Source: Saccharofermentanales bacterium
GTDB lineage: Bacteria; Bacillota; Clostridia; Saccharofermentanales; DTU023
NCBI GenBank assembly: GCA_050945515.1
Contig: JBMNTB010000001.1
Span: forward strand, 87,504-151,503
Reading direction: 5' to 3'
DNA length: 64,000 bases
Part shown: positions 1 to 64,000 of the stretch, one piece after another
Layout: each line of letters begins with the position of its first letter
How positions within the stretch are numbered: position 1 is the first letter of the stretch
The notes under the pieces: model-generated
Database searches by the model: none
What the model saw: only the letters and a program-made list of their open reading frames with translations
What the model was told of the DNA's origin: nothing
Program-made: the position numbers and the translations under genes

Positions 1-1394
1 AGCAGTGACAGAAGTTCCCCTGATCCCTGTTGGTCATAGCGGGCTGCACAGCGGAGAGCAGCTGAGATTTCCGGTAAAGGACATAGAGCAGCCAGTTTTC
101 TAACGGCTTCAGCGCCTGTAACTCCGGCTTCCACGGATTTTTGGGCTAATTCAAGCTCAGTGCCCAGACGCTGCCCGCAAACCAGCTTTTTGGTTGCGTC
201 AATAGATAGACCTAAAGCAATCTGTAAAGTCAAACCGCTTTCCATCAGCAAAGACAGCATGCTTAGAAATGGTGGATAAGAAAGGCGGTAGAATTGCTTA
301 TTGTTTTGTTCCTCGCTAAGAACTAATAGATCCTGTAAGAGGGGGAATATTATGATAGCTATAGGCACAAACCACAGAGGTACTGTCCTGCTGATAAAAA
401 GCAGCAGAGCGACCGCAAAACCGCAGAACAGATATTTCACTTTCTGCTTCAAATATTTATGCCACAAATTTTCACCCGGCTGAGTCGGATCGCTGAAGCG
501 GACAATCCGGCTAATTTTATAGCCAAGGCCGACCGGTAGTAGTTTCAGATAGAAGGCGGACAATCGGGGATATGTCTTTCCCGGTTCTGCAGTAGAATCA
601 GCTTGGTGTTGCCCGGTTTTACCCGACCGGATCTGAGGTCTGGCTATGATCGACAAAGTCAAACTGATGGTTAAGAGGGCGATTAAATGAAAGATAAACC
701 CCGCCAATATCCACCAGCCAGTTGTTACTGCAGTCTGATCCGGATTAATATTTTGCCGGAATAACAGCAAACCGAAGAGAAAAGGCAAAAAGCACATGAC
801 TGCAGCCTCAGTGGTTTTTTGACTGTTTTCCGCCTCTACTTCTGACTTTAGAGCGATTTCCGTATATATCTGCCGATGGCTTTCCCGCAGATAGACATCA
901 ATATGTCCGCCGTATTTTCTCAGCCAGGGCAAAATAGCCAGATCCTGACTCAGCCTGGTGCAGGAATAGCTGCGATCAAGATCCTGCAATCCGGCGACGA
1001 GATCGCCTTGTGCCAATAATTGCCGACGGAGACGGTCCAGCAGCCGTACCAATCTGCTGCGTGTACCGAATTGTTCCTTGAGATTCGCCGGTGCATCCAA
1101 AAGAGCTCGTTCCAAAGTCCGTCCGGAAGAGATCTGGCCTGACAGATAAGCGAGAAATTGCTCTGCTTCGTCCAGTTTCATCTGCTCTCGCCTTGAAATT
1201 ACCAGCTTGTATAGTGCTCTGCCGGGCAAGATCAAACCCACAAGGCCTAGAATAAGTCTTAACTTCCACTCCGTAACAAAGATGGCAGAAGTGAGCCAGC
1301 TGAAAGCGGCGGCTAGCAACATGGCGGGCAAGGCGGTCCTGATTCCGTCGTGTTGTCCGGTCTGGTGGTTTTTGCGTACTTTAGCTTTTCTCAT
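1..1394 (-). CDS. Tad/Flp pilus inner-membrane platform protein, apparent TadB-TadC fusion (two T2SS-F-like domains); 3' end lies beyond the window
   Basis: Not in the ORF track because there is no stop inside the window. My minus-strand translation from ATG 1394-1392 (ATGA overlap with the cpaF stop) stays open to nt 1 (464 codons, MRKAKVRKNHQTGQ...). Two soluble helical segments (..QFLAYLSGQISSGRTLERAL.. and ..FLSMLSLLMESGLTLQIALGL..) are each followed by hydrophobic helices, as in GspF/TadB/TadC. It lies directly downstream of the CpaF ATPase. Confidence 0.6.
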   Translation of the reverse strand, partial: MRKAKVRKNHQTGQHDGIRTALPAMLLAAAFSWLTSAIFVTEWKLRLILGLVGLILPGRALYKLVISRREQMKLDEAEQFLAYLSGQISSGRTLERALLDAPANLKEQFGTRSRLVRLLDRLRRQLLAQGDLVAGLQDLDRSYSCTRLSQDLAILPWLRKYGGHIDVYLRESHRQIYTEIALKSEVEAENSQKTTEAAVMCFLPFLFGLLLFRQNINPDQTAVTTGWWILAGFIFHLIALLTISLTLSIIARPQIRSGKTGQHQADSTAEPGKTYPRLSAFYLKLLPVGLGYKISRIVRFSDPTQPGENLWHKYLKQKVKYLFCGFAVALLLFISRTVPLWFVPIAIIIFPLLQDLLVLSEEQNNKQFYRLSYPPFLSMLSLLMESGLTLQIALGLSIDATKKLVCGQRLGTELELAQKSVEAGVTGAEAVRKLAALCPLPEISAALRCAARYDQQGSGELLSL

Positions 1395-2551
1395 TATGTT
1401 TCACTATTCCTTCTGACCAGTTTTGTGCCGTCATGATTGAAATGTTCGGTTAAGACAAATCTGCCCTGTTCATATGATTTAAGAGTCAAAATTCTCTCCA
1501 CTACTCTCTGCCCTGTTTTGAGTCTGGTCAGATGCACCAGCGTATCAATTGCGGAGGCCACCATTCGCCTGCAGGCCTCCCAGGGCAGATTAGAAGCTGT
1601 AAGCAACAGCAAACACAATCTTTCCAACATTTCTTCCGGATTATTGCCGTGGCCGGTGCACATTGAGCCCGGATGACCGGTCTGCATGGCTTGGATCATA
1701 TCGTAGGTCTCATCACCTCTGACCTCGCCGACAATAATGCGATCAGGTCTCAGCCGCAGTGAGGAACGGATCAAATCCGTCAGTGAGACGGTTCCTTGAT
1801 CATCAGGGCCCGGCAGTCTCGCTTCCAGGCGCACCAGATTATCCAGTGTGGAAAGCTGCAGCTCACAAGAGTCCTCAATTGTTACCACCCGTTCCGTACC
1901 GGGGATAAAGGCCGATAGCGCATTGAGAAAAGTTGTTTTGCCCGTGCCGGTTCCGCCTGAGATGAAGATATTGCTCCTGCTTTGTACTTTATGAGCCAAC
2001 CATTGTGCAGCCTCGGTACTGAGAGTATGATTGGCGACCAGGGCAGGCAGGGACGGACTGATACCTGTAAAACGTCGGATAGTCATAACCGGTCCGTCCG
2101 GAGCCACCGGCTTTAAGACGGCATGAACCCGTGAACCGTCGGCAAGTCGCATATCCCGGATCGGTTTCTGCTCGTTGATCAAACGATTGGCGCGACCGAA
2201 ATAGCGGGAAATTACCTCAGTCAGATGATCTGTATCTTCGAATTGCAGATCAGACCGATATAAATGGCCGGCTTTTTCATAAAAAACGCAGTAGGGACCG
2301 TTAACCATGATCTCTGTGATCGACTCGTCATCTACCAGAACTTGCAGAATGTCCAGACCGCGAATGGCATTATACAGATCGGTAATCAACTGGCGTCGTG
2401 CATTAAAAGAGAGCGATCTCTTCTCAGTCAGCTGTGTGACTATTACAGCGATAGCACCCCTCAGCTCATCCGGCGTCAACAGTTCTGCATTGGGTGTCTG
2501 TCGTATTACTTCGCCGATCAGCTCCTTTTTCAGAGTACGAGTCAGCTTCAT
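1394..2551 (-). CDS. cpaF: CpaF/TadA-family type II/IV secretion ATPase (Tad pilus assembly)
   Basis: 385-aa ORF. Walker A FISGGTGTGKTTFLNAL, Walker B/Asp box DRIIVGEVRG, His box GHPGSMCTGHGN. Start overlaps the stop of the upstream gene. Confidence 0.85.
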   Translation of the reverse strand: MKLTRTLKKELIGEVIRQTPNAELLTPDELRGAIAVIVTQLTEKRSLSFNARRQLITDLYNAIRGLDILQVLVDDESITEIMVNGPYCVFYEKAGHLYRSDLQFEDTDHLTEVISRYFGRANRLINEQKPIRDMRLADGSRVHAVLKPVAPDGPVMTIRRFTGISPSLPALVANHTLSTEAAQWLAHKVQSRSNIFISGGTGTGKTTFLNALSAFIPGTERVVTIEDSCELQLSTLDNLVRLEARLPGPDDQGTVSLTDLIRSSLRLRPDRIIVGEVRGDETYDMIQAMQTGHPGSMCTGHGNNPEEMLERLCLLLLTASNLPWEACRRMVASAIDTLVHLTRLKTGQRVVERILTLKSYEQGRFVLTEHFNHDGTKLVRRNSET

Positions 2552-3423
2552 AATTTCACCTCGTTCAGTACCCGGAAATTTACGGAGGAGGGCAGCGCAG
2601 CCAGAAATTTGGCCAGTTCTCTCCTGGCAACTATACCTCTGCCGCTTTCAGCTGTAACTGCATCTATGTACAAGATATCGCAGAGCTGGGCCAGCCGGAC
2701 TGTAGTCTCCAGTCCCAGGCCTTCGCAGTCAATTAAGGCTAGTGCCGGATCGGCAAGCTGGGAGATATAGTCCTTAATTTCCAGCAGCAATTTACGCAGC
2801 AAATGAGGCGGACAACTGATCAGATCGTCTGCCTGCTGCGGTAGCCGGAAAGTATGATAACCATGTTTGTGCATTATGAGATAATGCCCGATATTGCGTG
2901 AAATGGCGGACTCTACCTGGTCCAGGGACAACAGAAGATCCGTCAACTGCGGTCCGACTTGATGCTCCTCCAAATCAGGCACCCGGTACAGAGGCATCAG
3001 GGGCAGATAAATAGCCATTACTCCCTGATTTTGCAGTGCCTTGAGATAGGCCGGCACCCAGCGCTCTTTCAGATTGTGATCAAAGCAGAATACCAGGGCT
3101 AAACCGGCATTTTTACCTTCGGGCAGAGAATGCTCGCGCTGACGCCATGCTTCGATTTGTTCAGCCAGTCGTTGATCAATTTCCGAGACTAGGAGGGGGG
3201 ATTTGAACTCCTGCTCCCAAGTCAAGATAACTGCATCCGGGCTCAGTTTATGATGATCCGCAGTTTTACTCTCGGGGCATAGAATCAGATCAAAGTCGGT
3301 TTCTGCCGGCTCGTCAGTTAGTTGAAAAACTTCATAGCGTCCGGCTGCCCGGCGCTCCAGTTGTTCATAGATCCGCCGTTCTCTTCTCTTATTCAAATCG
3401 GAAATCAGAATTTTCGGTAGCAT
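2548..3423 (-). CDS. TadZ/CpaE-like pilus protein: receiver-like N-domain plus ParA/MinD-like domain with a degenerate P-loop
   Basis: 291-aa ORF, first gene of the operon. N-terminus has a receiver-like pattern (KILISD ... DLILCPE). The C-terminal part has a ParA-like layout (..LALVFCF.. strand, then ..LALIDCEGLGLETTVRLAQLCDILYIDAVTAE..), but FDHNLKE sits where KGGxGKT is expected. Confidence 0.35.
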   Translation of the reverse strand: MLPKILISDLNKRRERRIYEQLERRAAGRYEVFQLTDEPAETDFDLILCPESKTADHHKLSPDAVILTWEQEFKSPLLVSEIDQRLAEQIEAWRQREHSLPEGKNAGLALVFCFDHNLKERWVPAYLKALQNQGVMAIYLPLMPLYRVPDLEEHQVGPQLTDLLLSLDQVESAISRNIGHYLIMHKHGYHTFRLPQQADDLISCPPHLLRKLLLEIKDYISQLADPALALIDCEGLGLETTVRLAQLCDILYIDAVTAESGRGIVARRELAKFLAALPSSVNFRVLNEVKL

Positions 3424-3628
3424 GATTTCGCCCTTCCTTCGTCTGTTGCCAGACTAAGCGAAAGGCGAAGCAGCTGTGTTGCGGAATGCTCGACATTACT
3501 CAACAATATGCTTCTACAATGGACAAATAATTTGTGATGCCTTTACAACGACTATGCCAAATCAGCCGCAAATATACATGGCTGTTGTCAAACAGGCTGC
3601 GGTATAATGATGCGCAGGATCAAAAGAA

Positions 3629-4825
3629 CTACCGATCACGAGCGGCCAAAGCTTGCAGCCTGCCCACATATTCCGTCCTTTCCCAAGGCAGATCCAGATC
3701 AGCGCGGCCAAAATGCCCATAGTTGGAAATCTGGCGATAGATGGGCCGTCTTAGATTGAAGGAACGAATAATAGCTTCCGGCCTGAGGTCAAACAGTTCT
3801 TCCACATATGATGACAGAAGCTGATCCGAAACCACACCCGTACCGAAGCTGTTCACATTGATCGAAACAGGATGCGCCACACCGATAGCATAGGCGATCT
3901 GAACTTCACAGGCATTGGCCAAGCCTGCGGCAACAATATTTTTGGCTACATGCCGGGCGGCATAACTGGCAGAGCGATCAACCTTGGTCGGATCTTTACC
4001 TGAAAAGGCGCCGCCGCCGTGATGGGCAAAACCGCCGTAAGTATCGCAGATGATCTTGCGCCCCGTCAGCCCCGTATCACCCTGCGGCCCGCCGATAACA
4101 AAGCGCCCGGTCGGATTGATAAAAATCTTGGTATCTGCGTCAAACAGCTCCGCCGGCAGAGAAGGTGTGATTACTTCCTCTATCACCAATTCCCTGAGCT
4201 CAGACAAAGTGACCCCTTCCGCATGCTGGGTGGAGACAACTACGGTATCGATATGGACCGGCCGATCATCGCAATAAGCCACCGTGACCTGAGCCTTGCC
4301 GTCAGGATAAAGGATATCCGATGAAGTAGATCTTCTGACCTCAGCCAACCGTTTCGTCAGGCGATGAGCCAAAACGATCGGTAACGGCATCAGTTCTTCG
4401 GTATCTCTATTGGCATAACCGAACATTAGCCCCTGATCTCCGGCACCGGTACTGTAAGTATCTTCCTGACCTTCACGATACTCCAGAGCCTGGTCAACAC
4501 CCATAGAAATATCCGGTGACTGTTCATCGATACTGAGGATAACAGCACAGCTGTCAGCATCGAAGCCGCCTTTATCGCGGGTATAGCCGATATCGCGCAC
4601 AGTATTGCGGGCAATTTGAGCAATATCCACATATGAAGTGGTTGAAATCTCGCCCATAACCATAATCAGGCCGGTAGTTGCAACTGTTTCGCAGGCAACC
4701 CTGGCCATCGGATCATTCTGCAGAATGGCGTCAAGCACGGCATCGGACACCTGATCGCATAATTTATCCGGATGGCCCTCCGTTACAGACTCCGAAGTGA
4801 ACAGCCAAATTCTATTATCTTTCAT
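3629..4825 (-). CDS. metK: S-adenosylmethionine synthetase
   Basis: 398-aa ORF with MetK hallmarks: [35 protein letters not shown]. Confidence 0.97.
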
Positions 4826-4857
4826 TTTCTATCCTTTCCTTCCCAACAGCCACCACA

Positions 4858-4882
4858 TAAAAAAAGACCTCACGATGAGGCC
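4858..4882 (-). terminator. Riboswitch expression-platform terminator upstream of metK
   Basis: Minus-strand sequence GGCCTCA-TCG-TGAGGTC followed by TTTTTTT. The 5' arm can alternatively pair with the preceding GATGAGG, which is the 3' side of riboswitch P1. Confidence 0.7.
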
Positions 4883-4895
4883 GGAAACTAGTGAC

Positions 4896-4998
4896 CTCAT
4901 CTGCCAGACCACACTGTGGTCTGCTGGAATTGGCACCGCTGCTTTCCGCGGTTGCCGGGCTTCACAGGGCCAGTCCCTCCGCCTCTCTTGATAAGATG
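4896..4998 (-). ncRNA. SAM-I (S-box) riboswitch
   Basis: Minus strand reads TCTTATCAAGAGAGGCGGAGGGACTGGCCCTGTGAAGCCCGGCAACCGCGGAAAGCAGCGGTGCCAATTCCAGCAGACC...GGCAGATGAG. This matches the conserved S-box core (CTTATCAAGAG-GG-GGAGGGACTGGCCC-GAAGCCCGGCAACC-GGTGCCAATTCC-AGATGAG) and sits in the 5' leader of metK. Confidence 0.9.
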
Positions 4999-5249
4999 AC
5001 TATTAAGTTGTTTAGTTCAATAAAATGGTCTTTAATATGCTAGCACACTATTTTTTCCTGTCAACAGAGCGCCATTGATAGCAATTATCAGTTCATTTGT
5101 TACGAAAACGCTATCTTAGCTCTGAAGTCTTTCTTTGTCGCTTGGCAGGGACAGTTGCCTGATTTCCTGATACTGACAGAGCTTTTATTGTTGTATCATC
5201 AAAGTATCAAAAACCTAGTTAATTCAAGCAGCCGGACTGAGGAATAGTT

Positions 5250-7637
5250 TTGAACGGACAAAAAGCGCCAATTGAATTAGTCGGAACAATTTCCAGGCTC
5301 ACCTTTGTCAATACGGAGAATGGTTTTACCGTAGCTGAGGTGGAGAGCGAAAAGCTGGATTTCGTGGCGGTCGGCATAATGCCGCCGCTCAAACTTGGCG
5401 ATACGGCGGTTTTCACAGGTAACTGGATTGAGCATAAAGAATATGGTCTCCAATTTCAGACCATATTAGTTAAAGTTAAACTGCCGTCTACCGGCGAGGC
5501 CATAGAATCATATCTGGCTGCCGGCGCTATTTCCGGCATTGGTCCGGTCCTGGCCAAACGTCTGGTACAAAAATTCGGTGCCGACACACTGAGAATTATT
5601 GCGGAAGAACCCGAACGTCTAATTTCCGTCCAGGGCATTTCCGCTAAAACCGCCCACAAGCTGCACGGGGGTTTTCAAGCCAGCCAAGCCTGGCAGGAAC
5701 TGGCTCTGCTGCTGACGCCGCTTGGCATCGGCATTGCCCGTGTGCAACGCATTTACCGCCAGCTAGGCGCTGAGGCAATCAGGATTGTTAAGGACAATCC
5801 TTATCTCCTGTCAGCCAAAGTTGAAGGCATTGGCTTTGATACGGCAGACAAGCTGGCCGGCAAACTGGGCTTTTCCGGTCAACATCCCGCACGTGTCCGA
5901 GCCGGCGTTTTACAGGTTCTGCGCACCATGCTGACGAGAGGCGATACTTGGATGCCTGAGCAGGATCTGATCAAGCGCACAAGCTATTTGCTGAACTTAT
6001 CTGAAGCTGTGATTCGCCAAGTGATGAGCCAAGATGACTTTTATCTGGAGCGAACCAGAGTATTTAGCGGCGAGGGGGAGATTGGCACTTGCCTGGATAC
6101 CAACTGGCTATTGGCAACTTTTGCCGCCGCTCGCATAGATGAGCTGCTTAGCGAACGGCCTGTGCGCTTAAGCTCTCAGAAAGCTCCAAGTATAGAATCA
6201 GAGCTGGTCTCGGAGCGGCCGGCAGAATACAGCCGGTTTCAAGATCTGAAGACAGTTGCCGGCGATATTGATTCTGCGGCGGCAGCTCTAAGCCTGGAGC
6301 TGGCTTCGGAACAAAAGCAAGCCCTGCTGATGGCCCTGACCAGATCATTTTCAATCCTTACCGGCGGACCGGGCACAGGCAAGACGACTATCGTTAAGGT
6401 CCTGGTTGAGATCCTGCGGACGCAGGGAGCTAAAATCCTGCTGGCAGCCCCCACCGGCAGAGCGGCGCGGCGCCTGACGGAAATAAGTCAAGTCGAGGCC
6501 AAGACTATCCACCGCCTGCTGCAACTTCAACCACTTACAGACGACTATAACCAACAGTCAATCTGGCAACAGACCGAGCAGTTGAGCGGTGATTATCTGA
6601 TTGTTGACGAATGTTCCATGCTGGATATCACTCTATTTTCTCATCTGCTGGCTGCTATACCGGCTGGGATGCGAGTTCTGTTGATCGGCGACAGCGATCA
6701 GCTGCCATCTGTCGGTCCCGGCCAGGTGCTGCGCGATCTTCTGGCACAGGAGAGAATTCCCCGGACGACACTGGTACGTATTTTCCGTCAGGAGAAAGTC
6801 AATCTGATTGTGCGCAATGCCCACCGGATTCGGGCGGGACAGCCTCTAATTCTGGATCAAAGCCTGGAATCGTCATTCCTGCTGGTCTTGCAAAACAGCG
6901 AGACAGAAATGGCCCAAGCAGTTTTCAAATTAGTTCGGGACATTTTACCCCGGGAATATGGCATAGACATTGGAACGGAATTACAAATCCTGACCGCCGT
7001 GCGCAGAGGTGCAGCCGGTGTGACCGCTCTGAACAAGACACTGCAGGAGATTGCCCAAGGCGGGCCTGATTTCACAGCTATTCATCGCATACAGGCCTAT
7101 GCGGTCGGTGACAAGGTGATTCAAACTCGCAATAACTATGAGCTGGATTATCTGCTGGTAGCTGACGGAACCAGGGGGCGGGGCATCATGAATGGCGAAC
7201 GCGGCATTGTCACAGAGCTCAATCTGACCGCTAAAACGATGAAAGTTCTCTTTGAAGAAGAACGCCTGGCGGAAATCGCCGACGATGAATTCGAAGATTT
7301 AGAGCTGGCCTATGCTATCACAATCCACAAAAGCCAGGGGTCGGAATATGCCAATGTAATTTTAGTGATTCCGCACAGTACGCCAATTTTCTTGACCAGG
7401 AATTTATTATATACGGGTGTAACCAGAGCCAGCCAGCATCTGTTCCTGGTCTGCAGAGACACTACTCTAAGAATGATGATCCAAAACGAAATCGCCCTCA
7501 ACAGGCGCACACTGCTCGCGGCGATGCTGCAACAGCCGCCGTTGTATCGGCTCCGAGGTGACTATGATTTTGCGGCTGGCGAGCGCGGGATCCCATTAGG
7601 TGATACCTCTGACTTGCCGAACCGGCAGCAGCCGTGA
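5250..7637 (+). CDS. recD2: RecD2-type SF1B ATP-dependent DNA helicase (RecD-like/YrrC)
   Basis: 795-aa ORF with TTG start 5 nt after GAGGAA. N-terminal OB-like segment (FVNTENGFTVAEV), HhH region, Walker A LTGGPGTGKTT, motif LIVDECSMLD, C-terminal AITIHKSQGSE. Confidence 0.9.
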   Translation: MNGQKAPIELVGTISRLTFVNTENGFTVAEVESEKLDFVAVGIMPPLKLGDTAVFTGNWIEHKEYGLQFQTILVKVKLPSTGEAIESYLAAGAISGIGPVLAKRLVQKFGADTLRIIAEEPERLISVQGISAKTAHKLHGGFQASQAWQELALLLTPLGIGIARVQRIYRQLGAEAIRIVKDNPYLLSAKVEGIGFDTADKLAGKLGFSGQHPARVRAGVLQVLRTMLTRGDTWMPEQDLIKRTSYLLNLSEAVIRQVMSQDDFYLERTRVFSGEGEIGTCLDTNWLLATFAAARIDELLSERPVRLSSQKAPSIESELVSERPAEYSRFQDLKTVAGDIDSAAAALSLELASEQKQALLMALTRSFSILTGGPGTGKTTIVKVLVEILRTQGAKILLAAPTGRAARRLTEISQVEAKTIHRLLQLQPLTDDYNQQSIWQQTEQLSGDYLIVDECSMLDITLFSHLLAAIPAGMRVLLIGDSDQLPSVGPGQVLRDLLAQERIPRTTLVRIFRQEKVNLIVRNAHRIRAGQPLILDQSLESSFLLVLQNSETEMAQAVFKLVRDILPREYGIDIGTELQILTAVRRGAAGVTALNKTLQEIAQGGPDFTAIHRIQAYAVGDKVIQTRNNYELDYLLVADGTRGRGIMNGERGIVTELNLTAKTMKVLFEEERLAEIADDEFEDLELAYAITIHKSQGSEYANVILVIPHSTPIFLTRNLLYTGVTRASQHLFLVCRDTTLRMMIQNEIALNRRTLLAAMLQQPPLYRLRGDYDFAAGERGIPLGDTSDLPNRQQP

Positions 7638-8377
7638 CAAGATCCGGACCTGCTTTTCTGGAACAGCTGCTGTTTCCCCCCTGCTGTTATCTTTGCTCCG
7701 CAATCTTGCCACGGGAGGCGGAGGGCCATCTGCGTTATATTTGCCGTCACTGCCTAAGCCGACTGCCCTTTAATTTGGCTTTGTCCCGGACTTTCCCGGC
7801 CCTCGCAGATCAACCCCCGACAGATATGGCTCTTCCGTACTGGCGTCGGACACCGCTGCCGGCACTCTTCTCCGTCTTTTTTTACGAAGGCGTGATCCGG
7901 GAACTGATCCTGGGGCTGAAGTTCGGCGGGCGCCTGGAGAACGCCCGCCTCCTCGGCTCGCTGATGGTTGCCGCACTGGCAGAAGAGCTGAAACAAGCAC
8001 ATCTCCGCCCGACGGCTGTTGTCCCCGTGCCGCTCAGCCATAACAGGCGCCTTCGCCGCGGCTATAATCAATCCGAATTGCTGGCCGATTTTTTTGCTGC
8101 TGAGCTGGGATTGGAAGTATTGCCGCTGGTAATCAGAAGCAGAGAAACGGTCAGGCAAAGCGAACTTAAAACCCTGGCCGAACGCAAAAGTAATGTCAAA
8201 GACGCTTTTGCGCTGGCACCGGGCGTGAAAGAGCAGGCCCTCAGAGACCGTCAGTTCATCTTAGTCGATGATGTTCTGACTTCGGGATACACCATGCTGA
8301 CTTGTGCAGAAGTGCTGCAAGCGGCGGGAGCGCGGATAATCTGCCTGGTAGCGGCATCAGGCACCCGGAAAGTATGA
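7634..8377 (+). CDS. comFC: ComF family protein (ComFC-like phosphoribosyltransferase-fold, N-terminal Cys4 zinc finger)
   Basis: 247-aa ORF. GTG start overlaps the recD2 stop. CxxC...CxxC (CCYLCSA...CRHCLSRL) and PRT motif FILVDDVLTSGYT. Confidence 0.8.
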   Translation: MTRSGPAFLEQLLFPPCCYLCSAILPREAEGHLRYICRHCLSRLPFNLALSRTFPALADQPPTDMALPYWRRTPLPALFSVFFYEGVIRELILGLKFGGRLENARLLGSLMVAALAEELKQAHLRPTAVVPVPLSHNRRLRRGYNQSELLADFFAAELGLEVLPLVIRSRETVRQSELKTLAERKSNVKDAFALAPGVKEQALRDRQFILVDDVLTSGYTMLTCAEVLQAAGARIICLVAASGTRKV

Positions 8378-8471
8378 TGATGGTTGATAATGATGGCAGA
8401 ATCAGTTTTTGCGCAATTTATATCTGATATACTGATGTTCTAAGGCAGTAATTACTTTGATATCAGGGGTA

Positions 8472-9725
8472 ATGATGAAGAAACAATCCAGAAAGCCGGA
8501 GCGGAAGATTTTGCCCGTCCTGCTGGGCACTGATCTCAATACTTACGGGGTTGCAGTACAATTTCATGCTGCTTACGGCATTAAATCACTGGCTATCGGC
8601 AAGAGCAGACTGGTCTTTACAGAAGAGTCCAAGATTATTGATGTTATTACTTTTCCCAACTTTGACCAGCCGGATACTTTTGTGGCAACACTGGTTAGAG
8701 AGGGTCAGAGATTAAAGCAGCAATATGATCATCTAATCCTGTTGGCCGCCAATGACAATTATGCCGAGTTGGCCATCAGGCATCAGGCTCAACTGGCAGA
8801 CCTTTTTCACTTGCCTTTCGTCTCTGAAACTCTGATGGAAAATCTGATGCTGAAAGATCGTTTTTATGAGCTTTGTGACCGGCACGGCCTGGCCTATCCG
8901 GAGACAGTTGCAGTCAGAGCCTGTGATGCGCCTTTTGATCTGAGCCTGCCCTTTACTTATCCTGTGATCTGTAAGCCCTCCAATTCCACCACTTACTTTC
9001 CTTTGGATTTTCCCGGGAAAGAGAAGGCCTATTTTGTCGAAGACGCAGAGCGACTCAAGCAGATCTTAGCTCTGGTTTATGGCCAAGGCTATCCGGATGC
9101 CATGATTGTCCAAGACTATATTCCGGGCGATGATACTTGCGGTCTGGTCGCCAATGGTTACTGTGACCAAGAGGGCAGAGTACGGATGTTGTCTTTGGGC
9201 AGGCCGATTCTGGAAGATCCGACTCCGATTTACATCGGCAATTATGCAGCTATACGCGATATAAAAGCGCCGGACTTGGCACAGCGACTGACTGATTTCT
9301 TAGAAAAAATTGCTTTTACCGGCATGGTTAATGCTGACTTCAAATATGATCATCGCGATGGGCAATATAAAATTTTCGAGATAAATCTGCGCCAGGGTCG
9401 GGCCAGCAATTATACGATGCTTGCCGGTTGCAACTTAGCGGAAGCCTTGGTGACTGACTTAGTTGAGGGAACAGTCACAGCACCTGTCTATGACAATAAT
9501 CAATCTTTCCTATGGCTGTCTGTGCCCCCGGAAGTTGTTACGGCAATGACAGAGGATGAACAGTGCAGAGACTTCGCTGCACAGATGATTAAGAATCGCA
9601 ATTATCTTGTCTGCTACCGCTATCGACCCGATCTGAGCTTAAAACGCCGCCTTATGCTGGACAGATATGATAAACAGCTATTGCTGCGTTATCGGCAGCA
9701 TTTTGTGCCTCGCCGACTAAGATAG
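8472..9725 (+). CDS. ATP-grasp carboxylate-amine ligase, D-aspartate-ligase (Asl)-like family candidate
   Basis: ORF 8457..9725; I prefer the ATG at 8472. ATP-grasp layout with MIVQDYIPGDD and FEINLRQGRAS motifs, and LLGTDLNTYGVA near the N-terminus. About 420 aa, and sits 8 nt upstream of a FemAB-family gene. The family assignment is from memory and has not been searched. Confidence 0.6.
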   Translation: MMKKQSRKPERKILPVLLGTDLNTYGVAVQFHAAYGIKSLAIGKSRLVFTEESKIIDVITFPNFDQPDTFVATLVREGQRLKQQYDHLILLAANDNYAELAIRHQAQLADLFHLPFVSETLMENLMLKDRFYELCDRHGLAYPETVAVRACDAPFDLSLPFTYPVICKPSNSTTYFPLDFPGKEKAYFVEDAERLKQILALVYGQGYPDAMIVQDYIPGDDTCGLVANGYCDQEGRVRMLSLGRPILEDPTPIYIGNYAAIRDIKAPDLAQRLTDFLEKIAFTGMVNADFKYDHRDGQYKIFEINLRQGRASNYTMLAGCNLAEALVTDLVEGTVTAPVYDNNQSFLWLSVPPEVVTAMTEDEQCRDFAAQMIKNRNYLVCYRYRPDLSLKRRLMLDRYDKQLLLRYRQHFVPRRLR

Positions 9726-9733
9726 GAGAGAAT

Positions 9734-10729
9734 ATGAGCAGAATTGACTGTAATGACCAACAAGCTCTGGAACGCTATGATGCTTTTTTGCAACAGTCGC
9801 CTTGGGCTACTTTCTATCAGGACCGCGGTTGGGCCTGTGTAAAAAACAATTGGCAATCGGCCTATTTTATTTATGAGAGAGAAGATGCAGTTGTTGGCGC
9901 TGTATCTGCCTTAAGTATTAAAGCCGCCAATGGCCATCCCTTTATTTATTGCAGTAGAGGACCGGTGATTGATCCGGACGATATTGCTATCTGGCGGGAT
10001 ATGTTAGCTGAGCTTAGAGCCTATGCTCAGGAAATCAAGGCTTTTTATGTTCGTTTTGATCCGGAATTGGCAGCCGATCCTCATCTGGTACAGTTTTTTA
10101 CCGGCCTGGGTCTAGTCGTACGCTCTGAGAATTTGCCCCTGAAGACTTTCACCCAACCACGTTGCAATGCCGTTTTAGACTTAGAGGGGAAAAGTGCTGA
10201 AAAAATTCTGATGGGCTTTGATGCCAGAAAGCGTTACGATATCCGGGTTGGCTTGAAGCATAATATCAGTTATAGACAGGGCCGTGATGAGAATACTCTC
10301 ACCATTTTTTCACAGATGATAGACAGTATGTCTGAACGCAAGGGTATCGCTATGCGGGATAAAGCTTATTTTCAGCGTTTGCTAACGGCTTTCCCCACAT
10401 CCTGCATTACCCTTGCCAGCTATGAGGGAACGGACATCTGTGGTGCTTTAATGTTGCCTTATGGTCGTAAAATAACATTTCTCTATGCGGCATCATTAGA
10501 CATATATAGATCAATTCAGGCCCCCAATGCCTTGCTTTGGCATCTGATAGAACAGGCACTAGACCAAAAATATACTGCTTTCGATTTAGGCGGTGTATTT
10601 GGCTTGGATGGATCATGCCCGCTCTATGCCTACAAGAAAGGCTTCGTTAAACAGGAAGGAATAACTTGCTATATCGGTGAGCTGGATCTGGTATTGTCAG
10701 AAGAACTTTATGCAGACTTCATCTCATAA
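9734..10729 (+). CDS. FemAB-family peptidoglycan bridge-formation aminoacyl-tRNA transferase
   Basis: 331-aa ORF with RBS AGGAGAG. Typical FemAB N-terminus (..YDAFLQQSPWATFYQDRGWACVKNNW..) and a GNAT-like C-half (..ALMLPYGRKITFLYAASL..APNALLWHLIE..). Confidence 0.8.
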   Translation: MSRIDCNDQQALERYDAFLQQSPWATFYQDRGWACVKNNWQSAYFIYEREDAVVGAVSALSIKAANGHPFIYCSRGPVIDPDDIAIWRDMLAELRAYAQEIKAFYVRFDPELAADPHLVQFFTGLGLVVRSENLPLKTFTQPRCNAVLDLEGKSAEKILMGFDARKRYDIRVGLKHNISYRQGRDENTLTIFSQMIDSMSERKGIAMRDKAYFQRLLTAFPTSCITLASYEGTDICGALMLPYGRKITFLYAASLDIYRSIQAPNALLWHLIEQALDQKYTAFDLGGVFGLDGSCPLYAYKKGFVKQEGITCYIGELDLVLSEELYADFIS

Positions 10730-10742
10730 TCCTGTTTCTAAT

Positions 10743-10772
10743 TTGACAGAAAAGGGTCCGGGTTAGTATAAT
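10743..10772 (+). promoter_or_regulatory. Candidate sigma-A promoter of the rpmH operon
   Basis: TTGACA (10743-10748), 18-nt spacer, TATAAT (10767-10772), about 95 nt upstream of rpmH. Confidence 0.5.
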
Positions 10773-10867
10773 TGGCAGGCTGTTGACTGTAATTGTTGCC
10801 TGTATATAGTATGATCTGCAGGAACAGATATTAATAAATAGCCGGCACAGTGCGAAAGGAGGAGTAT

Positions 10868-11005
10868 ATGCCTAAAAGAACCTATCAGCCGAAGAAACGG
10901 CAGCGAAAAAGAGAACACGGTTTTCGCAAGAGAATGCTAAAAGCCTCAGGTCGCAAAATCCTGGCCAGAAGACGACTCAAGGGAAGAAAAAGACTCTCAC
11001 ACTAA
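10868..11005 (+). CDS. rpmH: 50S ribosomal protein L34
   Basis: Below the ORF-track size cutoff. My translation is [45 protein letters not shown], with RBS AAGGAGGAG 6 nt upstream and rnpA following. Confidence 0.95.
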
Positions 11006-11032
11006 GACCGCAGACTATGTGGTCTTTTTTTT
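11005..11032 (+). terminator. Intrinsic terminator/attenuator between rpmH and rnpA
   Basis: AGACCGCA-GACTA-TGTGGTCT stem (8 bp including one G-U pair) followed by a T-tract of 8, which abuts the rnpA ATG. Confidence 0.6.
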
Positions 11033-11033
11033 C

Positions 11034-11399
11034 ATGACAGATAATAAACCGTATCCGACCATAAAAGCTAATCGCGACTTCTCGCTGACTTACCGCAAGG
11101 GAAAAATAGTGCGCAGTGAGAGTCTGATTTTGCATTTCAGGCAGCGAAAAGACCCGGGACCACCGCGTGTCGGATATACTGTAAGCCGCAAAGTAAAATC
11201 CGCTGTTAAGCGCAATCGGCTGAAGCGACTACTGCGTGAAGCCATGCGGCTGACGGAACTTCAGATTCGGCCGGGGCTGGATCTGATACTGGTCGCCAAA
11301 TTAAAGCCGGTGGCTCCTGATTTTCATAGCCTATGTCAGGAACTTAATGATATGATAGTCAGAGCCGGACTGGCGGTGAAAGAAGAAGAAAGTGACTGA
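11034..11399 (+). CDS. rnpA: Ribonuclease P protein component
   Basis: ORF 11019..11399; the ATG at 11034 is more likely than the GTG at 11019. Basic protein (..FRQRKDPGPPRVGYTVSRKVKSAVKRNRLKRLLRE..) in the conserved position after rpmH. Start is uncertain because no SD is visible. Confidence 0.9.
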   Translation: MTDNKPYPTIKANRDFSLTYRKGKIVRSESLILHFRQRKDPGPPRVGYTVSRKVKSAVKRNRLKRLLREAMRLTELQIRPGLDLILVAKLKPVAPDFHSLCQELNDMIVRAGLAVKEEESD

Positions 11400-11679
11400 T
11401 AAGTGCTGCCATCACAAATTTACAATAGACGGGAACCGAAATAGCACCCGGATTCGCCTCAGCTCCTGGGTCAGTAAAAAACTGATCGGACTGATCCGCA
11501 TTTACCAGAGGGGGCGTTCGGAGGCAGCACGAGGGCACTGTCGATTTACACCTACCTGTTCGCAGTATGCGATAGATGCCATTTCTCGCTATGGTGTACT
11601 GCGGGGCGGGCTGAAAGCGGTCGGACGTATCCTCCGTTGCAATCCGCTGAGCAAGGGCGGATACGATCCTGTCCGCTGA
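11392..11679 (+). CDS. yidD: Membrane protein insertion efficiency factor YidD
   Basis: 95-aa ORF with GTG start overlapping the rnpA stop. Signature LIRIYQ...CRFTPTCSQYAIDAI..G...G..L...RILRCNP. Confidence 0.85.
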   Translation: MTDKCCHHKFTIDGNRNSTRIRLSSWVSKKLIGLIRIYQRGRSEAARGHCRFTPTCSQYAIDAISRYGVLRGGLKAVGRILRCNPLSKGGYDPVR

Positions 11680-11716
11680 TACGGAACAATATTATTAAGA
11701 TCGGGGTTATTAGGGT

Positions 11717-12766
11717 ATGCTTAGTCCTCTATACAAATTATTCGGCTTTATTCTGAGCTGGCTTTACTATGTAATTGGCAATTACGGCCTGGTGATTATT
11801 TTCTTCACGCTGGCTCTCAATGCGTTGTTGATTCCTATGCGCTTGAAGGCGCAGCGCAGTACGATCAGACAGCAATTTTTGCAGCCTGCCATGAACGATA
11901 TCCGGCGGCATTATGCCAAAGATCCGCAGAAGCAGCAACAGGTGTTGACCCAATTTATGAAGGACAATGGAGTTTCGATGGGCAGCGGCTGTCTCACCTC
12001 TTTGATTCCCCTGATCATCATCTGGCCGATCTGGCGCATTATCCGCGCACCCTTGCAATATGTCGGGCAGGTCTCAGTAGAAAATATCACCAAGATTGCA
12101 GAATTTCTGGCTGGAAAGGGTCTGATGAGTGAAGCGGCAGTCAAAGCTGCGACGCAAAACGATCTGCCGATTATTAATATTCTGACCAATAATGCCAGCG
12201 CACTGGCCGAATCGGTCAATCAGGGCTGGCTGCGACCGGATCAATTGGTTAACACCAGCTTTCTGGGCATGGACCTGGGCCGCGTGCCCTCCTATAATCC
12301 GGCGGACTGGTTTGGTCCTAACTGGAGAATTGAACTGCCCCTACTGATTCTGCCGCTTCTGACTATTATAACCATGATCTTGAATATGCGCTTTGCGCGC
12401 CTGAATGTTCTGCGCCCGGCCCCTTCGAAAGCAGAGATTGAACGCGCTAAAAATAATCCGGCTAAAGCCGGCCAGGCAACGGTGGATCCCTCTGAAAAAA
12501 CCATGAAATATATGCAGTGGTTTATGCCGATCCTGATGATATTCACCGTCTTTACGATGCCCTCAGCCATGGGACTGTACTGGGTGATGTCCAATGTAAT
12601 CTTCATTTTGCAGTCTGTGATTAGTTATCAGATGTATATTAAGCCGGCCAGAGTTCTGCTGGCGAGAGGCGCGGAAGCAGATGATCCTGCCCCGCAATCT
12701 GCTGCCAAGGAAGATAAAGAGACCGGCAAGGGGTCAAAGAGCAAAAAACGCGGGAAAGACCGTTAG
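11717..12766 (+). CDS. yidC: Membrane protein insertase YidC/SpoIIIJ family
   Basis: 349-aa ORF with multiple TM helices and a basic C-terminal tail (KGSKSKKRGKDR). YidC-like core (..MPILMIFTVFTMPSAMGLYWVMSN..). Synteny with rnpA and jag. Confidence 0.9.
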   Translation: MLSPLYKLFGFILSWLYYVIGNYGLVIIFFTLALNALLIPMRLKAQRSTIRQQFLQPAMNDIRRHYAKDPQKQQQVLTQFMKDNGVSMGSGCLTSLIPLIIIWPIWRIIRAPLQYVGQVSVENITKIAEFLAGKGLMSEAAVKAATQNDLPIINILTNNASALAESVNQGWLRPDQLVNTSFLGMDLGRVPSYNPADWFGPNWRIELPLLILPLLTIITMILNMRFARLNVLRPAPSKAEIERAKNNPAKAGQATVDPSEKTMKYMQWFMPILMIFTVFTMPSAMGLYWVMSNVIFILQSVISYQMYIKPARVLLARGAEADDPAPQSAAKEDKETGKGSKSKKRGKDR

Positions 12767-12798
12767 AACGAAACCTTTTCCGCTTGGGAGGACCATAG

Positions 12799-13605
12799 AT
12801 GGGTAGTTTTATTGAAAAAACCGGCAAGACGGTTGATCTTGCCATTTCCGAAGCCCTGTCCGAATTAAATCTAAATGCAGATGAAGTTGTGATTGAAGTT
12901 TTGGATGAAGGTGAGAGCGGAGGCCTTCTAGGTTTTGGCAGAAAGCCTGCGCGTATCAGAATTTATTTCGATGAGGAGGCAGGGCAAGATACAGAAACAA
13001 CAGCTGAAGCGGAAAATTTTGTCGCAGAGGAAATAATTTCTCACGAAGCCGAGTTTGAAAGAGAGCAGGGAAGCGAGTCCGAAAGTACTGACCTGGAAAT
13101 AGCAGAAAATGCAGCACTGGACTATCTGCAAGAAGTTATGGGCGGCATGGGCATGCATGGCCGTATCTCGTCCTGGCTGGATGAGGGCAGTAGCTTGCAT
13201 ATTGAAGTTGAAGGTGAGGATCTCGGTCCCGCTATCGGCCGCAGAGGAGAAACTCTGGATGCCATCCAATATCTGACCAATCTGGCCGCTAATGCTCATA
13301 CTGACGAACATGTGCGTATTATCGTGGATATAGCAGGCTATCGCCAGCGTCAAAACAAGAAATTGCATGAACTCGCTCTTCGTTCGGCAGAACGTGTACT
13401 GAATGAGAACCGGAAACTTAGGCTCAAGCCAATGACACCGGCGGAAAGGCGTGAAATTCATCTTACGCTGGCAGATTATCCGGGTATCACGACCTGGAGC
13501 GAGGGTTATGAGCCGATACGCTGTATCGTCATAGGACCTGAAGCGGACGAGGAGTCTAAGACTAAGAAAGAAGATTATTGGGATGATAACGAAGGCGATA
13601 ACTGA
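12799..13605 (+). CDS. jag: Jag/KhpB RNA-binding protein (Jag_N, KH, R3H domains)
   Basis: 268-aa ORF. KH-like GPAIGRRGETLDAIQYL and an R3H-like C-terminus (..MTPAERREIHLTL..). Conserved position between yidC and mnmE. Confidence 0.85.
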   Translation: MGSFIEKTGKTVDLAISEALSELNLNADEVVIEVLDEGESGGLLGFGRKPARIRIYFDEEAGQDTETTAEAENFVAEEIISHEAEFEREQGSESESTDLEIAENAALDYLQEVMGGMGMHGRISSWLDEGSSLHIEVEGEDLGPAIGRRGETLDAIQYLTNLAANAHTDEHVRIIVDIAGYRQRQNKKLHELALRSAERVLNENRKLRLKPMTPAERREIHLTLADYPGITTWSEGYEPIRCIVIGPEADEESKTKKEDYWDDNEGDN

Positions 13606-14986
13606 TACCATCGCAGCAGTTTCAACACCGCCGGGAGCAAGTGGCCTGGCGGTTCTGCGTTTATCGGGCCCACAAGCGGCAGAATGCTGCGATCAATTGT
13701 TTCAACCTTATGCAATAACCCCTGTGCAGCCTTCAGAAATGGCCGGCTATACTACGGCAGTGGGCACATGGGCAGGGTTGGATGAAGTTGTGCTTAGCTG
13801 TTTTAAGGCACCCCATTCTTTTACCGGGGAAGATGTATTTGAGATTTCCTGCCACGGAGGAACGGCTGTTAAGCAAGCGATTTTGGACAGTTTGATCTCT
13901 GTCGGCGCTCGTCTGGCTGAACCGGGCGAATTTAGCAAACGTGCCTTTATCAATGGCAAAATGGATCTGTCCCAGGCTGAGGCCGTGATGGATTTGATCG
14001 GTGCTGAGGCATCCCGCCAGGTACAGGCAGCTTTCAAGCAACTGAAAGGGCAACTATCCGGCAAAATCAGAGCCAGAGCCGATGCGCTCTATGAACTGAT
14101 GGCCAGAATCGAGGTCATCCTGGAATTTCCTGAGCTGGAAGAGACGCCCCCTGCGCTGCAGCAATTGGCAGACGACACGGCATTGGAGGGTGACAGGATT
14201 CGGCAACTGGCTGTGGGCTATGGCCGAGGCAAGGTGGTCCGCGAGGGCCTCAGAGTTGCGATCGCAGGCCGGCCGAATGCCGGCAAGTCGACCTTGCTCA
14301 ATAATCTGGTGGGAGAAGATAAGGCTATTGTAACCTCGATTCCCGGCACTACTCGTGATCTGGTAGAGGCACATCTTATAGTTGACGGCTACTTGGTGCT
14401 TTTGACAGATACAGCCGGCCTGACTCTGGATACGGCGGATCCGGTCGAGCAGGAAGGTGTGCGCCGAGCCCGCCGGGCCCATGCGGAGGCCGATCTTCTG
14501 TTTTGGCTGATTTCACCTCCCTTGCCGGCCACCGCGGAACTGGAGCAGGAGATGGCTGAGATTAGAGAAATTATGGCAGCGGGCAAAGATCTGGTATTGG
14601 TCCTTGGCAAGGACGACCAGGGTGAATCGGCGGCGATCCAAGCTCTGATTGAAAAATATTTAACCACAGTGGATATTGTCAGATTTTCCAAGCAAGCAGA
14701 CGACGATACTAAACGGATTAAAGATAAAATCAGTGATCATCTGCGGCAACTGGAACGACAATATGATCAAGATACCTTAATTACTCATGAGAGACATCGC
14801 AAACTGCTGGAGGATGCGGCCGCAGAATTGGCACAGGCGGCAGCGGAGATCAAATCCGGTCTTACCTTAGACCTGGTAGCTACCAGGTTACGTCAGGCTG
14901 CGGAACTGCTGGCAGAGATGACCGGAGACAGCGTCGATGCCGGACTGGTTGACACCATCTTCTCACGTTTTTGTGTAGGTAAATAA
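13583..14986 (+). CDS. mnmE: tRNA modification GTPase MnmE
   Basis: 467-aa [15 protein letters not shown]-terminus, G1 [13 protein letters not shown]3 DTAG, C-terminal CVGK tetrapeptide. Confidence 0.95.
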
Positions 14987-14991
14987 TTGAG

Positions 14992-16944
14992 ATGGCATCA
15001 TTGGCATCAGCATTAAAAAAAGACGGTGCCTGGTGCGCCGGCAGCTGTGATCTGGCTGTGGTCGGCGCAGGTCATGCCGGCTGTGAAGCAGCTCTGGCGG
15101 CCGCCAGATTGGGTTACAAAGTCAAGCTGTTCACAATGACCTTAGACAGTCTGGCCAATCTGCCCTGCAATCCCAGTTTAGGCGGCACGGCCAAAGGACA
15201 GCTGATCAGAGAGATTGACGCTCTGGGCGGTGAAATGGGCAGGATAACGGATCAGGAGATGATCCAGTTCCGGATGCTCAATTCCTCGCGCGGACCGGCC
15301 GTGATGTCACCCCGCACTCAGATTGACCGTGTCGGTTATCAAAGAAGGATGAAGCATGTCTTGGAGCTGGAAAAGAATATTGATCTGCTGCAACAGGAAG
15401 TTACGGATCTGATCTGGGCAGAGGGTGATCGCCCCCGAATCACTGCTGTGCAGACTCGAACCGGCGCTATCTATGACTGCCGAATCTGCATACTGGCAAC
15501 GGGAACTTTCCTCGACAGCAAGGTCATCGTGGGTGATGCGATTTATTCCTCCGGCCCGGACTCCTTATTCCCGGCGATTGGTCTGTCAGATGCACTGGCG
15601 GAACTGGGACATACGATCCAGAGATTTAAAACCGGAACTCCCGCCCGCCTGCACCGTCGTTCCCTGAAGCTGGAAGTCTGCGAGATCCAGCCCTCGGATC
15701 CGGTGGCCCGTCCTTTCTCGCATGACAATGAGGACGATCCGAACTGGCGTCCCAAAGACGAACTCCCCTGTTATCTAACCTGGACTACCGCTGACACCAG
15801 GGAAATAATCCTTAATAATATCGAGCGTTCACCGCTTTATTCGGGCAAAGTTGAGGGCGTCGGCCCTCGCTATTGTCCCTCGATCGAAGATAAATATGTT
15901 AAATTCCCCGAGCATGAGAGACATCATGTCTTTTTGGAGCCGACCGGATTGGATACGGAGGAAATGTACGCCTCCGGTCTTTCCTCCAGCATGCCGGAGG
16001 ATGTACAGCACGCCATGTTGAAAACCATCCCCGGCATGGAAGATGCCTATATGATGAGAGTGGCCTATGCCATCGATTATGACTGCATTGATCCGACAGA
16101 ACTAAAATTATCCCTGGAATCACGCTTTGTCGATAATCTGTTCCTGGCCGGCCAGATCAACGGTTCCTCCGGCTATGAGGAGGCAGCCGGTCAAGGACTG
16201 GTTGCCGGCATCAATGCTACGCGCAAGCTGGAAGGCAAGGAGCCGGTCATTATTGATCGTTCCCAGGGTTACATCGGTGTTTTGATTGATGATCTCGTCA
16301 CTCGCGGTACCTCAGAGCCCTACCGTATGATGACCTCGCGCGCCGAATACCGTCTGGTTCTGCGCCAGGATAATGCCGATCAGCGTCTGACGCCGCTGGG
16401 CTATGAAATTGGTCTAATCAGTGAGGCGCGTTGGCAGAAATTTCAGCGTAAGCAGGCGCAGATCAGAGATGAAGCCGAACGCCTTAGTCAGGTTATTTTA
16501 CAGCCAGGTCCCCGGACAGACCAGTTTTTGCTTGAACACGGCAGCACCCCTCTGCGTGAAGCTACCTCTCTGGCCCGTCTTCTGAAGCGTCCCGAACTCA
16601 GCTATCAGGATCTGGCAGCATTGGATCCGGAGCGACCGGACATTCCAGCCTATATTACCGCCACGATGGAAATTGATATCAAATACGAAGGCTATATCAA
16701 GATGGAACAAAACCGCATTGATCGCTTCCGCAAAGTTGAAATGAAGTCTCTGCCGCAAAATTTCGATTACGGTACTATCAGCGGTCTGCGCTTGGAAGCA
16801 GCTCAAAAACTCACTTCGCGCCAACCGTCATCCGTCGGTCAGGCCAGCAGAATCTCCGGTGTTTCACCTGCTGATGTCCAGGTTCTGCTCGTCTGGCTAG
16901 AAGCGGAAAAGCGCCGGGCTGTGGCTGAGCAGGCCCAAGCTTAG
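14992..16944 (+). CDS. mnmG: tRNA uridine 5-carboxymethylaminomethyl modification enzyme MnmG (GidA)
   Basis: 650-aa ORF. FAD motif [12 protein letters not shown], plus [11 protein letters not shown] and [20 protein letters not shown]. Confidence 0.97.
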
Positions 16945-16952
16945 GACTAACC

Positions 16953-17798
16953 GTGAGCGCCTTCGATTCAGCAGCATATGAATATTGGCTTGACGAAGCC
17001 GCCCGCAGGGCGGGACTTGTGCTCTCGTCTGCTCAAACCGGGCATTTACTGTGCTTTATCGAGATGCTGCTAGCTAAAAATAAAGTGATGGACCTGACCA
17101 ATATCACGGAACCGGAAGAGCTCGCGCTTAAACATCTGCTCGACAGCTGGCTCTTGCTGCCCGTGATTGATTGCCTGCTGCCACAGCGCAAACAAAGGCA
17201 GACATCAATCTCTCAGAAAGATACTTGCGCCGCAGCGCAAAACGAGCACCAGGACGATCAGACACAAACGCAGACACAGACACAGGAATCCGCTCCTATA
17301 ACTCTGGTCGATGTCGGCTCCGGCGCCGGCTTCCCAGGCCTGCCGCTGAAGCTGGTACGCCCGGAGCTGCAGGTGCTACTGCTGGATGCCCAGCGCAAAC
17401 GTGTCGCTTTCCTCTGCGAATGCCTGGAGAAGCTTGAGCTCACCGGTATAGAAGCCAGGCAGCTACGGGCAGAAGAGGCAGGCAGACTGCCGGAACTGCG
17501 AGATAGCTTTGATCTGGTGACAGCGCGAGCGGTAGCAGCCTTACCGCAGCTAGCCGAGCTATGCCTGCCCCTGGCAGCACCGGGCGGATATTTTCTGGCC
17601 ATGAAAGGGCGCAACGCTGAAGCAGATCAGGCCCGACCGGCAGTGACCAAATTGTCCGGCCGCATCTGCGAAGTAAAGTCGTATCTATTGCCGGGCACAG
17701 ATATGCAGCGCAGCCTGATTATCATTGAAAAAATTGCTCCCACTGCCAAAGTCTATCCCCGCAGTTTCGCCCGTATCAAAAACAATCCTCTGCATTGA
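16953..17798 (+). CDS. rsmG: 16S rRNA (guanine527-N7)-methyltransferase RsmG, with a low-complexity insertion of about 40 aa
   Basis: 281-aa ORF with GTG start. SAM motif VDVGSGAGFPGLPLK, and DLVTARAVA. An extra segment (PQRKQRQTSISQKDTCAAAQNEHQDDQTQTQTQTQES) precedes the SAM motif. Confidence 0.9.
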   Translation: MSAFDSAAYEYWLDEAARRAGLVLSSAQTGHLLCFIEMLLAKNKVMDLTNITEPEELALKHLLDSWLLLPVIDCLLPQRKQRQTSISQKDTCAAAQNEHQDDQTQTQTQTQESAPITLVDVGSGAGFPGLPLKLVRPELQVLLLDAQRKRVAFLCECLEKLELTGIEARQLRAEEAGRLPELRDSFDLVTARAVAALPQLAELCLPLAAPGGYFLAMKGRNAEADQARPAVTKLSGRICEVKSYLLPGTDMQRSLIIIEKIAPTAKVYPRSFARIKNNPLH

Positions 17799-17938
17799 AA
17801 ATTTGGATCGGAAACCGGGCTAAATGCGAGGGATAATCTGTGAATTATCTGCTGTTTGCAATGCTTTTCACGGCCTTTTGCAGCCGCTCCCTATGTTATA
17901 ATTAATAAGATGCAGATCTTTCTCTGAGGAGGGAATTT

Positions 17939-20458
17939 ATGGCAAATTCGCCTGATAAAAATAACCACTACACTGATAAGGAATTCGCGATTGATGAGGC
18001 TTTCCGCAGTCCAGACAATGTGATAGTTCCGGTTCAACTCGAACAGGAAATGAGCAAATCGTTCATCGATTATGCGATGAGCGTTATTACGGACCGGGCT
18101 CTGCCTGATGTGCGCGACGGCCTGAAACCGGTACACCGCAGGATCATCTATTCGATGTTTACGCAGGGCTTCACCCATGACAAACCATATCGCAAATGTG
18201 CGACTACCGTTGGTGATGTGCTGGGCCGCTTCCACCCGCATGGCGATGCGGCTGTCTATGATGCTTTGGTCAGAATGGCGCAGGATTTCTCCATGCGCGA
18301 ACCGCTGATCGATGGCCACGGCAATTTCGGTTCCCGGGATGGCGACCCGCCGGCAGCCTATCGTTATACGGAGGCTCGCCTGACCAGACTGTCCAGTGAG
18401 ATGATGGCCAATATCAACCGCGATACGGTTGATTTCCAGCCCAATTATGATGAACATACCGAAGAACCCGTAGTCCTGCCGGCTTCTTTCCCCAATTTGC
18501 TGGTCAACGGCTCGTCCGGCATTGCGGTCGGTATGACGACCAATATCCCGCCCCATAATCTGGGTGAGATTATCGACGGCACGGTTCTGCTGCTCGATGA
18601 TCCGGGCGCTGATACGGCAGATTTGATGGAAGTTGTGCCGGGCCCCGATTTCCCGACCGGGGGCAGAATTATGGGCATATCCGGTATCAGGCAAGCCTAC
18701 GAAACAGGGCGCGGACGCATTGTCGTCCAAGCCCATGCCGAGGTTGAGGAAATGCGCGGCGGCCGGCAAAGAATCCTGGTACACGATCTGCCCTATATGG
18801 TCAATAAGGCCCGCTTGATCGAACGGATTGCCGAGCTGGTCAAAGAGAAGCGGATCGATGGTATCTCAGATATCCGCGATGAATCGGATCGTCATGATGC
18901 CGTTCGTATTGTGATTGAACTGAAGCGCGACGCCACACCGCTGGTCGTGCTGAACCAACTATATCATCACACTCAAATGCAGGATGCCTTCAATACCAAT
19001 ATGCTGGCATTGATTCCCAGCGATGACGGCAAGTTCGTCCCTCAGATGCTGAGTCTGAAAGAAGCTCTGACCCAATATATCAACCACCATAAGGAAGTAC
19101 TAACCCGTCGGACGCGCTACGACCTGGCTAAGGCGGAGGACAGACGTCATATCGTCGAAGGACTGCAACTGGCGATCGACAAAATCGATCAAGTAATAAA
19201 TATCATCCGCTCATCCGCCAGTGAAGAAGTGGCCAAAACCAGATTATCCGAGCACTTCGGCCTGACAGAGAAACAGTCTCAGAGCATTGTCGATATGAGA
19301 CTGGGGCGCCTGTCCGGTCTGGAGCGCGACAAATTGCAGACGGAACATGACGAGCTGGATGAAAAAATATCGCTCTATAACAGAATTTTGACGGATGAAC
19401 AGCTATTGACCGCTACGGTCAAGGATGAGCTCCTTGAAATCAAAAAGCGCTATGCCAACCCACGCCGGACAGAAATCGACCCTGTCGGCGGCTTTGAGAT
19501 CGATGACGAATCTCTGATCGAAGAAGAGCAGGTTGTAATCACCATGACGAACGCCGGCTATGTCAAGCGCCTGCCCGTCGATACCTACCGTTCACAACGG
19601 CGCGGCGGCCGCGGCATTACCGGTCTGCAGACCAGAGAAGAAGATGTAGTTTGCCAGATTATCACGACTTCGACGCATCAGACATTGCTCTTCTTCACGA
19701 CCAAGGGTAAAGTCTATCGCCTCAGAGGCTACCAGATTCCGGAGGCCTCGCGCACAGCCAGAGGTACGGCGATCGTGAATCTCCTGCAACTGGAGCCTGA
19801 GGAAAAGATCTACGGCATAGTGCCGATCGACGATGAGGCGGAAGAAGGCAGCCTGATCATGGCCACGCGCGAAGGTCTGGTCAAAAAGACACAACTGTCC
19901 GATTATGCTAATATCCGTCGTTCCGGTCTGATTGCGATCAAATTGCGCGACGAAGATGAGCTGGTCGGAGTTAAATTGACCGGCGACGAGCACGATATCA
20001 TTCTAGTCACCAAAAACGGCATGGCGATTCGCTTTGATGAAGCTGATGTCAGAGATACCGGGCGCAACACAATGGGCGTCAAGGGTATCACTTTGGATCC
20101 GGGCGACGAGGTTATCAGTATGGTCTCGGCCGATGAAAACCGGACTCTGCTGGTCATATCGGAGAAGGGTTTCGGCAAGCGCACCAGGCTGTCCGATTAT
20201 CGCAAACAGAATAGAGGCGGCAAAGGCCTGATTACCTACCGTACCACCAAGAAGACAGGCAAATTGGTCAGCGCCATGCTGGTTGACGGCGATATCGACA
20301 TCTTGCTGATCAATGACTCCGGTATTGTGATCCGCATCAAAACAGAGGAGATTCCGGTACTCTCCCGTAATACCAGCGGTGTCACCCTGATGAGAGCTGC
20401 TGACAGCAGTGTTGTCAGCGTGGCCCCGATTACGGACGAAGACGAAGAAGACAGTTAA
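17939..20458 (+). CDS. gyrA: DNA gyrase subunit A
   Basis: 839-aa [19 protein letters not shown], the catalytic-Tyr region [18 protein letters not shown], and an acidic C-terminal tail. Confidence 0.98.
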
Positions 20459-20484
20459 AAGGAAAGAAGAAGGAGAAACTTGAA

Positions 20485-21660
20485 ATGCTGAATTTTGATT
20501 TTTATAGTCCGACCTATTTCGCGTTTGGCCGTGGGACGGAAGCCAGAACCGGTGAACTGGCTTTGCGTTTCGGCGGCACGAGGGGACTGGTTCATTATGG
20601 TTCCGGTTCAGTGATTAGGAGCGGCCTGCTGGACAGAGTCCGCCGGTCTCTGACAGAAGCCGGGGTTTATTTCACAGAGCTGGGCGGGGTTGTGCCCAAT
20701 CCGCGAGCTTCTTTGGTCTATGAGGGTATTGAGATCTGTCGCCGGGAGAAACTGGACTTTGTGCTTGGTGTCGGCGGCGGCAGTTCGGTGGATTCCGCCA
20801 AGGCGATTGCGCTGGGTGTGCCTTATGAGGGAGATTTCTGGGATTTCTACTGCGGTTTGGCTGTGCCGGAAATAGCGTTGCCGATCGGCAGCATTGTGAC
20901 TTTAGCCGCTACAGGAACCGAAGGCTCCAACTCATCCGTTATATCCAATGATCTGTGTGGCAATCTCAAATGCGGTGTCAATAGCGATCTGGTGCGACCG
21001 CTGTTTTCGATTCTGAATCCGGAGCTGACATTCACAGTTCCTAAATATCATACTGCCTGTGGGGCAACGGATATCCTATCTCATATCATTGAACGCTACT
21101 TCACAAATACCACGGGAGTCGAGTTAACCGACCGTCTGGCTGAGGCGGTTTTCCCTCGCGTGATGGAAGCTGCACGAGTAGCTTTGCAAAATCCGGAGGA
21201 CTATGAGGCGCGGGCGGACCTGCTCTGGTGCGGTACGCTGGCCCATAATAATATCCTCGGCACCGGACGTCAACAGGACTGGAGCAGTCACCGCATCGAG
21301 CATGCTTTGTCCGCTGAATTTGATGTAGCTCATGGTGCCGGTCTGGCCGTAGTAATTCCGAATTTTCTGACCTATACACTGGAACATGATCCGGCTCGCT
21401 TTGCACGTTTTGCGACCAGGATGTTCGGCCTTGAACCTGAGGGCAAAACTGAGTTGGAACTGGGTCGGTCGGGAATTGAGGCTTTCCGGGCTTTCCTGGA
21501 CGAGATCGGTATGCCGAAGACACTGGGTGATCTCGGTATTGGCCGAGAGCATATTCCGCAGCTTCTCCGCGCGGTAGTACCGAACAATGGCGATCTTGTG
21601 GGCTATTTCCAGCCTCTGACGGAACAGGATGTCACCAAAATCTTTGAACTTTGTCTGTAA
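20485..21660 (+). CDS. Iron-containing (group III) alcohol dehydrogenase, butanol dehydrogenase/YqhD-like
   Basis: 391-aa ORF. GVGGGSSVDSAK motif and His-rich metal site (..WSSHRIEHALSAEFDVAHGAGLA..). Confidence 0.85.
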   Translation: MLNFDFYSPTYFAFGRGTEARTGELALRFGGTRGLVHYGSGSVIRSGLLDRVRRSLTEAGVYFTELGGVVPNPRASLVYEGIEICRREKLDFVLGVGGGSSVDSAKAIALGVPYEGDFWDFYCGLAVPEIALPIGSIVTLAATGTEGSNSSVISNDLCGNLKCGVNSDLVRPLFSILNPELTFTVPKYHTACGATDILSHIIERYFTNTTGVELTDRLAEAVFPRVMEAARVALQNPEDYEARADLLWCGTLAHNNILGTGRQQDWSSHRIEHALSAEFDVAHGAGLAVVIPNFLTYTLEHDPARFARFATRMFGLEPEGKTELELGRSGIEAFRAFLDEIGMPKTLGDLGIGREHIPQLLRAVVPNNGDLVGYFQPLTEQDVTKIFELCL

Positions 21661-21748
21661 GATCATGGTACTCTAAATGAATAGCTGCCCGGTCGGTCAC
21701 GAGCTGACGGACAGACCGGGCAGATTTTTTCTCCGGAGGATTAATATT

Positions 21749-23614
21749 ATGTTTAAGCTAAATAATTCTGTTCTAAGCAGGCATCGGTTAGCCGCGACTA
21801 ATCAGAACGACGGCAGACAGATTAAACTCCGTTCCGAAGTCGATATTGCGGAGACCTGGGATCTAACTACGATCTATGCGGATGCGGCAACTTGGGAGAG
21901 CGAATTTGTCGCAGTTGCAAAAGACATCCCGCTCCTACGGAATTATCAGCAAAAACTGCATACTTCAGCTGCTGTTCTCAGTGAATTCCTGCGGCTGGGG
22001 GAGAGTATCGGGGAGCGAGTGACTAAGCTCTATGTCTATGCGCATCTGAAGAGCGATGAAGATACGGGTAATTCAGATTTCAGCGGTCTCCACCTGCGGG
22101 CGCTCCAGCTCTTTACCCAATTTGAGACAGCTATTTCCTGGGCAGAGCCGGAGATAGCACAAATCTCCGAAGAAAAACTGATTATCTTTCTGTCTGAAGA
22201 TCCCGAGATTGCAGCCAGGCGCCATTATTTGGAGAATATCCTGCGGAAGAAACCGCATCAGCTATCTGTTCCGGAGGAAATGCTCCTGGCCAAAGCCGGC
22301 GAGATCTTCAACAATCCCTCTATGAGCTTTACGGTGCTGAATGATGCTGACCTTAGATTTCCTATGATCACCGATGAGACCGGAGAAAAAGTAGAGCTAA
22401 CGCACGGACGCTACGGGAAATTTTTAGAGAGCCGTAACCGCCGGGTTCGCCGCGAGGCTTTTCAGAATCTGTATCGAGTCTATGACCAGTTTCAAAACAT
22501 CAATGCCTCGCTGCTGGCGGGCAATGTCAATGTGCAAAATTTTGTAGCTGAGGTCAGGAACTTCCCCAGTGCCAGAGCCGCCGCTCTGTTTGAGAATGCT
22601 ATTTCCGAGGATGTATACGACAATCTGGTGGCAACAGTCAACCGCAATTTGCCGCTCCTGCACCGCTATATTGCTTTGCGCAAACAAGTCCTGGGCCTGG
22701 AGGAGCTTCATTCCTACGATCTCTATGTATCCTTAATCGAGGGTATTGATATCAAGTACAGTTTTGAGGAAGCGCAGGAGATAATTGTAGCTGCGCTGTC
22801 ACCCCTGGGCTCGGAATATGTGGAGATTGTGAGGCGTGCTTTCCGTGAACGCTGGATTGATCGCGCCGATAACAAAGGTAAACGCTCCGGTGCCTATTCC
22901 AGCGGTACCTACGGTACCAATCCATTTATTCTACTCAACTGGCAAGGCACTTTGGACAATCTGTTTACCCTGATTCATGAGCTGGGCCATAGTGTGCACT
23001 CCTGGTATTCGAGAAATAGCCAGCCCTTTATCTATTCCGGTTATTCCATCTTCCTGGCTGAGATTGCCTCAACTATGAATGAAAATCTTTTGACCGACTA
23101 TCTGCTGACACAGACAGAGGATGACAAACTGTGCCAAACCGTGATCAATCATTACCTCGACGGCTTCAAAGGCACAGTCTTCAGACAAACCCAGTTTGCA
23201 GAATTTGAACATCTGATCTATACCGCCGCAGCTGCCGGCACTCCTCTGACCAGCGCCTTCCTGACCGAGCAATATGGCGAAATGAATAAACGCTATTATG
23301 GTGACAATCTGACCTTTGATCCTGAGATTGCCCTGGAATGGGCCAGAATTCCCCATTTCTACCTGAACTATTATGTCTATCAATATGCCACCGGCTTCTC
23401 TGCCGCCACTGCATTTGCCCATATGGTTAAGACCGAGGGGCAACCGGCCGTGGAACGCTATCTGCAATTTCTCAAAGCAGGCAACTCAGATTACCCCCTG
23501 GCCGTACTCAAGAAAGCCGGCCTGGATATGTCCGAGGTCAAACCGATTGAAGATGCTTTCGCAGTCTTTGCCTCTTATCTGGAGCAAATGGAACAACTGC
23601 TTTTGCCCGAGTAA
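21749..23614 (+). CDS. pepF: Oligoendopeptidase F (M3B metallopeptidase)
   Basis: ORF 21677..23614. The ATG at 21749 follows GGAGGA by 9 nt. Zinc motif HELGHSVH and typical PepF length. Confidence 0.9.
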   Translation: MFKLNNSVLSRHRLAATNQNDGRQIKLRSEVDIAETWDLTTIYADAATWESEFVAVAKDIPLLRNYQQKLHTSAAVLSEFLRLGESIGERVTKLYVYAHLKSDEDTGNSDFSGLHLRALQLFTQFETAISWAEPEIAQISEEKLIIFLSEDPEIAARRHYLENILRKKPHQLSVPEEMLLAKAGEIFNNPSMSFTVLNDADLRFPMITDETGEKVELTHGRYGKFLESRNRRVRREAFQNLYRVYDQFQNINASLLAGNVNVQNFVAEVRNFPSARAAALFENAISEDVYDNLVATVNRNLPLLHRYIALRKQVLGLEELHSYDLYVSLIEGIDIKYSFEEAQEIIVAALSPLGSEYVEIVRRAFRERWIDRADNKGKRSGAYSSGTYGTNPFILLNWQGTLDNLFTLIHELGHSVHSWYSRNSQPFIYSGYSIFLAEIASTMNENLLTDYLLTQTEDDKLCQTVINHYLDGFKGTVFRQTQFAEFEHLIYTAAAAGTPLTSAFLTEQYGEMNKRYYGDNLTFDPEIALEWARIPHFYLNYYVYQYATGFSAATAFAHMVKTEGQPAVERYLQFLKAGNSDYPLAVLKKAGLDMSEVKPIEDAFAVFASYLEQMEQLLLPE

Positions 23615-23724
23615 TAAAATCGGCAGCACCAACATCATATAAGAAGACTTAGACGAGACTTAAACGCCGTATTACTGCTGCTACCTGCACAGTGCAGAAT
23701 AATAGCTCAGCAGGGTGAAAAAAG

Positions 23725-23753
23725 TTGACTTGAATTTAAAGCTCTGATATTAT
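23725..23753 (+). promoter_or_regulatory. Candidate sigma-A promoter of the tRNA-Asp/tRNA-Phe unit
   Basis: TTGACT (23725-23730), 17-nt spacer, TATTAT (23748-23753), about 35 nt upstream of tRNA-Asp. Confidence 0.55.
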
Positions 23754-23787
23754 AGCTAAGCACTTGCGATAGGCATTGCAGTGTTCT

Positions 23788-23864
23788 GGCGCAGTAGTTC
23801 AGTTGGTTAGAATGCCAGCCTGTCACGCTGGAGGTCGTGGGTTCGAGCCCCATCTGCGTCGCCA
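23788..23864 (+). tRNA. tRNA-Asp (GTC)
   Basis: Hand-folded cloverleaf: acceptor GGCGCAG/CTGCGTC, D-stem GTTC/GAAT, anticodon stem CCAGC/GCTGG with loop CTGTCAC, T-arm GTGGG-TTCGAGC-CCCAT, encoded CCA. Confidence 0.95.
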
Positions 23865-23891
23865 AATCGCCGGTCATTAGACCGGCGATTT
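23865..23891 (+). other. Perfect 11-bp hairpin between the two tRNAs (processing site or weak terminator)
   Basis: AATCGCCGGTC-ATTA-GACCGGCGATT followed by TATT. It fills the whole spacer. Confidence 0.4.
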
Positions 23892-23894
23892 ATT

Positions 23895-23970
23895 GCCCAG
23901 ATAGCTCAGTCGGTAGAGCAGTGGACTGAAAATCCACGTGTCGTTGGTTCGATTCCGACTCTGGGCACCA
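23895..23970 (+). tRNA. tRNA-Phe (GAA)
   Basis: Acceptor GCCCAGA/TCTGGGC, D-arm GCTC-AGTCGGTA-GAGC, anticodon stem GTGGA/TCCAC with loop CTGAAAA, T-arm GTTGG-TTCGATT-CCGAC, encoded CCA. Confidence 0.95.
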
Positions 23971-23971
23971 A

Positions 23972-24016
23972 GAAAACCGCTGACGTTTTGACATTTCAGC
24001 GGTTTTCGCTTTTTTA
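23972..24016 (+). terminator. Intrinsic terminator after tRNA-Phe
   Basis: GAAAACCGCTGA ... TCAGCGGTTTTC (12-bp stem) followed by GCTTTTTT. Confidence 0.75.
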
Positions 24017-24103
24017 TCCAAGTGACCGTTTTTCCCAGACGCAACGTAACTATTTTAATTTAACAGATCACAGTAATCTTTACAGCCGGTTTTTTGGGCA
24101 TGG

Positions 24104-24307
24104 TTAGTTGCTGGGATTTTTGTCCTGATATTCCTCTGCCATTTTCTCGCTGGCTACAGCGATTTTGTTCTTTATGTCTTGTTGTTGAATTTCTTCTTGT
24201 TGATTATTTTGTTCTGCTTGTTTTCTGTTTATTATTTTCTGCCTGTGAGCATTTATGGCCATCTGAGCAGCTGCAAATATTAGAAATACTAGGATAAGAT
24301 AAATCAT
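24104..24307 (-). CDS. Hypothetical small membrane-anchored protein with a Gln/Glu-rich tail
   Basis: 67-aa ORF with one N-terminal hydrophobic helix (MIYLILVFLIFAAAQMAI) and a polar Q/E/K-rich tail. A mirror ORF on the + strand (24094..24297) makes the coding strand uncertain. Confidence 0.3.
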   Translation of the reverse strand: MIYLILVFLIFAAAQMAINAHRQKIINRKQAEQNNQQEEIQQQDIKNKIAVASEKMAEEYQDKNPSN

Positions 24308-24407
24308 TTGAAAAAAATTCCTCTCTTCTTATGCGCTGTTTTTTGTCATCTGCTAATAATCTTTGCTAGCTTCCCGGGGGAAATAGCGACATATGTCATT
24401 GAGATAG

Positions 24408-25586
24408 CTAACGATAGACTATCCTGTCCCGTCCCTCTCGTTTGGCACGGTAGAGGTTTTTGTCCGCGGCTTCTATAAAGCCAGAGTAAGAGATCCCCTT
24501 GACATAACTACTGAGTCCGCCTGAAATTGTGACCGGCTTACCATGGGTCCAGCCATGTGTCCTTATATAATCGGCAAGCGCCCGCACTTTGGGCAGTGCT
24601 TCCCTCGGGGTTTTGCCTGGAAACAGAACTACAAATTCTTCGCCGCCATATCGACCGAAAATCTCTCCTCCTGTCAGACTGGCCTTCATGATCTGAGCAA
24701 TATTGAACAGGACTTCGTCACCATAATCGTGCCCGTAAGTGTCGTTTATTACTTTAAAATGGTCAATGTCCAGGATGCAAAGCGTCAAGTGCGCGCCTGT
24801 GTCGTAGGCCTGGCGCATTTCCTCGTCTATGCTCGCTGATAGGAAGCGGCGATTATATAAGCCGGTCAGGGCATCGGTCAGCGAGAGGATCTCCAAGCGA
24901 TGCACCAAGCGCGTCTTTTCATCCCGCACCCTCACATATTGCCCCATCACCGTGTAAACTAAAATAGTATTGACCATGAAACTCATGGTCAGACCGAACG
25001 CCATATCTGAATACTGGTCGAAACGGGTGGCATACGGTATGACAATATCCGGGAAACGGTATTCCAGCGCAATAAAGGCAACCAACATGATCGTGTCAGC
25101 GACTAGCATAACGGTGCGTAATGCTCCTTTGAAAACGATAGCTATACATATGCCGGCCGTGAACATCATAGGTGGGGTGGAGCCGGTCACACCACCGATT
25201 GTGAACCATAGAAAAGGAATTAATATAAACGCGGAGGAGCCCAAGACAATCACTGCAGCTCCGTACCAACGATTTTTGACTATACTATATAAAACACATG
25301 AAACGGTTGACACGAGGTACAACGAGAGTACCGGTAACGTAAATATGCCTAAGTCATTTGCAATATTATAACCGAGTCCGAATATGGCCATAAAGATACC
25401 GGCGAAAGCAGTGTACAAAAATACAAGGTGATCCAGCGGCAACTCTTTATAGTAAACTTGTTTAAGCGTTCTTTTGAGCAAACTCATTGTTGTTTGCTTA
25501 GAGGTGTTTTCCCCTTTATCTTCTATTTTTTTAAAGTCATTTTGCATTACCACCATATCCTCCTTGTCAGTACTACTTGGATCCAA
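24408..25586 (-). CDS. Membrane-bound diguanylate cyclase (multi-TM N-terminal domain + GGDEF)
   Basis: 392-aa ORF with about 6 hydrophobic helices, then LTDALTGLYNRR, active-site GGEEF (RYGGEEFVVLF), and a C-terminal DKNLYRAKREGRDR. No RxxD I-site is visible 5 residues upstream of GGEEF. Confidence 0.85.
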   Translation of the reverse strand: MDPSSTDKEDMVVMQNDFKKIEDKGENTSKQTTMSLLKRTLKQVYYKELPLDHLVFLYTAFAGIFMAIFGLGYNIANDLGIFTLPVLSLYLVSTVSCVLYSIVKNRWYGAAVIVLGSSAFILIPFLWFTIGGVTGSTPPMMFTAGICIAIVFKGALRTVMLVADTIMLVAFIALEYRFPDIVIPYATRFDQYSDMAFGLTMSFMVNTILVYTVMGQYVRVRDEKTRLVHRLEILSLTDALTGLYNRRFLSASIDEEMRQAYDTGAHLTLCILDIDHFKVINDTYGHDYGDEVLFNIAQIMKASLTGGEIFGRYGGEEFVVLFPGKTPREALPKVRALADYIRTHGWTHGKPVTISGGLSSYVKGISYSGFIEAADKNLYRAKREGRDRIVYR

Positions 25587-25829
25587 AAAAGGGGATCAAT
25601 TTCCAGTGGTTATCAGCGTATTCTTTATGGCTGTTTCAAAACAGCCTACACTACCATATTATACTCATTCCCGTCAAAAGATACATTACGAACTATTTGT
25701 TTCGGTGGCAGGACCGTGTTTTTAGATAAAACTACCCTAATTTATAGTTAATTATTTTAAACTATAGTTTATAATTAAGGATAGAAAATAAAGAGTCTGG
25801 ATTAAGGATTGGAAAGGAGGTTTGACGCT

Positions 25830-26687
25830 ATGAAAAAAGCGATTAAGGTTCTTATTATCCTACTGGTGATATCGTTTATACCGCTTGCAGTGCAAGCACA
25901 ACCTGGTTCACAACCGCATCCCGATCCCTATAGTGGTGATTTAAGCAATTATGACGGCAAATGGATTATCGATGGGAAAACGGAGCAGGACACGAATTGG
26001 ACGCTGGAAATATCCGGCGATAAGTATCATTTACACAATGAATACAATGACTATAAGGGCGATATCCTCTTTACGCCCGGAAATGAAAAATTAGATACAC
26101 CTGATACCTTGTGGCTGGATTTTGATCCTGACGTCCAAATTGAAGTAGTGCTTATCAATCAAGCCGGTGGTCTGATCGATATTTCCGGACAGGGTCTGTA
26201 TTTTGTCAAGCCCGGCAATCGTATCGAATTTGATGAAGTGGAGGAATGGGAAAACTACTCAAAAGAGGACATGGTCGGCGATTGGGTCCTGGATTCACTG
26301 TGGGCAATTATTGTTCAATTAGATTTTTATCTGGAATTAACTAACGAGGATATCATGCAGGGAAGCATAACAGGGGATGATCGTCTTATTTTGAGCTTTG
26401 ATAACGGAATTTTGTACGAAGTCTCCGAAAAGTTGGAAATTCGCGTTCCGATCACCCGTTACAGATATTGTGGCCGCTACATTTATTTTGAAAACCCGAA
26501 TCCGATCGAACCTGTTGCTTACAAATTCTTGGCACATATTGTGCCTGATAGTAGTGACTTAGGTGACGCAGGACAGTTGATCATCAGTCCTTCTCCCATA
26601 CCGGATATGGATGACGGTCTCGAATTAATCATGTTTCTGACCTTTTCACGCATCACAAGTGTTGATCAGACAGAAGGGAGTGAATAA
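25830..26687 (+). CDS. Hypothetical secreted protein
   Basis: ORF 25809..26687. The ATG at 25830 follows GGAGG by 8 nt. Signal peptide MKKAIKVLIILLVISFIPLAVQA. No motif recognised. Confidence 0.6.
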   Translation: MKKAIKVLIILLVISFIPLAVQAQPGSQPHPDPYSGDLSNYDGKWIIDGKTEQDTNWTLEISGDKYHLHNEYNDYKGDILFTPGNEKLDTPDTLWLDFDPDVQIEVVLINQAGGLIDISGQGLYFVKPGNRIEFDEVEEWENYSKEDMVGDWVLDSLWAIIVQLDFYLELTNEDIMQGSITGDDRLILSFDNGILYEVSEKLEIRVPITRYRYCGRYIYFENPNPIEPVAYKFLAHIVPDSSDLGDAGQLIISPSPIPDMDDGLELIMFLTFSRITSVDQTEGSE

Positions 26688-26690
26688 TCA

Positions 26691-28130
26691 ATGAAAAGAG
26701 TATTTTTGCTGATACTTTCGCTACTTGTCCTCTTCAGCATGGCGGCCTGCTCTTCGTCGCAGCCGGGGAATAAAGGGACGCTGTCTGAGCATCCGGCAGG
26801 CAAAAATGCTGAAGATCCTCAGGCGGAGATTCCTGAGGAATATTGCTTAAAGACTAATATTCCCGCCGATTGGCATGACCCTCTGCCTTCGTCGGAATAC
26901 GCCGGTGATTTTCCCTTATTCGGCCTGGGAGCGCTGGTGGATGGCACACAGGAGGGCGTAAACTTACCCAAAGTCATAGATCTCTTCACCGTTGAAGAAC
27001 TGGAAGCGTATTTGGGCATGATCGTTTCCGTGGATGAAAACCTTTATTCTCTAGAGGGCGATGACGTTGAGCAATATTTTTTGCGTGAAACTGAAACAGC
27101 GATACCTGAACTCTGGGATGGAAAGATAAAAATCTGGCTTAAAGACTTAGGCAATCCGGCAGGTGTATCATTTTATTTGGAGCAGCTCTACCCTAATTCA
27201 CGCGAAATAGAGGATTTGGGAGAACACGCGATCATATCTACCTCCAATACTGTTATTATCCAAGTGAAAGGTGCGGTGATTGTGGGTATCTCTGCGGAAT
27301 TTAAACGCCCGGAGGATAGAGTAGCAGAACCGGCAGCAGAGAAATTTATGCTGGATTTGGCGCATTTTGTCTCTGATAGGCTGATAGAAAAAATGGCGTC
27401 TCCCGGCCAAGCCGGAGAAACGGATACCGAAACAGGGACTGCACAACAGGAAAACAAAAGCTTTAAGGCACTTGGGCCGGGAGAGTTCGAGGCCTATATA
27501 GACGAACTCGATTTAATAAAGGAATTTGTGGATGAGATAAATGATGAATGTTCCTCCGCTATTAATTTAAGACCAATCAGGTACCCTGAGTTTGAAAAAA
27601 TATTGACGAATTTAGCGCAGAAAGGCGGGCCGGATGTGTTTATCACATCGCAACCTTCCTTTTATGAAGAAGCCCTAAAACAAGACTTGTTCAGTGAGGG
27701 AGTGGTAGTTGCGTATGAAACGCCGGTGATTATGATACATGTTGGTAATCCCAAAGGAATTACAGGTTTAGCAGATCTTGCCAAGAAGGATATGAGGGTA
27801 GCAATGGCCGATCAAGACACTCCCGAGGGTCAAATGATCCGTGCTATGTTGGCAAAAGCCGGTATTACGGAGGAAGATTTCAGTGTCAGATCCCAATATG
27901 AAGTCAACTTCGATGCAGCTATTGTTTACCGTAATACTGTCAGCGCGAAGGAAAAAGAGGAGTATGAGTTCGTGGAAATTGAACCGGACTATTTAATGGA
28001 AAACCCCGTTTTGCTATTCGCGACCAAGTCAACCGAGCATCCTGAACTTGTTAACCAATTTACCGGCTTTATGCTCTCCGAAAGAGTGCAGCATTCGTTT
28101 GAAGTCTTTGGTTACCGACCTGTAAAATAA
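26691..28130 (+). CDS. Lipoprotein: unknown N-terminal domain fused to a ModA-like (type II periplasmic binding protein) C-terminal domain
   Basis: 479-aa ORF starting 3 nt after the upstream stop. Lipobox LFSMAAC. The C-terminal ~220 aa resemble molybdate/anion-binding PBPs (..GGPDVFITSQPSFYEEALKQDLF..VIMIHVGNPKGITGLADLAKKDMRVAMADQDTPEG..), but the first strand and its anion-binding Ser motif are not evident. Confidence 0.5.
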   Translation: MKRVFLLILSLLVLFSMAACSSSQPGNKGTLSEHPAGKNAEDPQAEIPEEYCLKTNIPADWHDPLPSSEYAGDFPLFGLGALVDGTQEGVNLPKVIDLFTVEELEAYLGMIVSVDENLYSLEGDDVEQYFLRETETAIPELWDGKIKIWLKDLGNPAGVSFYLEQLYPNSREIEDLGEHAIISTSNTVIIQVKGAVIVGISAEFKRPEDRVAEPAAEKFMLDLAHFVSDRLIEKMASPGQAGETDTETGTAQQENKSFKALGPGEFEAYIDELDLIKEFVDEINDECSSAINLRPIRYPEFEKILTNLAQKGGPDVFITSQPSFYEEALKQDLFSEGVVVAYETPVIMIHVGNPKGITGLADLAKKDMRVAMADQDTPEGQMIRAMLAKAGITEEDFSVRSQYEVNFDAAIVYRNTVSAKEKEEYEFVEIEPDYLMENPVLLFATKSTEHPELVNQFTGFMLSERVQHSFEVFGYRPVK

Positions 28131-28171
28131 GGTTCTTAAAAACAGTATCAGTCTACTAAAAAAAAATTAAT

Positions 28172-28221
28172 AAAGGTGGTGTTTCTAATTTGAGTATCAA
28201 ATCGGGAACGCCACCTTTTTA
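28172..28221 (+). terminator. Candidate intrinsic terminator
   Basis: AAAGGTGG ... CCACCTTT stem with a long, partly paired loop, followed by TTT. Confidence 0.5.
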
Positions 28222-28282
28222 GTTTGTGACGATCTATATTTAATCAGTTAGCAATGTTCACTAGAAATATATTTGCCGACAA

Positions 28283-28323
28283 TTCATCTTCAGTTAACAC
28301 TGATTTTGTTAAGGAAATATCAT
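28283..28323 (+). promoter_or_regulatory. Candidate phn operon promoter with PhoP-box-like 11-bp-phased direct repeats
   Basis: TTCATC-5nt-TTAACA-5nt-TTTGTT (28283-28310). TTAACA also serves as a -35, lying 18 nt upstream of TATCAT (28318-28323). About 120 nt upstream of phnD. Confidence 0.3.
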
Positions 28324-28440
28324 GCTGAACATAGTCTTTTAACGCATATTTTACTCAAATATGATTAGAGTCCAACCCGGCAATTTTATAATCGAGTTGG
28401 TAATCAATCCTGTAACAAATTAGAAAGGGGATGATGGAAA

Positions 28441-29583
28441 ATGCAAAAAAGTAAGATTTCAAGAATAATTTCATCACTTCTGCTCGTGGCTATTTCTATT
28501 ATGGTAGTAGGTATAGTCGCTTGCGATTCAAACAAAACTGAAAGCACTACCGCAGCCCAAAACGCAGAAGCTGACAAGACTACCGCAGCCCAAAACGCGG
28601 AAGCTGACAAGACTACCGCAGCCCAGGAGACGGAAGAACCGAAAGCGAACACAAAGCCAATCGTTGTAACTTGGTATCCGAATGAATCATCCAGTACTCA
28701 TGATGAGGTGCGTGCGGAAGTCGGTAAATTAATTAAGCAGGCTACCGGCAGAGAGGTCGAACACAAATTGACGACCGACTACACCATAGCCATTGAAGCA
28801 ATCGCGAGCGGGGCGGCTGATATCGCTATTGCAATGGGCGCAGTCGGTTACATTGAGGCCAAGGAGCGTAATCCGGAGATTGATGTTCTCTTTGTCAACA
28901 GCGACGAGAATTGGAAATTAGATGGGGCCAAGTATTTTGCCTGGCTGTGCGTGCCTGCAGAAGATGCAGACCAATATAAAAGTGGAGATACTTACTCCAT
29001 CGACAACATAAAAGGGAAAAGGATGTCCTTTGTATCCAACAGTTCTACCTCCGGATTCAGAGTTCCTACTTCCTCAATTATTTCTCATTTTGCGAGTGAA
29101 AACTTGGATGAAGACAAATTGATTGAAGGCGGTCCCGACATGTTCTTCAGCGAAGTATTCTTCGGCGGCTCTCACCAAGGTTCAGCCGTTAATCTGCTCA
29201 GCGGCAATGTCGATGTTGCAGCTTTCTGCGATATCGAAGTGCAGCCCTATGTTGAAGCCAAAACCGGAGACGAAAGCACAGTCGGTTCGGTTTATACCGT
29301 AAGAGAAGGTGCCGATGCTCCTTTCGACCAATATGTGGGGAGAGACTTCACTATTATAGCGTCCACTCCTGTTTTTAACGGTCCCAATGTGTATAATCCT
29401 AAAAATTTGAGTGCTGAGGAAATACAAGCGATTAAAGATTTGTTTACTTCGGAAGAAGTTGCGAATAACAAGGTGCTGTTTTATGACGACAGCGTCGAAG
29501 GTGCGGTGGGATTGTACAAAAAATCCAAAAGTTATGGGTTTGTTCTCACGAGTGATTCATGGTACGACCCATATAGAAAATAA
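28441..29583 (+). CDS. phnD: Phosphonate ABC transporter substrate-binding lipoprotein (PhnD family)
   Basis: 380-aa ORF. Lipobox VGIVAC. PhnD-like core (..VTWYPNES.., ..MSFVSNSSTSGFRVP.., ..GGSHQGSAVNLLSGNVDVAA..). Followed by phnC and phnE. Confidence 0.8.
   Translation: MQKSKISRIISSLLLVAISIMVVGIVACDSNKTESTTAAQNAEADKTTAAQNAEADKTTAAQETEEPKANTKPIVVTWYPNESSSTHDEVRAEVGKLIKQATGREVEHKLTTDYTIAIEAIASGAADIAIAMGAVGYIEAKERNPEIDVLFVNSDENWKLDGAKYFAWLCVPAEDADQYKSGDTYSIDNIKGKRMSFVSNSSTSGFRVPTSSIISHFASENLDEDKLIEGGPDMFFSEVFFGGSHQGSAVNLLSGNVDVAAFCDIEVQPYVEAKTGDESTVGSVYTVREGADAPFDQYVGRDFTIIASTPVFNGPNVYNPKNLSAEEIQAIKDLFTSEEVANNKVLFYDDSVEGAVGLYKKSKSYGFVLTSDSWYDPYRK
28545..28627 (+). repeat. 33-bp tandem repeat (2.5 copies) encoding the TTAAQNAEADK linker of PhnD
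   Basis: ACTACCGCAGCCCAAAACGC(A/G)GAAGCTGACAAG at 28545-28577 and 28578-28610 (1 mismatch), with a partial third copy from 28611. Confidence 0.95.
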
Positions 29584-29601
29584 ATTTGAAGACATTGATA
29601 A

Positions 29602-30372
29602 ATGCCTATCTTAGAATTTAAAAATGTAAGCAAAGTATATAACAATATTACGAAAGCACTAACAGATATTTCTTTCTCGGTATACGAGGGTGAGTTCGTC
29701 TCTATTATCGGCCCCTCCGGTTCAGGCAAATCGACCATCCTGCGTTGCATCAACAGACTTGTTGATGTAACGCAGGGGTCAATTATATTTGACGGCCATG
29801 ATATCAATAAAGCGGATAAAAAAGAGATACGCCAAGTGCGCAAGAAGGCGGGCATGATCTTTCAGCATTACAATCTTGTAGATCGCCTTAGTGTCATTGA
29901 AAATGTTTTGCACGGACGGCTTGGTTATAAGTCAGTTATAAGTGGTGTTATTGGCCATTATACTGAGGAAGAGAAGGAAAAAGCCTTTCAGATTCTCGCA
30001 ATGCTCGGACTTACGGAACAGGCATATAAGCGATGTGATGAGTTGTCAGGCGGCCAAAAGCAACGAGTGGGCATCGCACGCTCTCTCATGCAGGAACCAA
30101 GACTGATTTTATGCGATGAGCCTATCGCATCTCTTGACCCCAGCTCATCCAAGATTATCATGGATCATTTGAGCGATATCAATGAAACGATGAAGATTAC
30201 CTGCATTGCTAATTTGCATCAGGTTGATGTCGCGTTGAAATACGCCAAAAGGATTATTGGCATCACCGCCGGACAAATAGTATATGATGGTCCGCCTGAA
30301 AAACTGACCAGATCAAAAATATATGAAATATATCAATCGGACGAAGGCGAATTAATTACGGATGTCAAGTAA
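29602..30372 (+). CDS. phnC: Phosphonate ABC transporter ATP-binding protein
   Basis: 256-aa ORF. Walker A GPSGSGKST, signature LSGGQKQRVGIARSL, Walker B LILCDEP. PhnC-type length and context. Confidence 0.9.
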   Translation: MPILEFKNVSKVYNNITKALTDISFSVYEGEFVSIIGPSGSGKSTILRCINRLVDVTQGSIIFDGHDINKADKKEIRQVRKKAGMIFQHYNLVDRLSVIENVLHGRLGYKSVISGVIGHYTEEEKEKAFQILAMLGLTEQAYKRCDELSGGQKQRVGIARSLMQEPRLILCDEPIASLDPSSSKIIMDHLSDINETMKITCIANLHQVDVALKYAKRIIGITAGQIVYDGPPEKLTRSKIYEIYQSDEGELITDVK

Positions 30373-31198
30373 GCAAATGGATAAAACAACAAAAAAAGCA
30401 CCCAGACCCAATAATCAAGTATCCGTGTTTGTACAGAGAAAACGCACATTTACCTTGGCATTTCTTGGCGTGGCTATGCTTTTTGTGGTATCCGCTGTTG
30501 TGACCAATTATGAAATTATTGGTGGTCTTGAGTCAATTCCCAAAGCTGTCATCTGGATGGCCCAAAATTTTGTTCCTAATGCCAAGGCATGGTCAAGACT
30601 CCCTTATATACTCTCTAAATTAGTGGAAACCGCGCTTGTATCGGTAGCTGTCACCGTATGTGCTGCCATATGTGCGTTCTTCTTTAGCTTACTAGGAACA
30701 AAAACTACGAAAACGGCTCCCTGGATCGCAGGAATAGTCAGGATTATTGCAGCGTTTTTCAGAAATGTACCGGATGTAGTCTGGGCCATACTTTTGCTAT
30801 TCTCTTTCGGCCAAAATATCCTAACAGGATTTTTTGCCTTATTTTTTTCCACTTTTGGTATGTTGACGCGGACATTTATTGAAACCATAGATGAGGTCAG
30901 CGCATCCTGTGTGGAAGCACTGTATGCCACGGGCGCTACCTCCCTCCAAACTGTATTTAACGGCGTCATCCCCTCGTCACTGCCCGAAATAGTTTCCTGG
31001 GTTTTGTATATGATCGAAACAAATATCCGTTCATCTACATTGATCGGCATTCTTACAGCAACAGGAATTGGTTATTTGTTCGATCTTTACTACAAACGTA
31101 TGGATTACAGTTCAGCAAGCCTCGTCGTCATTTCTATTGTGATACTGGTTATCGCTATAGAGATACTGTCGAATAAAATCAGAAAGGTGATTATGTAA
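30362..31198 (+). CDS. phnE: Phosphonate ABC transporter permease
   Basis: 278-aa ORF whose start overlaps the phnC stop. Multi-TM protein with a PhnE-like EAA loop (..ETIDEVSASCVEALYATGATSLQTVFNGVIP..). Confidence 0.85.
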   Translation: MSSKQMDKTTKKAPRPNNQVSVFVQRKRTFTLAFLGVAMLFVVSAVVTNYEIIGGLESIPKAVIWMAQNFVPNAKAWSRLPYILSKLVETALVSVAVTVCAAICAFFFSLLGTKTTKTAPWIAGIVRIIAAFFRNVPDVVWAILLLFSFGQNILTGFFALFFSTFGMLTRTFIETIDEVSASCVEALYATGATSLQTVFNGVIPSSLPEIVSWVLYMIETNIRSSTLIGILTATGIGYLFDLYYKRMDYSSASLVVISIVILVIAIEILSNKIRKVIM

Positions 31199-32067
31199 TG
31201 AGTGAGCTTGATATCGCGAGCCGGCCTCCAGTTTCTTTGGATATAGTCAAATATATGCGAAAGACTCGCGGTGGCAAAATCAAAACTGCAACCAAATCGA
31301 AAAGCAATCGTGCCATTAAAATAACGCTATTTGTCTTGCTGGCTCTTACCATATATGGCTTTTTAACCTTTGATTATAAAAACGTCGATATAGCGAATGC
31401 CATGGCCGGCACTTGGAACAATGTCAAAGTATTGTTCGGTCAACCGAAGTTGACATACGGTACTTGGGGCGGATCATTAAAGGCATTGTTTGTGACATTT
31501 TCTCTCGGTGCACTTGCTACTATTTTTGGGGCAATGATAGCTTTTTTCGGCTCCTTGTTGTGTGCTAAGAATATCGCTAATCCATATGTAGCCAATATTA
31601 CAAAGAGCTTCGTTGCCTTTATAAGGGCAGTGCCGACAATATTGTGGGTCTTGATTTTCACAGTTGCAGCGGGTCTGGGCAGTGTTGCAGCCGTTATTGG
31701 CTTGACTTTCCACAGTGCCGGTTACTTGATCAAAGCATATGCCGAATCCATCGAAGAGATGGACGAAGGTACTATCGAGGCTTTAAAAGCCAGTGGCGCG
31801 AGTTTCTGGCAAATTGTGTTTCAAGCTATTCTCCCTTCCTCTATCAGCCGCATGACAGCATGGACATTCCTGCGCTTTGAAATAAATTTTACCAATGCGC
31901 TGGCCGTGGGTGCGGCAGCAGGAGTGGGCGGTATCGGCTTTGATTTGTACATGGCCGGCAACCATTACTTTGATCTTCGCGAGCTGGGATACATCACATA
32001 TATTGTCGTAGCCGCGGTGATTTTGCTGGAAATGATAGCAACAAAAATAAAAGCGACTGTGAGATAA
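31198..32067 (+). CDS. phnE: Phosphonate ABC transporter permease (second copy)
   Basis: 289-aa ORF with TAATG overlap onto the previous gene. EAA loop ..ESIEEMDEGTIEALKASGASFWQIVFQAILP.. Confidence 0.85.
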   Translation: MSELDIASRPPVSLDIVKYMRKTRGGKIKTATKSKSNRAIKITLFVLLALTIYGFLTFDYKNVDIANAMAGTWNNVKVLFGQPKLTYGTWGGSLKALFVTFSLGALATIFGAMIAFFGSLLCAKNIANPYVANITKSFVAFIRAVPTILWVLIFTVAAGLGSVAAVIGLTFHSAGYLIKAYAESIEEMDEGTIEALKASGASFWQIVFQAILPSSISRMTAWTFLRFEINFTNALAVGAAAGVGGIGFDLYMAGNHYFDLRELGYITYIVVAAVILLEMIATKIKATVR

Positions 32068-32111
32068 GGACGCCGACAATAGCTATTTAAATTTACGAAA
32101 GAACTCTGATA

Positions 32112-33104
32112 ATGCAACAAACTTTTTATGATTTTTCAGCATTTGAATTATTAAAAGATAAAAAACCGTTATTGGTGTGTGATGATGCTTTTGATTCATT
32201 TGGCATTGAGTTTCCTTGTGAAGTTACAAGATTCAGTGATTTCACTTCCAATCCGGATTATGAGGATATAAAGTCAGGAGTAAAAGTTTTAAGAAAGAAC
32301 AAATGTGACTTTATTGTAGCCATTGGCGGCGGGAGCAGCATCGACACCGCCAAGAGCATTAAATACTACAATCATATCAATCTGCCTCTAATGGCTGTCC
32401 CTACAACTTCCGGCACCGGCAGCGAAGCAACTCACTTTGCTGTCATATATAGAAACGGCAAAAAACAATCCGTTGCCGATGAAAGACTCTTGCCGGAATA
32501 TGTTATTTTACAGGCCGACACGCTCAAAACACTGCCCTTGTATCAAAAAAAGTGCACCATGCTTGATGCTCTCTGCCAGGCAATTGAGTCTTGGTGGTCA
32601 AAAAAAGCAACGCAAGAAAGCATTCTATATTCCCAAAAAGCCATCTATCTGATTCTCAGTAATATGGAAAGCTATTTGCATAATGATAATGATGGCAATA
32701 CTAAAATGCTTGTTGCTGCCAATTTAGCAGGCAAAGCGATCAATATCACTACTACAACCGCACCCCATGCTATGAGTTATAAGCTAACCTCCCTTTATGG
32801 ACTGCCGCATGGCCATGCTGTTGCTATCTGTCTGCCCAAAGTATGGCGGTACATGGAGAATTTTGATTACATCGCAAAGGCGCTGGGCACAGAACATTAT
32901 GAAGATGCGGTTTCACTTTTTGAGGAAATGCTGTTAGAACTGGAAATCTTGCCACCTCAAAACGTAAATGAGGACGATTTAGATATCCTGACCAATTCGG
33001 TAAATCGTCAAAGACTAAGCAACAATCCGGTTAGACTTAATAAAAGTACCATAAAAAAATTATATAAAGAGATTTTGGAGACTGAATATGGCGGAGAAAA
33101 TTAA
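32112..33104 (+). CDS. Short iron-containing alcohol dehydrogenase family protein; candidate phosphonoacetaldehyde/2-hydroxyethylphosphonate oxidoreductase or acetaldehyde reductase
   Basis: 330-aa ORF. IGGGSSIDTAKS motif, VPTTSGTGSE, and metal His residues (..APHAMSYKLTSLYGLPHGHAVA..). Its stop overlaps the phnX-phnW start by 17 nt. The substrate assignment is inferred from context only. Confidence 0.6.
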   Translation: MQQTFYDFSAFELLKDKKPLLVCDDAFDSFGIEFPCEVTRFSDFTSNPDYEDIKSGVKVLRKNKCDFIVAIGGGSSIDTAKSIKYYNHINLPLMAVPTTSGTGSEATHFAVIYRNGKKQSVADERLLPEYVILQADTLKTLPLYQKKCTMLDALCQAIESWWSKKATQESILYSQKAIYLILSNMESYLHNDNDGNTKMLVAANLAGKAINITTTTAPHAMSYKLTSLYGLPHGHAVAICLPKVWRYMENFDYIAKALGTEHYEDAVSLFEEMLLELEILPPQNVNEDDLDILTNSVNRQRLSNNPVRLNKSTIKKLYKEILETEYGGEN

Positions 33105-34920
33105 GGCAGTAATTTTCGATTGGGCCGGAACCACAGTAGACTATGGTTGTTTCGCACCGGTAAAAGGCTTTATAGATGGGTTTAACAGTATCGGTATAGA
33201 TATTACCAATGAAATGGCGCGCAAGCCGATGGGCTTATTGAAGATCGACCATACCAGGGCGATTGCCGCCATGCTGCCGGAGCCGATTTCCGAAGAACAA
33301 ATTTTACAGGCCTATGAAGTATTTGAAGAAACTCTCTTTACTAATATTGAACAGCACTGCGATATTAAGGACTATGTTACAGAAACAGTTGCTGCTCTGC
33401 GGGAGCAAGGAATCAAAATCGGTTCCACTACAGGGTACACAGCCGCTATGATGGAACGCGTTTTGCCCAAAGCTAAGGAGAATGGATTTTCCCCCGATTT
33501 CTGTATCAGTGCCGACCAGGTTGCCAAAGGCAGGCCGTATCCGTACATGATTTGGAATAATCTCATGCAGTTCGGCATTTCGGATCCGAGAGAAGCCATA
33601 AAAGTCGGGGATACAGTCGCTGATATAGCAGAGGGTAAAAATGCCGGTTGTTGGACTGCAGGTGTCATTATGGGCTCGTCGGAACTCGGACTTACACGCG
33701 ATGAAGTTGCCGCTTTGTCAGAAGAGGAGTTGAAAGAGCGAAAGACTATTGTGCGCGCAGCGTATTACAAGGCCGGAGCTGATTATATAATTGACGATAT
33801 GAACGAACTTTTAGATGTTATTGCCGATATAAACCGCAAACTGGATCAAAATGCTGCCCGGATTTTACTGACACCCGGTCCTCTGACAACACGCCATTCC
33901 GTGAAGCATGCTATGCTTACCGATCATTGCACCTGGGATGATACATATAAAGCGATCACAACTTCAGTGCTGAACGATATTACATATATTTCTGCCAACA
34001 ATGATTATGCTACCGTTTTATTGCAAGGCAGCGGTTCATATGCGGTAGAAGCCATGATCAATAGTCTGTGCGGGGAAAACGAAAAAATCCTGTTTTTAGT
34101 GAACGGCGAGTATGGCAGACGGATGTTAACTATTGCCGATAATTCGGGCAAAGATTATGAATGTTTAGTGTTTGACATGACCCGGCCGATAGATGTTTCA
34201 GTGGTTAAAGAAAGATTAAAAAAAGGCCCAAACATTGCTGTGGTTGTATTTGTTCATTGTGAAACCACAACCGGTATTATGAATCCTCTGGTAGAATTGA
34301 CGAAACTTGCCAAATCATATGGCGCTAAGGTTTTTGTCGATGCCATGTCCAGCTTTGCAGCTTATGAGATCGATATGCCGGGTCTTGATATTGATGCGCT
34401 GGCGGCAAGTTCCAACAAGTGTCTGGAAGGATTGCCCGGGCTGGCTTTTGTCATAGCGAAGAAAACACTGATAGAGGAGAGTTGCGGCAATTCTGTATCT
34501 CACAGTCTTGATCTGTTTGATCAATATCAAGGTTTATATGCGGGCGGCGGCAAGTTCCGCTTTACCTCGCCGACCAATGTCTTGCTGGCGCTGAGACAGG
34601 CGATTGACGAATATAAGAAAGAAGGCGGACTGATAGCCCGCAGAAAGCGCTATATGGCAAATAATGAAATTCTGGTGCGGGGACTCGAAAAACTTGGTAT
34701 CCGACCCATAATCGCACCTGAAAATCAATCCTATATTATTACAACCTTTGAACTGGGGAATCTTAATTTCGCCACGTTATACGAAGCACTTAAGTCCAAT
34801 GGATTTATTATCTATCCAGGCAAACTAACCTCAATGCCAACATTCAGATTGGGTAATATCGGCAATGTATATCCTGAGGATATGGTTGCGCTTGTAGCTG
34901 CCATCGAAGAATGTATTTGA
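33088..34920 (+). CDS. phnX-phnW: Fused phosphonoacetaldehyde hydrolase (PhnX, HAD) / 2-aminoethylphosphonate:pyruvate aminotransferase (PhnW)
   Basis: 610-aa single ORF. The N-terminal ~265 aa are PhnX-like (AVIFDWAGTTVDYGCFAP, KPMGLLKIDH, GSTTGY, GRPYPYM, KVGDTVADI). The C-terminal ~345 aa are PhnW-like (LLTPGPLTT, DHCTWDD, PLP-Lys region SSNKCLEGLPGLAFV). Confidence 0.85.
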   Translation: MAEKIKAVIFDWAGTTVDYGCFAPVKGFIDGFNSIGIDITNEMARKPMGLLKIDHTRAIAAMLPEPISEEQILQAYEVFEETLFTNIEQHCDIKDYVTETVAALREQGIKIGSTTGYTAAMMERVLPKAKENGFSPDFCISADQVAKGRPYPYMIWNNLMQFGISDPREAIKVGDTVADIAEGKNAGCWTAGVIMGSSELGLTRDEVAALSEEELKERKTIVRAAYYKAGADYIIDDMNELLDVIADINRKLDQNAARILLTPGPLTTRHSVKHAMLTDHCTWDDTYKAITTSVLNDITYISANNDYATVLLQGSGSYAVEAMINSLCGENEKILFLVNGEYGRRMLTIADNSGKDYECLVFDMTRPIDVSVVKERLKKGPNIAVVVFVHCETTTGIMNPLVELTKLAKSYGAKVFVDAMSSFAAYEIDMPGLDIDALAASSNKCLEGLPGLAFVIAKKTLIEESCGNSVSHSLDLFDQYQGLYAGGGKFRFTSPTNVLLALRQAIDEYKKEGGLIARRKRYMANNEILVRGLEKLGIRPIIAPENQSYIITTFELGNLNFATLYEALKSNGFIIYPGKLTSMPTFRLGNIGNVYPEDMVALVAAIEECI

Positions 34921-35079
34921 GCACCATCGGGTAAAGTTAATATAACAAAGTATTTATTCTGCTATTCCGACCGGAAGTGCCGCGCCTGCATGGCGTTTGT
35001 GACGACGAAGCTAAAGACAACCGAAACTAAAAACGGACTTAAGCTCAAGACGGAAGAGATTTGTTAATTTGCGGCTGTA

Positions 35080-36588
35080 TCAATGCCGGGCATCGTAGTT
35101 GGCGACAAGCTCACGGGCAATGGATACATCGGATTGAACCGGAACGTAGTCATCACCGCGCATCTGACTGCTTTCATCGCCTTTGCCCAGAATCAGGAGC
35201 AGAGTTTTATCCCGGGCGGCATTAAAAGCGGTACGGATAGCTTCTTTGCGGTCCGCAATGATCTCATACTTGCCGTTGACAGATTCGATATAGTGCCCAA
35301 CTTCCCGCGAGATGTCCTCGACGGACTCATAGCGGGGGTCTTCCTCCGTCAGATAGATATAATCAGCCAGCCTGCCTGCGACCAAGCCCAGATCCTGCCT
35401 GCGGCTGATACCCTTGGAGCCGGGGCAGCCGAAGATTGCGACCTGTTTGTAGCCGGGGAAATCATGCCTGGTCGTTTCGAACAGCTTTTCAAATGAGAGT
35501 TTATTGTGTGCGTAATCGACCAAAGCCACGATTTTCCTGTCCGCGGTGGCAAAGACTTCCATCCTGCCGGCGGTGCGGGCAGTGAGCGCTCCGGCTTGCA
35601 TGAACTCAAGCGGGCAGCCCAGCAGATAGGCGATAGAGATCGCAGCCAGCACATTTTCGATATTGAACAATCCCAGCATACCTATCTCGAAAGGGAAAGT
35701 GCCTTCCGGCAGCTTGACATCAAAGCTATAACCCAACCCTTTACTCTGCACATTTGCAGCTACCACATCGGCCAGATCATCACGACAGGAATAATACAGC
35801 AGCTGATTGTCTTGCTGCACTGCCGCAGCGGAGATAGTGTTCAGTTCGGGCAGGTCACGATTTATCACCGCCCGTTTGCTGTGCTCGAAGATGCGCAATT
35901 TGGCAGTGAAATAATCAGCAAAATCATGATGTTCAATGGCGCTGATATGATCTTCCGCAATATTCAGGAAGGCGGCGACATCAAGCTTGATACCATCTAA
36001 ACGATGGTATTTCAAGCCCTGTGATGAAACTTCCATGACCAGATAGCGGATATCACTGCTGCGCGCCTGGTGCAAATGACGGTAGAGCTCCATAGCCTCC
36101 GGTGTGGTCAGATGCGACTCAAAACACTCGACTCCGTCATAAGTATTAATAGTTGAAATGAAGGCGACATCTGGTTGTCCGGCGTCATTTTGCCACAGGT
36201 TAAGCATCTCCCTCAAGAAGTACAAGGTGGTGGACTTACCTTTAGTACCGGTGATGCCAATGATGCTGATATCCTGTTCCGGATGGTTGTAGTAGCGTTG
36301 AGCCAGCAGCGGCATGGCCTCACGAACATCGTGGACTATGATATGAGGTAAATCCGACAGGATGGCGCCTTCGGTAATATAAGCAACAGCACCCTTGGCA
36401 ATAGCTTGTTGCAGATATGCGGGCTTGAAGGCGCTGCCTTTACAGACAAACAGGCTGCCCGGCGTGACTTGCCTGGAGTCGTAGGTCAGACCGGTGATCA
36501 AGGGATTGTCGCCCAACTTGCTTCGGCTGACCAGAGCACCGAGGTCGTGAGCATATTCTGCTAGTTTATATCGTTCGAGTACAGCCAT
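35080..36588 (-). CDS. murE: UDP-N-acetylmuramoyl-L-alanyl-D-glutamate ligase MurE (third-residue amino acid uncertain)
   Basis: ORF 35080..36813. The ATG at 36588 follows GGAGGAG and gives a typical 503-aa MurE (LTYDSRQVTPGSLFVCKG, GITGTKGKSTT, DYAHN). The motif at the DNPR position reads EDPR. Confidence 0.9.
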   Translation of the reverse strand: MAVLERYKLAEYAHDLGALVSRSKLGDNPLITGLTYDSRQVTPGSLFVCKGSAFKPAYLQQAIAKGAVAYITEGAILSDLPHIIVHDVREAMPLLAQRYYNHPEQDISIIGITGTKGKSTTLYFLREMLNLWQNDAGQPDVAFISTINTYDGVECFESHLTTPEAMELYRHLHQARSSDIRYLVMEVSSQGLKYHRLDGIKLDVAAFLNIAEDHISAIEHHDFADYFTAKLRIFEHSKRAVINRDLPELNTISAAAVQQDNQLLYYSCRDDLADVVAANVQSKGLGYSFDVKLPEGTFPFEIGMLGLFNIENVLAAISIAYLLGCPLEFMQAGALTARTAGRMEVFATADRKIVALVDYAHNKLSFEKLFETTRHDFPGYKQVAIFGCPGSKGISRRQDLGLVAGRLADYIYLTEEDPRYESVEDISREVGHYIESVNGKYEIIADRKEAIRTAFNAARDKTLLLILGKGDESSQMRGDDYVPVQSDVSIARELVANYDARH

Positions 36589-36982
36589 TTGTGTCTCCTC
36601 CGACCTGATTAGCCACGGCTGGCGATTTAATTTATCATAGCACGCCGGAGGTAACCGCGCACACCGGCGGCCATTATTTCCCTGAAATATTTTGCCGAAC
36701 CGGAACGGTGGAAAGTGACACTGACAACAAATGACAGACGACAGAACAATTGCAAAGCCGGCAAATGGCACAGCTGCCTCCGTTAACTGGAGTACGGCTG
36801 CTGCTGCCGACAACGCTTTTCTTGAAGAGACATATCCTGTTATGCTAGACTGACACGCGTTAGCTGTCTTTGTGAGGGGAAGCCTGCTATGAATTTATTT
36901 TACAGCCCCTGCTTATGGTATTAGCCATCTTGCGAGGAGTAGGCTGCCTTGGTTTAGACAGGAGAAGTGGAGTGCTAATAAA

Positions 36983-38692
36983 ATGTCGGAAGCGGAAGCG
37001 GATTTAAGACCTAAGAAAGATGATCTTGCTCAAGCAGATGAGGAAGATATCCTCTCGGACACTGAGATGGAAACTCAAAAGACGGAAAAGCAAAGTATGG
37101 AAGCCCGAAAAGCGGAAGACCAAGGGGCGGAAAATCAAAATAGCGGTCAACGAAGCACAGAAGCCGAAACAACAGACCAACCGGAGGATGGGCGGAAGCC
37201 AAAGCGCACGCCCAATCTGAAACGCCGGGCGGTCATTAAGATAATCTTCTTTTTAGCTCTGGCTTGTGTTTTCTTTCTAACCGCCTGGGGCGTTACTACC
37301 TACGACAGCTTGAATCTGAGTGAAATTGTTTTCCATATACATTTGCCGTTCAAGGGAACGGGCGGCGGTCTCATACTCAAGGGCACGCTCTGGACCTTAA
37401 TCCCCGCCATTTTTGTCACAATTTGCTTTGGCTTTCTGATCTGGCCCTGGCCGGAGGATTTTGTTCCTTTTGCTTGGTTCAGAAACCGCAAGTTAAAAAC
37501 TCGTCTAGCCAGAGGTCTAACGCTTTTTCTGATTGTTATCGAGATTTTTCTCGTACAGTATTATCTGGATATAGTCGGTTTTATCCGTGCCGAGTTCACC
37601 TATACCTCCTTTATTGAGGACAATTATGTCGATCCGGATCGAACCCATTTGCAAGCGCCGCCACAAAAGAGGAATCTGGTTTTCATTTTTCTGGAGTCTA
37701 TGGAGTCCACCTATATGTCTAAAGAAGACGGGGGAATGATGAAGATCAGTCGCATAGAGAATCTCACCCAACTGGCTAAAGAAAATGTCAATTTCTCACA
37801 TCATGATCTGCTGGGTGGCTTTAGAAGCAGTAACGGTACCAGTTGGACTGTAGGTGCAGCTTTCGGTGCTGTTACCGGACTGCCGCTCAAACTGCCTATC
37901 AATGTTAACGGCATGTCGAAGGTGGAGGAATTCTTCATTGGCGCTACGGCTCTGGGGGATATTTTAAAAGAGGATGGCTACACGAATGTGATGATGACCG
38001 ATTGTGATTCCGCCTTCGGCGGTCAGGCCATGTTGTACGATCAGCATGGCGATCATCTGATTCTTGATCTCAACTGGGCCAGAAAATCAGGCCGGGTGCC
38101 CAAGGACTATTTTGAGTTCTGGGGCTTTGAGGATTATAGATTATTTGAGTTCGCCCGGGAGGAGTTGGCTAATCTGGCGGCCGCCGGCAGACCGTTTGCT
38201 CTTACCCTATTTACTATGGATACTCATTTTGAGGATGGTCATAAATGTCCGCACTGTCCCAATCAATTTAAAGATCAATATTCGAATGTCATTGCCTGTT
38301 CAGACCGGCTGGTGACGGATTTTGTGCGCTGGATTCAGGAACAGGACTTCTATGAAAATACGACTATTATTCTGGTGGGCGATCATCTGACCATGGATAA
38401 GGATTTTATGAAAGAAGTTCCGCGCGAGGAGAGAGCTGTCTTTAATGTTTTTATCAATGCCGCCGCGACTCCGGTCAGAACTAAAAATCGTGAATTTATG
38501 GCAACAGATCTGTTCCCCACCACTTTGGCGGCCATGGGTTATGAAATTGAAGGCGATCGCTTGGGTCTGGGTACGGATTTGTTCTCCGGCAGGGAAACTC
38601 TGGCTGAAGAGCTGGGTGTTGAGGAGCTGGATCAGCGGTTCAAGGAGCGCTCCGCTTTCTATGAGCATAAATTCCTGTATAATTGGCAATAG
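36983..38692 (+). CDS. Sulfatase-fold membrane transferase (LTA synthase / OpgB phosphoglycerol-transferase family) with an acidic N-terminal extension
   Basis: 569-aa ORF. An ~80-aa charged N-terminus, then TM helices, then an extracellular sulfatase-like domain (VFIFLESMES, SSNGTSWT, FTMDTHF, LVGDH). Confidence 0.6.
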   Translation: MSEAEADLRPKKDDLAQADEEDILSDTEMETQKTEKQSMEARKAEDQGAENQNSGQRSTEAETTDQPEDGRKPKRTPNLKRRAVIKIIFFLALACVFFLTAWGVTTYDSLNLSEIVFHIHLPFKGTGGGLILKGTLWTLIPAIFVTICFGFLIWPWPEDFVPFAWFRNRKLKTRLARGLTLFLIVIEIFLVQYYLDIVGFIRAEFTYTSFIEDNYVDPDRTHLQAPPQKRNLVFIFLESMESTYMSKEDGGMMKISRIENLTQLAKENVNFSHHDLLGGFRSSNGTSWTVGAAFGAVTGLPLKLPINVNGMSKVEEFFIGATALGDILKEDGYTNVMMTDCDSAFGGQAMLYDQHGDHLILDLNWARKSGRVPKDYFEFWGFEDYRLFEFAREELANLAAAGRPFALTLFTMDTHFEDGHKCPHCPNQFKDQYSNVIACSDRLVTDFVRWIQEQDFYENTTIILVGDHLTMDKDFMKEVPREERAVFNVFINAAATPVRTKNREFMATDLFPTTLAAMGYEIEGDRLGLGTDLFSGRETLAEELGVEELDQRFKERSAFYEHKFLYNWQ

Positions 38693-38926
38693 TTTAAACC
38701 AAACAGATTGGATTAAGGTTAACCCTCTAATGTCATAAAATCGTAGAAAAGACTAGGTATTTTACCTGCACTTATTTTAACTATTTACTTCTTGAATAAT
38801 TGTTGGCATAAGGTCTACGATTAAGGCTGCAAGCTGCCGGAAACTGCCAGTTGGAGCCGAAGACTGGCAAGCGGCGGCAATATATTGCATAATAGAGCTT
38901 TGAGTTCACAGAGGACGGGTATTTGC

Positions 38927-41356
38927 ATGAAGAAATATGATTTCAAGAAAATTGAACAGAAGTGGCAGCAGCGCTGGGATGAGAGCGGGGTCTTCGAGGC
39001 GGATCAGCCTGCAGACGGCTATATCCCGGACAAGCCAAAGTATTATTGTCTGGTGGAATTCCCCTATCCCTCCGGTCAGGGACTCCATGTCGGACATCCG
39101 CGCAGTTATACGGCGCTGGACGCTATCGCTCGCAAGAAGCGTCTGGAGGGCTATAATGTGCTGTACCCGATGGGGTGGGACGCTTTCGGCCTGCCGACTG
39201 AAAACTATGCCTTTGCCACGAATATTCATCCTGCTATTGTCACCGAGGACAATATCCGCAGTTTCAAAAAGCAATTAAAAAGTCTTGGTTATTCCTTTAA
39301 TTGGGCCCGGGAAGTCAATACTACCGACCCGGCATATTATCACTGGACGCAGTGGATCTTCCTCCAGCTGTATAAACACGGTCTCGCCTATAAGAAAGAA
39401 ATGAATGTCAACTGGTGCCCGGCCTGTAAGATCGTCTTGGCCAATGAGGAAGTAATTGATGGTGCCTGTGAGCGCTGCGGCGCAGTGACCACTCATATTG
39501 TCAAAAGCCAGTGGATGCTGAGAATTACGGAATATGCCGACCAGCTGTTGGACGGACTCGATCAACTGGACTTTATCGAGCGCGTCAAGCTGCAGCAGCG
39601 CAATTGGATCGGTCGCTCACACGGTATTGATATAAAATTCGCTACCACCTGCGGCGATACCCTGATTGTCTATACGACCCGTCCGGACACATTATGGGGA
39701 GCGACCTATATGGTCTTATCGCCCGAACTTGGTCTGCTGGAAGAATGGATTGAACGGGGTCTGCTGTCCAATGTGGAGGAGATCAGGGCTTATCAGACGG
39801 AAGCAGCGCGCAAATCGGAATTTGAGCGCTCGCAGCTGTCGCATGACAAGACCGGTGTCCGCCTGGAGGGCGTCAATGCCATCAATCCGGTCAATCAAGC
39901 AGAAATTCCGATTTTTATTTCCGACTATGTCCTGGCAAGTTACGGTACAGGAGCCATCATGGCGGTACCCGGACATGACTCCAGGGACTACGAATTTGCC
40001 AAAGCTTTCGATCTGCCGATCGTCGAGGTGGTAGCCGGCGGCGATATTTCCCGGGAGGCTTATCTGAGTATTGATGATGGTGTCCTGGTCAATTCCGGCT
40101 TTATTTCCGGCTTGTCCGTAACCGAAGGTATCGAGCAGATCAAGAACTGGCTGACAGAACACGATCTGGGCTCGCCCAAGACGAATTATAAACTCAGAGA
40201 CTGGGTTTTCTCGCGCCAGCGCTACTGGGGTGAGCCGATCCCGATGGTTCACTGCGAGCAGTGCGGCTGGCAGCCGTTGCCGGAATCGGAGTTGCCTCTG
40301 CTGCTGCCGGAAATTCGTTCTTATGAACTGTCCGAGACAGGTGAATCACCGCTGTCTTTGCTTACCGACTGGGTACAGACTACTTGTCCTGCCTGCGGCG
40401 GTCCTGCTGTCAGAGAGACCGATACCATGCCGCAATGGGCCGGATCGTCATGGTATTTCATCCGCTTTACGGATCCGCATTGCACCACCGGCATTGCCTC
40501 TGAAGCAGCGATGAAGTACTGGCTGCCGGTCGATTGGTACAACGGCGGCATGGAGCATACCACATTGCATCTGCTCTACAGCCGTTTCTGGCATCAATTC
40601 TTATATGATATCGGTGCCGTGCCTACGCCGGAACCGTATCTCAAGCGTACATCGCACGGGATGATCCTGGGCGAGAACGGCGAGAAAATGTCGAAGTCGC
40701 GCGGCAATGTCGTCAACCCCGATGATATAGTCAATGAATATGGTGCCGATACGCTCAGGATGTATGAATTATTTATCGGTGACTTCGAGAAGCCTGCGCC
40801 TTGGAATACCAGTTCCATCCGCGGCGTCAGCCGCTATCTGGAACGCGTCTGGGCTCTGCAGGAGAAGCTGATCCCCGGCACAGCCTACCGCCCGGAAACA
40901 GAGACTTTGCTGCATCAGACTATCCGTAAAGTGACCAAAGATACGGAGACCTTGAAGGCCAACACGGCAATCGCTCAACTCATGACGCTGGTCAATCGCT
41001 TCTACGAATTGGAAAGCGTCAATCATGCTGAGTACAAGACCCTGCTGATTTTGCTCAATATCTTTGCGCCCCATATCACGGAAGAGCTGTGGGAACTGCA
41101 TAACTACGGAGGCAATATTACCGACCAAGAGTGGCCGGTCTGGCAAGAAGAATTGACAATCGAAGCTACTGTTGAGATCGCAATCCAGGTCAACGGCAAG
41201 ATCAGGGCCAGAATTGACCTGCCCCATGATATTTCCCGCGAGGACGCCCTCGCTGCCGCTAAATCAGAAGCGCCTATCAGCAATGAGCTCGCCGGCAAAA
41301 CTCTGATCAAGGAAATTTTTGTCCCGGGCAGCCTGATCAATTTCGTAGTGAAATAA
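38927..41356 (+). CDS. leuS: Leucyl-tRNA synthetase
   Basis: ORF 38885..41356. The ATG at 38927 gives the canonical start MKKYDFKKIEQKWQQRW. HIGH-type motif (PSGQGLHVGH), KMSKS, and CP1 editing domain. Confidence 0.97.
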   Translation: MKKYDFKKIEQKWQQRWDESGVFEADQPADGYIPDKPKYYCLVEFPYPSGQGLHVGHPRSYTALDAIARKKRLEGYNVLYPMGWDAFGLPTENYAFATNIHPAIVTEDNIRSFKKQLKSLGYSFNWAREVNTTDPAYYHWTQWIFLQLYKHGLAYKKEMNVNWCPACKIVLANEEVIDGACERCGAVTTHIVKSQWMLRITEYADQLLDGLDQLDFIERVKLQQRNWIGRSHGIDIKFATTCGDTLIVYTTRPDTLWGATYMVLSPELGLLEEWIERGLLSNVEEIRAYQTEAARKSEFERSQLSHDKTGVRLEGVNAINPVNQAEIPIFISDYVLASYGTGAIMAVPGHDSRDYEFAKAFDLPIVEVVAGGDISREAYLSIDDGVLVNSGFISGLSVTEGIEQIKNWLTEHDLGSPKTNYKLRDWVFSRQRYWGEPIPMVHCEQCGWQPLPESELPLLLPEIRSYELSETGESPLSLLTDWVQTTCPACGGPAVRETDTMPQWAGSSWYFIRFTDPHCTTGIASEAAMKYWLPVDWYNGGMEHTTLHLLYSRFWHQFLYDIGAVPTPEPYLKRTSHGMILGENGEKMSKSRGNVVNPDDIVNEYGADTLRMYELFIGDFEKPAPWNTSSIRGVSRYLERVWALQEKLIPGTAYRPETETLLHQTIRKVTKDTETLKANTAIAQLMTLVNRFYELESVNHAEYKTLLILLNIFAPHITEELWELHNYGGNITDQEWPVWQEELTIEATVEIAIQVNGKIRARIDLPHDISREDALAAAKSEAPISNELAGKTLIKEIFVPGSLINFVVK

Positions 41357-41393
41357 AGATAAGATATGCGCCGGAATTTCTGTGAGGTATTAA

Positions 41394-43463
41394 ATGCAAA
41401 TTGTCAAAGGTAAAGCTTGGTTTAAAGCTCGTCACTATAAGACACTGAACGAGATGCTGCGGGCGAGTTGCTTGCGTTTCCCCGATAATCCCTGCGTCCG
41501 TTACCGTCTGAATCCACAGGATGAGACGATTACGGTTCGCTACCGCCAGATGCAGTCCGACATTCTGGCCCTGCAGTACGCCCTGCGCGGCTTGCAGATT
41601 GAAGACGGCAAGATCGCAGTAATTGGCGAGAACAGCTATTTCTGGATGTTGTCCTATCTGGCCACGGTTTGCGGTGCCGGCATGATCGTACCCTTGGATC
41701 GCATGCTCAAAGGTCCTGAGATAGCTTCTTTAGTCAAGCGCGCCCAGGTCGAGCTGATTTTCTACGATGCTTCTTTCCACGATACCATTGCCGAAATCGC
41801 CGCCGAACAGGAACAATTGCGGACTCTGGTCATGATGCAGCAAGGGCGCGGCCGGGCCCAAGGCCGCCAAGAGATTTTGGACCGGATGACCAGACCCGAT
41901 GCCGCAGGCATTTTGCCGAAGGCGGACAGGGTAGGCCCGGCACCCGATCAGAATTTGACCGGATTCACGAACTATACCTTTGAAGATTTGATCACATATG
42001 GTTATACGGAGATGGCCCGAGCCGCCGGTAGGCAGCAAGCGGTTGGAGCTTTGCTGCAGACGGCAGACGGCACTAATCAGGCGGACCAGATCGCCGCGAC
42101 AGGAGATTTGTCCTGCCTATCTGACGCCTTCGGCGCACAATTGCCGCCTCCGCCCTATGCAGAACCCGATCCCGAGGACAGCAAAGTTCTGATATTTACT
42201 TCGGGCACCACTGATCTGGCGAAAGGAGTTCTGCTCAGTCACCGGGCACTGACGGCTGATCTGGAAGCACTGGGCGGGGTCGTGACTTTTGATGACAATC
42301 TGCGCTCGCTATCGATTTTGCCTTTGCATCATGCTTTTGAGAATACTTGCGGCTTCCTGTGTGTCCTTTATTTTGGCGGCAGCATCCATATCTGTGACGG
42401 CCTGCGCTATATCCAGCAGAACGCCAAAGAATACCAAGTCGATATGATCATTGGAGTGCCGGCGATATTTGACGCTTTTTACAAGCGTATCCAAGCCGCT
42501 CTTAAAAAACAAGGCAAAGAGAGACTGGTTCGCTTCATGATCAAATTATCGCGCGGTTTGCGCAAGATCGGCATTGATCTGCGCCGCGTCTTCTTCAAGC
42601 AGATTCTGGAGGGCTTAGGCGGCAGGCTCTGGATTGGCATTGCCGGCGGGGCAGCTATGGACAAGGATGTCATTATCTTCTTCAACGATATCGGAGTCAG
42701 AGTGATCGAGGGCTATGGTCTGACGGAAACGGCTCCGGTGGCGGCCGGCTGCAATCTACGCGTGCTTAAGCCGGGCACCGTCGGACATCCTTTGACGGGT
42801 ATTGAAATAGCTATTGACAGCGAAGATCCGAAAGAACCCGGTGAAATTATGATCCGCGGTCCCATTCTGATGAACGGCTACCACAATGATCCGGCGGCCA
42901 CAGCGGAGGTAATGGATGAAGACGGCTGGTTCCGCACCGGCGATCTGGGTCTGATCAATCCCAAGGACGATACCCTAACAATCACCGGTCGCCTTAAATC
43001 AATGATTGTACTGGAGTCAGGGAAGAAAGTTTTTCCGGAGGAGATTGAGGCAGCCCTGAAGACACATGCTTTTATCAAGGATACGATGGTCTATGGTCTG
43101 GATGACAATAAGGGCGGAACGATCATCAGTGCCAAAATAGTGCTGGACGAAGATAAGCTGGCAGCCTTACAGGCCACGGGAGACAATCTGACCGTGAGGG
43201 AGAGACTGGACGAAGTTATCCGGAAGATCAACGCTCAGCTGCCGACTTTTAAAACAATCAAGACCTATTTCTATAGCAAAAAGGATATGGCTCAGACAAC
43301 GACCATGAAAGTTAAGCGCAATATAGAAATTGAGCGCATCAAGAATTTTATGGCCAAGCACAAATTGCGCTGGCGCGATCTCAATGGTCTGGATTTCGAT
43401 CAGATCGAATTTATGGATGAGGCGGAGCTGACATCACTGATTAAAGCACAAATTAGTAATTAG
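41394..43463 (+). CDS. AMP-dependent acyl-CoA synthetase/ligase (long-chain-fatty-acid-CoA ligase-like)
   Basis: 689-aa ORF. AMP-binding motif IFTSGTTDLAKGVLLSH, then GYGLTE, and TGDLG...GRLKS. Confidence 0.8.
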   Translation: MQIVKGKAWFKARHYKTLNEMLRASCLRFPDNPCVRYRLNPQDETITVRYRQMQSDILALQYALRGLQIEDGKIAVIGENSYFWMLSYLATVCGAGMIVPLDRMLKGPEIASLVKRAQVELIFYDASFHDTIAEIAAEQEQLRTLVMMQQGRGRAQGRQEILDRMTRPDAAGILPKADRVGPAPDQNLTGFTNYTFEDLITYGYTEMARAAGRQQAVGALLQTADGTNQADQIAATGDLSCLSDAFGAQLPPPPYAEPDPEDSKVLIFTSGTTDLAKGVLLSHRALTADLEALGGVVTFDDNLRSLSILPLHHAFENTCGFLCVLYFGGSIHICDGLRYIQQNAKEYQVDMIIGVPAIFDAFYKRIQAALKKQGKERLVRFMIKLSRGLRKIGIDLRRVFFKQILEGLGGRLWIGIAGGAAMDKDVIIFFNDIGVRVIEGYGLTETAPVAAGCNLRVLKPGTVGHPLTGIEIAIDSEDPKEPGEIMIRGPILMNGYHNDPAATAEVMDEDGWFRTGDLGLINPKDDTLTITGRLKSMIVLESGKKVFPEEIEAALKTHAFIKDTMVYGLDDNKGGTIISAKIVLDEDKLAALQATGDNLTVRERLDEVIRKINAQLPTFKTIKTYFYSKKDMAQTTTMKVKRNIEIERIKNFMAKHKLRWRDLNGLDFDQIEFMDEAELTSLIKAQISN

Positions 43464-43475
43464 CCCTGAATAATT

Positions 43476-44444
43476 ATGAACGATCCGGATGATAAGGCGG
43501 CACACAAGATAGACTATCCTGAAGAAGAGTCTGCGGCGGCTGACAGGCAGAAATTGTCGGCAGGGCGAACCCTGCTGAACAAGTTAAAATTTTTGCAACG
43601 CTTTGGCCCTATTTCATTTCTGGTGGAGTGGATCAGACGGATGGGCGAAAACAGGGTCAGCCTGGTTGGAGCCCAACTGGCTTATTATCTGATGCTGAGC
43701 TTTTTCCCCTTTACCATCTTTTTGCTCAGTATCTTTAGTTACTCCAGATTTGGCAGCGAGGAGATACTGGCCAATCAATTAGCCTTATTGCCGGAGGCTT
43801 CCTCCAATTTTTTGACGCCGATTCTGCTGAACATTGTCAGGACCCGCAGCACAGCTCTCTTATCAACATCATTGTTTCTGGCTCTGTGGTCGAGCTCGAC
43901 CGGCATTAAGAATCTGATCAATGAAATGAGCAGGATTTTCAATCAAGGTCGGAACAAGAGGCCGTTCTGGCGGACCAGATTGGTCGCGGTTGCTGCTACC
44001 GTGCTGATAGTGATCCTTATGATCCTGATTTTAGCCAGTCAGGTTTTCGGCAACGTCATCTACAATTATCTGTCCCGCTATTTTGCCTGGAATGAGATTT
44101 CCCACACCATTTGGGATGCACTGGTTACCTATATCCCGCTGGTTATCTTATCTCTGGGCCTGGCTATGTTGTACCGCTATGGTCCCTATTTCGAGCCGGG
44201 CTGTCGTCTGAGCTTCGGAAAAGCTTGGGTTAGCGGTGGCGTTGCCGCTGTCAGCTGGGTCCTGATTTCATATCTGTTTCGTATCTACGTCAACAATTTT
44301 GCCAATTATGCCAATGTCTACGGTTCTTTGGTCGGCATCATCTTGCTTTTGTTCTGGCTTTACCTTAGTGCCGTGGTGATTATGGCCGGTTCCGTTTTTG
44401 CCTCAGTCTGGCAAGAACGAAGCCGGAGAAAAATGATACAATGA
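43476..44444 (+). CDS. YihY/BrkB (virulence factor BrkB, formerly 'RNase BN') family membrane protein
   Basis: 322-aa ORF with about 6 TM helices. Family-typical ..LVGAQLAYYLMLSFFPF.. and ..YGSLVGIILLLFWLYLSAVVIMAG.. Confidence 0.7.
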   Translation: MNDPDDKAAHKIDYPEEESAAADRQKLSAGRTLLNKLKFLQRFGPISFLVEWIRRMGENRVSLVGAQLAYYLMLSFFPFTIFLLSIFSYSRFGSEEILANQLALLPEASSNFLTPILLNIVRTRSTALLSTSLFLALWSSSTGIKNLINEMSRIFNQGRNKRPFWRTRLVAVAATVLIVILMILILASQVFGNVIYNYLSRYFAWNEISHTIWDALVTYIPLVILSLGLAMLYRYGPYFEPGCRLSFGKAWVSGGVAAVSWVLISYLFRIYVNNFANYANVYGSLVGIILLLFWLYLSAVVIMAGSVFASVWQERSRRKMIQ

Positions 44445-44527
44445 ATAATCGTGGCAGAGGATTTGTCATTCGGGTCATTCCGGACGGCAGGTCTTTATGT
44501 CAGTGAGGGTATTGCGGAGGATTAACG

Positions 44528-45595
44528 ATGGGGAAAATCATTTTGACCGGAGATCGGCCGACAGGTCAGCTGCATCTGGGACATTATGTCGGATCGCTCA
44601 GGCGTAGGGTCAGCCTGCAGAATTCAGGCGAGTATGACGAGATTTTTATCATGATTGCCGATGCCCAAGCCTTGACGGATAATGCCGACAATCCCGAAAA
44701 AATCAGACAGAGCATCTTAGAAGTAGCGACGGATTATTTGGCTGTAGGCCTTGATCCTGAACAGACAACGATTCTGATCCAGTCGCAAATCCCGGAGTTG
44801 TTCGAGCTTACCACTTACTATCTCAACTTGGTTACCGTAGCCAGGCTCGAACGCAATCCAACCGTCAAATCCGAGATCAAGACGCGGGAATTCAATCAGA
44901 GTGTACCTGTAGGTTTCTTCACTTATCCCATCAGCCAGGCAGCCGATATTACGGCTTTCCAGGCTACGACAGTGCCGGTGGGTGAGGATCAGGCTCCGAT
45001 GCTGGAACAGACGCGTGAAATTGTCCATAAATTCAACTCCGTTTATGGCGAGACTCTTGTCATGCCCGATATACTGCTGCCGGAGAAAAAACTCTGGGCC
45101 AGATTGCCCGGCACTGACGGCAAAGCCAAAATGTCTAAATCTCTCGGCAATTGTATTTATCTGGCGGAATCAGCAGCCGAGGTGAAGAAAAAGGTCATGA
45201 GCATGTATACCGATCCCAATCATATCCGGGTGTCCGATCCCGGCCGTATTGAGGGGAATGTAGTCTTCACCTATCTGGATGCCTTCGCTGCCGATGAGCA
45301 TTTTCAAACTCTGTGGCCGGACTATGCTAATCTGTCAGAATTGAAAGCTCATTATCGGCGCGGCGGCCTGGGCGATGTCAAAGTCAAAAAATTCCTCAAT
45401 CGGGTTCTGGAGATTGAACTGGATCCTATCAGACAACGGCGTGCTGAATGGTCCGGCCGGATACCTGAGATCGTGGAAATCTTGAAAGTGGGAACAGCTA
45501 AAGCGCGAGAGAAAGCCGCAGAAACTTTGCAGGCTGTCAAAGAGGCCATGCAGATTGATTATTTCGGCGACAACTATCTGGGCAGTGATTTCTGA
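44528..45595 (+). CDS. trpS: Tryptophanyl-tRNA synthetase
   Basis: 355-aa ORF. HIGH-type [16 protein letters not shown], and class Ic TrpRS-like core ([17 protein letters not shown]). Confidence 0.9.
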
Positions 45596-45691
45596 GAGAG
45601 TTCAACTCTCTGGCAATAGTTTTTGCTCAAGGCGAAAACATGAAATAATTAAATAACCGTTGATTTGGACGCTGTTAAATTAGGAGGGGTA

Positions 45692-46627
45692 ATGAAACAT
45701 CGTACAACCGGGGCTGTGATTATCAGCTTGCTGACATGTGTGATCTGGGGTTTCAGTTTTTTATTCACAAGGAGTATAGTTATCCGCATTCACTTTTTAT
45801 CTTTATTGAGTTGGCGCTTTCTGATTGCGACACTGGCTTTTCTGCTCTTGATCCGGTTGAAGGTTTTCAAGGTCAATCTCAAGGGCAAAAAGCTCCGTCC
45901 GCTAATATATATCTCAATTGCCGAGCCGCTAATTTTTTTCACCTGTGAATCAATCGGACTGTATCTGACCTCAACCACCGAATCCAGCTTGATGATTGCT
46001 ACGATTCCGATCGTTACCATGCTGATCGGCATTCCTATCGCCGGAGAAATGCCGACTAAAAAGCAGGCCGTTGCCATTATCCTGTCCGTAGTGGGTGTAA
46101 TGGTGATCATTCTGGGACAGAGCAGGAGACTGGACTTTAATATTCTGGGCTATATTGTGCTCTTGATAGCAGTTATAAGCGGTTCGGTCTTTGCCGCCCT
46201 GTCCGCTAAATATAAGGAATATACCAGTGTGGAGAAGAGTTTTGCTATGATTGTGATCGGGCTGATCGGTTTTGGCAGTGCGGCGCTGATGCGCAATCTG
46301 GTGCGAGGCACGGTAAAAGAATGGTTGCTTCTGCCTGTTCAGGACCGCGAATTTCTGATCGCCATTCTGTATCTGGGTTTGCTGGCCTCGATCATCTGCT
46401 ATGTCGGCCAGCAGTACAGCCTCTCGGTTATAGGTTTAAACCGCAACACCTCTTTCTCCGGAGTAATTACTCTAACTTCCGTTTTGGCCGGTGTTTTTAT
46501 CCTGGACGAGAAACTTAGCCTTAGTATGTTAATTGGTGGTATCATTGTGATATTGGGTGTTTACGGTGTCAATTTCTACACACCGCAGCGAGAACACGAT
46601 AAAGCTATCTGTCCGCAGGACAAATAG
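45692..46627 (+). CDS. DMT-superfamily (EamA-like) transporter
   Basis: ORF 45665..46627. The ATG at 45692 lies 2 nt downstream of AGGAGGGG. About 10 TM helices arranged as two EamA-like halves. Confidence 0.75.
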   Translation: MKHRTTGAVIISLLTCVIWGFSFLFTRSIVIRIHFLSLLSWRFLIATLAFLLLIRLKVFKVNLKGKKLRPLIYISIAEPLIFFTCESIGLYLTSTTESSLMIATIPIVTMLIGIPIAGEMPTKKQAVAIILSVVGVMVIILGQSRRLDFNILGYIVLLIAVISGSVFAALSAKYKEYTSVEKSFAMIVIGLIGFGSAALMRNLVRGTVKEWLLLPVQDREFLIAILYLGLLASIICYVGQQYSLSVIGLNRNTSFSGVITLTSVLAGVFILDEKLSLSMLIGGIIVILGVYGVNFYTPQREHDKAICPQDK

Positions 46628-46651
46628 TTAATATTTATGGAGGAAGATAAA

Positions 46652-47812
46652 ATGAAAAAACTATTAGCGTTTTTCCTGGTACTGGTTTTGGTTTTCCCGA
46701 TCTTGGGTTGCCAATCTGATTCAGGTAGTGCCGAAACCACGGGAGCTGAGCCGGAGCAGACGGAGGCAGCCGGGGAAACTACGGTAGTTGAGCCGGAGCA
46801 GACGGAGGCAACCGGCGAGAAAAGGACATTGACCGTGGCCAACTGGCAGGGATATGGCTCTGATGCTGAATATGCTGTCAAGCCTTTTGAAGAAAAATAT
46901 AACTGTAAAGTTGTGCACCAATATTTTGATTCCGAAGAGGCATTGCTGAATATGCTCAGAACCGGCGGTCTGGGTGAAATAGATGTTGTCTTGCCTAATA
47001 TGGCCTATGTTGCTACCGGCAAGCGGGAAAATCTGTTTAGTCCTTTGGATAAGTCCAAACTTGAGAATTTTGAAGATTTGAAAGAAAATATCCGCGAACT
47101 TCCCGATGTCAAGGATGAAGAGGGCAATCTGTTGGGAGTTGCCTGGACCTGGGGTAGCACAGCACTCGGCTACAACCCGGATGCGGTATCTGAACCGATT
47201 AATTCCTGGGCAGCTCTCTGGGATCCTGCCAATAAAGGCAAGGTTGCCTATTTCGATGACCATCTCACGGCTGTCATGATCGCCGCGCTCTATTCCGGAC
47301 AGGATCCGGAGAATCCGGATCTCAATGTCATCAAAGAAGTACTGCTGCAACTAAAAGACAATACCAGATTATTCTGGTCCAGCTATGATTCTTTTGCCAA
47401 GCCCTATACGGCCGGTGAAATTACCATGGGCAGTGTCTGGTCCGGTGCCGCTACACAGCTCAATGCCGAAGGCGTCAAGATAGAGTATGTGTACCCCGCT
47501 GAGGGTGCAGTAATCTGGACTGACTACTGGTGCATCCCGGTAGACGCGCCGAATGAAGACCTGGCCTATGCCTGGATTAACTGGATGACTTCTGTGGAGT
47601 TTCAGTCAGAATATGCTTCCGATCTAGCCGCGCAGCCGCCGATCCCGGCCAATACCAAGGTATATGAGGTTCTGAGCCCTGAGGTCAGAGCAGCCCTCTA
47701 CATTGAAGATATAGAAGATATACCCAAAAAAGTGGCTTTCCAGAAAGAGCTGCCGCCGGAGGTCAATCAGGCCTGGCTCGATCTCTGGAATGAGGTCAAA
47801 GCTACAGATTAA
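46652..47812 (+). CDS. ABC transporter substrate-binding lipoprotein, PotD/PotF (polyamine-type) family
   Basis: ORF 46637..47812. The ATG at 46652 follows GGAGGA. Lipobox FPILGC. PotD-like core (..VANWQGY.., ..DVVLPNMAY.., ..WTWGSTALGYN.., ..YWCIPVDAPN..). Confidence 0.8.
   Translation: MKKLLAFFLVLVLVFPILGCQSDSGSAETTGAEPEQTEAAGETTVVEPEQTEATGEKRTLTVANWQGYGSDAEYAVKPFEEKYNCKVVHQYFDSEEALLNMLRTGGLGEIDVVLPNMAYVATGKRENLFSPLDKSKLENFEDLKENIRELPDVKDEEGNLLGVAWTWGSTALGYNPDAVSEPINSWAALWDPANKGKVAYFDDHLTAVMIAALYSGQDPENPDLNVIKEVLLQLKDNTRLFWSSYDSFAKPYTAGEITMGSVWSGAATQLNAEGVKIEYVYPAEGAVIWTDYWCIPVDAPNEDLAYAWINWMTSVEFQSEYASDLAAQPPIPANTKVYEVLSPEVRAALYIEDIEDIPKKVAFQKELPPEVNQAWLDLWNEVKATD
46733..46816 (+). repeat. 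42-bp tandem duplication encoding the post-lipobox linker ETTGAEPEQTEAAG/ETTVVEPEQTEATG
   Basis: 46733-46774 versus 46775-46816. The core GAGCCGGAGCAGACGGAGGCA is identical in both copies. Confidence 0.9.
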
Positions 47813-47881
47813 GATCTATCATGGGCAAAAGGACGGGAATAACATAGTTTCCGTCTGCCGGCGCTGCTTTAGGGGGAGAGT

Positions 47882-48736
47882 ATGATGACAAAGTCAAGGA
47901 TAAAGACCTGGTTGCTCATGCTGCCTGGAGCCGGTACCTTGTTATCACTCGTCCTTTTGCCTTTATCACTACTACTTTTGTTCAGCCTTGTTACAGGTAA
48001 TCAAATCAGTCTGAGCGGAGCGCTCAGCTTTAAGAATTATCTCAATATCTTTAAGCAAGGTCTCTTTGGCCCGCTGATGTGGAAGTCAATCCGCATGGGT
48101 CTGCTGGTGACGGCCAGTTCAATTCTGATCGGCTATCCGGTTGCCTACGGTCTGGCGAAAGTTGTCAAGCCCAGATGGCGCAATTTCCTGGTAGTCATGA
48201 TCATCATTCCCTTTTTTACCTCGCAGCTGCTATTAATATATTCGCTGATGGTAATGCTGCAGTCACAGGGTCCGGTCATGACTTTTCTGGCCTTGTTCGG
48301 TCTGGATCCGACCCGCTCCATACTCTATAGCAATACCGCCGTCTATTTGATCTTGCTCTATCAGTTCCTGCCCTATATGGTGCTGTCACTGTTTTCCTCT
48401 CTGGTCAAGATAGATGACAATGTCGTATTTGCGGCCAGGAGCATGGGAGCCAGTCGGAGACGTGTTTTCATTGATATTATTTTACCCTTGACCGCTCCGG
48501 CGCTGCTCTCGGGCATTATTCTGGTTTTTATTCCGGTGGCGGGCAGTTTCGTCGAATCCAATCTGGCCGGCGGCACCAAGGGTATGATGATCGGTTCCCT
48601 GATTGACTCTAATTTTTCGGTTTCTCTGAATATGGGACGTGGTTGTGCACTTTGTGTTTTATTCTTGCTGATCATGTCCGTTCTGACCTTCATTTTGCAA
48701 AGAGCTATCAGATATCTGGAGAGGAGACGGCTGTGA
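47882..48736 (+). CDS. ABC transporter permease (PotB-like)
   Basis: 284-aa ORF with 6 TM helices and EAA-type loop ..DDNVVFAARSMGASRRRVFIDIILPL.. Confidence 0.85.
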   Translation: MMTKSRIKTWLLMLPGAGTLLSLVLLPLSLLLLFSLVTGNQISLSGALSFKNYLNIFKQGLFGPLMWKSIRMGLLVTASSILIGYPVAYGLAKVVKPRWRNFLVVMIIIPFFTSQLLLIYSLMVMLQSQGPVMTFLALFGLDPTRSILYSNTAVYLILLYQFLPYMVLSLFSSLVKIDDNVVFAARSMGASRRRVFIDIILPLTAPALLSGIILVFIPVAGSFVESNLAGGTKGMMIGSLIDSNFSVSLNMGRGCALCVLFLLIMSVLTFILQRAIRYLERRRL

Positions 48737-49518
48737 GAAAGCGTGCTCCCTGGCTGAAGCTGATGATGGTGCTGACCTATCTGTTTTTGTTTGCACCGAT
48801 TATTGTCGTGATGGTAATGAGTTTCAATACTTCACAGTACGGAACTCTGCCCTTTGTTTTTACAACCGGCTGGTATCAGCGCCTGCTGTCAGGTGTCGGT
48901 CTGGGCAAGGCCACCTGGCTCTCGATCTGGTTTTCGTTTCTGGTCACATTGGCCGGCAGCTTGGTTGGTATCCTGACCAGTCTGGGTCTGCGCAGACTGC
49001 CTGAGGCTTGGGCCCGCCGCTTCATTTCCTGGCTCAATCTGGCGGTAATTATTCCCTGGCTGGTGCTGGGTATCGCCCTGCTGATGATTTTCAATTTTGT
49101 CGGCCTGGGCCGCTCATATACGGGTATGTTCCTAGGCAATTTTGTCTGTGTTTTGCCCTATGTAGTCATGCTGGTCTATCCTGCCCTGATGGCACTGGAC
49201 AAGAATGTGGAATATGCGGCCCGAACCCTGGGAGCCTCACCCCGCCGGACATTGGTGACAATTGTGCTGCCGTCGTTGTTGCCGGCGATCTTGACTTCAT
49301 CCCTGATGGCCTTTATGGTTTGCTTTAATAATTTTGTCATCCAATACTATCTGGCACCCTTTGGCATCAGGACTCTGCCTATGGAAATCTATAATCTGGT
49401 GCGTGTGGGTTATAAACCGGATATCAACGCCCTGGCAACGATTATGATTCTGGTTTCCGTTTCACTGGTTCTACTGGTCAACAAATTGGGCTATGGCAGT
49501 AAAAAAGGATTATTCTGA
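48733..49518 (+). CDS. ABC transporter permease (PotC-like)
   Basis: ORF 48643..49518. The GTG at 48733 overlaps the upstream stop (GTGA) and gives VRKRAPWLKLMMVL... EAA loop ..DKNVEYAARTLGASPRRTLVTIVLPS.. Confidence 0.85.
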   Translation: MRKRAPWLKLMMVLTYLFLFAPIIVVMVMSFNTSQYGTLPFVFTTGWYQRLLSGVGLGKATWLSIWFSFLVTLAGSLVGILTSLGLRRLPEAWARRFISWLNLAVIIPWLVLGIALLMIFNFVGLGRSYTGMFLGNFVCVLPYVVMLVYPALMALDKNVEYAARTLGASPRRTLVTIVLPSLLPAILTSSLMAFMVCFNNFVIQYYLAPFGIRTLPMEIYNLVRVGYKPDINALATIMILVSVSLVLLVNKLGYGSKKGLF

Positions 49519-49519
49519 T

Positions 49520-50056
49520 ATGAAGAGGGCCTTGCTGGTGATCGATATGCAGCGTGTCTATGCGCCCGGCGGCGCCTGGCAGACGCCGGGATTTGAGAAG
49601 GCTGCCGCCAATATCACTAAACTATGTCCTCTATTTGAGCATAGATTATTTACCCGCCATTTGCCTTTCCCAGATCCGCCGGGCCGCTGGCAAAACTATA
49701 ATGCCGCATTCGCCTCGATTAATGCAGATCAGGAAGCAGCGCTGCTAATTCCGGATCTGGATCGGTTTGAATATTTGGATTTCCCCAAATATACTTATTC
49801 TGCCTTGGCGTCCGGTGAGCTGAAATCATTTCTGCTGACTGAAGACTTTGCTGAAATTTTGCTTACAGGAGTGCAAACCGAATTTTGTGTTACAGCGACT
49901 TTATTGCAGGCGGTTGATCTGGGGCTGCCGGTCACCTTGGTGCCTGATGCCTGCGCCGGTGACTTGCCTGTGTTCGAAGCCGCTCTGATTGCCCTGGTCA
50001 GACGCATGCCCTGTCAAGTTCAGCTAAAATATACAGAGGAATTATTGCATGGCTAG
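49520..50056 (+). CDS. Isochorismatase-family cysteine hydrolase (amidase-type)
   Basis: ORF 49493..50056. The ATG at 49520 lies 1 nt after the permease stop. ALLVIDMQ (catalytic Asp region) and GVQTEFCVTAT (nucleophile Cys). About 178 aa. Confidence 0.75.
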   Translation: MKRALLVIDMQRVYAPGGAWQTPGFEKAAANITKLCPLFEHRLFTRHLPFPDPPGRWQNYNAAFASINADQEAALLIPDLDRFEYLDFPKYTYSALASGELKSFLLTEDFAEILLTGVQTEFCVTATLLQAVDLGLPVTLVPDACAGDLPVFEAALIALVRRMPCQVQLKYTEELLHG

Positions 50057-51080
50057 TTTAGAGATCAGAAATGTCACTAAAAGTTTTGGCCCGAAAGTAG
50101 TGTTGAGGGATATCTCATTCACAGCACAGAGCGGGGAATTCCTAGCGCTGTTGGGTCCGTCCGGCTGTGGCAAGACGACTCTGCTTAAGATTATTTCCGG
50201 CATTGAAGAGCAAGACAGCGGCTCGATCCTGATCGCCGATCGGGATATCAGCCGGGAGCCGATTGAAAAACGCAATATCGGCCTGGTATTTCAAAATTAC
50301 GCATTATTTGAACATATGAATGTGTTTGAGAATATTGCCTATTCCTTGCGGATGCGCAAAGTTGCCAAAGCCGAAATCAGGGACAGAGTAGTGGAAGCCT
50401 TGGAGACGGTGCGCCTGGCCGGCTATGAACAAAGACCCACAACTCAGCTGTCAGGTGGTGAACAGCAGCGGGTGGCACTGGCCAGGGCTATTGTCTATAA
50501 GCCTGATATTCTGTTGCTTGATGAGCCGCTGTCAGCTTTGGATCGTAGAATCAGGGAACAGATGCAGGAGGAAGTATTGCGTATCCAGCGCGAGACAGGT
50601 ATTACCACTGTCTTTGTCACGCATGACCAGGGGGAAGCTCTGGCTATGGCTGATCGCATCCTGCTGATGAACGAAGGAGAAATCGTGGAAGATAATTTGC
50701 CGACGGAAGTCTATCTGCGCCCCAGATCTCAGTTCGCTGCGGAATTTGTGGGCAATTCCAATCTTCTGAGCGGCACTTATCAGGACGGATATGTCATCGG
50801 CGATGGTTTCAAAATTCCACTGGAGCAGACTTTCCCGGCCGGGACCGCTTTGACTCTGATGATCAAAGAGGAGAATATTATTCTTTGTCCTGCCGGCGAG
50901 GGTATGGGAGAGGGCGTCGTCACTGAAGTTTTTTTCCAAGGCACTACTATGAGAGTTACGCTGACCAACAAAGAGATTGAACTTAAGATAAGATTGCTGG
51001 CCCGGGAGGGAATGTCGATCGAGCAGGGTCAGACCCTGGGCTGGCGCGTACAGTTTGCTGCCGTCTTTCCGAATGATTGA
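50049..51080 (+). CDS. ABC transporter ATP-binding protein (PotA-like, with C-terminal TOBE-like regulatory domain)
   Basis: 343-aa ORF overlapping the hydrolase gene by 8 nt. Walker A GPSGCGKTT, LSGGEQQRVALARA, LLLDEPLSALD. Confidence 0.9.
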   Translation: MASLEIRNVTKSFGPKVVLRDISFTAQSGEFLALLGPSGCGKTTLLKIISGIEEQDSGSILIADRDISREPIEKRNIGLVFQNYALFEHMNVFENIAYSLRMRKVAKAEIRDRVVEALETVRLAGYEQRPTTQLSGGEQQRVALARAIVYKPDILLLDEPLSALDRRIREQMQEEVLRIQRETGITTVFVTHDQGEALAMADRILLMNEGEIVEDNLPTEVYLRPRSQFAAEFVGNSNLLSGTYQDGYVIGDGFKIPLEQTFPAGTALTLMIKEENIILCPAGEGMGEGVVTEVFFQGTTMRVTLTNKEIELKIRLLAREGMSIEQGQTLGWRVQFAAVFPND

Positions 51081-51103
51081 TTGCAACTGGATGAGGAGAG
51101 TCT

Positions 51104-53311
51104 ATGTATAATATTTCTGCAGATCGCTTTTTCAATACCTGGAGCACCAAAAGCCCTGCGGTGCTGGAGTTTTTGCCGGCCAGGTTTCTGGTTGTGCCGG
51201 GTGCGTACAGCTTCGCCACCGGCGAATATACCGAGTTTCCATTTTCCGACCGCATCAAATTATATGAACATGATCATGAGGCTCGTTATCTGCGCCTGAC
51301 CATGGAGCATGCGGGCACAGTTCTCCAGTTACAGTATTGGAAGCAAGATCCCTGGACTGTACGGGGCAGGCTGGAAGTCTTGGCGCATGGCGAGTGGGGG
51401 CTGCGTTTTATGACCACTCTGGCTTTCGGTTTTGCCGCAAATGGCACAGTTCAAAGAACAAATGACGGTTTTGATCTGAGCTACCGCAGCTATCATTTCG
51501 GTGTCGCTTTCGCCGACAGACCGGTCCGCGCCTGTCTGGCCCCAACCAGCTCCTATATGGGTCAGGAAATGGAAAAGAATGGTTATTATGCTCCTTTCAC
51601 CGATGCTGCCGACCCCTTGTATCTCAACACTACTTTTAATCTGGAAGAGACGCCGGTGCTTGATTTTGCTCTGGCCGTGACCAATCATCCGCAGACTGCC
51701 GCCGACAAGGCTGCAGCTGCTTTGCAATTGTCAGAGAACGCTTTATCCGACATTAAGTCCAATCTGGATCAAGCCCTGGCGATGGAAGGCCGTTTTGCCA
51801 GTTGTGCTGCTGCCTTGCGCGATGTCATGTCCTGGAATGCGATTGCCGACCATGTTAATAGCAGAGTTTTTACTTCGCTGACCCGTTTTTGGATCGATAA
51901 AAAGTTTGGCGGCTGGTTCCTCTGGCTGGATGATGTTTTCTATCATGCCTTGATCTCAGCCTGGTCCGGCGACTGGCAGATGGCAGAGAACAATCTGAAA
52001 GCGGCGATGGGCAATGCGGTTCCGGCCGGCAATCTGGCCTGTCTGATGTCCGAATTTACCGAATGGGTTGATCGTTCCCAGCCGCCGGTATTCAGCTTCA
52101 TGGTCTGGAAATACTATCAGCTGACACATGATCTGAACTTGCTGGCTCGGGTCTTTCCCACTTTGCTGGCAGCTCATAACTGGTGGTTTGCCCATCGCGA
52201 CGGCAATGGGAATGGTGTACTCGAACTCGGCAGCTCCGCCCTCTGCGGTGACGGTCATTTCAAGCAGACGAAATTGGCCTGCAAAGACGAAGCGGCGATG
52301 GACAACAGTCCTATGTATGATCCGGCAGTCTTTGTGCCGCAGGCCGGTACCATGGACATGGAAGATATCGCGCTTAACAGTCTTTTGGTCCTGAATGCGG
52401 AAGCTCTGGCTCGGATCGCGGAAGTACTGGGCCACTATGAGATCGCCGCCGATCTGTTAGACAGACGCGAGCAACATAAAGAGAGAATCAATCAGTGCCT
52501 CTGGGATGAGGAGCGTGGGCTCTATGCCAATCGCCTCTGGAGCGGTGAATTTGTCAGTCCGTCGCCCACCAGCTTTTATCCTCTGGCCGCCGGTATCCCG
52601 GATCGGGAGCGGGCAGATATTCTGATCCGCCATATCTTTGACGAAGACGAATTCTGGACTAAAGCGCCTTTACCCTCGATCTGGGCCCGGGACGAGGCCG
52701 TTCATGACGATGTCTACTGGCGTGGCCGCATGTGGCCGCCATTGAATTTCTTTACTTATGTCGGCCTGCAGCGCTATGGCTATGAGGTGGAAGCACAGCG
52801 ATTGGCGGCCAGAAGTGCTGAAGTTTTTACCAATGCCTTCGATAATGAAAGAGCTTGTTACGAGAACTACAATACTTTCACCGCTGTCGGCAAAAGTGTC
52901 GATGCCGATCCTTTCTATGGCTGGGGTGCGCTCCTGCCTCTGATGTGGGTAATGAATTTCGCGGACAGCAGTGACGAAGGCCTCGACTTCGGCGCCGTCG
53001 ATAATGAAGCGATGGAGCTAAAACAGCTCAGAACGCATCAAGGAACTTTTGATCTGTCGCTGGGCGCCACAACAGAAGTTCGTTTGAACGGCGAAACGGT
53101 CTTTGTCTCCAATGCCTCAGGTCGCTTCAGGGATTTCAAGCTGCAGGACAATTATGCTTCTGTGATTGTGCCGGCACAGCAATGCGATGTCTATGTGGAT
53201 TTCCCGCAGCTGGAACCTTTGCTGGTCAGGATTAACGGTACCGAGATCGAAGCTGCGAACAAACTGCAACTATCAGCCGGCGAGGAGCAGAATATTGAGC
53301 TCTGGTTCTGA
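51104..53311 (+). CDS. (alpha/alpha)6-barrel glycoside hydrolase, clan GH-G-like (GH63/GH37/MGH1-like)
   Basis: 735-aa ORF with RBS GAGGAG. Trehalase/GH63-like signatures DRSQPPVF and YWRGRMWPPLNFF, plus ..FYGWGALLP.. No signal peptide. The family call is from motifs only. Confidence 0.6.
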   Translation: MYNISADRFFNTWSTKSPAVLEFLPARFLVVPGAYSFATGEYTEFPFSDRIKLYEHDHEARYLRLTMEHAGTVLQLQYWKQDPWTVRGRLEVLAHGEWGLRFMTTLAFGFAANGTVQRTNDGFDLSYRSYHFGVAFADRPVRACLAPTSSYMGQEMEKNGYYAPFTDAADPLYLNTTFNLEETPVLDFALAVTNHPQTAADKAAAALQLSENALSDIKSNLDQALAMEGRFASCAAALRDVMSWNAIADHVNSRVFTSLTRFWIDKKFGGWFLWLDDVFYHALISAWSGDWQMAENNLKAAMGNAVPAGNLACLMSEFTEWVDRSQPPVFSFMVWKYYQLTHDLNLLARVFPTLLAAHNWWFAHRDGNGNGVLELGSSALCGDGHFKQTKLACKDEAAMDNSPMYDPAVFVPQAGTMDMEDIALNSLLVLNAEALARIAEVLGHYEIAADLLDRREQHKERINQCLWDEERGLYANRLWSGEFVSPSPTSFYPLAAGIPDRERADILIRHIFDEDEFWTKAPLPSIWARDEAVHDDVYWRGRMWPPLNFFTYVGLQRYGYEVEAQRLAARSAEVFTNAFDNERACYENYNTFTAVGKSVDADPFYGWGALLPLMWVMNFADSSDEGLDFGAVDNEAMELKQLRTHQGTFDLSLGATTEVRLNGETVFVSNASGRFRDFKLQDNYASVIVPAQQCDVYVDFPQLEPLLVRINGTEIEAANKLQLSAGEEQNIELWF

Positions 53312-53410
53312 GCATCTGCCGCCGGAATTAGAACGGCTGTTGTCGATTGTTTAATGACTTGGACGGTTGAGCAATTTGCTGCACCCGGATATTGTATAAG
53401 TGAGTAGATC

Positions 53411-54349
53411 GTGCGTATTATTAATCTGGGATCTTTAAATCTGGACTATAGCTATCGCGTGCCGCGCTTTGTGCGCCCCGGTGAAACTATGGAGGCCGAC
53501 AGTTTTTCACTCAAGGCTGGCGGCAAAGGTCTAAACCAATCCATCGCCGCTGCTAAAGCAGGACTTGAAGTTTACCAGGCGGGATGCGTCGGGCCGGATA
53601 GCGCCCTGCTGTTTGAGGAGCTGGAACAAAATGGTGTGGATACTTCGCTGATTCAGACCGGCGCGGATGCTACCGGCCATGCCATCATCCAGGTCGCCGC
53701 CAGCGGTGAAAACAGCATTTTGATCTACGGCGGCGCCAATCGAACTTTAACCCTAGAGTATATTAACAGCGTACTGGCGCATTTTGCGCCCGGTGATGTC
53801 TTGTTGCTCCAAAATGAAATTAATCTCGTACCGGAGATTATATTCGAGGCTGACCGCCGTGGTCTGAGGATTGCTTTCAATGCGGCGCCGCTGACTTCTG
53901 ATGTCAGAACATACCCGCTGGATAAGCTGAGCTGGCTGATGGTAAATGAAGTAGAGGGTGAGGCTCTCACCGGCGAAACAGATCATCTCGCTATCATTAA
54001 ACAGTTGAGATTGAGCTATCCGCAGACAATGCCGGTTGTAACTGTCGGTGCTGCCGGCGTCCTGGCCGCAGATAGCGAAAATATTTACACTCTGTCCGCC
54101 TATCCGCTGCAGCCCGTAGATACTACGGCGGCAGGCGATACTTTTAACGGTTATTTTCTCAGTGCAGTCCTGGCAGATTATTCCTTGCCGAAGGCATTGG
54201 AGCTCAGCACAGCCGCCAGCGCTCTCTGCGTGTTAAATCAGGGTGCAGCTGTCTCGATTCCCCGGCGGGAGCAGGTGCTGGCTTTCATGCAGGAGAACCC
54301 CCCTGCCACATTGACGGCTGAAATAATACCGTTCCCCATCCGAGGTTAG
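53411..54349 (+). CDS. PfkB-family sugar kinase, ribokinase-like
   Basis: 312-aa ORF with GTG start. GGKGLNQSIAAAKAG (ribokinase-type N-terminal motif), NEVE, and DTTAAGDTFNG (PfkB signature 2). Confidence 0.8.
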   Translation: MRIINLGSLNLDYSYRVPRFVRPGETMEADSFSLKAGGKGLNQSIAAAKAGLEVYQAGCVGPDSALLFEELEQNGVDTSLIQTGADATGHAIIQVAASGENSILIYGGANRTLTLEYINSVLAHFAPGDVLLLQNEINLVPEIIFEADRRGLRIAFNAAPLTSDVRTYPLDKLSWLMVNEVEGEALTGETDHLAIIKQLRLSYPQTMPVVTVGAAGVLAADSENIYTLSAYPLQPVDTTAAGDTFNGYFLSAVLADYSLPKALELSTAASALCVLNQGAAVSIPRREQVLAFMQENPPATLTAEIIPFPIRG

Positions 54350-54353
54350 AACA

Positions 54354-54521
54354 ATGAAACCACAGAAGACGAAATCAGCGGCGCTCAAAATTTGGCTGCT
54401 CCGAGTGACTATCCTGGCTCTGGCGCTTGTTGGCATCATAGTCGGTATTAATCGCCAGGAAGTAAGAACCATGTTTAGTAAGGCGATCCGTATTTGCCTG
54501 GAATGCATTGGCTTGGGTTAG
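54354..54521 (+). CDS. Small membrane protein with C-terminal CXXC motif (CD1871A-like mini-protein)
   Basis: Below the ORF-track cutoff. My translation is MKPQKTKSAALKIWLLRVTILALALVGIIVGINRQEVRTMFSKAIRICLECIGLG (55 aa), with one TM helix and CLEC near the C-terminus. It starts 4 nt after the kinase stop and ends directly before the polyferredoxin gene. The family name is recalled from memory. Confidence 0.55.
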   Translation: MKPQKTKSAALKIWLLRVTILALALVGIIVGINRQEVRTMFSKAIRICLECIGLG

Positions 54522-54533
54522 GTGGTGCTGTTG

Positions 54534-55451
54534 ATGGCCAAGCAAAAGCGTAAAATTAAGATCAAGAAAAGACATCTGATCCAGGCACTGGGTGCCCTGG
54601 CTCTGAATGGACATCTCAGCGGTTTTGTGACGGGCAATATCTACACCGGTGCCAGCAAACAAATCTGTCTGCCGGTGCTTAATTGCTACTCTTGTCCCGG
54701 GGCGCTTACTTCCTGCCCTATTGGCTCACTGCAGGCTGTTGCCAATCATCCCGGCTTCAGCTTTAGTTACTATATTATGGGTCTGATCGCCTTATTCGGT
54801 ATTCTGGCCGGGAGATTCTACTGTGGTTGGCTATGCCCTTTCGGCTTCCTGCAAGATTTATTGGCCAAAATAAGTAAAAGAAAGCTGCGGGTCAAAGCCA
54901 AGTATGACCGACTTCTGCGCTATTTAAAATATATTATTTTGATTTTCTTGGTTCTGCTCCTGCCGGCAGTACTGACCAATTCCTACGGAATCGGATCACC
55001 TCTGTTTTGTAAATATATTTGTCCGTCCGGTACACTGGGAGCCGGCTTGCCGCTCCTCCTGCTGACGCCTGCTCTGCGGCCGAATGCAGGGATGCTCCTG
55101 GCCTGGAAAGTGCTCTTGGCTCTGGCTATCATCTTGGCCTGCATATACATAACCCGCGCTTTCTGCCGCTATGCCTGCCCTTTGGGAGCGTTGCTCGGTC
55201 TGCTGCAGATTGCCAGCTTCTATCGTTTTTCTTACAACAAGAATAGATGTATTTCTTGCCGGCAGTGCATAACTGTATGCCCAATGGGAATTGATCCGAT
55301 GGCGACGCCGAACAGCCCGGAATGTATCCGTTGCCGCGAATGTATACATGTCTGCCCGACTACCTCACTGACTAGCAGTCTGCCGGGCAAGACTTTGCCG
55401 AAGGAGATATTGTTCGTGGGTGGGAAGTCGGGTCGATCCGACCCTGCCTGA
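54534..55451 (+). CDS. NapH/MauN-like integral-membrane 4Fe-4S (polyferredoxin) protein
   Basis: ORF 54522..55451, with GTG 54522 or ATG 54534 as the start. CX3CP-type motifs (CYSCPG, SCPIG, CGWLCPFG, CKYICPSG, CRYACPLG) interleave with TM helices. Two ferredoxin motifs at the C-terminus (CISCRQCITVCP and CIRCRECIHVCP). Confidence 0.75.
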   Translation: MAKQKRKIKIKKRHLIQALGALALNGHLSGFVTGNIYTGASKQICLPVLNCYSCPGALTSCPIGSLQAVANHPGFSFSYYIMGLIALFGILAGRFYCGWLCPFGFLQDLLAKISKRKLRVKAKYDRLLRYLKYIILIFLVLLLPAVLTNSYGIGSPLFCKYICPSGTLGAGLPLLLLTPALRPNAGMLLAWKVLLALAIILACIYITRAFCRYACPLGALLGLLQIASFYRFSYNKNRCISCRQCITVCPMGIDPMATPNSPECIRCRECIHVCPTTSLTSSLPGKTLPKEILFVGGKSGRSDPA

Positions 55452-55530
55452 TGCTCCACGCGACCGGAGATGCCGGTTCCGTTTCGCAGGCGCCTTCGCC
55501 AACACTTCGCAAACAGATTACGGCCGGTTA

Positions 55531-55559
55531 TTGCTGAAATCTTGCTCTGACTATATAAT
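55531..55559 (+). promoter_or_regulatory. Candidate sigma-A promoter of the EF-G paralog
   Basis: TTGCTG (55531-55536), 17-nt spacer, TATAAT (55554-55559). Confidence 0.45.
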
Positions 55560-55636
55560 ATTATTCGCATGTTTAATCGGGGAAGTATTCAGCGACCCCT
55601 TTTTGACAATAATTAATACATTACTGGGGGTTAGCA

Positions 55637-57718
55637 ATGAGACAATATCAAGCAGCGGACATCAGAAATATTGCACTGGCAGGTCATGGCGGGGCCGGTA
55701 AAACAGCCTTTGTCGAGGCGGCTTTGCAGGCAACCGGTGTGGTTGACCGCATGGGGCGCAGTGACGAAGGAACTGCAGTCATGGACTTTGATGCCGAGGA
55801 AATGCGCCGCGGTATGACGATCAATCTGTCCTATGCCGCAATCGAGTGGAAGGACAAGAAGATTAATCTACTTGATACACCGGGTGATTTCGATTTCCTC
55901 GGCGAGCAGATACAGGGTTTCAGGGTCAGTGATGCTGTTCTGATTGTTATGAGCGGCAAAGATGGGTTGGCTGTCGGTGTGGAGAAAGCGGTCCGCCAGG
56001 CCGGTAAGCAGAAGCGGCCGGTGAGCTTTTTTGTCAACCGCCTGGATGAGCCGCATGCCAGCTTTGATCAGACTCTTGCTGCGTTGCAGGAGGCCTATGG
56101 CAGTAAAGTAGTTCCTCTGGCTTTGCCCATAGTCGAGGGTGAAGATGTGCTCGGTCTGGTCGATGTTATCGGACGGCAGGCTTTTAAATTCGCTGCCAAG
56201 GGCAAGATGGAAAAGATGGATGTGCCGGCTGCTTTGGCCGATCGGATGGAAGAATACTATGACCAGCTTCAGGAACAGATCGCAGAGTGTGATGAAGATC
56301 TGATGATGAAATATTTCGAGGGCGAACCTTTTACAGCAGAGGAGCAAAACTATGGCTTGCGCCAGGCTATCCTGACCGGCTCTATCTGGCCAGTATTTGC
56401 CGGAGCTGCGCAGAGCAATCTGGGTGTAACTTTCGCTTTGGATGCGATCGCCGACTATCTGCCGTCACCGCTGGATACACCCCCTGTATTGAGTTACTTC
56501 CATGGTGAAGAACAAGAGATTGCCATCGATCAGGACAGCAATCTGGCAGCGTATATTTTTAAGACGATTGTTGATCCTTTTGTCGGCAAGATCTCTCTGT
56601 TTAAGGTCTATCAGGGCGTGTTCCCCAGCACGGGCACAGTCTATAACAGTTCTAAGGAACTGGATGAGCGTGTCAACGGTCTGTCCTACCTGATTGGCAA
56701 GAAGCAAATTCCGGCCGATAGCGGTATTGTGGCCGGCGATATCGGCTCTGTTACCAAATTAGGCGACAGTACGACCAATGATACGCTGTGTGAACGCGGT
56801 AATAAGGTAAGGATCGTGCCGCCTGTGATGCCTCGCGCCTCTTTGACTTTAGCTATCTTGCCGGTTACTAAGGGCGAGGAAGACAAGATTATGCAGGGCC
56901 TGACCCGGCTGTCTGATGAGGATACCGTCTTTACTATTGAGAATAATCCGGAGACCAAACAGCTGCTCTTGTCCGGTCTGGGCGAGATCCAGCTGGATGT
57001 GCTGACCAATAAGCTTAAAAATAAATACAATGTCGAGTCGACTCTGGAAGAACCGCGGGTGGCTTATCGTGAGACTATTCGCAAGCAGGTCAGAGTACAG
57101 GGTCGCCATAAGAAGCAAACCGGCGGGCACGGCCAGTTCGGAGATGTCTGGATTGTCTTTGAACCCTGTGAATCCGAAGGGCTTGAGTTTGAAGAGCAGA
57201 TTGTCGGCGGTGTTGTGCCGAAAGGTTATTTCCCCGCCGTTGAAAAGGGACTGCTGGAAGCGATCGAAGAGGGTCCGCTGGCCAATTATCCGGTTGTGGG
57301 TCTCAAGGCTACCTTGGTCGATGGCTCCTACCATGCCGTTGATTCCAATGAGATGTCATTTAAGTTGGCAGCCAGATTGGCCTACAGAGCGGGTATGCCA
57401 CAGGCCAATCCGGTTCTGCTCGAGCCGATCAGCAAGCTGTCAGTCCATATTCCCGATGATTATCTGGGCGATGTTATGGGCGATATGAATAAGCGCCGCG
57501 GACGTATCCTGGGCATTAATCCCGATCCCGAAGAACTGGGTTATCAGATTGTTGAGGCGGAAGCTCCGACTTCGGAGATACTGCGTTACTCGACCGATCT
57601 CAAATCCATGACGCAGGGCCGGGGCTGGTACAATATCGAATTCGCTCGTTATGAGCAGGCACCTCAGCCTGTAGCCGATAAGATTATAGCTGAGGCGCAG
57701 CGTGAAGAAGAAGAGTAA
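55637..57718 (+). CDS. Elongation factor G paralog (EF-G2 type)
   Basis: 693-aa ORF with all five EF-G domains. G1 reads AGHGGAGKT instead of AHIDAGKTT; G3 is DTPGDFDF. It is not in an rpsL-rpsG-fusA-tuf context. Confidence 0.85.
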   Translation: MRQYQAADIRNIALAGHGGAGKTAFVEAALQATGVVDRMGRSDEGTAVMDFDAEEMRRGMTINLSYAAIEWKDKKINLLDTPGDFDFLGEQIQGFRVSDAVLIVMSGKDGLAVGVEKAVRQAGKQKRPVSFFVNRLDEPHASFDQTLAALQEAYGSKVVPLALPIVEGEDVLGLVDVIGRQAFKFAAKGKMEKMDVPAALADRMEEYYDQLQEQIAECDEDLMMKYFEGEPFTAEEQNYGLRQAILTGSIWPVFAGAAQSNLGVTFALDAIADYLPSPLDTPPVLSYFHGEEQEIAIDQDSNLAAYIFKTIVDPFVGKISLFKVYQGVFPSTGTVYNSSKELDERVNGLSYLIGKKQIPADSGIVAGDIGSVTKLGDSTTNDTLCERGNKVRIVPPVMPRASLTLAILPVTKGEEDKIMQGLTRLSDEDTVFTIENNPETKQLLLSGLGEIQLDVLTNKLKNKYNVESTLEEPRVAYRETIRKQVRVQGRHKKQTGGHGQFGDVWIVFEPCESEGLEFEEQIVGGVVPKGYFPAVEKGLLEAIEEGPLANYPVVGLKATLVDGSYHAVDSNEMSFKLAARLAYRAGMPQANPVLLEPISKLSVHIPDDYLGDVMGDMNKRRGRILGINPDPEELGYQIVEAEAPTSEILRYSTDLKSMTQGRGWYNIEFARYEQAPQPVADKIIAEAQREEEE

Positions 57719-57767
57719 TAACCGGCTGCCAAGCCGGGATTACATATTTGTTTTAAAAGGAGTTTGA

Positions 57768-59141
57768 GTGGCAGAAGCAGTTCTTTCTGGCCCCGGTGGT
57801 GAACCCCGATTACCGGCGGCACTGATTTTTTCAGGCAGCTGGCAACTTATCGTGTTGCCCTGCCTTTTTCTTATTATTTATGCTTTCTTTGCGGCTTTCG
57901 AAGCCGGAGTAGCTGCACTTGATGACCATGCGCTGGAGGAAAAAGCGGAGAGCGGCTCTTTGTCGGGCAAATTACTGCTCAAGGAAACCAAGATGCCGGG
58001 CCGCTTTATCGGTAGAATCCACGCAGCCCGCATTGTCTATCTTGCTCTATATGCGATCGTCACTACTGACGGTATCTTAAGAGGTCTGCTGCCGCAATTG
58101 TCTGCTTTTCCCGGTGTCGGTCGTTTCTTGCTGGTGTCGTCTTTAATGGTTCTGTCCTTTCTTCTGCTCTATGTTCTGGGCGATTTGCTGGCCAAACAGC
58201 AGGGCCGGTCAAAAGCGGAGACTGTTTCCTATCGAGGGATTTATCTGTACCGAATTCTCATTTTGCCCATATTGCCTCTATCGACGCTGGGGGTTGTCGT
58301 TGGTTCTGCACTGAGCAAGCTCTTTAAGCTGGACGATATGGAGATTGTGGCCGCGGCGACAGAAGAAGATTTGCGAATGATGTTGAGCGCCAGTAAAGAA
58401 GCAGGGCATATTGAAGAGCAAGATCGGGATCTGATCGAGAATATCTTTGATTTCGATGAAAAGAATGCGGCGGACATTATGACACACCGCACCGATATTT
58501 CCGCCTTCGCCGTAACTGATACTTATGATCAGGTAATGGAGCTAATCACAGATGATCAATACACCCGCTACCCGGTTTATGATGATTCGATCGACAATAT
58601 AGTCGGTTTCGTGCATGTCAAGGATATCCTGAGCTGGATCTATGAGCATAAGGATGAAACATTCAATCTGACACAGTTGATGCGCAAGCCGTCGTTTACT
58701 CCGGAAAGCAGAAATCTGAGGGATTTGTTTCAGGAGATGCAGCACAGCAGAGCGCAGATGGCGGTAGTGATTGACGAATATGGGGGCACGGCCGGCCTGG
58801 TCACCTTGGAGGATATCGTTGAAGAAATCGTCGGTGAAATCGAAGACGAATACGATGAGGAAGAGATTCCCATTGTTCGTTTGACAGAGAACAGTTGGAT
58901 GTTGCAAGGAACGACGGAACTGGAAGATGTCGAGGAAGCCTGCGGGCTGGTGCTGCCGAAAGAAGACTTTGACACGGTGGCCGGTATGATTATCGGCCAT
59001 CTCGATCGCATTCCGGAGGAAGGAGAAAATCCGGAGATTGTGGTCAACCGCGGCAAGTTCCGGGTCGAGTCCGTACAGGATAATCGCATCACTGTGGTGC
59101 ATTTAAAGGTCATGCCGGAAAAAACTTTGCCGGCAGAATAA
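57768..59141 (+). CDS. CNNM/CorC-HlyC family protein (DUF21 TM domain + CBS pair + CorC_HlyC)
   Basis: 457-aa ORF with a GTG start after AAAGGAG. N-terminal TM helices, a CBS region (..DIMTHRTDI.., ..YTRYPVYDDSIDNIVGFVHVKD..), and a C-terminal ..GMIIGHLDRIPEEGE.. transporter-associated domain. Confidence 0.85.
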   Translation: MAEAVLSGPGGEPRLPAALIFSGSWQLIVLPCLFLIIYAFFAAFEAGVAALDDHALEEKAESGSLSGKLLLKETKMPGRFIGRIHAARIVYLALYAIVTTDGILRGLLPQLSAFPGVGRFLLVSSLMVLSFLLLYVLGDLLAKQQGRSKAETVSYRGIYLYRILILPILPLSTLGVVVGSALSKLFKLDDMEIVAAATEEDLRMMLSASKEAGHIEEQDRDLIENIFDFDEKNAADIMTHRTDISAFAVTDTYDQVMELITDDQYTRYPVYDDSIDNIVGFVHVKDILSWIYEHKDETFNLTQLMRKPSFTPESRNLRDLFQEMQHSRAQMAVVIDEYGGTAGLVTLEDIVEEIVGEIEDEYDEEEIPIVRLTENSWMLQGTTELEDVEEACGLVLPKEDFDTVAGMIIGHLDRIPEEGENPEIVVNRGKFRVESVQDNRITVVHLKVMPEKTLPAE

Positions 59142-59154
59142 ATCTGTTATAATA
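59127..59154 (+). promoter_or_regulatory. Candidate extended -10 promoter of the PPIase gene
   Basis: TTGCCG, 16-nt spacer, TGTTATAAT (TATAAT at 59149-59154). Confidence 0.4.
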
Positions 59155-59227
59155 TACTTTCGTATTCAAAACATAATACTAATATCAATGCTGTGTCCCT
59201 TAGGACGCAGTTAGTGTTGAGGGAAAA

Positions 59228-60871
59228 ATGAGCAGAAAAAAAGCAGAAACCTGGAAGACAGATATCGCCCGTCAGGAGCGCAAGGAAAGGCTGGCCAGCC
59301 AGAAAGACAGCTCCGGTCAGAAGAAGCGTATTCGAAGCTATAGTTTAACCGGCAGGATTATCGGCATTGCAGTAGCTCTTGTCATCATTTTGTCCCTGGC
59401 TGTCTGGGCTCTGTCTGCGACAGGCCTGATGCAGCGCTGGGTCACAGCGGTGAAGATTGGGGAGACCAGGCTTTCAGTGGCTGATGTCAATACTGTCTTC
59501 GGCTTTCAGGCCGTGAGCCCCAGCCGTTGGAATCTGGGCAATGTTTTTACCGATGCCGGTCAACAATTGCTGGAGAATGAGTTGTCTTTGGGCGAAGAAG
59601 GATTGAATAATTACCGCGACCATATTAGGAAATATTCTCTGGACGAATGGAAAGCCACTCTGGCACTTTATGAAGAGGGTCAAAGAAACGGCTTTGTCAT
59701 GTCAGATGAAAAAAACCAGGCCATGGAAGCCAGTATTGAACAATTTAGGGCATCGATCGAACAGCAAGCTGCCCAGTATCAAATTACGGTACCGGTGCTG
59801 TTGAAATCTACTTATGGGCCGGGCAGCCGCTTTGCCGAAATTGAGAACTACCTCAAAATCAGCTTCTATGCAGAAGCCTATCTCAGTGACTATTCGCAGA
59901 ATGTCGATATCACTGAAACGGAAATGGAGGAGGCATATCAAGAGAGCAAAGACATGTACGATATGGTCTCCTATCATGCAGTGACCTTTATTTCCGAATA
60001 TCCGGAGCAGGTGACTGATGAGGTGAAAGAAACTGTTGAGAGTCATACTGCGGTTTTAGCCAATAAAATGAAAGATGATCTCGCAGCAGGCAAGGATTTC
60101 TTCGTGGCTGCGCTTGAACATATGGAGGATACCGAGACCAAGAAGCTGCTGTCTGAGGAGCCTGCTGCATTTATCCATCAGTATCGAACCATCAATAATA
60201 TTAAAGATACGGAGCTGAGAACTTGGCTGTTTGAAGCCGGACGTCAAGCCGGGGAGACGACTGTTATTGAATCGACCTCAGAAGGCACTGCCAATCCGAA
60301 TCAGGAAGCCGCTGCAGCGGATCAGACCTCTCCCACAGAGTATAAAAGTTATACCGTGGTCAAATTTGACGGTCGTTCACGCCAGAATGTGAAACCATTT
60401 ACCACCAGGCATATCCTTTTTTCGGCTGAAGAAGACGAAACAATCACGGATGCTAAACTCAAGGCAGAAGCTGAATTAGTGCTGGCCGAATATAATCGGG
60501 GTGACAAAACGGAAGAAGCTTTTGCCGAACTGGCCAAAAAACACAGCAAGGACAGCAATGCGGCCGAGGGTGGCCTATATGAGAAAACCAAATTGGGACA
60601 GTTTGTGGAAGAATATGAAACTTGGGCGCTGGATCCTGCACGCCAAGAGGGCGATGTTGGTCTTGTCAAAACACAGTTCGGCTATCATCTGATCTATTAT
60701 ATAGGCTCTGAAGGCGAGGAAGCCTGGAAAGACGCTACGGGCGAAAAGATTTTGACCGCTAAGATTGCGGAATGGCGCGAAGCACTGGAACAGGCAATAT
60801 CTTATAAGGAAAGTTCTTTCGGCATTAATATGGTAGGGAAAATCGGCTTATTTAAGATCCTGTTCGGCTGA
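59228..60871 (+). CDS. Membrane-anchored parvulin-type peptidyl-prolyl isomerase (PrsA/SurA-like)
   Basis: 547-aa ORF. N-terminal basic segment plus a TM helix (IIGIAVALVIILSLAVWAL). C-terminal PpiC domain (..RHILF.., ..HSKDSNAAEGGLY.., ..TQFGYHLIYY..). Confidence 0.75.
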   Translation: MSRKKAETWKTDIARQERKERLASQKDSSGQKKRIRSYSLTGRIIGIAVALVIILSLAVWALSATGLMQRWVTAVKIGETRLSVADVNTVFGFQAVSPSRWNLGNVFTDAGQQLLENELSLGEEGLNNYRDHIRKYSLDEWKATLALYEEGQRNGFVMSDEKNQAMEASIEQFRASIEQQAAQYQITVPVLLKSTYGPGSRFAEIENYLKISFYAEAYLSDYSQNVDITETEMEEAYQESKDMYDMVSYHAVTFISEYPEQVTDEVKETVESHTAVLANKMKDDLAAGKDFFVAALEHMEDTETKKLLSEEPAAFIHQYRTINNIKDTELRTWLFEAGRQAGETTVIESTSEGTANPNQEAAAADQTSPTEYKSYTVVKFDGRSRQNVKPFTTRHILFSAEEDETITDAKLKAEAELVLAEYNRGDKTEEAFAELAKKHSKDSNAAEGGLYEKTKLGQFVEEYETWALDPARQEGDVGLVKTQFGYHLIYYIGSEGEEAWKDATGEKILTAKIAEWREALEQAISYKESSFGINMVGKIGLFKILFG

Positions 60872-61052
60872 GGGTGTCTTTGCTAACAAATGATGTCGGA
60901 ACATGATCGGGATCGCCAAGCCTATTTTGTGCTCGCAGGGACATAGACCCATCGTTGATGAGTGTATCTTTTTTGAATCCCTTACTTAAATATTGTTGGC
61001 AGACCTGTAGAAGTGCAGCGACGCAAAACTCAAGTGTCTAAACATTGAGCAA

Positions 61053-61076
61053 TAGGGATCTGTGCAGGGATCTGTG
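61053..61076 (+). repeat. Perfect tandem 12-mer (AGGGATCTGTGC x2) abutting the -35 of the downstream promoter
   Basis: 61053-61064 and 61065-61076 are identical. Possible operator. Confidence 0.9.
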
Positions 61077-61105
61077 CATGACAGACCGGTTGCAATATTT
61101 TATAA
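61077..61105 (+). promoter_or_regulatory. Candidate sigma-A promoter of the giant pilin-like gene
   Basis: ATGACA (61077-61082), 17-nt spacer, TATAAT (61100-61105). Confidence 0.5.
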
Positions 61106-61185
61106 TATAAACGATTATTATAACTTAGTTGAAACTGAGCCAAGGGAGCCAAACCGTTAATGCGTTTGAATAGCGGAGGTACACC

Positions 61186-64000
61186 GTGAAAACAAGAATC
61201 AACAGCCGATTAAAAAATCAAAAAGGTTTAACACTGCCTCAAACACTCATCGTTATTGCGATAGTAGTGATTCTTCTCGGTGTTGCATTTATTGGCGTCC
61301 AAAGCTTGGTTAACCGTATGAAGCAAACTAAACTGGATAACATAGCTCAGAGCATGTACGTAAGCGCACAAAACAGAATCTGGGAGTTAAAAGCATCGGG
61401 AGAAATAGACAGTCTATTGACGCACACAGAGCTAACAGCAGTAGCTAACCAGCCGGCCGATTGGGGGGAAGTTGATCCTGAGGATGCGGTAGAATATAGT
61501 GACTTAAAATATTTTTATCATAATAAAGACAATTCCATGACTTCTACTTCAAGTGACCTTGTCGATTTCATTTTTCCTCAAGGCAGCATCTCCGGGGATG
61601 TGCTTGATGATAATTGGGTAATCGAACTTGACCCTACTACCGGATATGTCTATGCGGCATTCTACTCGGAAACCAGATCGGCTAAGGATTTTTATATTGA
61701 TAACACTGACACATTGGACCAAAGCGGGACCTCCTCGATAAGGTTAAAGGATTTCAGGCATAGCCTAAAAGGAAATGATAAGATAGGCTACTATGGCGGT
61801 AAGGCAGATATGCCTGCGGATGCCAGCGGCTATATAATTCAAGCAGCGCTGAATATCATCAATGCGGATGTTTTGCAAGCGAAAATGACAGCAATTGTCC
61901 CTTCCGTTTTTGATACAAGCGTCCTCGAATTTAAGCTTACAGTTAAGGGAAAAACAAGCAAGAATACTGTAACTCTCACGCCGGCCGTCAGCTCTAAAGA
62001 TATAGTAACAGCTAAGGAATTTTCTGCCTCAGTTATACTTGATAAGCTTGCAGACGGTCAAAACTTCAAAGCCACATTTGGTTCTGAAGTGTGGCAACCA
62101 AATTATGTAGAGCCCAGAACAGGAGCCCTCATTCCGGGCGAGGACCTAGAACTTTCTTTCACTGTCTCAAGCAGCGATGACAGTGTTTTAGACATTGATC
62201 CGATAGAAAGAACTGCAAACAGTTTATTCGAATCATTAAATCCGACTAAACCGGAAGAAGCCAATATAGCATATGGCAGACATCTCCAGAATTTGGATAA
62301 CTCAATCTCCGGTTTGCCCGCAGGTGCGATTACTGCCGCAAAACAGATTTCGGATATAGATTTTAACGATGAATCCGATGAAGATCTGCCTGCGGAAGAA
62401 CAATTCCTGTGGAAGACACTATACAAAGATAAGACATTCACACCGATTAACAACCCGAACTTAAACAAATATTCGGGCTATATTGACGCGCCGCCGGCAA
62501 CTGATTCATTCAAAATATTGAATATGCATATTGCCGACAGTAATAAACCAGCGGGGTTGTTTGGGACTTTCACAGGAGATGAGATTTCCGGCCTTACCAT
62601 GGTTAACACAAAGATAGACGGCGGCACGGATGTAGGCGGTCTGGCGGGAACAACCAACTCCAGCCTTACGATAAAAGACTGCAGACTCTATGCTGAAAGA
62701 GATTACTTTGAAACCGGTACATATGAAAATAATATCTTATTGAAGGGCACTGCCAATGTCGGCGGACTCGTAGGAAGTTCGACTGCCGCCAGTATAACAA
62801 TTAAAGACAGCTTTGCCGCAACCATAATCGAGGGAATGGGCTCAATAGGCGGCCTGATAGGCAAAGCAAGCGGCAATGCTCAGATACAGAACTCATATGC
62901 CGACTCATATCTGATCGGAAGCGCATCGACTTCCAAGATAGGCGGACTGGCAGGTGAACTTGCTGATGGATCCTCTATTTCAGGCTCATACTCCGCAGGT
63001 TTCGCAATAATTAAAAGCGATGTAACCGAAGAAACAATTGTTGCGGCAGCGGGTTTTGTTCCCAGTGACATTTCCAGTGTCACTAATTCATATTCTATTT
63101 TTAACTGTTTTGAGTCAAAAGCGACTACGGTATACAGTACCGTGCCATCCGCAACAACGGTAGAGAAAGTCTACTTTTTCGGACCCGAAGATAATAAGCT
63201 AACCGATTCTGACGTATATGCTTTCTTATCTAATACTGATGCTGCTAATGAATTAGGAGGCAAATTTTCGAGAGATGACAACGAGTATGACAGCTATCCC
63301 TATAATCAAAAAGCAGACCTTGAGCCTAAGCCTCTTGTTACCTACCCGTATGTATCAATAAAAGGTCTTCCTCATTATGGCGATTGGAAGATACCGCCGA
63401 TACCGGAGATACCGGAAGAAGAACTTAAATTCGGTAAAGTCGGTCTGTTCTACTGGGAAAATGTGACAGGCGGCTCTGCTCCGGGATATAAAATTTATCT
63501 GGTAAGCAGCAGAAAAGACGAAGACGAAAAATACGAGGCGGTGTACCATGACACCACAAGCACGACACATAACGACAGAGGAATCGTCAAGGAATACGGC
63601 TATGGGTATTATGTTGCCAAACAAGGCGACGGCACAGAATATGAATTAAGAATAAATAATTGGGCTGATGTTAATAGGCGGCATACTACTACTGGTAGAA
63701 ATACTTCCGCGGAAGCATCGTTCAACGGTAATGCACAATATGAGGGATATAATTTCTATTGCTATACCACTTGTGATGAAACGAACCCCGCTACCTCCTA
63801 TACTGCCAATACAAACAAATATATGTTTATGACAAGGAATGTGCAGAATGCTACCGTGACCTTAAAACCTGAGGGAGAGGGAGAAGCCGAACTCAACTAC
63901 ACTTTCTGTCCTTTCTTTGCCAAATCAATAAAGCTCACAGGTTGGAATAAATTGAAATGGAATTACACCGGCACCAGACCCGCTCTTCAAAATGACCCGG
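61186..64000 (+). CDS. Giant pilin-like surface protein: prepilin-type N-terminus (Gln at +5) + GLUG-type repeats; continues beyond the window
   Basis: Not in the ORF track because there is no stop in the window. GTG 61186 lies 6 nt after GGAGG, and my translation stays open for 938 codons. N-terminus is VKTRINSRLKNQKGLTLPQTLIVIAIVVILLGVAFIG. Repeats: DVGGLAGTTNSSLTIKDC, NVGGLVGSSTAASITIKDS, SIGGLIGKASGNAQIQNS, KIGGLAGELADGSSISGS. Confidence 0.75.
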   Translation, partial: MKTRINSRLKNQKGLTLPQTLIVIAIVVILLGVAFIGVQSLVNRMKQTKLDNIAQSMYVSAQNRIWELKASGEIDSLLTHTELTAVANQPADWGEVDPEDAVEYSDLKYFYHNKDNSMTSTSSDLVDFIFPQGSISGDVLDDNWVIELDPTTGYVYAAFYSETRSAKDFYIDNTDTLDQSGTSSIRLKDFRHSLKGNDKIGYYGGKADMPADASGYIIQAALNIINADVLQAKMTAIVPSVFDTSVLEFKLTVKGKTSKNTVTLTPAVSSKDIVTAKEFSASVILDKLADGQNFKATFGSEVWQPNYVEPRTGALIPGEDLELSFTVSSSDDSVLDIDPIERTANSLFESLNPTKPEEANIAYGRHLQNLDNSISGLPAGAITAAKQISDIDFNDESDEDLPAEEQFLWKTLYKDKTFTPINNPNLNKYSGYIDAPPATDSFKILNMHIADSNKPAGLFGTFTGDEISGLTMVNTKIDGGTDVGGLAGTTNSSLTIKDCRLYAERDYFETGTYENNILLKGTANVGGLVGSSTAASITIKDSFAATIIEGMGSIGGLIGKASGNAQIQNSYADSYLIGSASTSKIGGLAGELADGSSISGSYSAGFAIIKSDVTEETIVAAAGFVPSDISSVTNSYSIFNCFESKATTVYSTVPSATTVEKVYFFGPEDNKLTDSDVYAFLSNTDAANELGGKFSRDDNEYDSYPYNQKADLEPKPLVTYPYVSIKGLPHYGDWKIPPIPEIPEEELKFGKVGLFYWENVTGGSAPGYKIYLVSSRKDEDEKYEAVYHDTTSTTHNDRGIVKEYGYGYYVAKQGDGTEYELRINNWADVNRRHTTTGRNTSAEASFNGNAQYEGYNFYCYTTCDETNPATSYTANTNKYMFMTRNVQNATVTLKPEGEGEAELNYTFCPFFAKSIKLTGWNKLKWNYTGTRPALQNDP

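Follow-up and report, generated by a model that had tools for sequence, protein, structure and literature searches.

The window, which denotes here the whole 64-kb stretch of DNA that was analysed, carries on its forward strand two adjacent genes encoding an ATP-grasp ligase and a FemX-type transferase, flanked by recD2 and comF on one side and by rpmH-rnpA on the other. A murE gene lies elsewhere in the window, on the opposite strand. The relevant features are the following:

8378 to 8471, forward strand: spacer of 94 nt that separates comF from the ligase gene, preceding the ATG at 8472
8472 to 9725, forward strand: ATP-grasp ligase gene from the list of open reading frames (417 aa plus stop)
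9724 to 9729, forward strand: AGGAGA, ribosome-binding site of femX, sharing nucleotides with the ligase stop codon TAG (9723-9725)
9734 to 10729, forward strand: FemX-type transferase gene (331 aa, ATG start)
10743 to 10772, forward strand: perfect sigma-70 promoter, TTGACA-18-TATAAT (12/12 match), serving rpmH-rnpA-yidD-yidC-jag-mnmE and further genes
about 10868 to 11005, forward strand: rpmH open reading frame, after this promoter
35080 to 36813, reverse strand: murE (UDP-MurNAc-tripeptide synthetase), passing the murE subfamily model and carrying an EDPR motif

The sequence-only reading had described the ATP-grasp protein as 418 residues long; the open reading frame stands, but the stop codon had been counted and the protein has 417 residues, in which the three motifs then quoted (LLGTDLNTYG, MIVQDYIPGDD and FEINLRQGRAS) are all found. 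Inspection of the sequence reveals a Shine-Dalgarno-like AGGGG about 5 nt 5' of the ATG at 8472, while a TTG at 8457 is disfavoured as a start because the N-termini of the homologs align with the ATG start. A promoter scan (threshold of at least 9/12 matches) detected no sigma-70-like site in the 94-nt spacer, and transcription of the ligase gene by read-through from recD2-comF, or from a weak promoter, is therefore possible. The femX gene follows after a spacer of 8 nt (9726-9733), and its earlier attribution to the FemAB family holds, with 140.7 bits for PF02388 (cut-off 24). Since the femX ribosome-binding site overlaps the ligase stop codon, co-transcription and translational coupling of the two genes are suggested, and the pair probably forms one co-transcribed cassette, the 3' boundary of which is marked by the promoter at 10743-10772. 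An Rfam scan of the window places no regulatory RNA near the pair; its only matches are two tRNAs and two riboswitches, one for SAM at metK and one of the c-di-GMP-I type. The region at 53-61 kb, once considered as a dcw cluster containing MurE, encodes a ribokinase, an EF-G-like protein, a CNNM/CorC-type transporter and a PrsA-like protein.

Identity of the two enzymes

The proposal that the ATP-grasp protein is of the D-aspartate ligase (Asl) type is borne out by its best homologs. It is 38-44 % identical, over 92-100 % of the length, to proteins of Enterococcus, Lactobacillus (L. delbrueckii), Vagococcus and Dolosigranulum annotated as D-aspartate ligase or carboxylate--amine ligase (names from NCBI and JGI), the comparison covering proteins so named. 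The Enterococcus proteins named D-aspartate ligase show 39-40 % identity over their full length. With Asl_fm of E. faecium and AslA of L. lactis, the window ligase shares a size of about 410-420 residues, the ATP-grasp fold and the catalytic motifs. Membership of an unrelated ATP-grasp clade, such as the cyanophycin, glutathione or RimK-type enzymes, was checked as well and is ruled out: the best homologs do not belong to these groups, the true homologs are of the Asl family, and the Pfam and NCBIfam matches are weak and generic (ATPgrasp_Ter and PRK12767, none above cut-off). No Pfam or NCBIfam model dedicated to the Asl family was found.

In an alignment of 22 diverse family members, K168, Q214, G219, D221, D289, K291, E303, N305, R307 and R310 are invariant, and the charged and polar residues among them lie in the motifs expected to bind ATP and Mg2+. 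A solved structure is not available for any family member, a phmmer search of the PDB yielding only VanA (E 0.14). The AF2 model of the ligase (pLDDT 91.9, pTM 0.90) gave 507 Foldseek matches in the PDB at E <= 1e-3, and among the matches listed all 50 of 50 are ATP-grasp enzymes, a fold that the ligase is thus predicted to have; these matches are generic, at 12-15 % identity. The top one, PylC (E 7e-16, TM 0.52-0.62), likewise couples the carboxyl group of a D-amino acid to a lysine epsilon-amine. However, its identity to the window ligase is 15 %, equal scores are reached by PurK, biotin carboxylase and L-amino-acid ligases, and the resemblance is one of generic ATP-grasp fold and not of family membership. 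By homology, the protein is assigned to the Asl family of carboxylate-amine ligases and, within it, to the FemX-linked clade described below, with a substrate and an acceptor predicted from homology and gene neighbourhood.

The downstream gene is predicted to encode an aminoacyl-tRNA-dependent transferase of the FemX_Wv type, FemX_Wv being the FemX of Weissella viridescens (PDB 1NE9, 1P4N, 4II9), which belongs to the same length class. Residues 5-330 of the window protein align with residues 4-333 of the W. viridescens enzyme in 1xf8 (also 4ii9; E 3.5e-51), and S. aureus FemX (6snr, 420 aa) and FemA (1lrz, 426 aa) cover its residues 13-219 only. In addition, it has the short architecture of about 335 residues and lacks the coiled-coil insertion of S. 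aureus FemA/B/X. K36, R211 and K305 of FemX_Wv, the last of which also has a role in that enzyme, correspond to K37, R208 and K301 here; equivalents of K36, D108, R211, Y215 and K305 are kept, while F304 is replaced by Tyr. Among 11 aligned FemX proteins, nine of them encoded next to a ligase and two being database homologs of unchecked context, K37, D109, R208 and Y212 are invariant and K301 is nearly so. In FemX_Wv, Lys36 and Arg211 bind the phosphates and the D-Ala-D-Ala of UDP-MurNAc-pentapeptide (PMC2655667). The homology with FemX_Wv, the length class and the conserved residues argue for a probably cytoplasmic enzyme that works on the nucleotide precursor. While homology at the family level is secure, the predicted specificity for L-Ala is not: with 215.8 bits, the protein stays below the 500-bit cut-off of the UDP-MurNAc-pentapeptide-lysine N6-alanyltransferase equivalog NF047883, leaving the L-Ala assignment unsecured, and the relative at locus L019 (see below) scores 292.3 bits against the same model.

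Comparative survey of the ligase loci

A tblastn census of the ligase family provided 88 loci, 12 with and 76 without an adjacent FemX gene. In 60 of these 76, an Asp racemase and/or an AsnB-type amidotransferase adjoins the ligase, and over the whole census a TIGR00035-type Asp racemase is found within 3 kb in 49/88 loci and an AsnB-type amidotransferase in 44/88. Such neighbours match the known aslA-racD operon and AsnH amidation step (PMC4155827), and the family context points to D-Asp as the predicted substrate. An Enterococcus locus (L008) shows the classical ligase-racemase order, whereas in the clade of the window ligase femX comes next instead.

For FemX, a homolog search with a single protein proved insensitive (11 matches) and was replaced by a profile search. 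Altogether, ligase and FemX genes are adjacent in at least 16 loci of unrelated genomic context, with the ligase preceding FemX in 16/16; the gap measures 9-31 nt in the 12 census loci and 15, 58, 16 and 16 nt in four further ones. The carriers are:

Window organism (L001, L009): ligase-FemX adjacent
Mageeibacillus MAGs (L002, L003): ligase-FemX, with a racemase directly upstream
L004, L005, L010, L011, L013: ligase-FemX adjacent
Vagococcus hydrophili (CP049887; L007): AsnB-ligase-FemX-MreCD
L019, L020, L094 (metagenome contigs among the carriers): MurE-AsnB-ligase-FemX-Peptidase_C39_2-racemase
Natranaerobius trueperi (L089): ligase-FemX adjacent
Bhargavaea ullalensis (L092): ligase-FemX adjacent
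L095: ligase-FemX adjacent

In L019, a 396-aa protein is encoded between FemX and the racemase; considered as a possible second ATP-grasp enzyme like the Mageeibacillus paralog, it proved to be the Peptidase_C39_2 protein. In one Sporosarcina genome, a ligase homolog lies 2 kb from a FemX gene, and FemX homologs without a neighbouring ligase occur in Anaerococcus (L091) and Enterococcus (L093). An Asp/Glu racemase next to the pair was also looked for in the window itself, and the 64 kb hold no homolog of an Asp/Glu racemase, of AsnB or of a C39 peptidase, so that the supply of the D-amino acid is unseen there; a racemase does adjoin the ligase in the Mageeibacillus orthologs, which are 70 % identical to the window ligase (TIGR00035, 134 bits vs a cut-off of 93).

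The linkage persists in unrelated contexts from 94 % down to about 40 % identity. Since the same pair recurs in at least 16 loci of such contexts, its adjacency is not due to chance, and since the flanking genes vary by lineage, the pair is kept as a unit, thereby constituting a cassette conserved across many Firmicutes. In a neighbour-joining tree of the ligase family, the FemX-adjacent ligases all fall in one clade, in which FemX linkage is confirmed for 18 of the 19 leaves. Two of these confirmations were prospective, the clade members P0027 and P0015, of then unknown context, having been predicted to be FemX-linked. Monophyly of the first 12 FemX-linked ligases received 47/100 bootstrap support, and the core clade (window, Mageeibacillus, L004 and L005) 100/100. 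No residue conserved at 70 % or more within a group distinguishes FemX-linked from other ligases, and the sequences are therefore silent on an altered acceptor pocket.

MurE and the bridge that the pair would build

MurE is unlinked to the pair, yet it sets the residue that the pair would decorate. Its EDPR motif, present as the sequence-only reading had it, aligns with DNPR in the MurE proteins of E. coli and M. tuberculosis, the Asn being changed to Asp and the Arg kept; in DNPR, Asn and Arg bind the DAP carboxylate (PMC3829189). The MurEs heading the L019 and L094 modules carry DNPK. The argument then drawn from EDPR against meso-DAP turns out to be weakly informative, the DAP and Lys models scoring the window MurE alike (347 and 345.7 bits, respectively, both under their own cut-offs), and neither the HMMs nor PDB similarity discriminating between the specificities. 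The motif is compatible with a pair that decorates Lys, without being decisive, and Lys at stem position 3 is what we infer.

On balance, the reading towards which we lean is that the co-transcribed cassette builds a mixed A4-alpha bridge of the type L-Lys-X-D-Asp, FemX acting first and the ligase second. FemX would move an L-amino acid or glycine from its aminoacyl-tRNA, L-Ala being the default guess by analogy with FemX_Wv. The ligase would then convert a D-dicarboxylic amino acid into its acyl phosphate (in the most likely case, D-Asp into beta-aspartyl phosphate) and ligate it, and in the resulting A4-alpha-type product the free alpha-amine of D-Asp would serve as the transpeptidation acceptor. 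Compared with Asl_fm and AslA, the window ligase would thus perhaps take the FemX product as acceptor instead of bare Lys. The homology of both proteins, the retained residues for catalysis and substrate binding, and the clade-specific linkage, which in relatives extends to MurE, AsnB and Asp-racemase genes, are observed; from them, we infer three elements of this scheme: the action of both enzymes on one side chain, which two amino acids are added, and in what order. The first of these, already proposed in the sequence-only reading, is supported by a conserved, clade-specific linkage and by the existence of a mixed A4-alpha bridge, L-Lys-L-Ala-D-Asp, reported for Sporosarcina highlanderae (PMC10628120). 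Concerning the order, FemX also occurs without the ligase and the linked ligases form their own clade, in keeping with a FemX of general type that modifies Lys and a ligase tuned to its product. Speaking against the scheme are the missing racemase, AsnB and C39 peptidase homologs of the window, the 47/100 bootstrap value, the lack of a residue specific to the FemX-linked ligases, and the FemX score under the NF047883 cut-off.

The order could also be the reverse, with the ligase, like Asl_fm, attaching D-Asp to the epsilon-amine of Lys and FemX extending it by an L-residue on the alpha-amine of D-Asp or D-iAsn, to give L-Lys-D-Asp-X with a free N-terminal L-residue. This seems unlikely to us, in spite of the invariable position of the ligase before FemX (16/16) and of the fact that no residue sets the FemX-linked ligases apart from canonical Asl, leaving room for Lys as the unaltered acceptor. 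Indeed, reaction order is not dictated by gene order, the FemX retains the residues that position UDP-MurNAc-pentapeptide in FemX_Wv, and close relatives of it exist without a ligase; moreover, no report of L-Lys-D-Asp-L-Ala was found in the literature searched, whereas L-Lys-L-Ala-D-Asp is documented. Another arrangement arises from the canonical target: as the characterised prototypes of both enzymes share the same acceptor atom on UDP-MurNAc-pentapeptide, the Lys epsilon-amine (PMC2175331, PMC4155827), competition rather than cooperation is conceivable. Both enzymes would in that case act in parallel and yield a mixture of precursors bearing either D-Asp or an L-residue, or one would be a condition-dependent back-up, and no mixed bridge would be formed. 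That the window has no racemase, so that D-Asp could be limiting, would agree with such a situation. It is nevertheless improbable in the light of the tight and probably translationally coupled linkage kept across unrelated contexts (94 % to about 40 % identity), of its confinement to one ligase clade, which is hard to square with competing enzymes, and of the occurrence of the pair inside MurE-AsnB-...-racemase operons, which suggests one pathway.

The pathway might also be cooperative with different building blocks, D-Glu for instance replacing D-Asp (L-Lys-X-D-Glu, the classical Sporosarcina ureae type) or L-Orn taking the place of L-Lys as the diamino acid. The FemX-linked clade has no experimentally characterised member, neither an Asp racemase nor AsnB lies near the pair in the window, and close FemX homologs are present in Sporosarcina and Anaerococcus, two genera in which A4-alpha walls with D-Glu are known; yet the Asp-racemase-family gene directly upstream of the 70 %-identical Mageeibacillus orthologs, and the AsnB and racemase genes beside other clade members, make this variant quite unlikely. 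Finally, secondary metabolism employs ATP-grasp ligases as well as FemAB/GNAT-like aminoacyl transferases, and no Pfam or NCBIfam model matches the window ligase above its cut-off, which would leave room for a target other than peptidoglycan, for instance a teichoic acid or other polymer of the envelope, or a peptide natural product. We regard this as highly improbable, since the FemX resembles FemX_Wv over its full length and keeps the UDP-MurNAc-pentapeptide-binding residues, relatives have genes for MurE, MreC/MreD, Asp racemase and AsnB next to it, and in the window no biosynthetic-cluster genes surround the pair, flanked as it is by recD2, comF and rpmH-rnpA.

Relation to known wall types and possible use as a marker

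Both enzyme families and the mixed-bridge wall type are already known, and neither a new enzyme family nor a new chemistry is involved; what is new here is the comparative linkage of ligase and FemX across loci. A4-alpha mixed bridges have been routine in species descriptions, with chemotaxonomic use for decades, and L-Lys-Gly-D-Asp is reportedly mentioned in the genome paper of Nesterenkonia jeotgali. Bridges such as L-Lys-L-Ala-D-Asp, L-Lys-Gly-D-Asp and L-Lys-Gly-D-Glu are what would be expected from one tRNA-delivered residue and one ATP-ligated D-dicarboxylic residue. These chemotypes are chemotaxonomic descriptions; in the literature searched, we found no paper assigning genes to mixed A4-alpha bridges, no muropeptide data for any organism carrying the pair, and no usable report on the wall type of V. 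hydrophili, Bhargavaea or Mageeibacillus. BppA1/BppA2 of E. faecalis, MurM/MurN of S. pneumoniae and FemXAB of S. aureus are FemAB-family enzymes that likewise lengthen the side chain on Lys step by step; all their steps are tRNA-dependent, whereas the other enzyme of the window cassette is an ATP-grasp ligase.

As a tentative extension, possible rather than probable, the FemX-linked Asl-type ligases could represent a functionally distinct subfamily whose acceptor is the alpha-amine of the FemX-delivered residue instead of the Lys epsilon-amine, the cassette then being the genetic basis of mixed A4-alpha bridges (L-Lys-X-D-Asp/D-Glu). If true, this would be a rare case of a tRNA-dependent and an ATP-grasp step firmly coupled one after the other on the same peptidoglycan side chain. 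Bridge chemistry defines what transpeptidases, sortases, endolysins and bacteriocins (lysostaphin-like enzymes, for example) act upon, and it also shapes the muropeptides sensed by host receptors. In this context, the ligase-femX cassette would be a sequence marker predicting an A4-alpha mixed-bridge wall from genomes and MAGs, and its use would extend to the window organism and other uncultured bacteria of Oscillospirales-like type from gut and digester. In addition, it would offer a two-enzyme system for the evolution of acceptor specificity in ATP-grasp ligases and Fem transferases, cultured carriers being V. hydrophili, B. ullalensis and N. trueperi.

Layout and products of the ligase-femX pair

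The sequence-only reading of this region had described an ATP-grasp and FemAB operon, and its two same-strand ORFs lie where it placed them, the length it gave for the ATP-grasp protein (418 aa) having to be corrected.

Features of the pair and its downstream flank
8472..9725, +, ATP-grasp ligase gene, 417 aa plus stop; ATG start with AGGGG ahead
9734..10729, +, FemAB transferase gene femX, 331 aa
10743-10772, +, perfect (12/12) sigma-70 consensus promoter, directly 3' of femX, driving rpmH (L34)
10743-11005, +, rpmH unit, promoter to rpmH end

An alternative TTG start at 8457 is unlikely, since the N-termini of the ligase homologs line up with the ATG. The intergenic gap is 8 nt, the Shine-Dalgarno AGGAGA of femX overlaps the ligase stop codon, and the two genes are probably translationally coupled. 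As the promoter and rpmH open the next unit (rpmH-rnpA-yidD-yidC-jag-mnmE-mnmG-rsmG), the pair ends at 10729; a terminator-like hairpin (11004-11026) overlaps the rpmH end and rnpA start. Upstream lie recD2 and comF. No promoter-like site was detected in the 94-nt spacer 5' of the ligase, and an Rfam search returned no regulatory RNA near the pair. With a GC3 of 0.495 (ligase) and 0.419 (femX), the pair lies below the flanking housekeeping genes (0.52-0.61). Together with the other contexts in which relatives carry it, this hints that horizontal transfer brought the cassette in between comF and rpmH.

Regarding the ligase, no Pfam or NCBIfam model covers it, the matches (ATPgrasp_Ter and PRK12767) being weak and below cut-off. 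The proposed D-aspartate ligase (Asl) type is nevertheless supported by homology: among 433 matches in a 5.8-billion-protein collection, the named homologs (Enterococcus, Lactobacillus delbrueckii, Vagococcus, Dolosigranulum, Alloscardovia) are called 'D-aspartate ligase' or 'carboxylate--amine ligase' and share 38-44 % identity across 92-100 % of the length. The motifs LLGTDLNTYG, MIVQDYIPGDD and FEINLRQGRAS, quoted in the initial reading, are all located in the translation, and K168, Q214-x4-G219-x-D221, D289/K291 and E303-x-N305-x-R307, typical of ATP-grasp enzymes, are invariant in a 22-sequence alignment. The AlphaFold2 model of the ligase has high confidence (pLDDT 91.9). The family is without a solved structure, since all the listed PDB matches of this model in Foldseek are generic ATP-grasp enzymes sharing 12-15 % identity (PylC, L-amino-acid ligases, PurK, biotin carboxylase) and phmmer against the PDB gives VanA at best (E 0.14).

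The FemAB assignment likewise stands, with PF02388 at 140.7 bits and an end-to-end alignment to Weissella viridescens FemX (FemX_Wv; PDB 1xf8, 4ii9; E 3.5e-51), while S. aureus FemX and FemA, which are longer, align to its N-terminal two thirds alone. FemX_Wv residues K36, D108, R211, Y215 and K305 correspond to K37, D109, R208, Y212 and K301, invariant or nearly so among 11 FemX proteins, 9 of them encoded beside a ligase gene. Lys36 and Arg211 of FemX_Wv bind UDP-MurNAc-pentapeptide at its phosphates and its D-Ala-D-Ala (PMC2655667); with K37 and R208 kept, the substrate is most likely the soluble nucleotide precursor. The score against the NCBIfam alanyltransferase equivalog (215.8 bits) is under its cut-off of 500.

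Neighbourhoods of the ligase family

Neighbours were scored by tblastn at 88 ligase-family loci, racemase and AsnB being counted within 3 kb. A TIGR00035-type Asp racemase occurs at 49 loci and an AsnB-type amidotransferase at 44, one or both accompanying 60 of the 76 ligases without adjacent FemX. This is the pattern of the known D-Asp/D-iso-Asn cross-bridge module, in which aslA and racD form a single operon and AsnH amidates afterwards (PMC4155827); one Enterococcus locus has ligase and racemase in their classical order. At 12 of the 88 loci, a FemX gene lies 9-31 nt downstream of the ligase, and further named carriers were reached by a profile search built on FemX proteins.

Ligase loci with FemX adjacent or, in Sporosarcina, nearby
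L001, L009: organism of the window, twice
L002, L003 (two Mageeibacillus MAGs): ATP-grasp paralog-racemase-ligase-FemX
61 % relative: between ftsY and ylxM-ffh
51 % relative
Vagococcus hydrophili: AsnB-ligase-FemX-MreC-MreD
L010, L011, L013: metagenome contigs
L019, L020: MurE-AsnB-ligase-FemX-Peptidase_C39_2-racemase
Natranaerobius trueperi (profile search): ligase, then FemX 15 nt on
Bhargavaea ullalensis (profile search): gap 58 nt; racemase ~3.5 kb beyond
Sporosarcina genome (profile search): 34 %-identical ligase and FemX 2 kb apart

FemX homologs of Anaerococcus and an Enterococcus contig have no adjoining ligase. The window's own locus is syntenic with the MAG 'Clostridiaceae bacterium AS23ysBPME_119' and a 149-kb JGI metagenome contig (proteins 94-100 % identical), the Mageeibacillus MAGs being the next relatives (70 % identity). 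No homolog of a racemase, AsnB or C39 peptidase was found in the 64-kb window, so the Asp/Glu racemase that the initial reading suggested looking for is missing there, whereas Mageeibacillus carries one in the same gene string. The upstream ATP-grasp paralog of Mageeibacillus, absent from the window, overlaps this Asp-racemase-family gene (paralog and racemase region: L002 935-2844, L003 286-2192); a distant relative of the ligase (24 % identity), with 393 aa and CPSase_L_D2 and Dala_Dala_lig_C-like character, it is possibly a second D-amino-acid ligase of the same wall pathway. In three independent ligase-FemX modules, a Peptidase_C39_2-domain protein of ~390 aa is encoded between femX and the Asp racemase (L019 7322-8512; L094 7444-8595; L095 2363-3568), and might be a bridge-specific endopeptidase or maturation enzyme.

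In neighbour-joining trees, every FemX-adjacent ligase falls in one block. The core clade (window, Mageeibacillus, L004, L005) has a bootstrap of 100/100, the grouping of the first 12 FemX-linked ligases one of only 47/100. Two block members of unseen context, P0027 and P0015, were looked up prospectively: both have FemX 16 nt downstream, one in the full MurE-AsnB-ligase-FemX-C39_2-racemase arrangement. The linkage is thereby verified for 18 of the block's 19 leaves.

A candidate mixed-bridge pathway

The linkage is tight, persists in unrelated flanks at identities from 94 % to roughly 40 %, and is confined to one ligase clade; relatives have the pair embedded alongside genes for MurE, AsnB, Asp racemase and MreCD. 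These observations argue that both enzymes serve a single peptidoglycan side-chain pathway. The mixed bridge initially proposed is supported to that extent, its product being an expectation by homology: one tRNA-delivered and one ATP-ligated D-dicarboxylic residue, an A4-alpha mixed chemotype. In Schleifer-Kandler notation, the L-residue is attached to Lys and D-Asp is N-terminal. Inferred here from genes, the expected product resembles 'L-Lys-L-Ala-D-Asp', reported for Sporosarcina highlanderae (PMC10628120), and 'L-Lys-Gly-D-Asp', mentioned in a Nesterenkonia jeotgali genome paper (PMC5288335).

This notation implies that FemX would act first, putting the tRNA-delivered L-residue on Lys, and that the ligase would then add D-Asp as the N-terminal residue; the existence of the FemX subfamily also without ligases, and the separate clade formed by FemX-linked ligases, fit such an order. 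That the ligase instead precedes FemX is less likely; a comparison of FemX-linked with other ligases revealed no diagnostic residue, as this reversal would allow. Parallel action of both enzymes on the same Lys amine is likewise less likely.

The MurE of the window had been invoked as a side argument against a plain meso-DAP direct cross-link.

MurE of the window
35080-36813, -, MurE, with EDPR aligned to DNPR of DAP-type enzymes

The distal carboxylate of DAP is bound by the Asn and Arg of DNPR, a motif that reads DNPA in S. aureus (PMC3829189). EDPR replaces this Asn by Asp and retains Arg; the motif is indeed non-canonical and would suit a residue other than DAP, yet it has no deciding value, Lys-type and DAP-type HMMs scoring equally and similarity to solved MurEs not discriminating between the types. 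At the head of the L019 (1607-3133) and L094 (1563-3047) modules, MurE has DNPK instead of DNPR, although that of L019 passes the NCBIfam 'DAP ligase' equivalog (528 bits, cut-off 373); annotation pipelines that call these MurEs DAP-adding may therefore err. The window MurE lies outside any dcw cluster and adjoins an LtaS/phosphoglycerol-transferase-like gene (36983-38692). Translated from its TTG, the ORF is about 95-100 residues longer at the N-terminus than MurE models and PDB chains, which probably places the true start further downstream.

Neither enzyme family is new, nor are their chemistry and the mixed A4-alpha wall types; the neighbourhood comparison is the main new evidence. In the literature searched, neither a ligase-femX cassette nor a FemX-linked Asl subfamily is described; among the papers examined, those naming both 'D-aspartate ligase' and 'FemX' have the ligase only in their reference lists. 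The cassette is of value as a marker linking genotype to chemotype and poses a tractable question for biochemistry; it is not a new mechanism.

Other features of the window

The window holds no tRNA-Ala, -Ser or -Gly; tandem tRNA-Asp(GTC) and tRNA-Phe(GAA) follow pepF (23788-23970, +), with no obvious FemX connection. A SAM (S-box) riboswitch (4894-4997, -; 88.5 bits) lies upstream of metK (3629-4825, -). Besides, a c-di-GMP-I riboswitch aptamer (60988-61097, +; 39.4 bits, gathering score 35) is found downstream of a PrsA-like gene, and a GGDEF diguanylate cyclase gene at 24408-25586 (-). Two ORFs without NCBIfam match (25809-28130) precede a 2-aminoethylphosphonate uptake and breakdown cluster (28441-34920, +; GC 42-44 % vs 49 % for the window), which comprises PhnD-like, PhnC, two PhnE, Fe-ADH-like and a 610-aa PhnX-PhnW fusion of phosphonoacetaldehyde hydrolase and 2-AEP-pyruvate transaminase.

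What the first reader, a model, noticed from the sequence alone, without database searches (positions are those of the whole stretch)
46652..55451. PotABCD-type importer with an embedded isochorismatase-family hydrolase, linked to a GH-G-like glycosidase, a ribokinase-like kinase, a CXXC mini-protein and a NapH-like polyferredoxin
Gene order is SBP, permease, permease, cysteine hydrolase, ATPase, glycoside hydrolase, PfkB kinase, 55-aa CXXC protein, membrane polyferredoxin. The junctions are very tight. The permeases overlap (GTGA). The hydrolase starts 1 nt after the permease stop. The ATPase overlaps the hydrolase by 8 nt. The glycosidase starts 23 nt after the ATPase. The mini-ORF starts 4 nt after the kinase stop, and the polyferredoxin start abuts the mini-ORF stop. 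Only the 99-nt gap before the kinase could hold an internal promoter. A catalytic enzyme gene inside the transporter gene set is unusual for polyamine-type importers. The combination of amidase-type hydrolase, cytoplasmic (no signal peptide) (alpha/alpha)6 glycosidase and ribokinase-like kinase points to uptake and stepwise breakdown of a nitrogen-containing glycoside. Candidates are an amide- or ureido-linked sugar conjugate, or a ribosylated or glycosylated amine, rather than a free polyamine. I cannot name the substrate. I know of no characterised pathway with this composition.
Basis: partly seen in the sequence, partly recalled or inferred. Interest (0 to 1): 0.65.

Follow-up and report, generated by a model that had tools for sequence, protein, structure and literature searches.

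The report
Riboside uptake locus with GH63-like hydrolase
This is a gene cluster, conserved across many bacterial phyla, that most likely imports a ribose-containing compound (best guess: the vitamin-B3 forms nicotinamide or nicotinate riboside), splits it with a glycosidase of a type never shown to do this, and feeds the ribose into metabolism.

Summary
Seven form a real unit. In 51 genome loci with enough flank, the GH63-like hydrolase sits beside a full PotABCD-like importer in 47, the isochorismatase-family amidase in 32 and a PfkB kinase in 28. The CXXC mini-protein and polyferredoxin follow in only 2 of 51. Elsewhere they form an autonomous pair next to a redoxin gene, so they are neighbours, not parts.

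The released sugar is most likely ribose. The kinase keeps all ribokinase ribose-site residues. Relatives add a D-ribose pyranase (RbsD) and a LacI-type repressor. In one subclade the hydrolase sits inside a Bmp/PnrA nucleoside-type ABC operon, where a nucleoside hydrolase would be expected.

The aglycone is probably a pyridine carboxamide or carboxylate. One Bacillota locus runs straight into Eubacterium barkeri-type nicotinate fermentation genes. Several alphaproteobacterial loci carry a nicotinate-dehydrogenase-like enzyme, and three carry enamidase.

The binding protein keeps PotD's aromatic box but loses key acidic residues. The amidase keeps its Asp-Lys-Cys triad but lacks the nicotinamidase metal site.

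Best model (inferred, untested): uptake, deamidation and hydrolysis of nicotinamide or nicotinate riboside. I found no published description.

The parts
46652..47812 (+). Lipoprotein substrate-binding protein of the PotD/PotF fold. The ORF opens at 46637, but the RBS favours 46652. It has a lipobox (ILGC) followed by an acidic linker with a 42-nt tandem duplication.
   Evidence: Pfam SBP_bac_8 at 6e-39. NCBIfam PotD scores 127.6 bits against a cut-off of 582. The best PDB match is PotD 1pot at 1.5e-36. The pocket comparison is, the RBS and the repeat.
47882..48736 (+). ABC permease, PotB-like.
   Evidence: Pfam BPD_transp_1. The PotB equivalog scores 174.6 bits against a cut-off of 348. It is linked to the GH in 49 of 51 loci.
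48733..49518 (+). ABC permease, PotC-like. It overlaps the previous gene by 4 nt.
   Evidence: Pfam BPD_transp_1. The PotC equivalog scores 161.3 bits against a cut-off of 326. It is linked to the GH in 49 of 51 loci.
49493..50056 (+). Isochorismatase-family cysteine amidohydrolase embedded in the transporter genes (alternative start 49520). Its proposed role is deamidation of the carboxamide of the imported riboside or of its aglycone.
   Evidence: PF00857 at 1e-20. The D18/K99/C132 triad is conserved in 41-43 of 43 orthologues. The family profile's best PDB hit is P. horikoshii nicotinamidase at 5.9e-23, but the metal ligands are absent. It lies next to the GH in 32 of 51 loci.
50049..51080 (+). 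ABC ATPase, PotA/PhnT2-like.
   Evidence: Pfam ABC_tran at 4e-39. The best NCBIfam models all fall below their cut-offs. It is linked to the GH in 49 of 51 loci.
51104..53311 (+). Cytoplasmic 735-aa GH63-like glycosidase. It has an N-terminal beta-sandwich (1-195), an (alpha/alpha)6 barrel (about 230-617) and a C-terminal beta-sandwich (620-735). It is the proposed riboside hydrolase.
   Evidence: Pfam MGH1-like_GH at 5e-45, plus Trehalase and GH63 C-terminal domains. The AF2 model has pLDDT 92 and pTM 0.92. The best Foldseek hit is YgjK at 3e-27 with 16% identity. E587 aligns with the YgjK base E727, and the YWRGRxW motif is shared. D400 lies in the invariant DEAAMDNSP motif.
53411..54349 (+). 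Ribokinase-like PfkB kinase.
   Evidence: PfkB at 2e-42. TIGR02152 ribokinase scores 215.6 bits against a cut-off of 299.65. The best PDB hits are all ribokinases, down to 2e-40. The N10, D12, G38, K39, N42, E136 and D243 motifs are invariant in 38 linked kinases. The L083 orthologue passes the ribokinase equivalog at 320.9 bits.
54354..54521 (+). 55-aa CD1871A-family CXXC membrane mini-protein. It is adjacent to the conserved unit but not part of it.
   Evidence: NF040920 scores 55.7 bits against a cut-off of 32. It follows the cluster only in L001 and L002. The same mini-ORF, with the ICLECIG motif, precedes polyferredoxin homologues in unrelated contexts.
54522..55451 (+). Membrane polyferredoxin with NapH-like architecture. 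It is the partner of the mini-protein and is not part of the conserved unit.
   Evidence: Two Fer4_5 domains plus Fer4. NapH TIGR02163 scores 82.5 bits against a cut-off of 213. More than 5000 homologues exist. In L091 and L092 the gene sits with a CXXC ORF and a Redoxin/AhpC-TSA gene, with no sugar genes nearby.

Best explanation
Genes 46652-54349 form one functional unit for the uptake and cleavage of a ribose glycoside. The most likely substrate is a pyridinium riboside: nicotinamide riboside (NR), nicotinate riboside (NaR), or both.

Proposed steps:
1. A PotD-fold lipoprotein captures the cationic riboside. It keeps the cation-pi aromatic box and two aspartates but has lost the residues that clamp polyamine amines. 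The PotBC/PotA-like ABC system then imports the riboside.
2. The metal-free isochorismatase-family cysteine amidase removes the carboxamide nitrogen. This converts NR to NaR, or nicotinamide to nicotinate.
3. The cytoplasmic GH63-like (alpha/alpha)6 glycosidase hydrolyses the ribosyl bond and releases ribose and the pyridine base.
4. The ribokinase converts ribose to ribose-5-phosphate. Relatives also carry the RbsD pyranase.
5. The base goes to NAD salvage. In genomes that carry the adjacent genes, it goes into nicotinate catabolism.

What is shown and what is inferred:
- Shown: gene content, conservation of the linkage, catalytic residues, the ribose-specific companion genes and the nicotinate-catabolic neighbours.
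- Inferred: the identity of the substrate, the order of steps 2 and 3, and the claim that the GH cleaves a riboside.

The CXXC protein and polyferredoxin downstream are a separate redox module.
For: 1. Linkage. Among 51 loci with at least 5.5 kb upstream and 2.5 kb downstream of a GH orthologue, 47 have the full importer, 32 the amidase and 28 the kinase. They span Bacillota, Spirochaetota, Alphaproteobacteria, Gammaproteobacteria, Terriglobia and Verrucomicrobiia.

2. Ribose.
- RbsD lies adjacent in L003, L004, L005, L013-L018, L083, L086, L087, L088 and L090.
- The L083 RbsD passes the D-ribose pyranase equivalog (157 bits, cut-off 93). The L083 PfkB passes the ribokinase equivalog (320.9 bits, cut-off 299.65).
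- The ribose-site residues are invariant in 38 linked kinases.
- In L014 and L087 the GH lies between RbsD and a Bmp/PnrA nucleoside-type ABC system, followed by PfkB.

3. Nicotinate.
- In L083 the GH is followed 22 nt later by nicotinate fermentation genes. These include an Hgd-like gene, a FAD subunit, a 2Fe-2S subunit, aconitase-type DmdAB, a B12 mutase and PrpF.
- The Mo subunit in that run matches E. barkeri nicotinate dehydrogenase NdhL (2e-152) plus NdhM (4e-99). The next-best family scores 371 bits.
- L084 (= L024), L021 and L031 carry a Mo-hydroxylase, a conserved 491-aa unknown protein, AbpE and two AA_synth genes. L036 carries the first two of these, and L025 (short contig) the Mo-hydroxylase only.
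- Enamidase is found in L084/L024 (2vun, 1.2e-114, full length), L021 and L028.
- The L084 Mo domain matches NdhL plus NdhM at 275 + 238 bits, against 319 bits for the next family.

4. Binding protein. W70, Y73, W268, W294, D208 and D296 are conserved in 52-57 of 57 orthologues. The PotD residues E36, Y85 and Y293 are replaced by G, A and A, and E171 is T or E.

5. Amidase. The triad is intact. The nearest solved structure is a nicotinamidase. The pyridine-N metal site is missing. That is what one would expect if the ring nitrogen is ribosylated (inference).

6. Hydrolase. The catalytic base and the GH63 signature are conserved.

7. Chemical precedent, from my own knowledge and not tested here. 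Classical glycosidases hydrolyse glycosyl-pyridinium salts (Sinnott). Clan GH-G already contains a beta-furanosidase family, GH100.
Against: - No GH63-like or clan GH-G enzyme is known to cleave ribosides or N-glycosidic bonds.
- The GH keeps the GH63 -1 subsite signature (YWRGRxW, ENY). That signature is associated with hexopyranosides.
- All characterised nicotinamidases have the metal site that this amidase lacks. Its score against nicotinamidase is only slightly better than against other cysteine hydrolases.
- Nicotinate genes lie next to the cluster in only about 8 of 80 loci, and not in this window.
- The window kinase is below the ribokinase equivalog cut-off.
- No NAD-salvage gene (pncB, nadR, pnuC) or NAD regulator was seen in any neighbourhood examined.
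- I could not inspect the model's pocket because the coordinates are not exposed.
Confidence: 0.5

Rival explanations
1. The cluster imports and hydrolyses a ribose glycoside, but the aglycone is not a pyridine. It could be an ordinary or modified purine or pyrimidine nucleoside (for example a cationic methylated nucleoside), an aminoimidazole-carboxamide riboside, or an O-riboside. The amidase would then act on a different amide or ureido group.
For: - The RbsD, ribokinase and Bmp/PnrA contexts point to ribose but do not specify the base.
- Most loci have no nicotinate genes nearby.
- The amidase lacks the nicotinamidase metal site. It also hits biuret hydrolase, RutB and YecD-like models weakly.
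Against: - Where a catabolic pathway is fused to the cluster, it is for nicotinate in two distant phyla.
- The Mo-hydroxylases miss every xanthine dehydrogenase equivalog cut-off.
- A PotD-fold cation-pi box is an odd choice for neutral nucleosides.
Confidence: 0.25
2. The GH is a conventional GH63-type alpha-glucosidase or alpha-mannosidase. It would act on an imported nitrogen-containing hexoside, for example a glycosyl-amine, or mannosylglyceramide or another compatible solute. The amidase trims an amide. The PfkB kinase phosphorylates the product or is merely co-regulated.
For: - Pfam MGH1-like_GH, GH63 and Trehalase hits, plus conserved GH63 catalytic motifs.
- The structural nearest neighbours are all alpha-gluco- or alpha-mannosidases.
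- Distant SBP relatives bind sugar-amine opines: mannopine 5l9s and agropine 6hly.
Against: - No hexokinase, glucokinase or glycerate kinase is linked.
- The linked sugar genes are ribose-specific: an RbsD equivalog, a ribokinase equivalog and invariant ribose-site residues.
- The GH is embedded in a nucleoside-type ABC operon in L014 and L087.
- Identity to any characterised GH63 is only 13-22%.
Confidence: 0.12
3. The transporter is a true polyamine (PotABCD) importer, and the hydrolase, glycosidase and kinase are unrelated neighbours.
For: The best named hits for the four transporter proteins are PotD, PotB, PotC and PotA. PotD is the closest solved SBP.
Against: - All scores are far below the equivalog cut-offs.
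- E36, Y85 and Y293 are replaced family-wide, and E171 is not conserved.
- The transporter-GH linkage holds in 47 of 51 loci across phyla, with the amidase interleaved inside the transporter genes.
Confidence: 0.03

Closest known systems
Bacterial nucleoside and ribose utilisation operons (Bmp/PnrA or RbsABC importer, IUNH-type nucleoside hydrolase, RbsK, RbsD, LacI-type RbsR)
   Same: The logic is the same: import a riboside, hydrolyse it in the cytoplasm, then convert the ribose with pyranase and ribokinase under a LacI-family repressor. A subclade of the GH (L014, L087) sits inside exactly such a Bmp-type operon.
   Different: The hydrolase is a GH63-like (alpha/alpha)6 protein and not an IU_nuc_hydro-fold enzyme. 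In most loci the importer is of the PotABCD class. An isochorismatase-family amidase is added.
GH63 glycosidases (E. coli YgjK, Thermus mannosylglycerate hydrolase TTHA0978, ER alpha-glucosidase I)
   Same: Both have an N-terminal beta-sandwich plus an (alpha/alpha)6 barrel. They share the YWRGRxW motif and the ENY motif with its catalytic Glu. The Pfam GH63 C-terminal and MGH1-like domains score above their cut-offs.
   Different: Identity is only 13-22%. This protein has an extra C-terminal beta-sandwich (620-735). It is cytoplasmic. Its genomic partners point to ribose and not to glucose or mannose. It is far below the NCBIfam YgjK equivalog cut-off (117.5 bits against 625).
PotABCD / PotFGHI polyamine importers
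   Same: The four-gene architecture, the fold and the aromatic box of the binding protein (PotD W34, Y37, W229, W255, D168 and D257 are retained).
   Different: PotD residues E36, S83, Y85 and Y293 are replaced by G, N, A and A family-wide, and E171 is T in the window. All equivalog cut-offs are missed by two- to five-fold. The importer is always linked to a glycosidase.
Nicotinamidase PncA (isochorismatase superfamily)
   Same: It is the best-scoring solved relative (1im5/1ilw). It shares the Asp-Lys-Cys triad and the cis-peptide region (GV.T..CV). In some genomes the gene is associated with nicotinate catabolism.
   Different: There is no Asp/His metal-binding site. Family-specific invariant tryptophans are present (W29 and W66 in the ORF from 49493; these are W20 and W57 of alignment A2). 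NCBIfam PRK11609 scores 34.6 bits against a cut-off of 174.
Eubacterium barkeri nicotinate fermentation cluster, and the enamidase route in Alphaproteobacteria
   Same: Orthologues of nicotinate dehydrogenase, enamidase, 2-methyleneglutarate mutase-type B12 protein, PrpF-type isomerase and DmdAB lie directly downstream of the GH cluster in L083, L084 and related loci.
   Different: These genes are absent from the window. They serve here only as guilt-by-association evidence for the aglycone.

Membership tests
PotABCD spermidine/putrescine importer | The binding protein reaches the PotD or PotF equivalog score. | tested here: not met
   PotD scores 127.6 bits against a cut-off of 582. PotF scores 115.9 bits against 636.
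PotABCD spermidine/putrescine importer | The polyamine-contact residues of PotD are present (W34, E36, Y37, S83, Y85, D168, E171, W229, W255, D257, Y293; residue list from my knowledge of the PotD structure papers). | tested here: not met
   The aromatic box, D168 and D257 are kept. E36 is replaced by G72, S83 by N121, Y85 by A123, E171 by T211 and Y293 by A332. The first, second, third and fifth of these hold family-wide in 57 sequences.
PotABCD spermidine/putrescine importer | The permeases and the ATPase reach the PotB, PotC and PotA equivalog scores. | tested here: not met
   Scores against cut-offs are 174.6 against 348, 161.3 against 326 and 342.1 against 482.
GH63 (clan GH-G) glycosidase | An (alpha/alpha)6 catalytic barrel preceded by a beta-sandwich N-domain. 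| tested here: met
   The AF2 model has pLDDT 92. The top Foldseek hits are YgjK and glucosidase I, at 3e-27 to 1e-19.
GH63 (clan GH-G) glycosidase | A catalytic base Glu equivalent to YgjK E727. | tested here: met
   E587 in the ENYN motif aligns with the QENYN motif of YgjK at residue 727. It is invariant in 25 sequences.
GH63 (clan GH-G) glycosidase | A catalytic acid Asp equivalent to YgjK D501. | tested here: inconclusive
   HMMER did not align this region. D400 in the conserved [DN]E[AS][AS]MDNSP motif resembles the GH63 'ESG(M/L)D(N/D)' acid motif as I recall it. It is conserved in at least 90% of sequences.
GH63 (clan GH-G) glycosidase | Alpha-glucosidase or mannosyl-/glucosylglycerate hydrolase activity. 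| not testable with these tools
   This needs an enzyme assay. Genomic context argues for a different substrate.
IUNH-type nucleoside hydrolase | The IU_nuc_hydro fold or domain. | tested here: not met
   None of the nine proteins has such a Pfam hit. The GH would be a functional analogue, not a member.
Nicotinamidase PncA | The Asp-Lys-Cys catalytic triad. | tested here: met
   D18, K99 and C132 are conserved in 43, 41 and 43 of 43 sequences.
Nicotinamidase PncA | A divalent-metal site (Asp and His ligands) that binds the pyridine nitrogen. | tested here: not met
   The region that aligns with the P. horikoshii D52/H54 ligands reads T-R-(H/F)...P with no Asp or His pair.
Nicotinamidase PncA | The NCBIfam equivalog score is reached. 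| tested here: not met
   PRK11609 scores 34.6 bits against a cut-off of 174.
Ribokinase RbsK | The ribose-contact and catalytic residues are present (E. coli N14, D16, G42, K43, N46, E143, D255; from my knowledge of structure 1RKD). | tested here: met
   N10, D12, G38, K39, N42, E136 and D243 are invariant in 38 cluster-linked kinases.
Ribokinase RbsK | The TIGR02152 equivalog score is reached. | tested here: not met
   The window protein scores 215.6 bits against a cut-off of 299.65. The L083 orthologue scores 320.9 bits and passes.
NapH quinol dehydrogenase subunit | The NapH/MauN family score is reached and nap genes lie nearby. | tested here: not met
   TIGR02163 scores 82.5 bits against a cut-off of 213. 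No nap genes are nearby.
CD1871A-family CXXC protein | The NF040920 domain score is reached and the C-terminal CxxC motif is present. | tested here: met
   The score is 55.7 bits against a cut-off of 32. The ICLECIG motif is invariant in 5 sequences.

The most novel reading that the evidence does not exclude
The 735-aa protein founds a family of clan GH-G (GH63-like) enzymes whose substrate is a pyridinium N-riboside (nicotinate or nicotinamide riboside). Its partners are a metal-free isochorismatase-fold 'NR deamidase' and a PotD-fold NR/NaR-binding protein. Together they would form a previously unrecognised and widespread bacterial route for scavenging or catabolising vitamin-B3 ribosides in gut and soil communities.
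Probability: 0.35. Interest if true: 0.8.

Novelty: new variant of a known kind. Interest (0 to 1): 0.62.

Why it matters
If the model holds, it assigns a function to a large orphan branch of GH63-like proteins. They are currently annotated as 'putative isomerase' or 'trehalase family glycosidase'.

It would add N-riboside (or at least riboside) hydrolysis to the chemistry of clan GH-G. It would extend the ligand range of PotD-fold binding proteins to a cofactor precursor. It would also identify an amidase that may act on the riboside and not on free nicotinamide.

Carriers include human-gut Clostridia (Lawsonibacter, Dorea, Oscillibacter, Christensenella, Guopingia). The locus could therefore bear on how the microbiota processes dietary or supplemental nicotinamide riboside.

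The direct fusion to nicotinate catabolism in Alphaproteobacteria also flags a conserved but unannotated gene set that may complete the enamidase-type pathway in aerobes. That set is a 491-aa protein, AbpE and two AA_synth genes.

Tried and rejected
- Polyamine importer. Rejected on equivalog scores, pocket residues and conserved synteny.
- CXXC protein and polyferredoxin as part of the pathway. Rejected. They follow the cluster in only 2 of 51 loci and form an autonomous pair with a redoxin gene elsewhere.
- Crude six-frame ORF clustering of all loci to find further conserved neighbours. High-GC genomes gave antisense artefacts, so I replaced it with tblastn using defined queries and with Pfam-annotated contigs.
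- The 468-aa unknown protein of L083 and the 491-aa unknown protein of L084 as homologues, for example a shared 6-hydroxynicotinate reductase. They show no similarity.
- The palindrome at 46605-46627 as an operator. It is a single copy and is not conserved in relatives.
- Literature searches. I searched for GH63 + isochorismatase, MGH1-like, ribofuranosidase, NR + ABC/SBP, NR hydrolases in gut bacteria, and enamidase clusters. None described this system.
- Promoter and terminator scan. Counts were close to the shuffle expectation, and the + strand terminator-like hits lie inside coding regions.
- AFDB fold search. The library was unavailable.
- Pocket inspection of the AF2 model. This was impossible because coordinates are not returned.

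Full report
**Observation**

- The two permeases overlap by 4 nt.
- The ATPase overlaps the hydrolase by 8 nt.
- 23 nt precede the glycosidase and 99 nt precede the kinase.
- 4 nt precede the mini-ORF, and the polyferredoxin start abuts the mini-ORF stop.

The hydrolase may start at 49493 or at 49520.

Pfam and NCBIfam confirm every domain call:
- a PotD/PotF-like SBP
- PotB- and PotC-like permeases
- an isochorismatase-family protein
- a PotA/PhnT2-like ATPase
- an MGH1-like/GH63/trehalase-type glycosidase
- a ribokinase-like PfkB kinase
- a CD1871A-family CXXC protein
- a Fer4_5 polyferredoxin with NapH-like architecture

The flanking genes are housekeeping: trpS and an EamA transporter upstream, and an EF-G-like GTPase downstream. 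The window is about 95% identical at protein level to a Saccharofermentanales MAG (L001).

**Is the linkage conserved?**

I built a profile from 25 full-length GH homologues and scanned one genome per species. At least 563 loci encode a relative, and the best 80 were fetched. I then ran tblastn with the window proteins. Among the 51 loci with enough flank:

| Component next to the GH | Loci (of 51) |
|---|---|
| Both permeases and the ATPase | 49 |
| SBP as well (full importer) | 47 |
| Isochorismatase-family gene | 32 |
| PfkB kinase | 28 |
| CXXC gene and polyferredoxin | 2 (L001, L002; the closest relatives) |

The carriers are diverse:
- Bacillota: Lawsonibacter, Dorea, Oscillibacter, Christensenella, Guopingia, Dethiosulfatibacter
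- Spirochaetota
- many Alphaproteobacteria: Dongia, Inquilinus, Labrys, Lichenihabitans, Acidisoma
- Terriglobia and Verrucomicrobiia

In Firmicutes the amidase is repeatedly found between the second permease and the ATPase, as in the window (L001-L004, L046, L089, L090). In Alphaproteobacteria the order is SBP-permease-permease-ATPase-amidase-GH-kinase.

**The downstream pair is a separate module**

The polyferredoxin belongs to a very large family, with more than 5000 hits at E ≤ 1e-20. In Paraclostridium bifermentans (L091) and a Desulfotomaculum (L092) it is preceded by two genes and no sugar genes:
- a 45-52-aa ORF with the same C-terminal ICLECIG(L/I)G motif
- a Redoxin/AhpC-TSA gene

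It misses the NapH family cut-off (82.5 bits against 213). I treat 54354-55451 as an adjacent redox module, even though only 4 nt separate it from the kinase.

**Which sugar?**

Several lines point to ribose.
- The kinase's best solved relatives are all ribokinases.
- The residues that contact ribose in E. coli RbsK (list from my knowledge of structure 1RKD) are invariant in 38 cluster-linked kinases.
- Many relatives add a D-ribose pyranase gene, a LacI-type repressor, or both. Examples:
  - L083 and L086: LacI-PfkB-RbsD-SBP-permease-permease-ATPase-GH
  - L088: LacI-SBP-...-GH-PfkB-RbsD
  - L090: LacI-PfkB-SBP-permease-permease-amidase-ATPase-GH-RbsD
- In L083 both PfkB and RbsD pass NCBI's equivalog cut-offs for ribokinase and ribose pyranase.
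- In a GH subclade (L014, L087) the PotABCD-type importer is replaced by a Bmp/PnrA nucleoside-type ABC system. The order there is RbsD-GH-Bmp-ATPase-permease-permease-PfkB, with a divergent LacI gene.

So two unrelated importers have been coupled to the same GH, ribokinase and pyranase. The GH sits where a nucleoside hydrolase normally sits. I therefore infer that the GH releases D-ribose.

**Which aglycone?**

The evidence points to nicotinate or nicotinamide.

In L083 the GH is followed after 22 nt, on the same strand, by this run of genes:
- a 3-hydroxyisobutyrate-dehydrogenase-type gene
- the FAD and 2Fe-2S subunits of a Mo-hydroxylase, and its Mo subunit
- an aconitase-type large and small subunit pair (the small one passes the LeuD/DmdB family model)
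- a B12-binding mutase
- a PrpF-family gene

The Mo subunit matches E. barkeri nicotinate dehydrogenase NdhL (2e-152, 512 bits) plus NdhM (4e-99, 336 bits). The next-best family scores 371 bits. From my knowledge of the E. barkeri cluster (Alhapel et al. 2006), this gene set is the nicotinate fermentation pathway.

Independently, several alphaproteobacterial loci place related genes next to the GH cluster:
- L084 (= L024), L021 and L031 carry a Mo-hydroxylase, a conserved 491-aa unknown protein, AbpE and two AA_synth genes.
- L036 carries the Mo-hydroxylase and the 491-aa protein.
- L025, on a short contig, carries the Mo-hydroxylase only.
- An amidohydrolase that matches enamidase is found in L084/L024, L021 and L028. 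The L084 copy matches enamidase 2vun at 1.2e-114 over its full length.
- The L084 Mo domain scores 275 + 238 bits against NdhL plus NdhM, and 319 bits against the next family.

None of these hydroxylases reaches a xanthine dehydrogenase equivalog cut-off. The association is present in only about 8 of 80 loci and is absent from the window. Where a downstream pathway is attached, however, it is for nicotinate.

**The three distinctive proteins**

*Binding protein.* Alignment to PotD and to 56 orthologues shows which PotD positions survive.
- Kept in 52-57 of 57 sequences: the aromatic box (W70, Y73, W268, W294) and two aspartates (D208, D296).
- Replaced: PotD E36, S83, Y85 and Y293 become G, N, A and A.
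- Not conserved: E171, which is T in the window and T or E across the family.

This looks like a cation-pi site without the polyamine amine clamps. That is compatible with a pyridinium riboside, but the compatibility is inference.

*Amidase.* The Asp-Lys-Cys triad is intact in essentially all orthologues. The family profile's best solved hit is P. horikoshii nicotinamidase at 5.9e-23. Other cysteine hydrolases follow closely. The Asp/His metal site is absent. In nicotinamidases that site binds the pyridine nitrogen (my knowledge). A ribosylated ring nitrogen cannot ligate a metal. I therefore propose, speculatively, that the enzyme deamidates NR to NaR.

This would also explain why L083 lacks the amidase yet feeds nicotinate dehydrogenase directly. 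It could do so by importing NaR.

*Glycosidase.* The AF2 model is confident (pLDDT 92, pTM 0.92). It shows an N-terminal beta-sandwich, an (alpha/alpha)6 barrel and an extra C-terminal beta-sandwich. Foldseek finds YgjK, ER glucosidase I and the Thermus mannosylglycerate hydrolase at 13-22% identity.

E587 aligns with the YgjK base E727, and the YWRGRxW signature is shared. D400 sits in a conserved DEAAMDNSP motif that resembles the GH63 acid motif. HMMER did not align that motif, so the equivalence is inconclusive. There is no signal peptide, so the enzyme is cytoplasmic.

**Mechanistic plausibility and caveats**

Two precedents, both from my own knowledge and not tested here, make riboside hydrolysis conceivable:
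- Glycosidases are known to hydrolyse glycosyl-pyridinium salts without acid catalysis.
- Clan GH-G includes a furanosidase family, GH100.

The caveats are these:
- No clan member is known to cleave ribosides.
- The retained GH63 -1 subsite motifs could mean a pyranoside substrate. RbsD linkage would also fit release of ribopyranose.
- The model's coordinates are not exposed, so I could not examine the pocket.
- No NAD-salvage genes or NAD-responsive regulators were seen nearby.
- A large 5'-nucleotidase with only a faint NadN-type hit lies near L090.

**Comparison with known systems and novelty**

The unit works like a nucleoside/ribose utilisation operon, but it uses non-canonical parts:
- a PotD-fold receptor
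- a GH63-like hydrolase in place of an IUNH enzyme
- a metal-free isochorismatase-fold amidase

It fails the membership tests for PotABCD, for YgjK-type equivalogs and for PncA. It meets the fold and catalytic-base criteria of GH63. Eight full-text searches found no description of it. Public annotations call the GH 'putative isomerase' or 'trehalase family glycosidase'.

**Verdict**

The conserved catabolic unit for a nitrogenous glycoside is right, and the ribosylated-amine option is favoured. Including the CXXC and polyferredoxin pair is wrong.
- I classify the finding as a new variant of a known kind of system.
- Confidence is about 0.75 that it is a riboside uptake and cleavage locus.
- Confidence is about 0.5 for the full NR/NaR model.
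- Interest is 0.62. The predicted enzymology would be new for its clan and is directly testable in cultured carriers.

Noticed in passing
window 54354-55451; L091 2761-4831; L092 2697-4831: The CD1871A-type CXXC mini-protein (invariant ICLECIG motif) and the Fer4_5 polyferredoxin form a widely conserved gene pair. In Paraclostridium and Desulfotomaculum the pair is preceded by a roughly 360-aa Redoxin/AhpC-TSA protein. This suggests an uncharacterised membrane thiol/Fe-S redox module.
   Followed up: partly
L084 15908-19380 (also L021, L031, L036): Alphaproteobacteria conserve a block next to a nicotinate-dehydrogenase-like enzyme. The block is a 491-aa protein with no Pfam or NCBIfam hit, an AbpE_bact protein and two AA_synth (PF06684) proteins. 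Where the sequence extends far enough, enamidase is also adjacent. These genes may encode the missing steps of an aerobic enamidase-type nicotinate pathway, for example 6-hydroxynicotinate reduction.
   Followed up: partly
L081 13214-13966 (-); L084 20685-21419 (-); L027; L048: A second, longer (244-250 aa) isochorismatase-family gene lies close to the cluster in several Alphaproteobacteria. In L084 it sits beside enamidase. It had no NCBIfam hit, and its role is unknown.
   Followed up: no
L014 9542-17983; L087 9492-18138: A GH subclade (36-37% identity to the window protein) is embedded in a Bmp/PnrA-type ABC operon instead of a PotABCD-type one. The order is RbsD-GH-Bmp-ATPase-permease-permease-PfkB. 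The subclade may have a different riboside specificity.
   Followed up: partly
L090 16385-20335 (-): A 1316-aa duplicated Metallophos/5'-nucleotidase protein, with a faint NadN_nucleosid_C hit, lies 4 kb from the riboside cluster. It is possibly an extracellular nucleotidase that generates ribosides.
   Followed up: no
window 46733-46815: A 42-nt tandem duplication (2 copies, 90% match) encodes a repeated acidic Thr/Glu-rich linker directly after the SBP lipobox.
   Followed up: partly
window 46605-46627: A 10-3-10 palindrome (CTATCTGTCCGCAGGACAAATAG) overlaps the end of the EamA gene, 25 nt before the SBP start. It is a single copy in the window and is absent from related loci, so it is probably not a conserved operator.
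   Followed up: yes
window 24000-34920: This stretch has low GC (0.42-0.44, against about 0.50 elsewhere) and lies downstream of tRNA-Asp and tRNA-Phe (23788-23970). It carries a GGDEF protein, a phosphonate-type ABC importer (a Phosphonate-bd SBP, an ATPase and two permeases), an Fe-alcohol dehydrogenase and a fused HAD hydrolase/class-V aminotransferase. This looks like a 2-aminoethylphosphonate utilisation island.
   Followed up: partly
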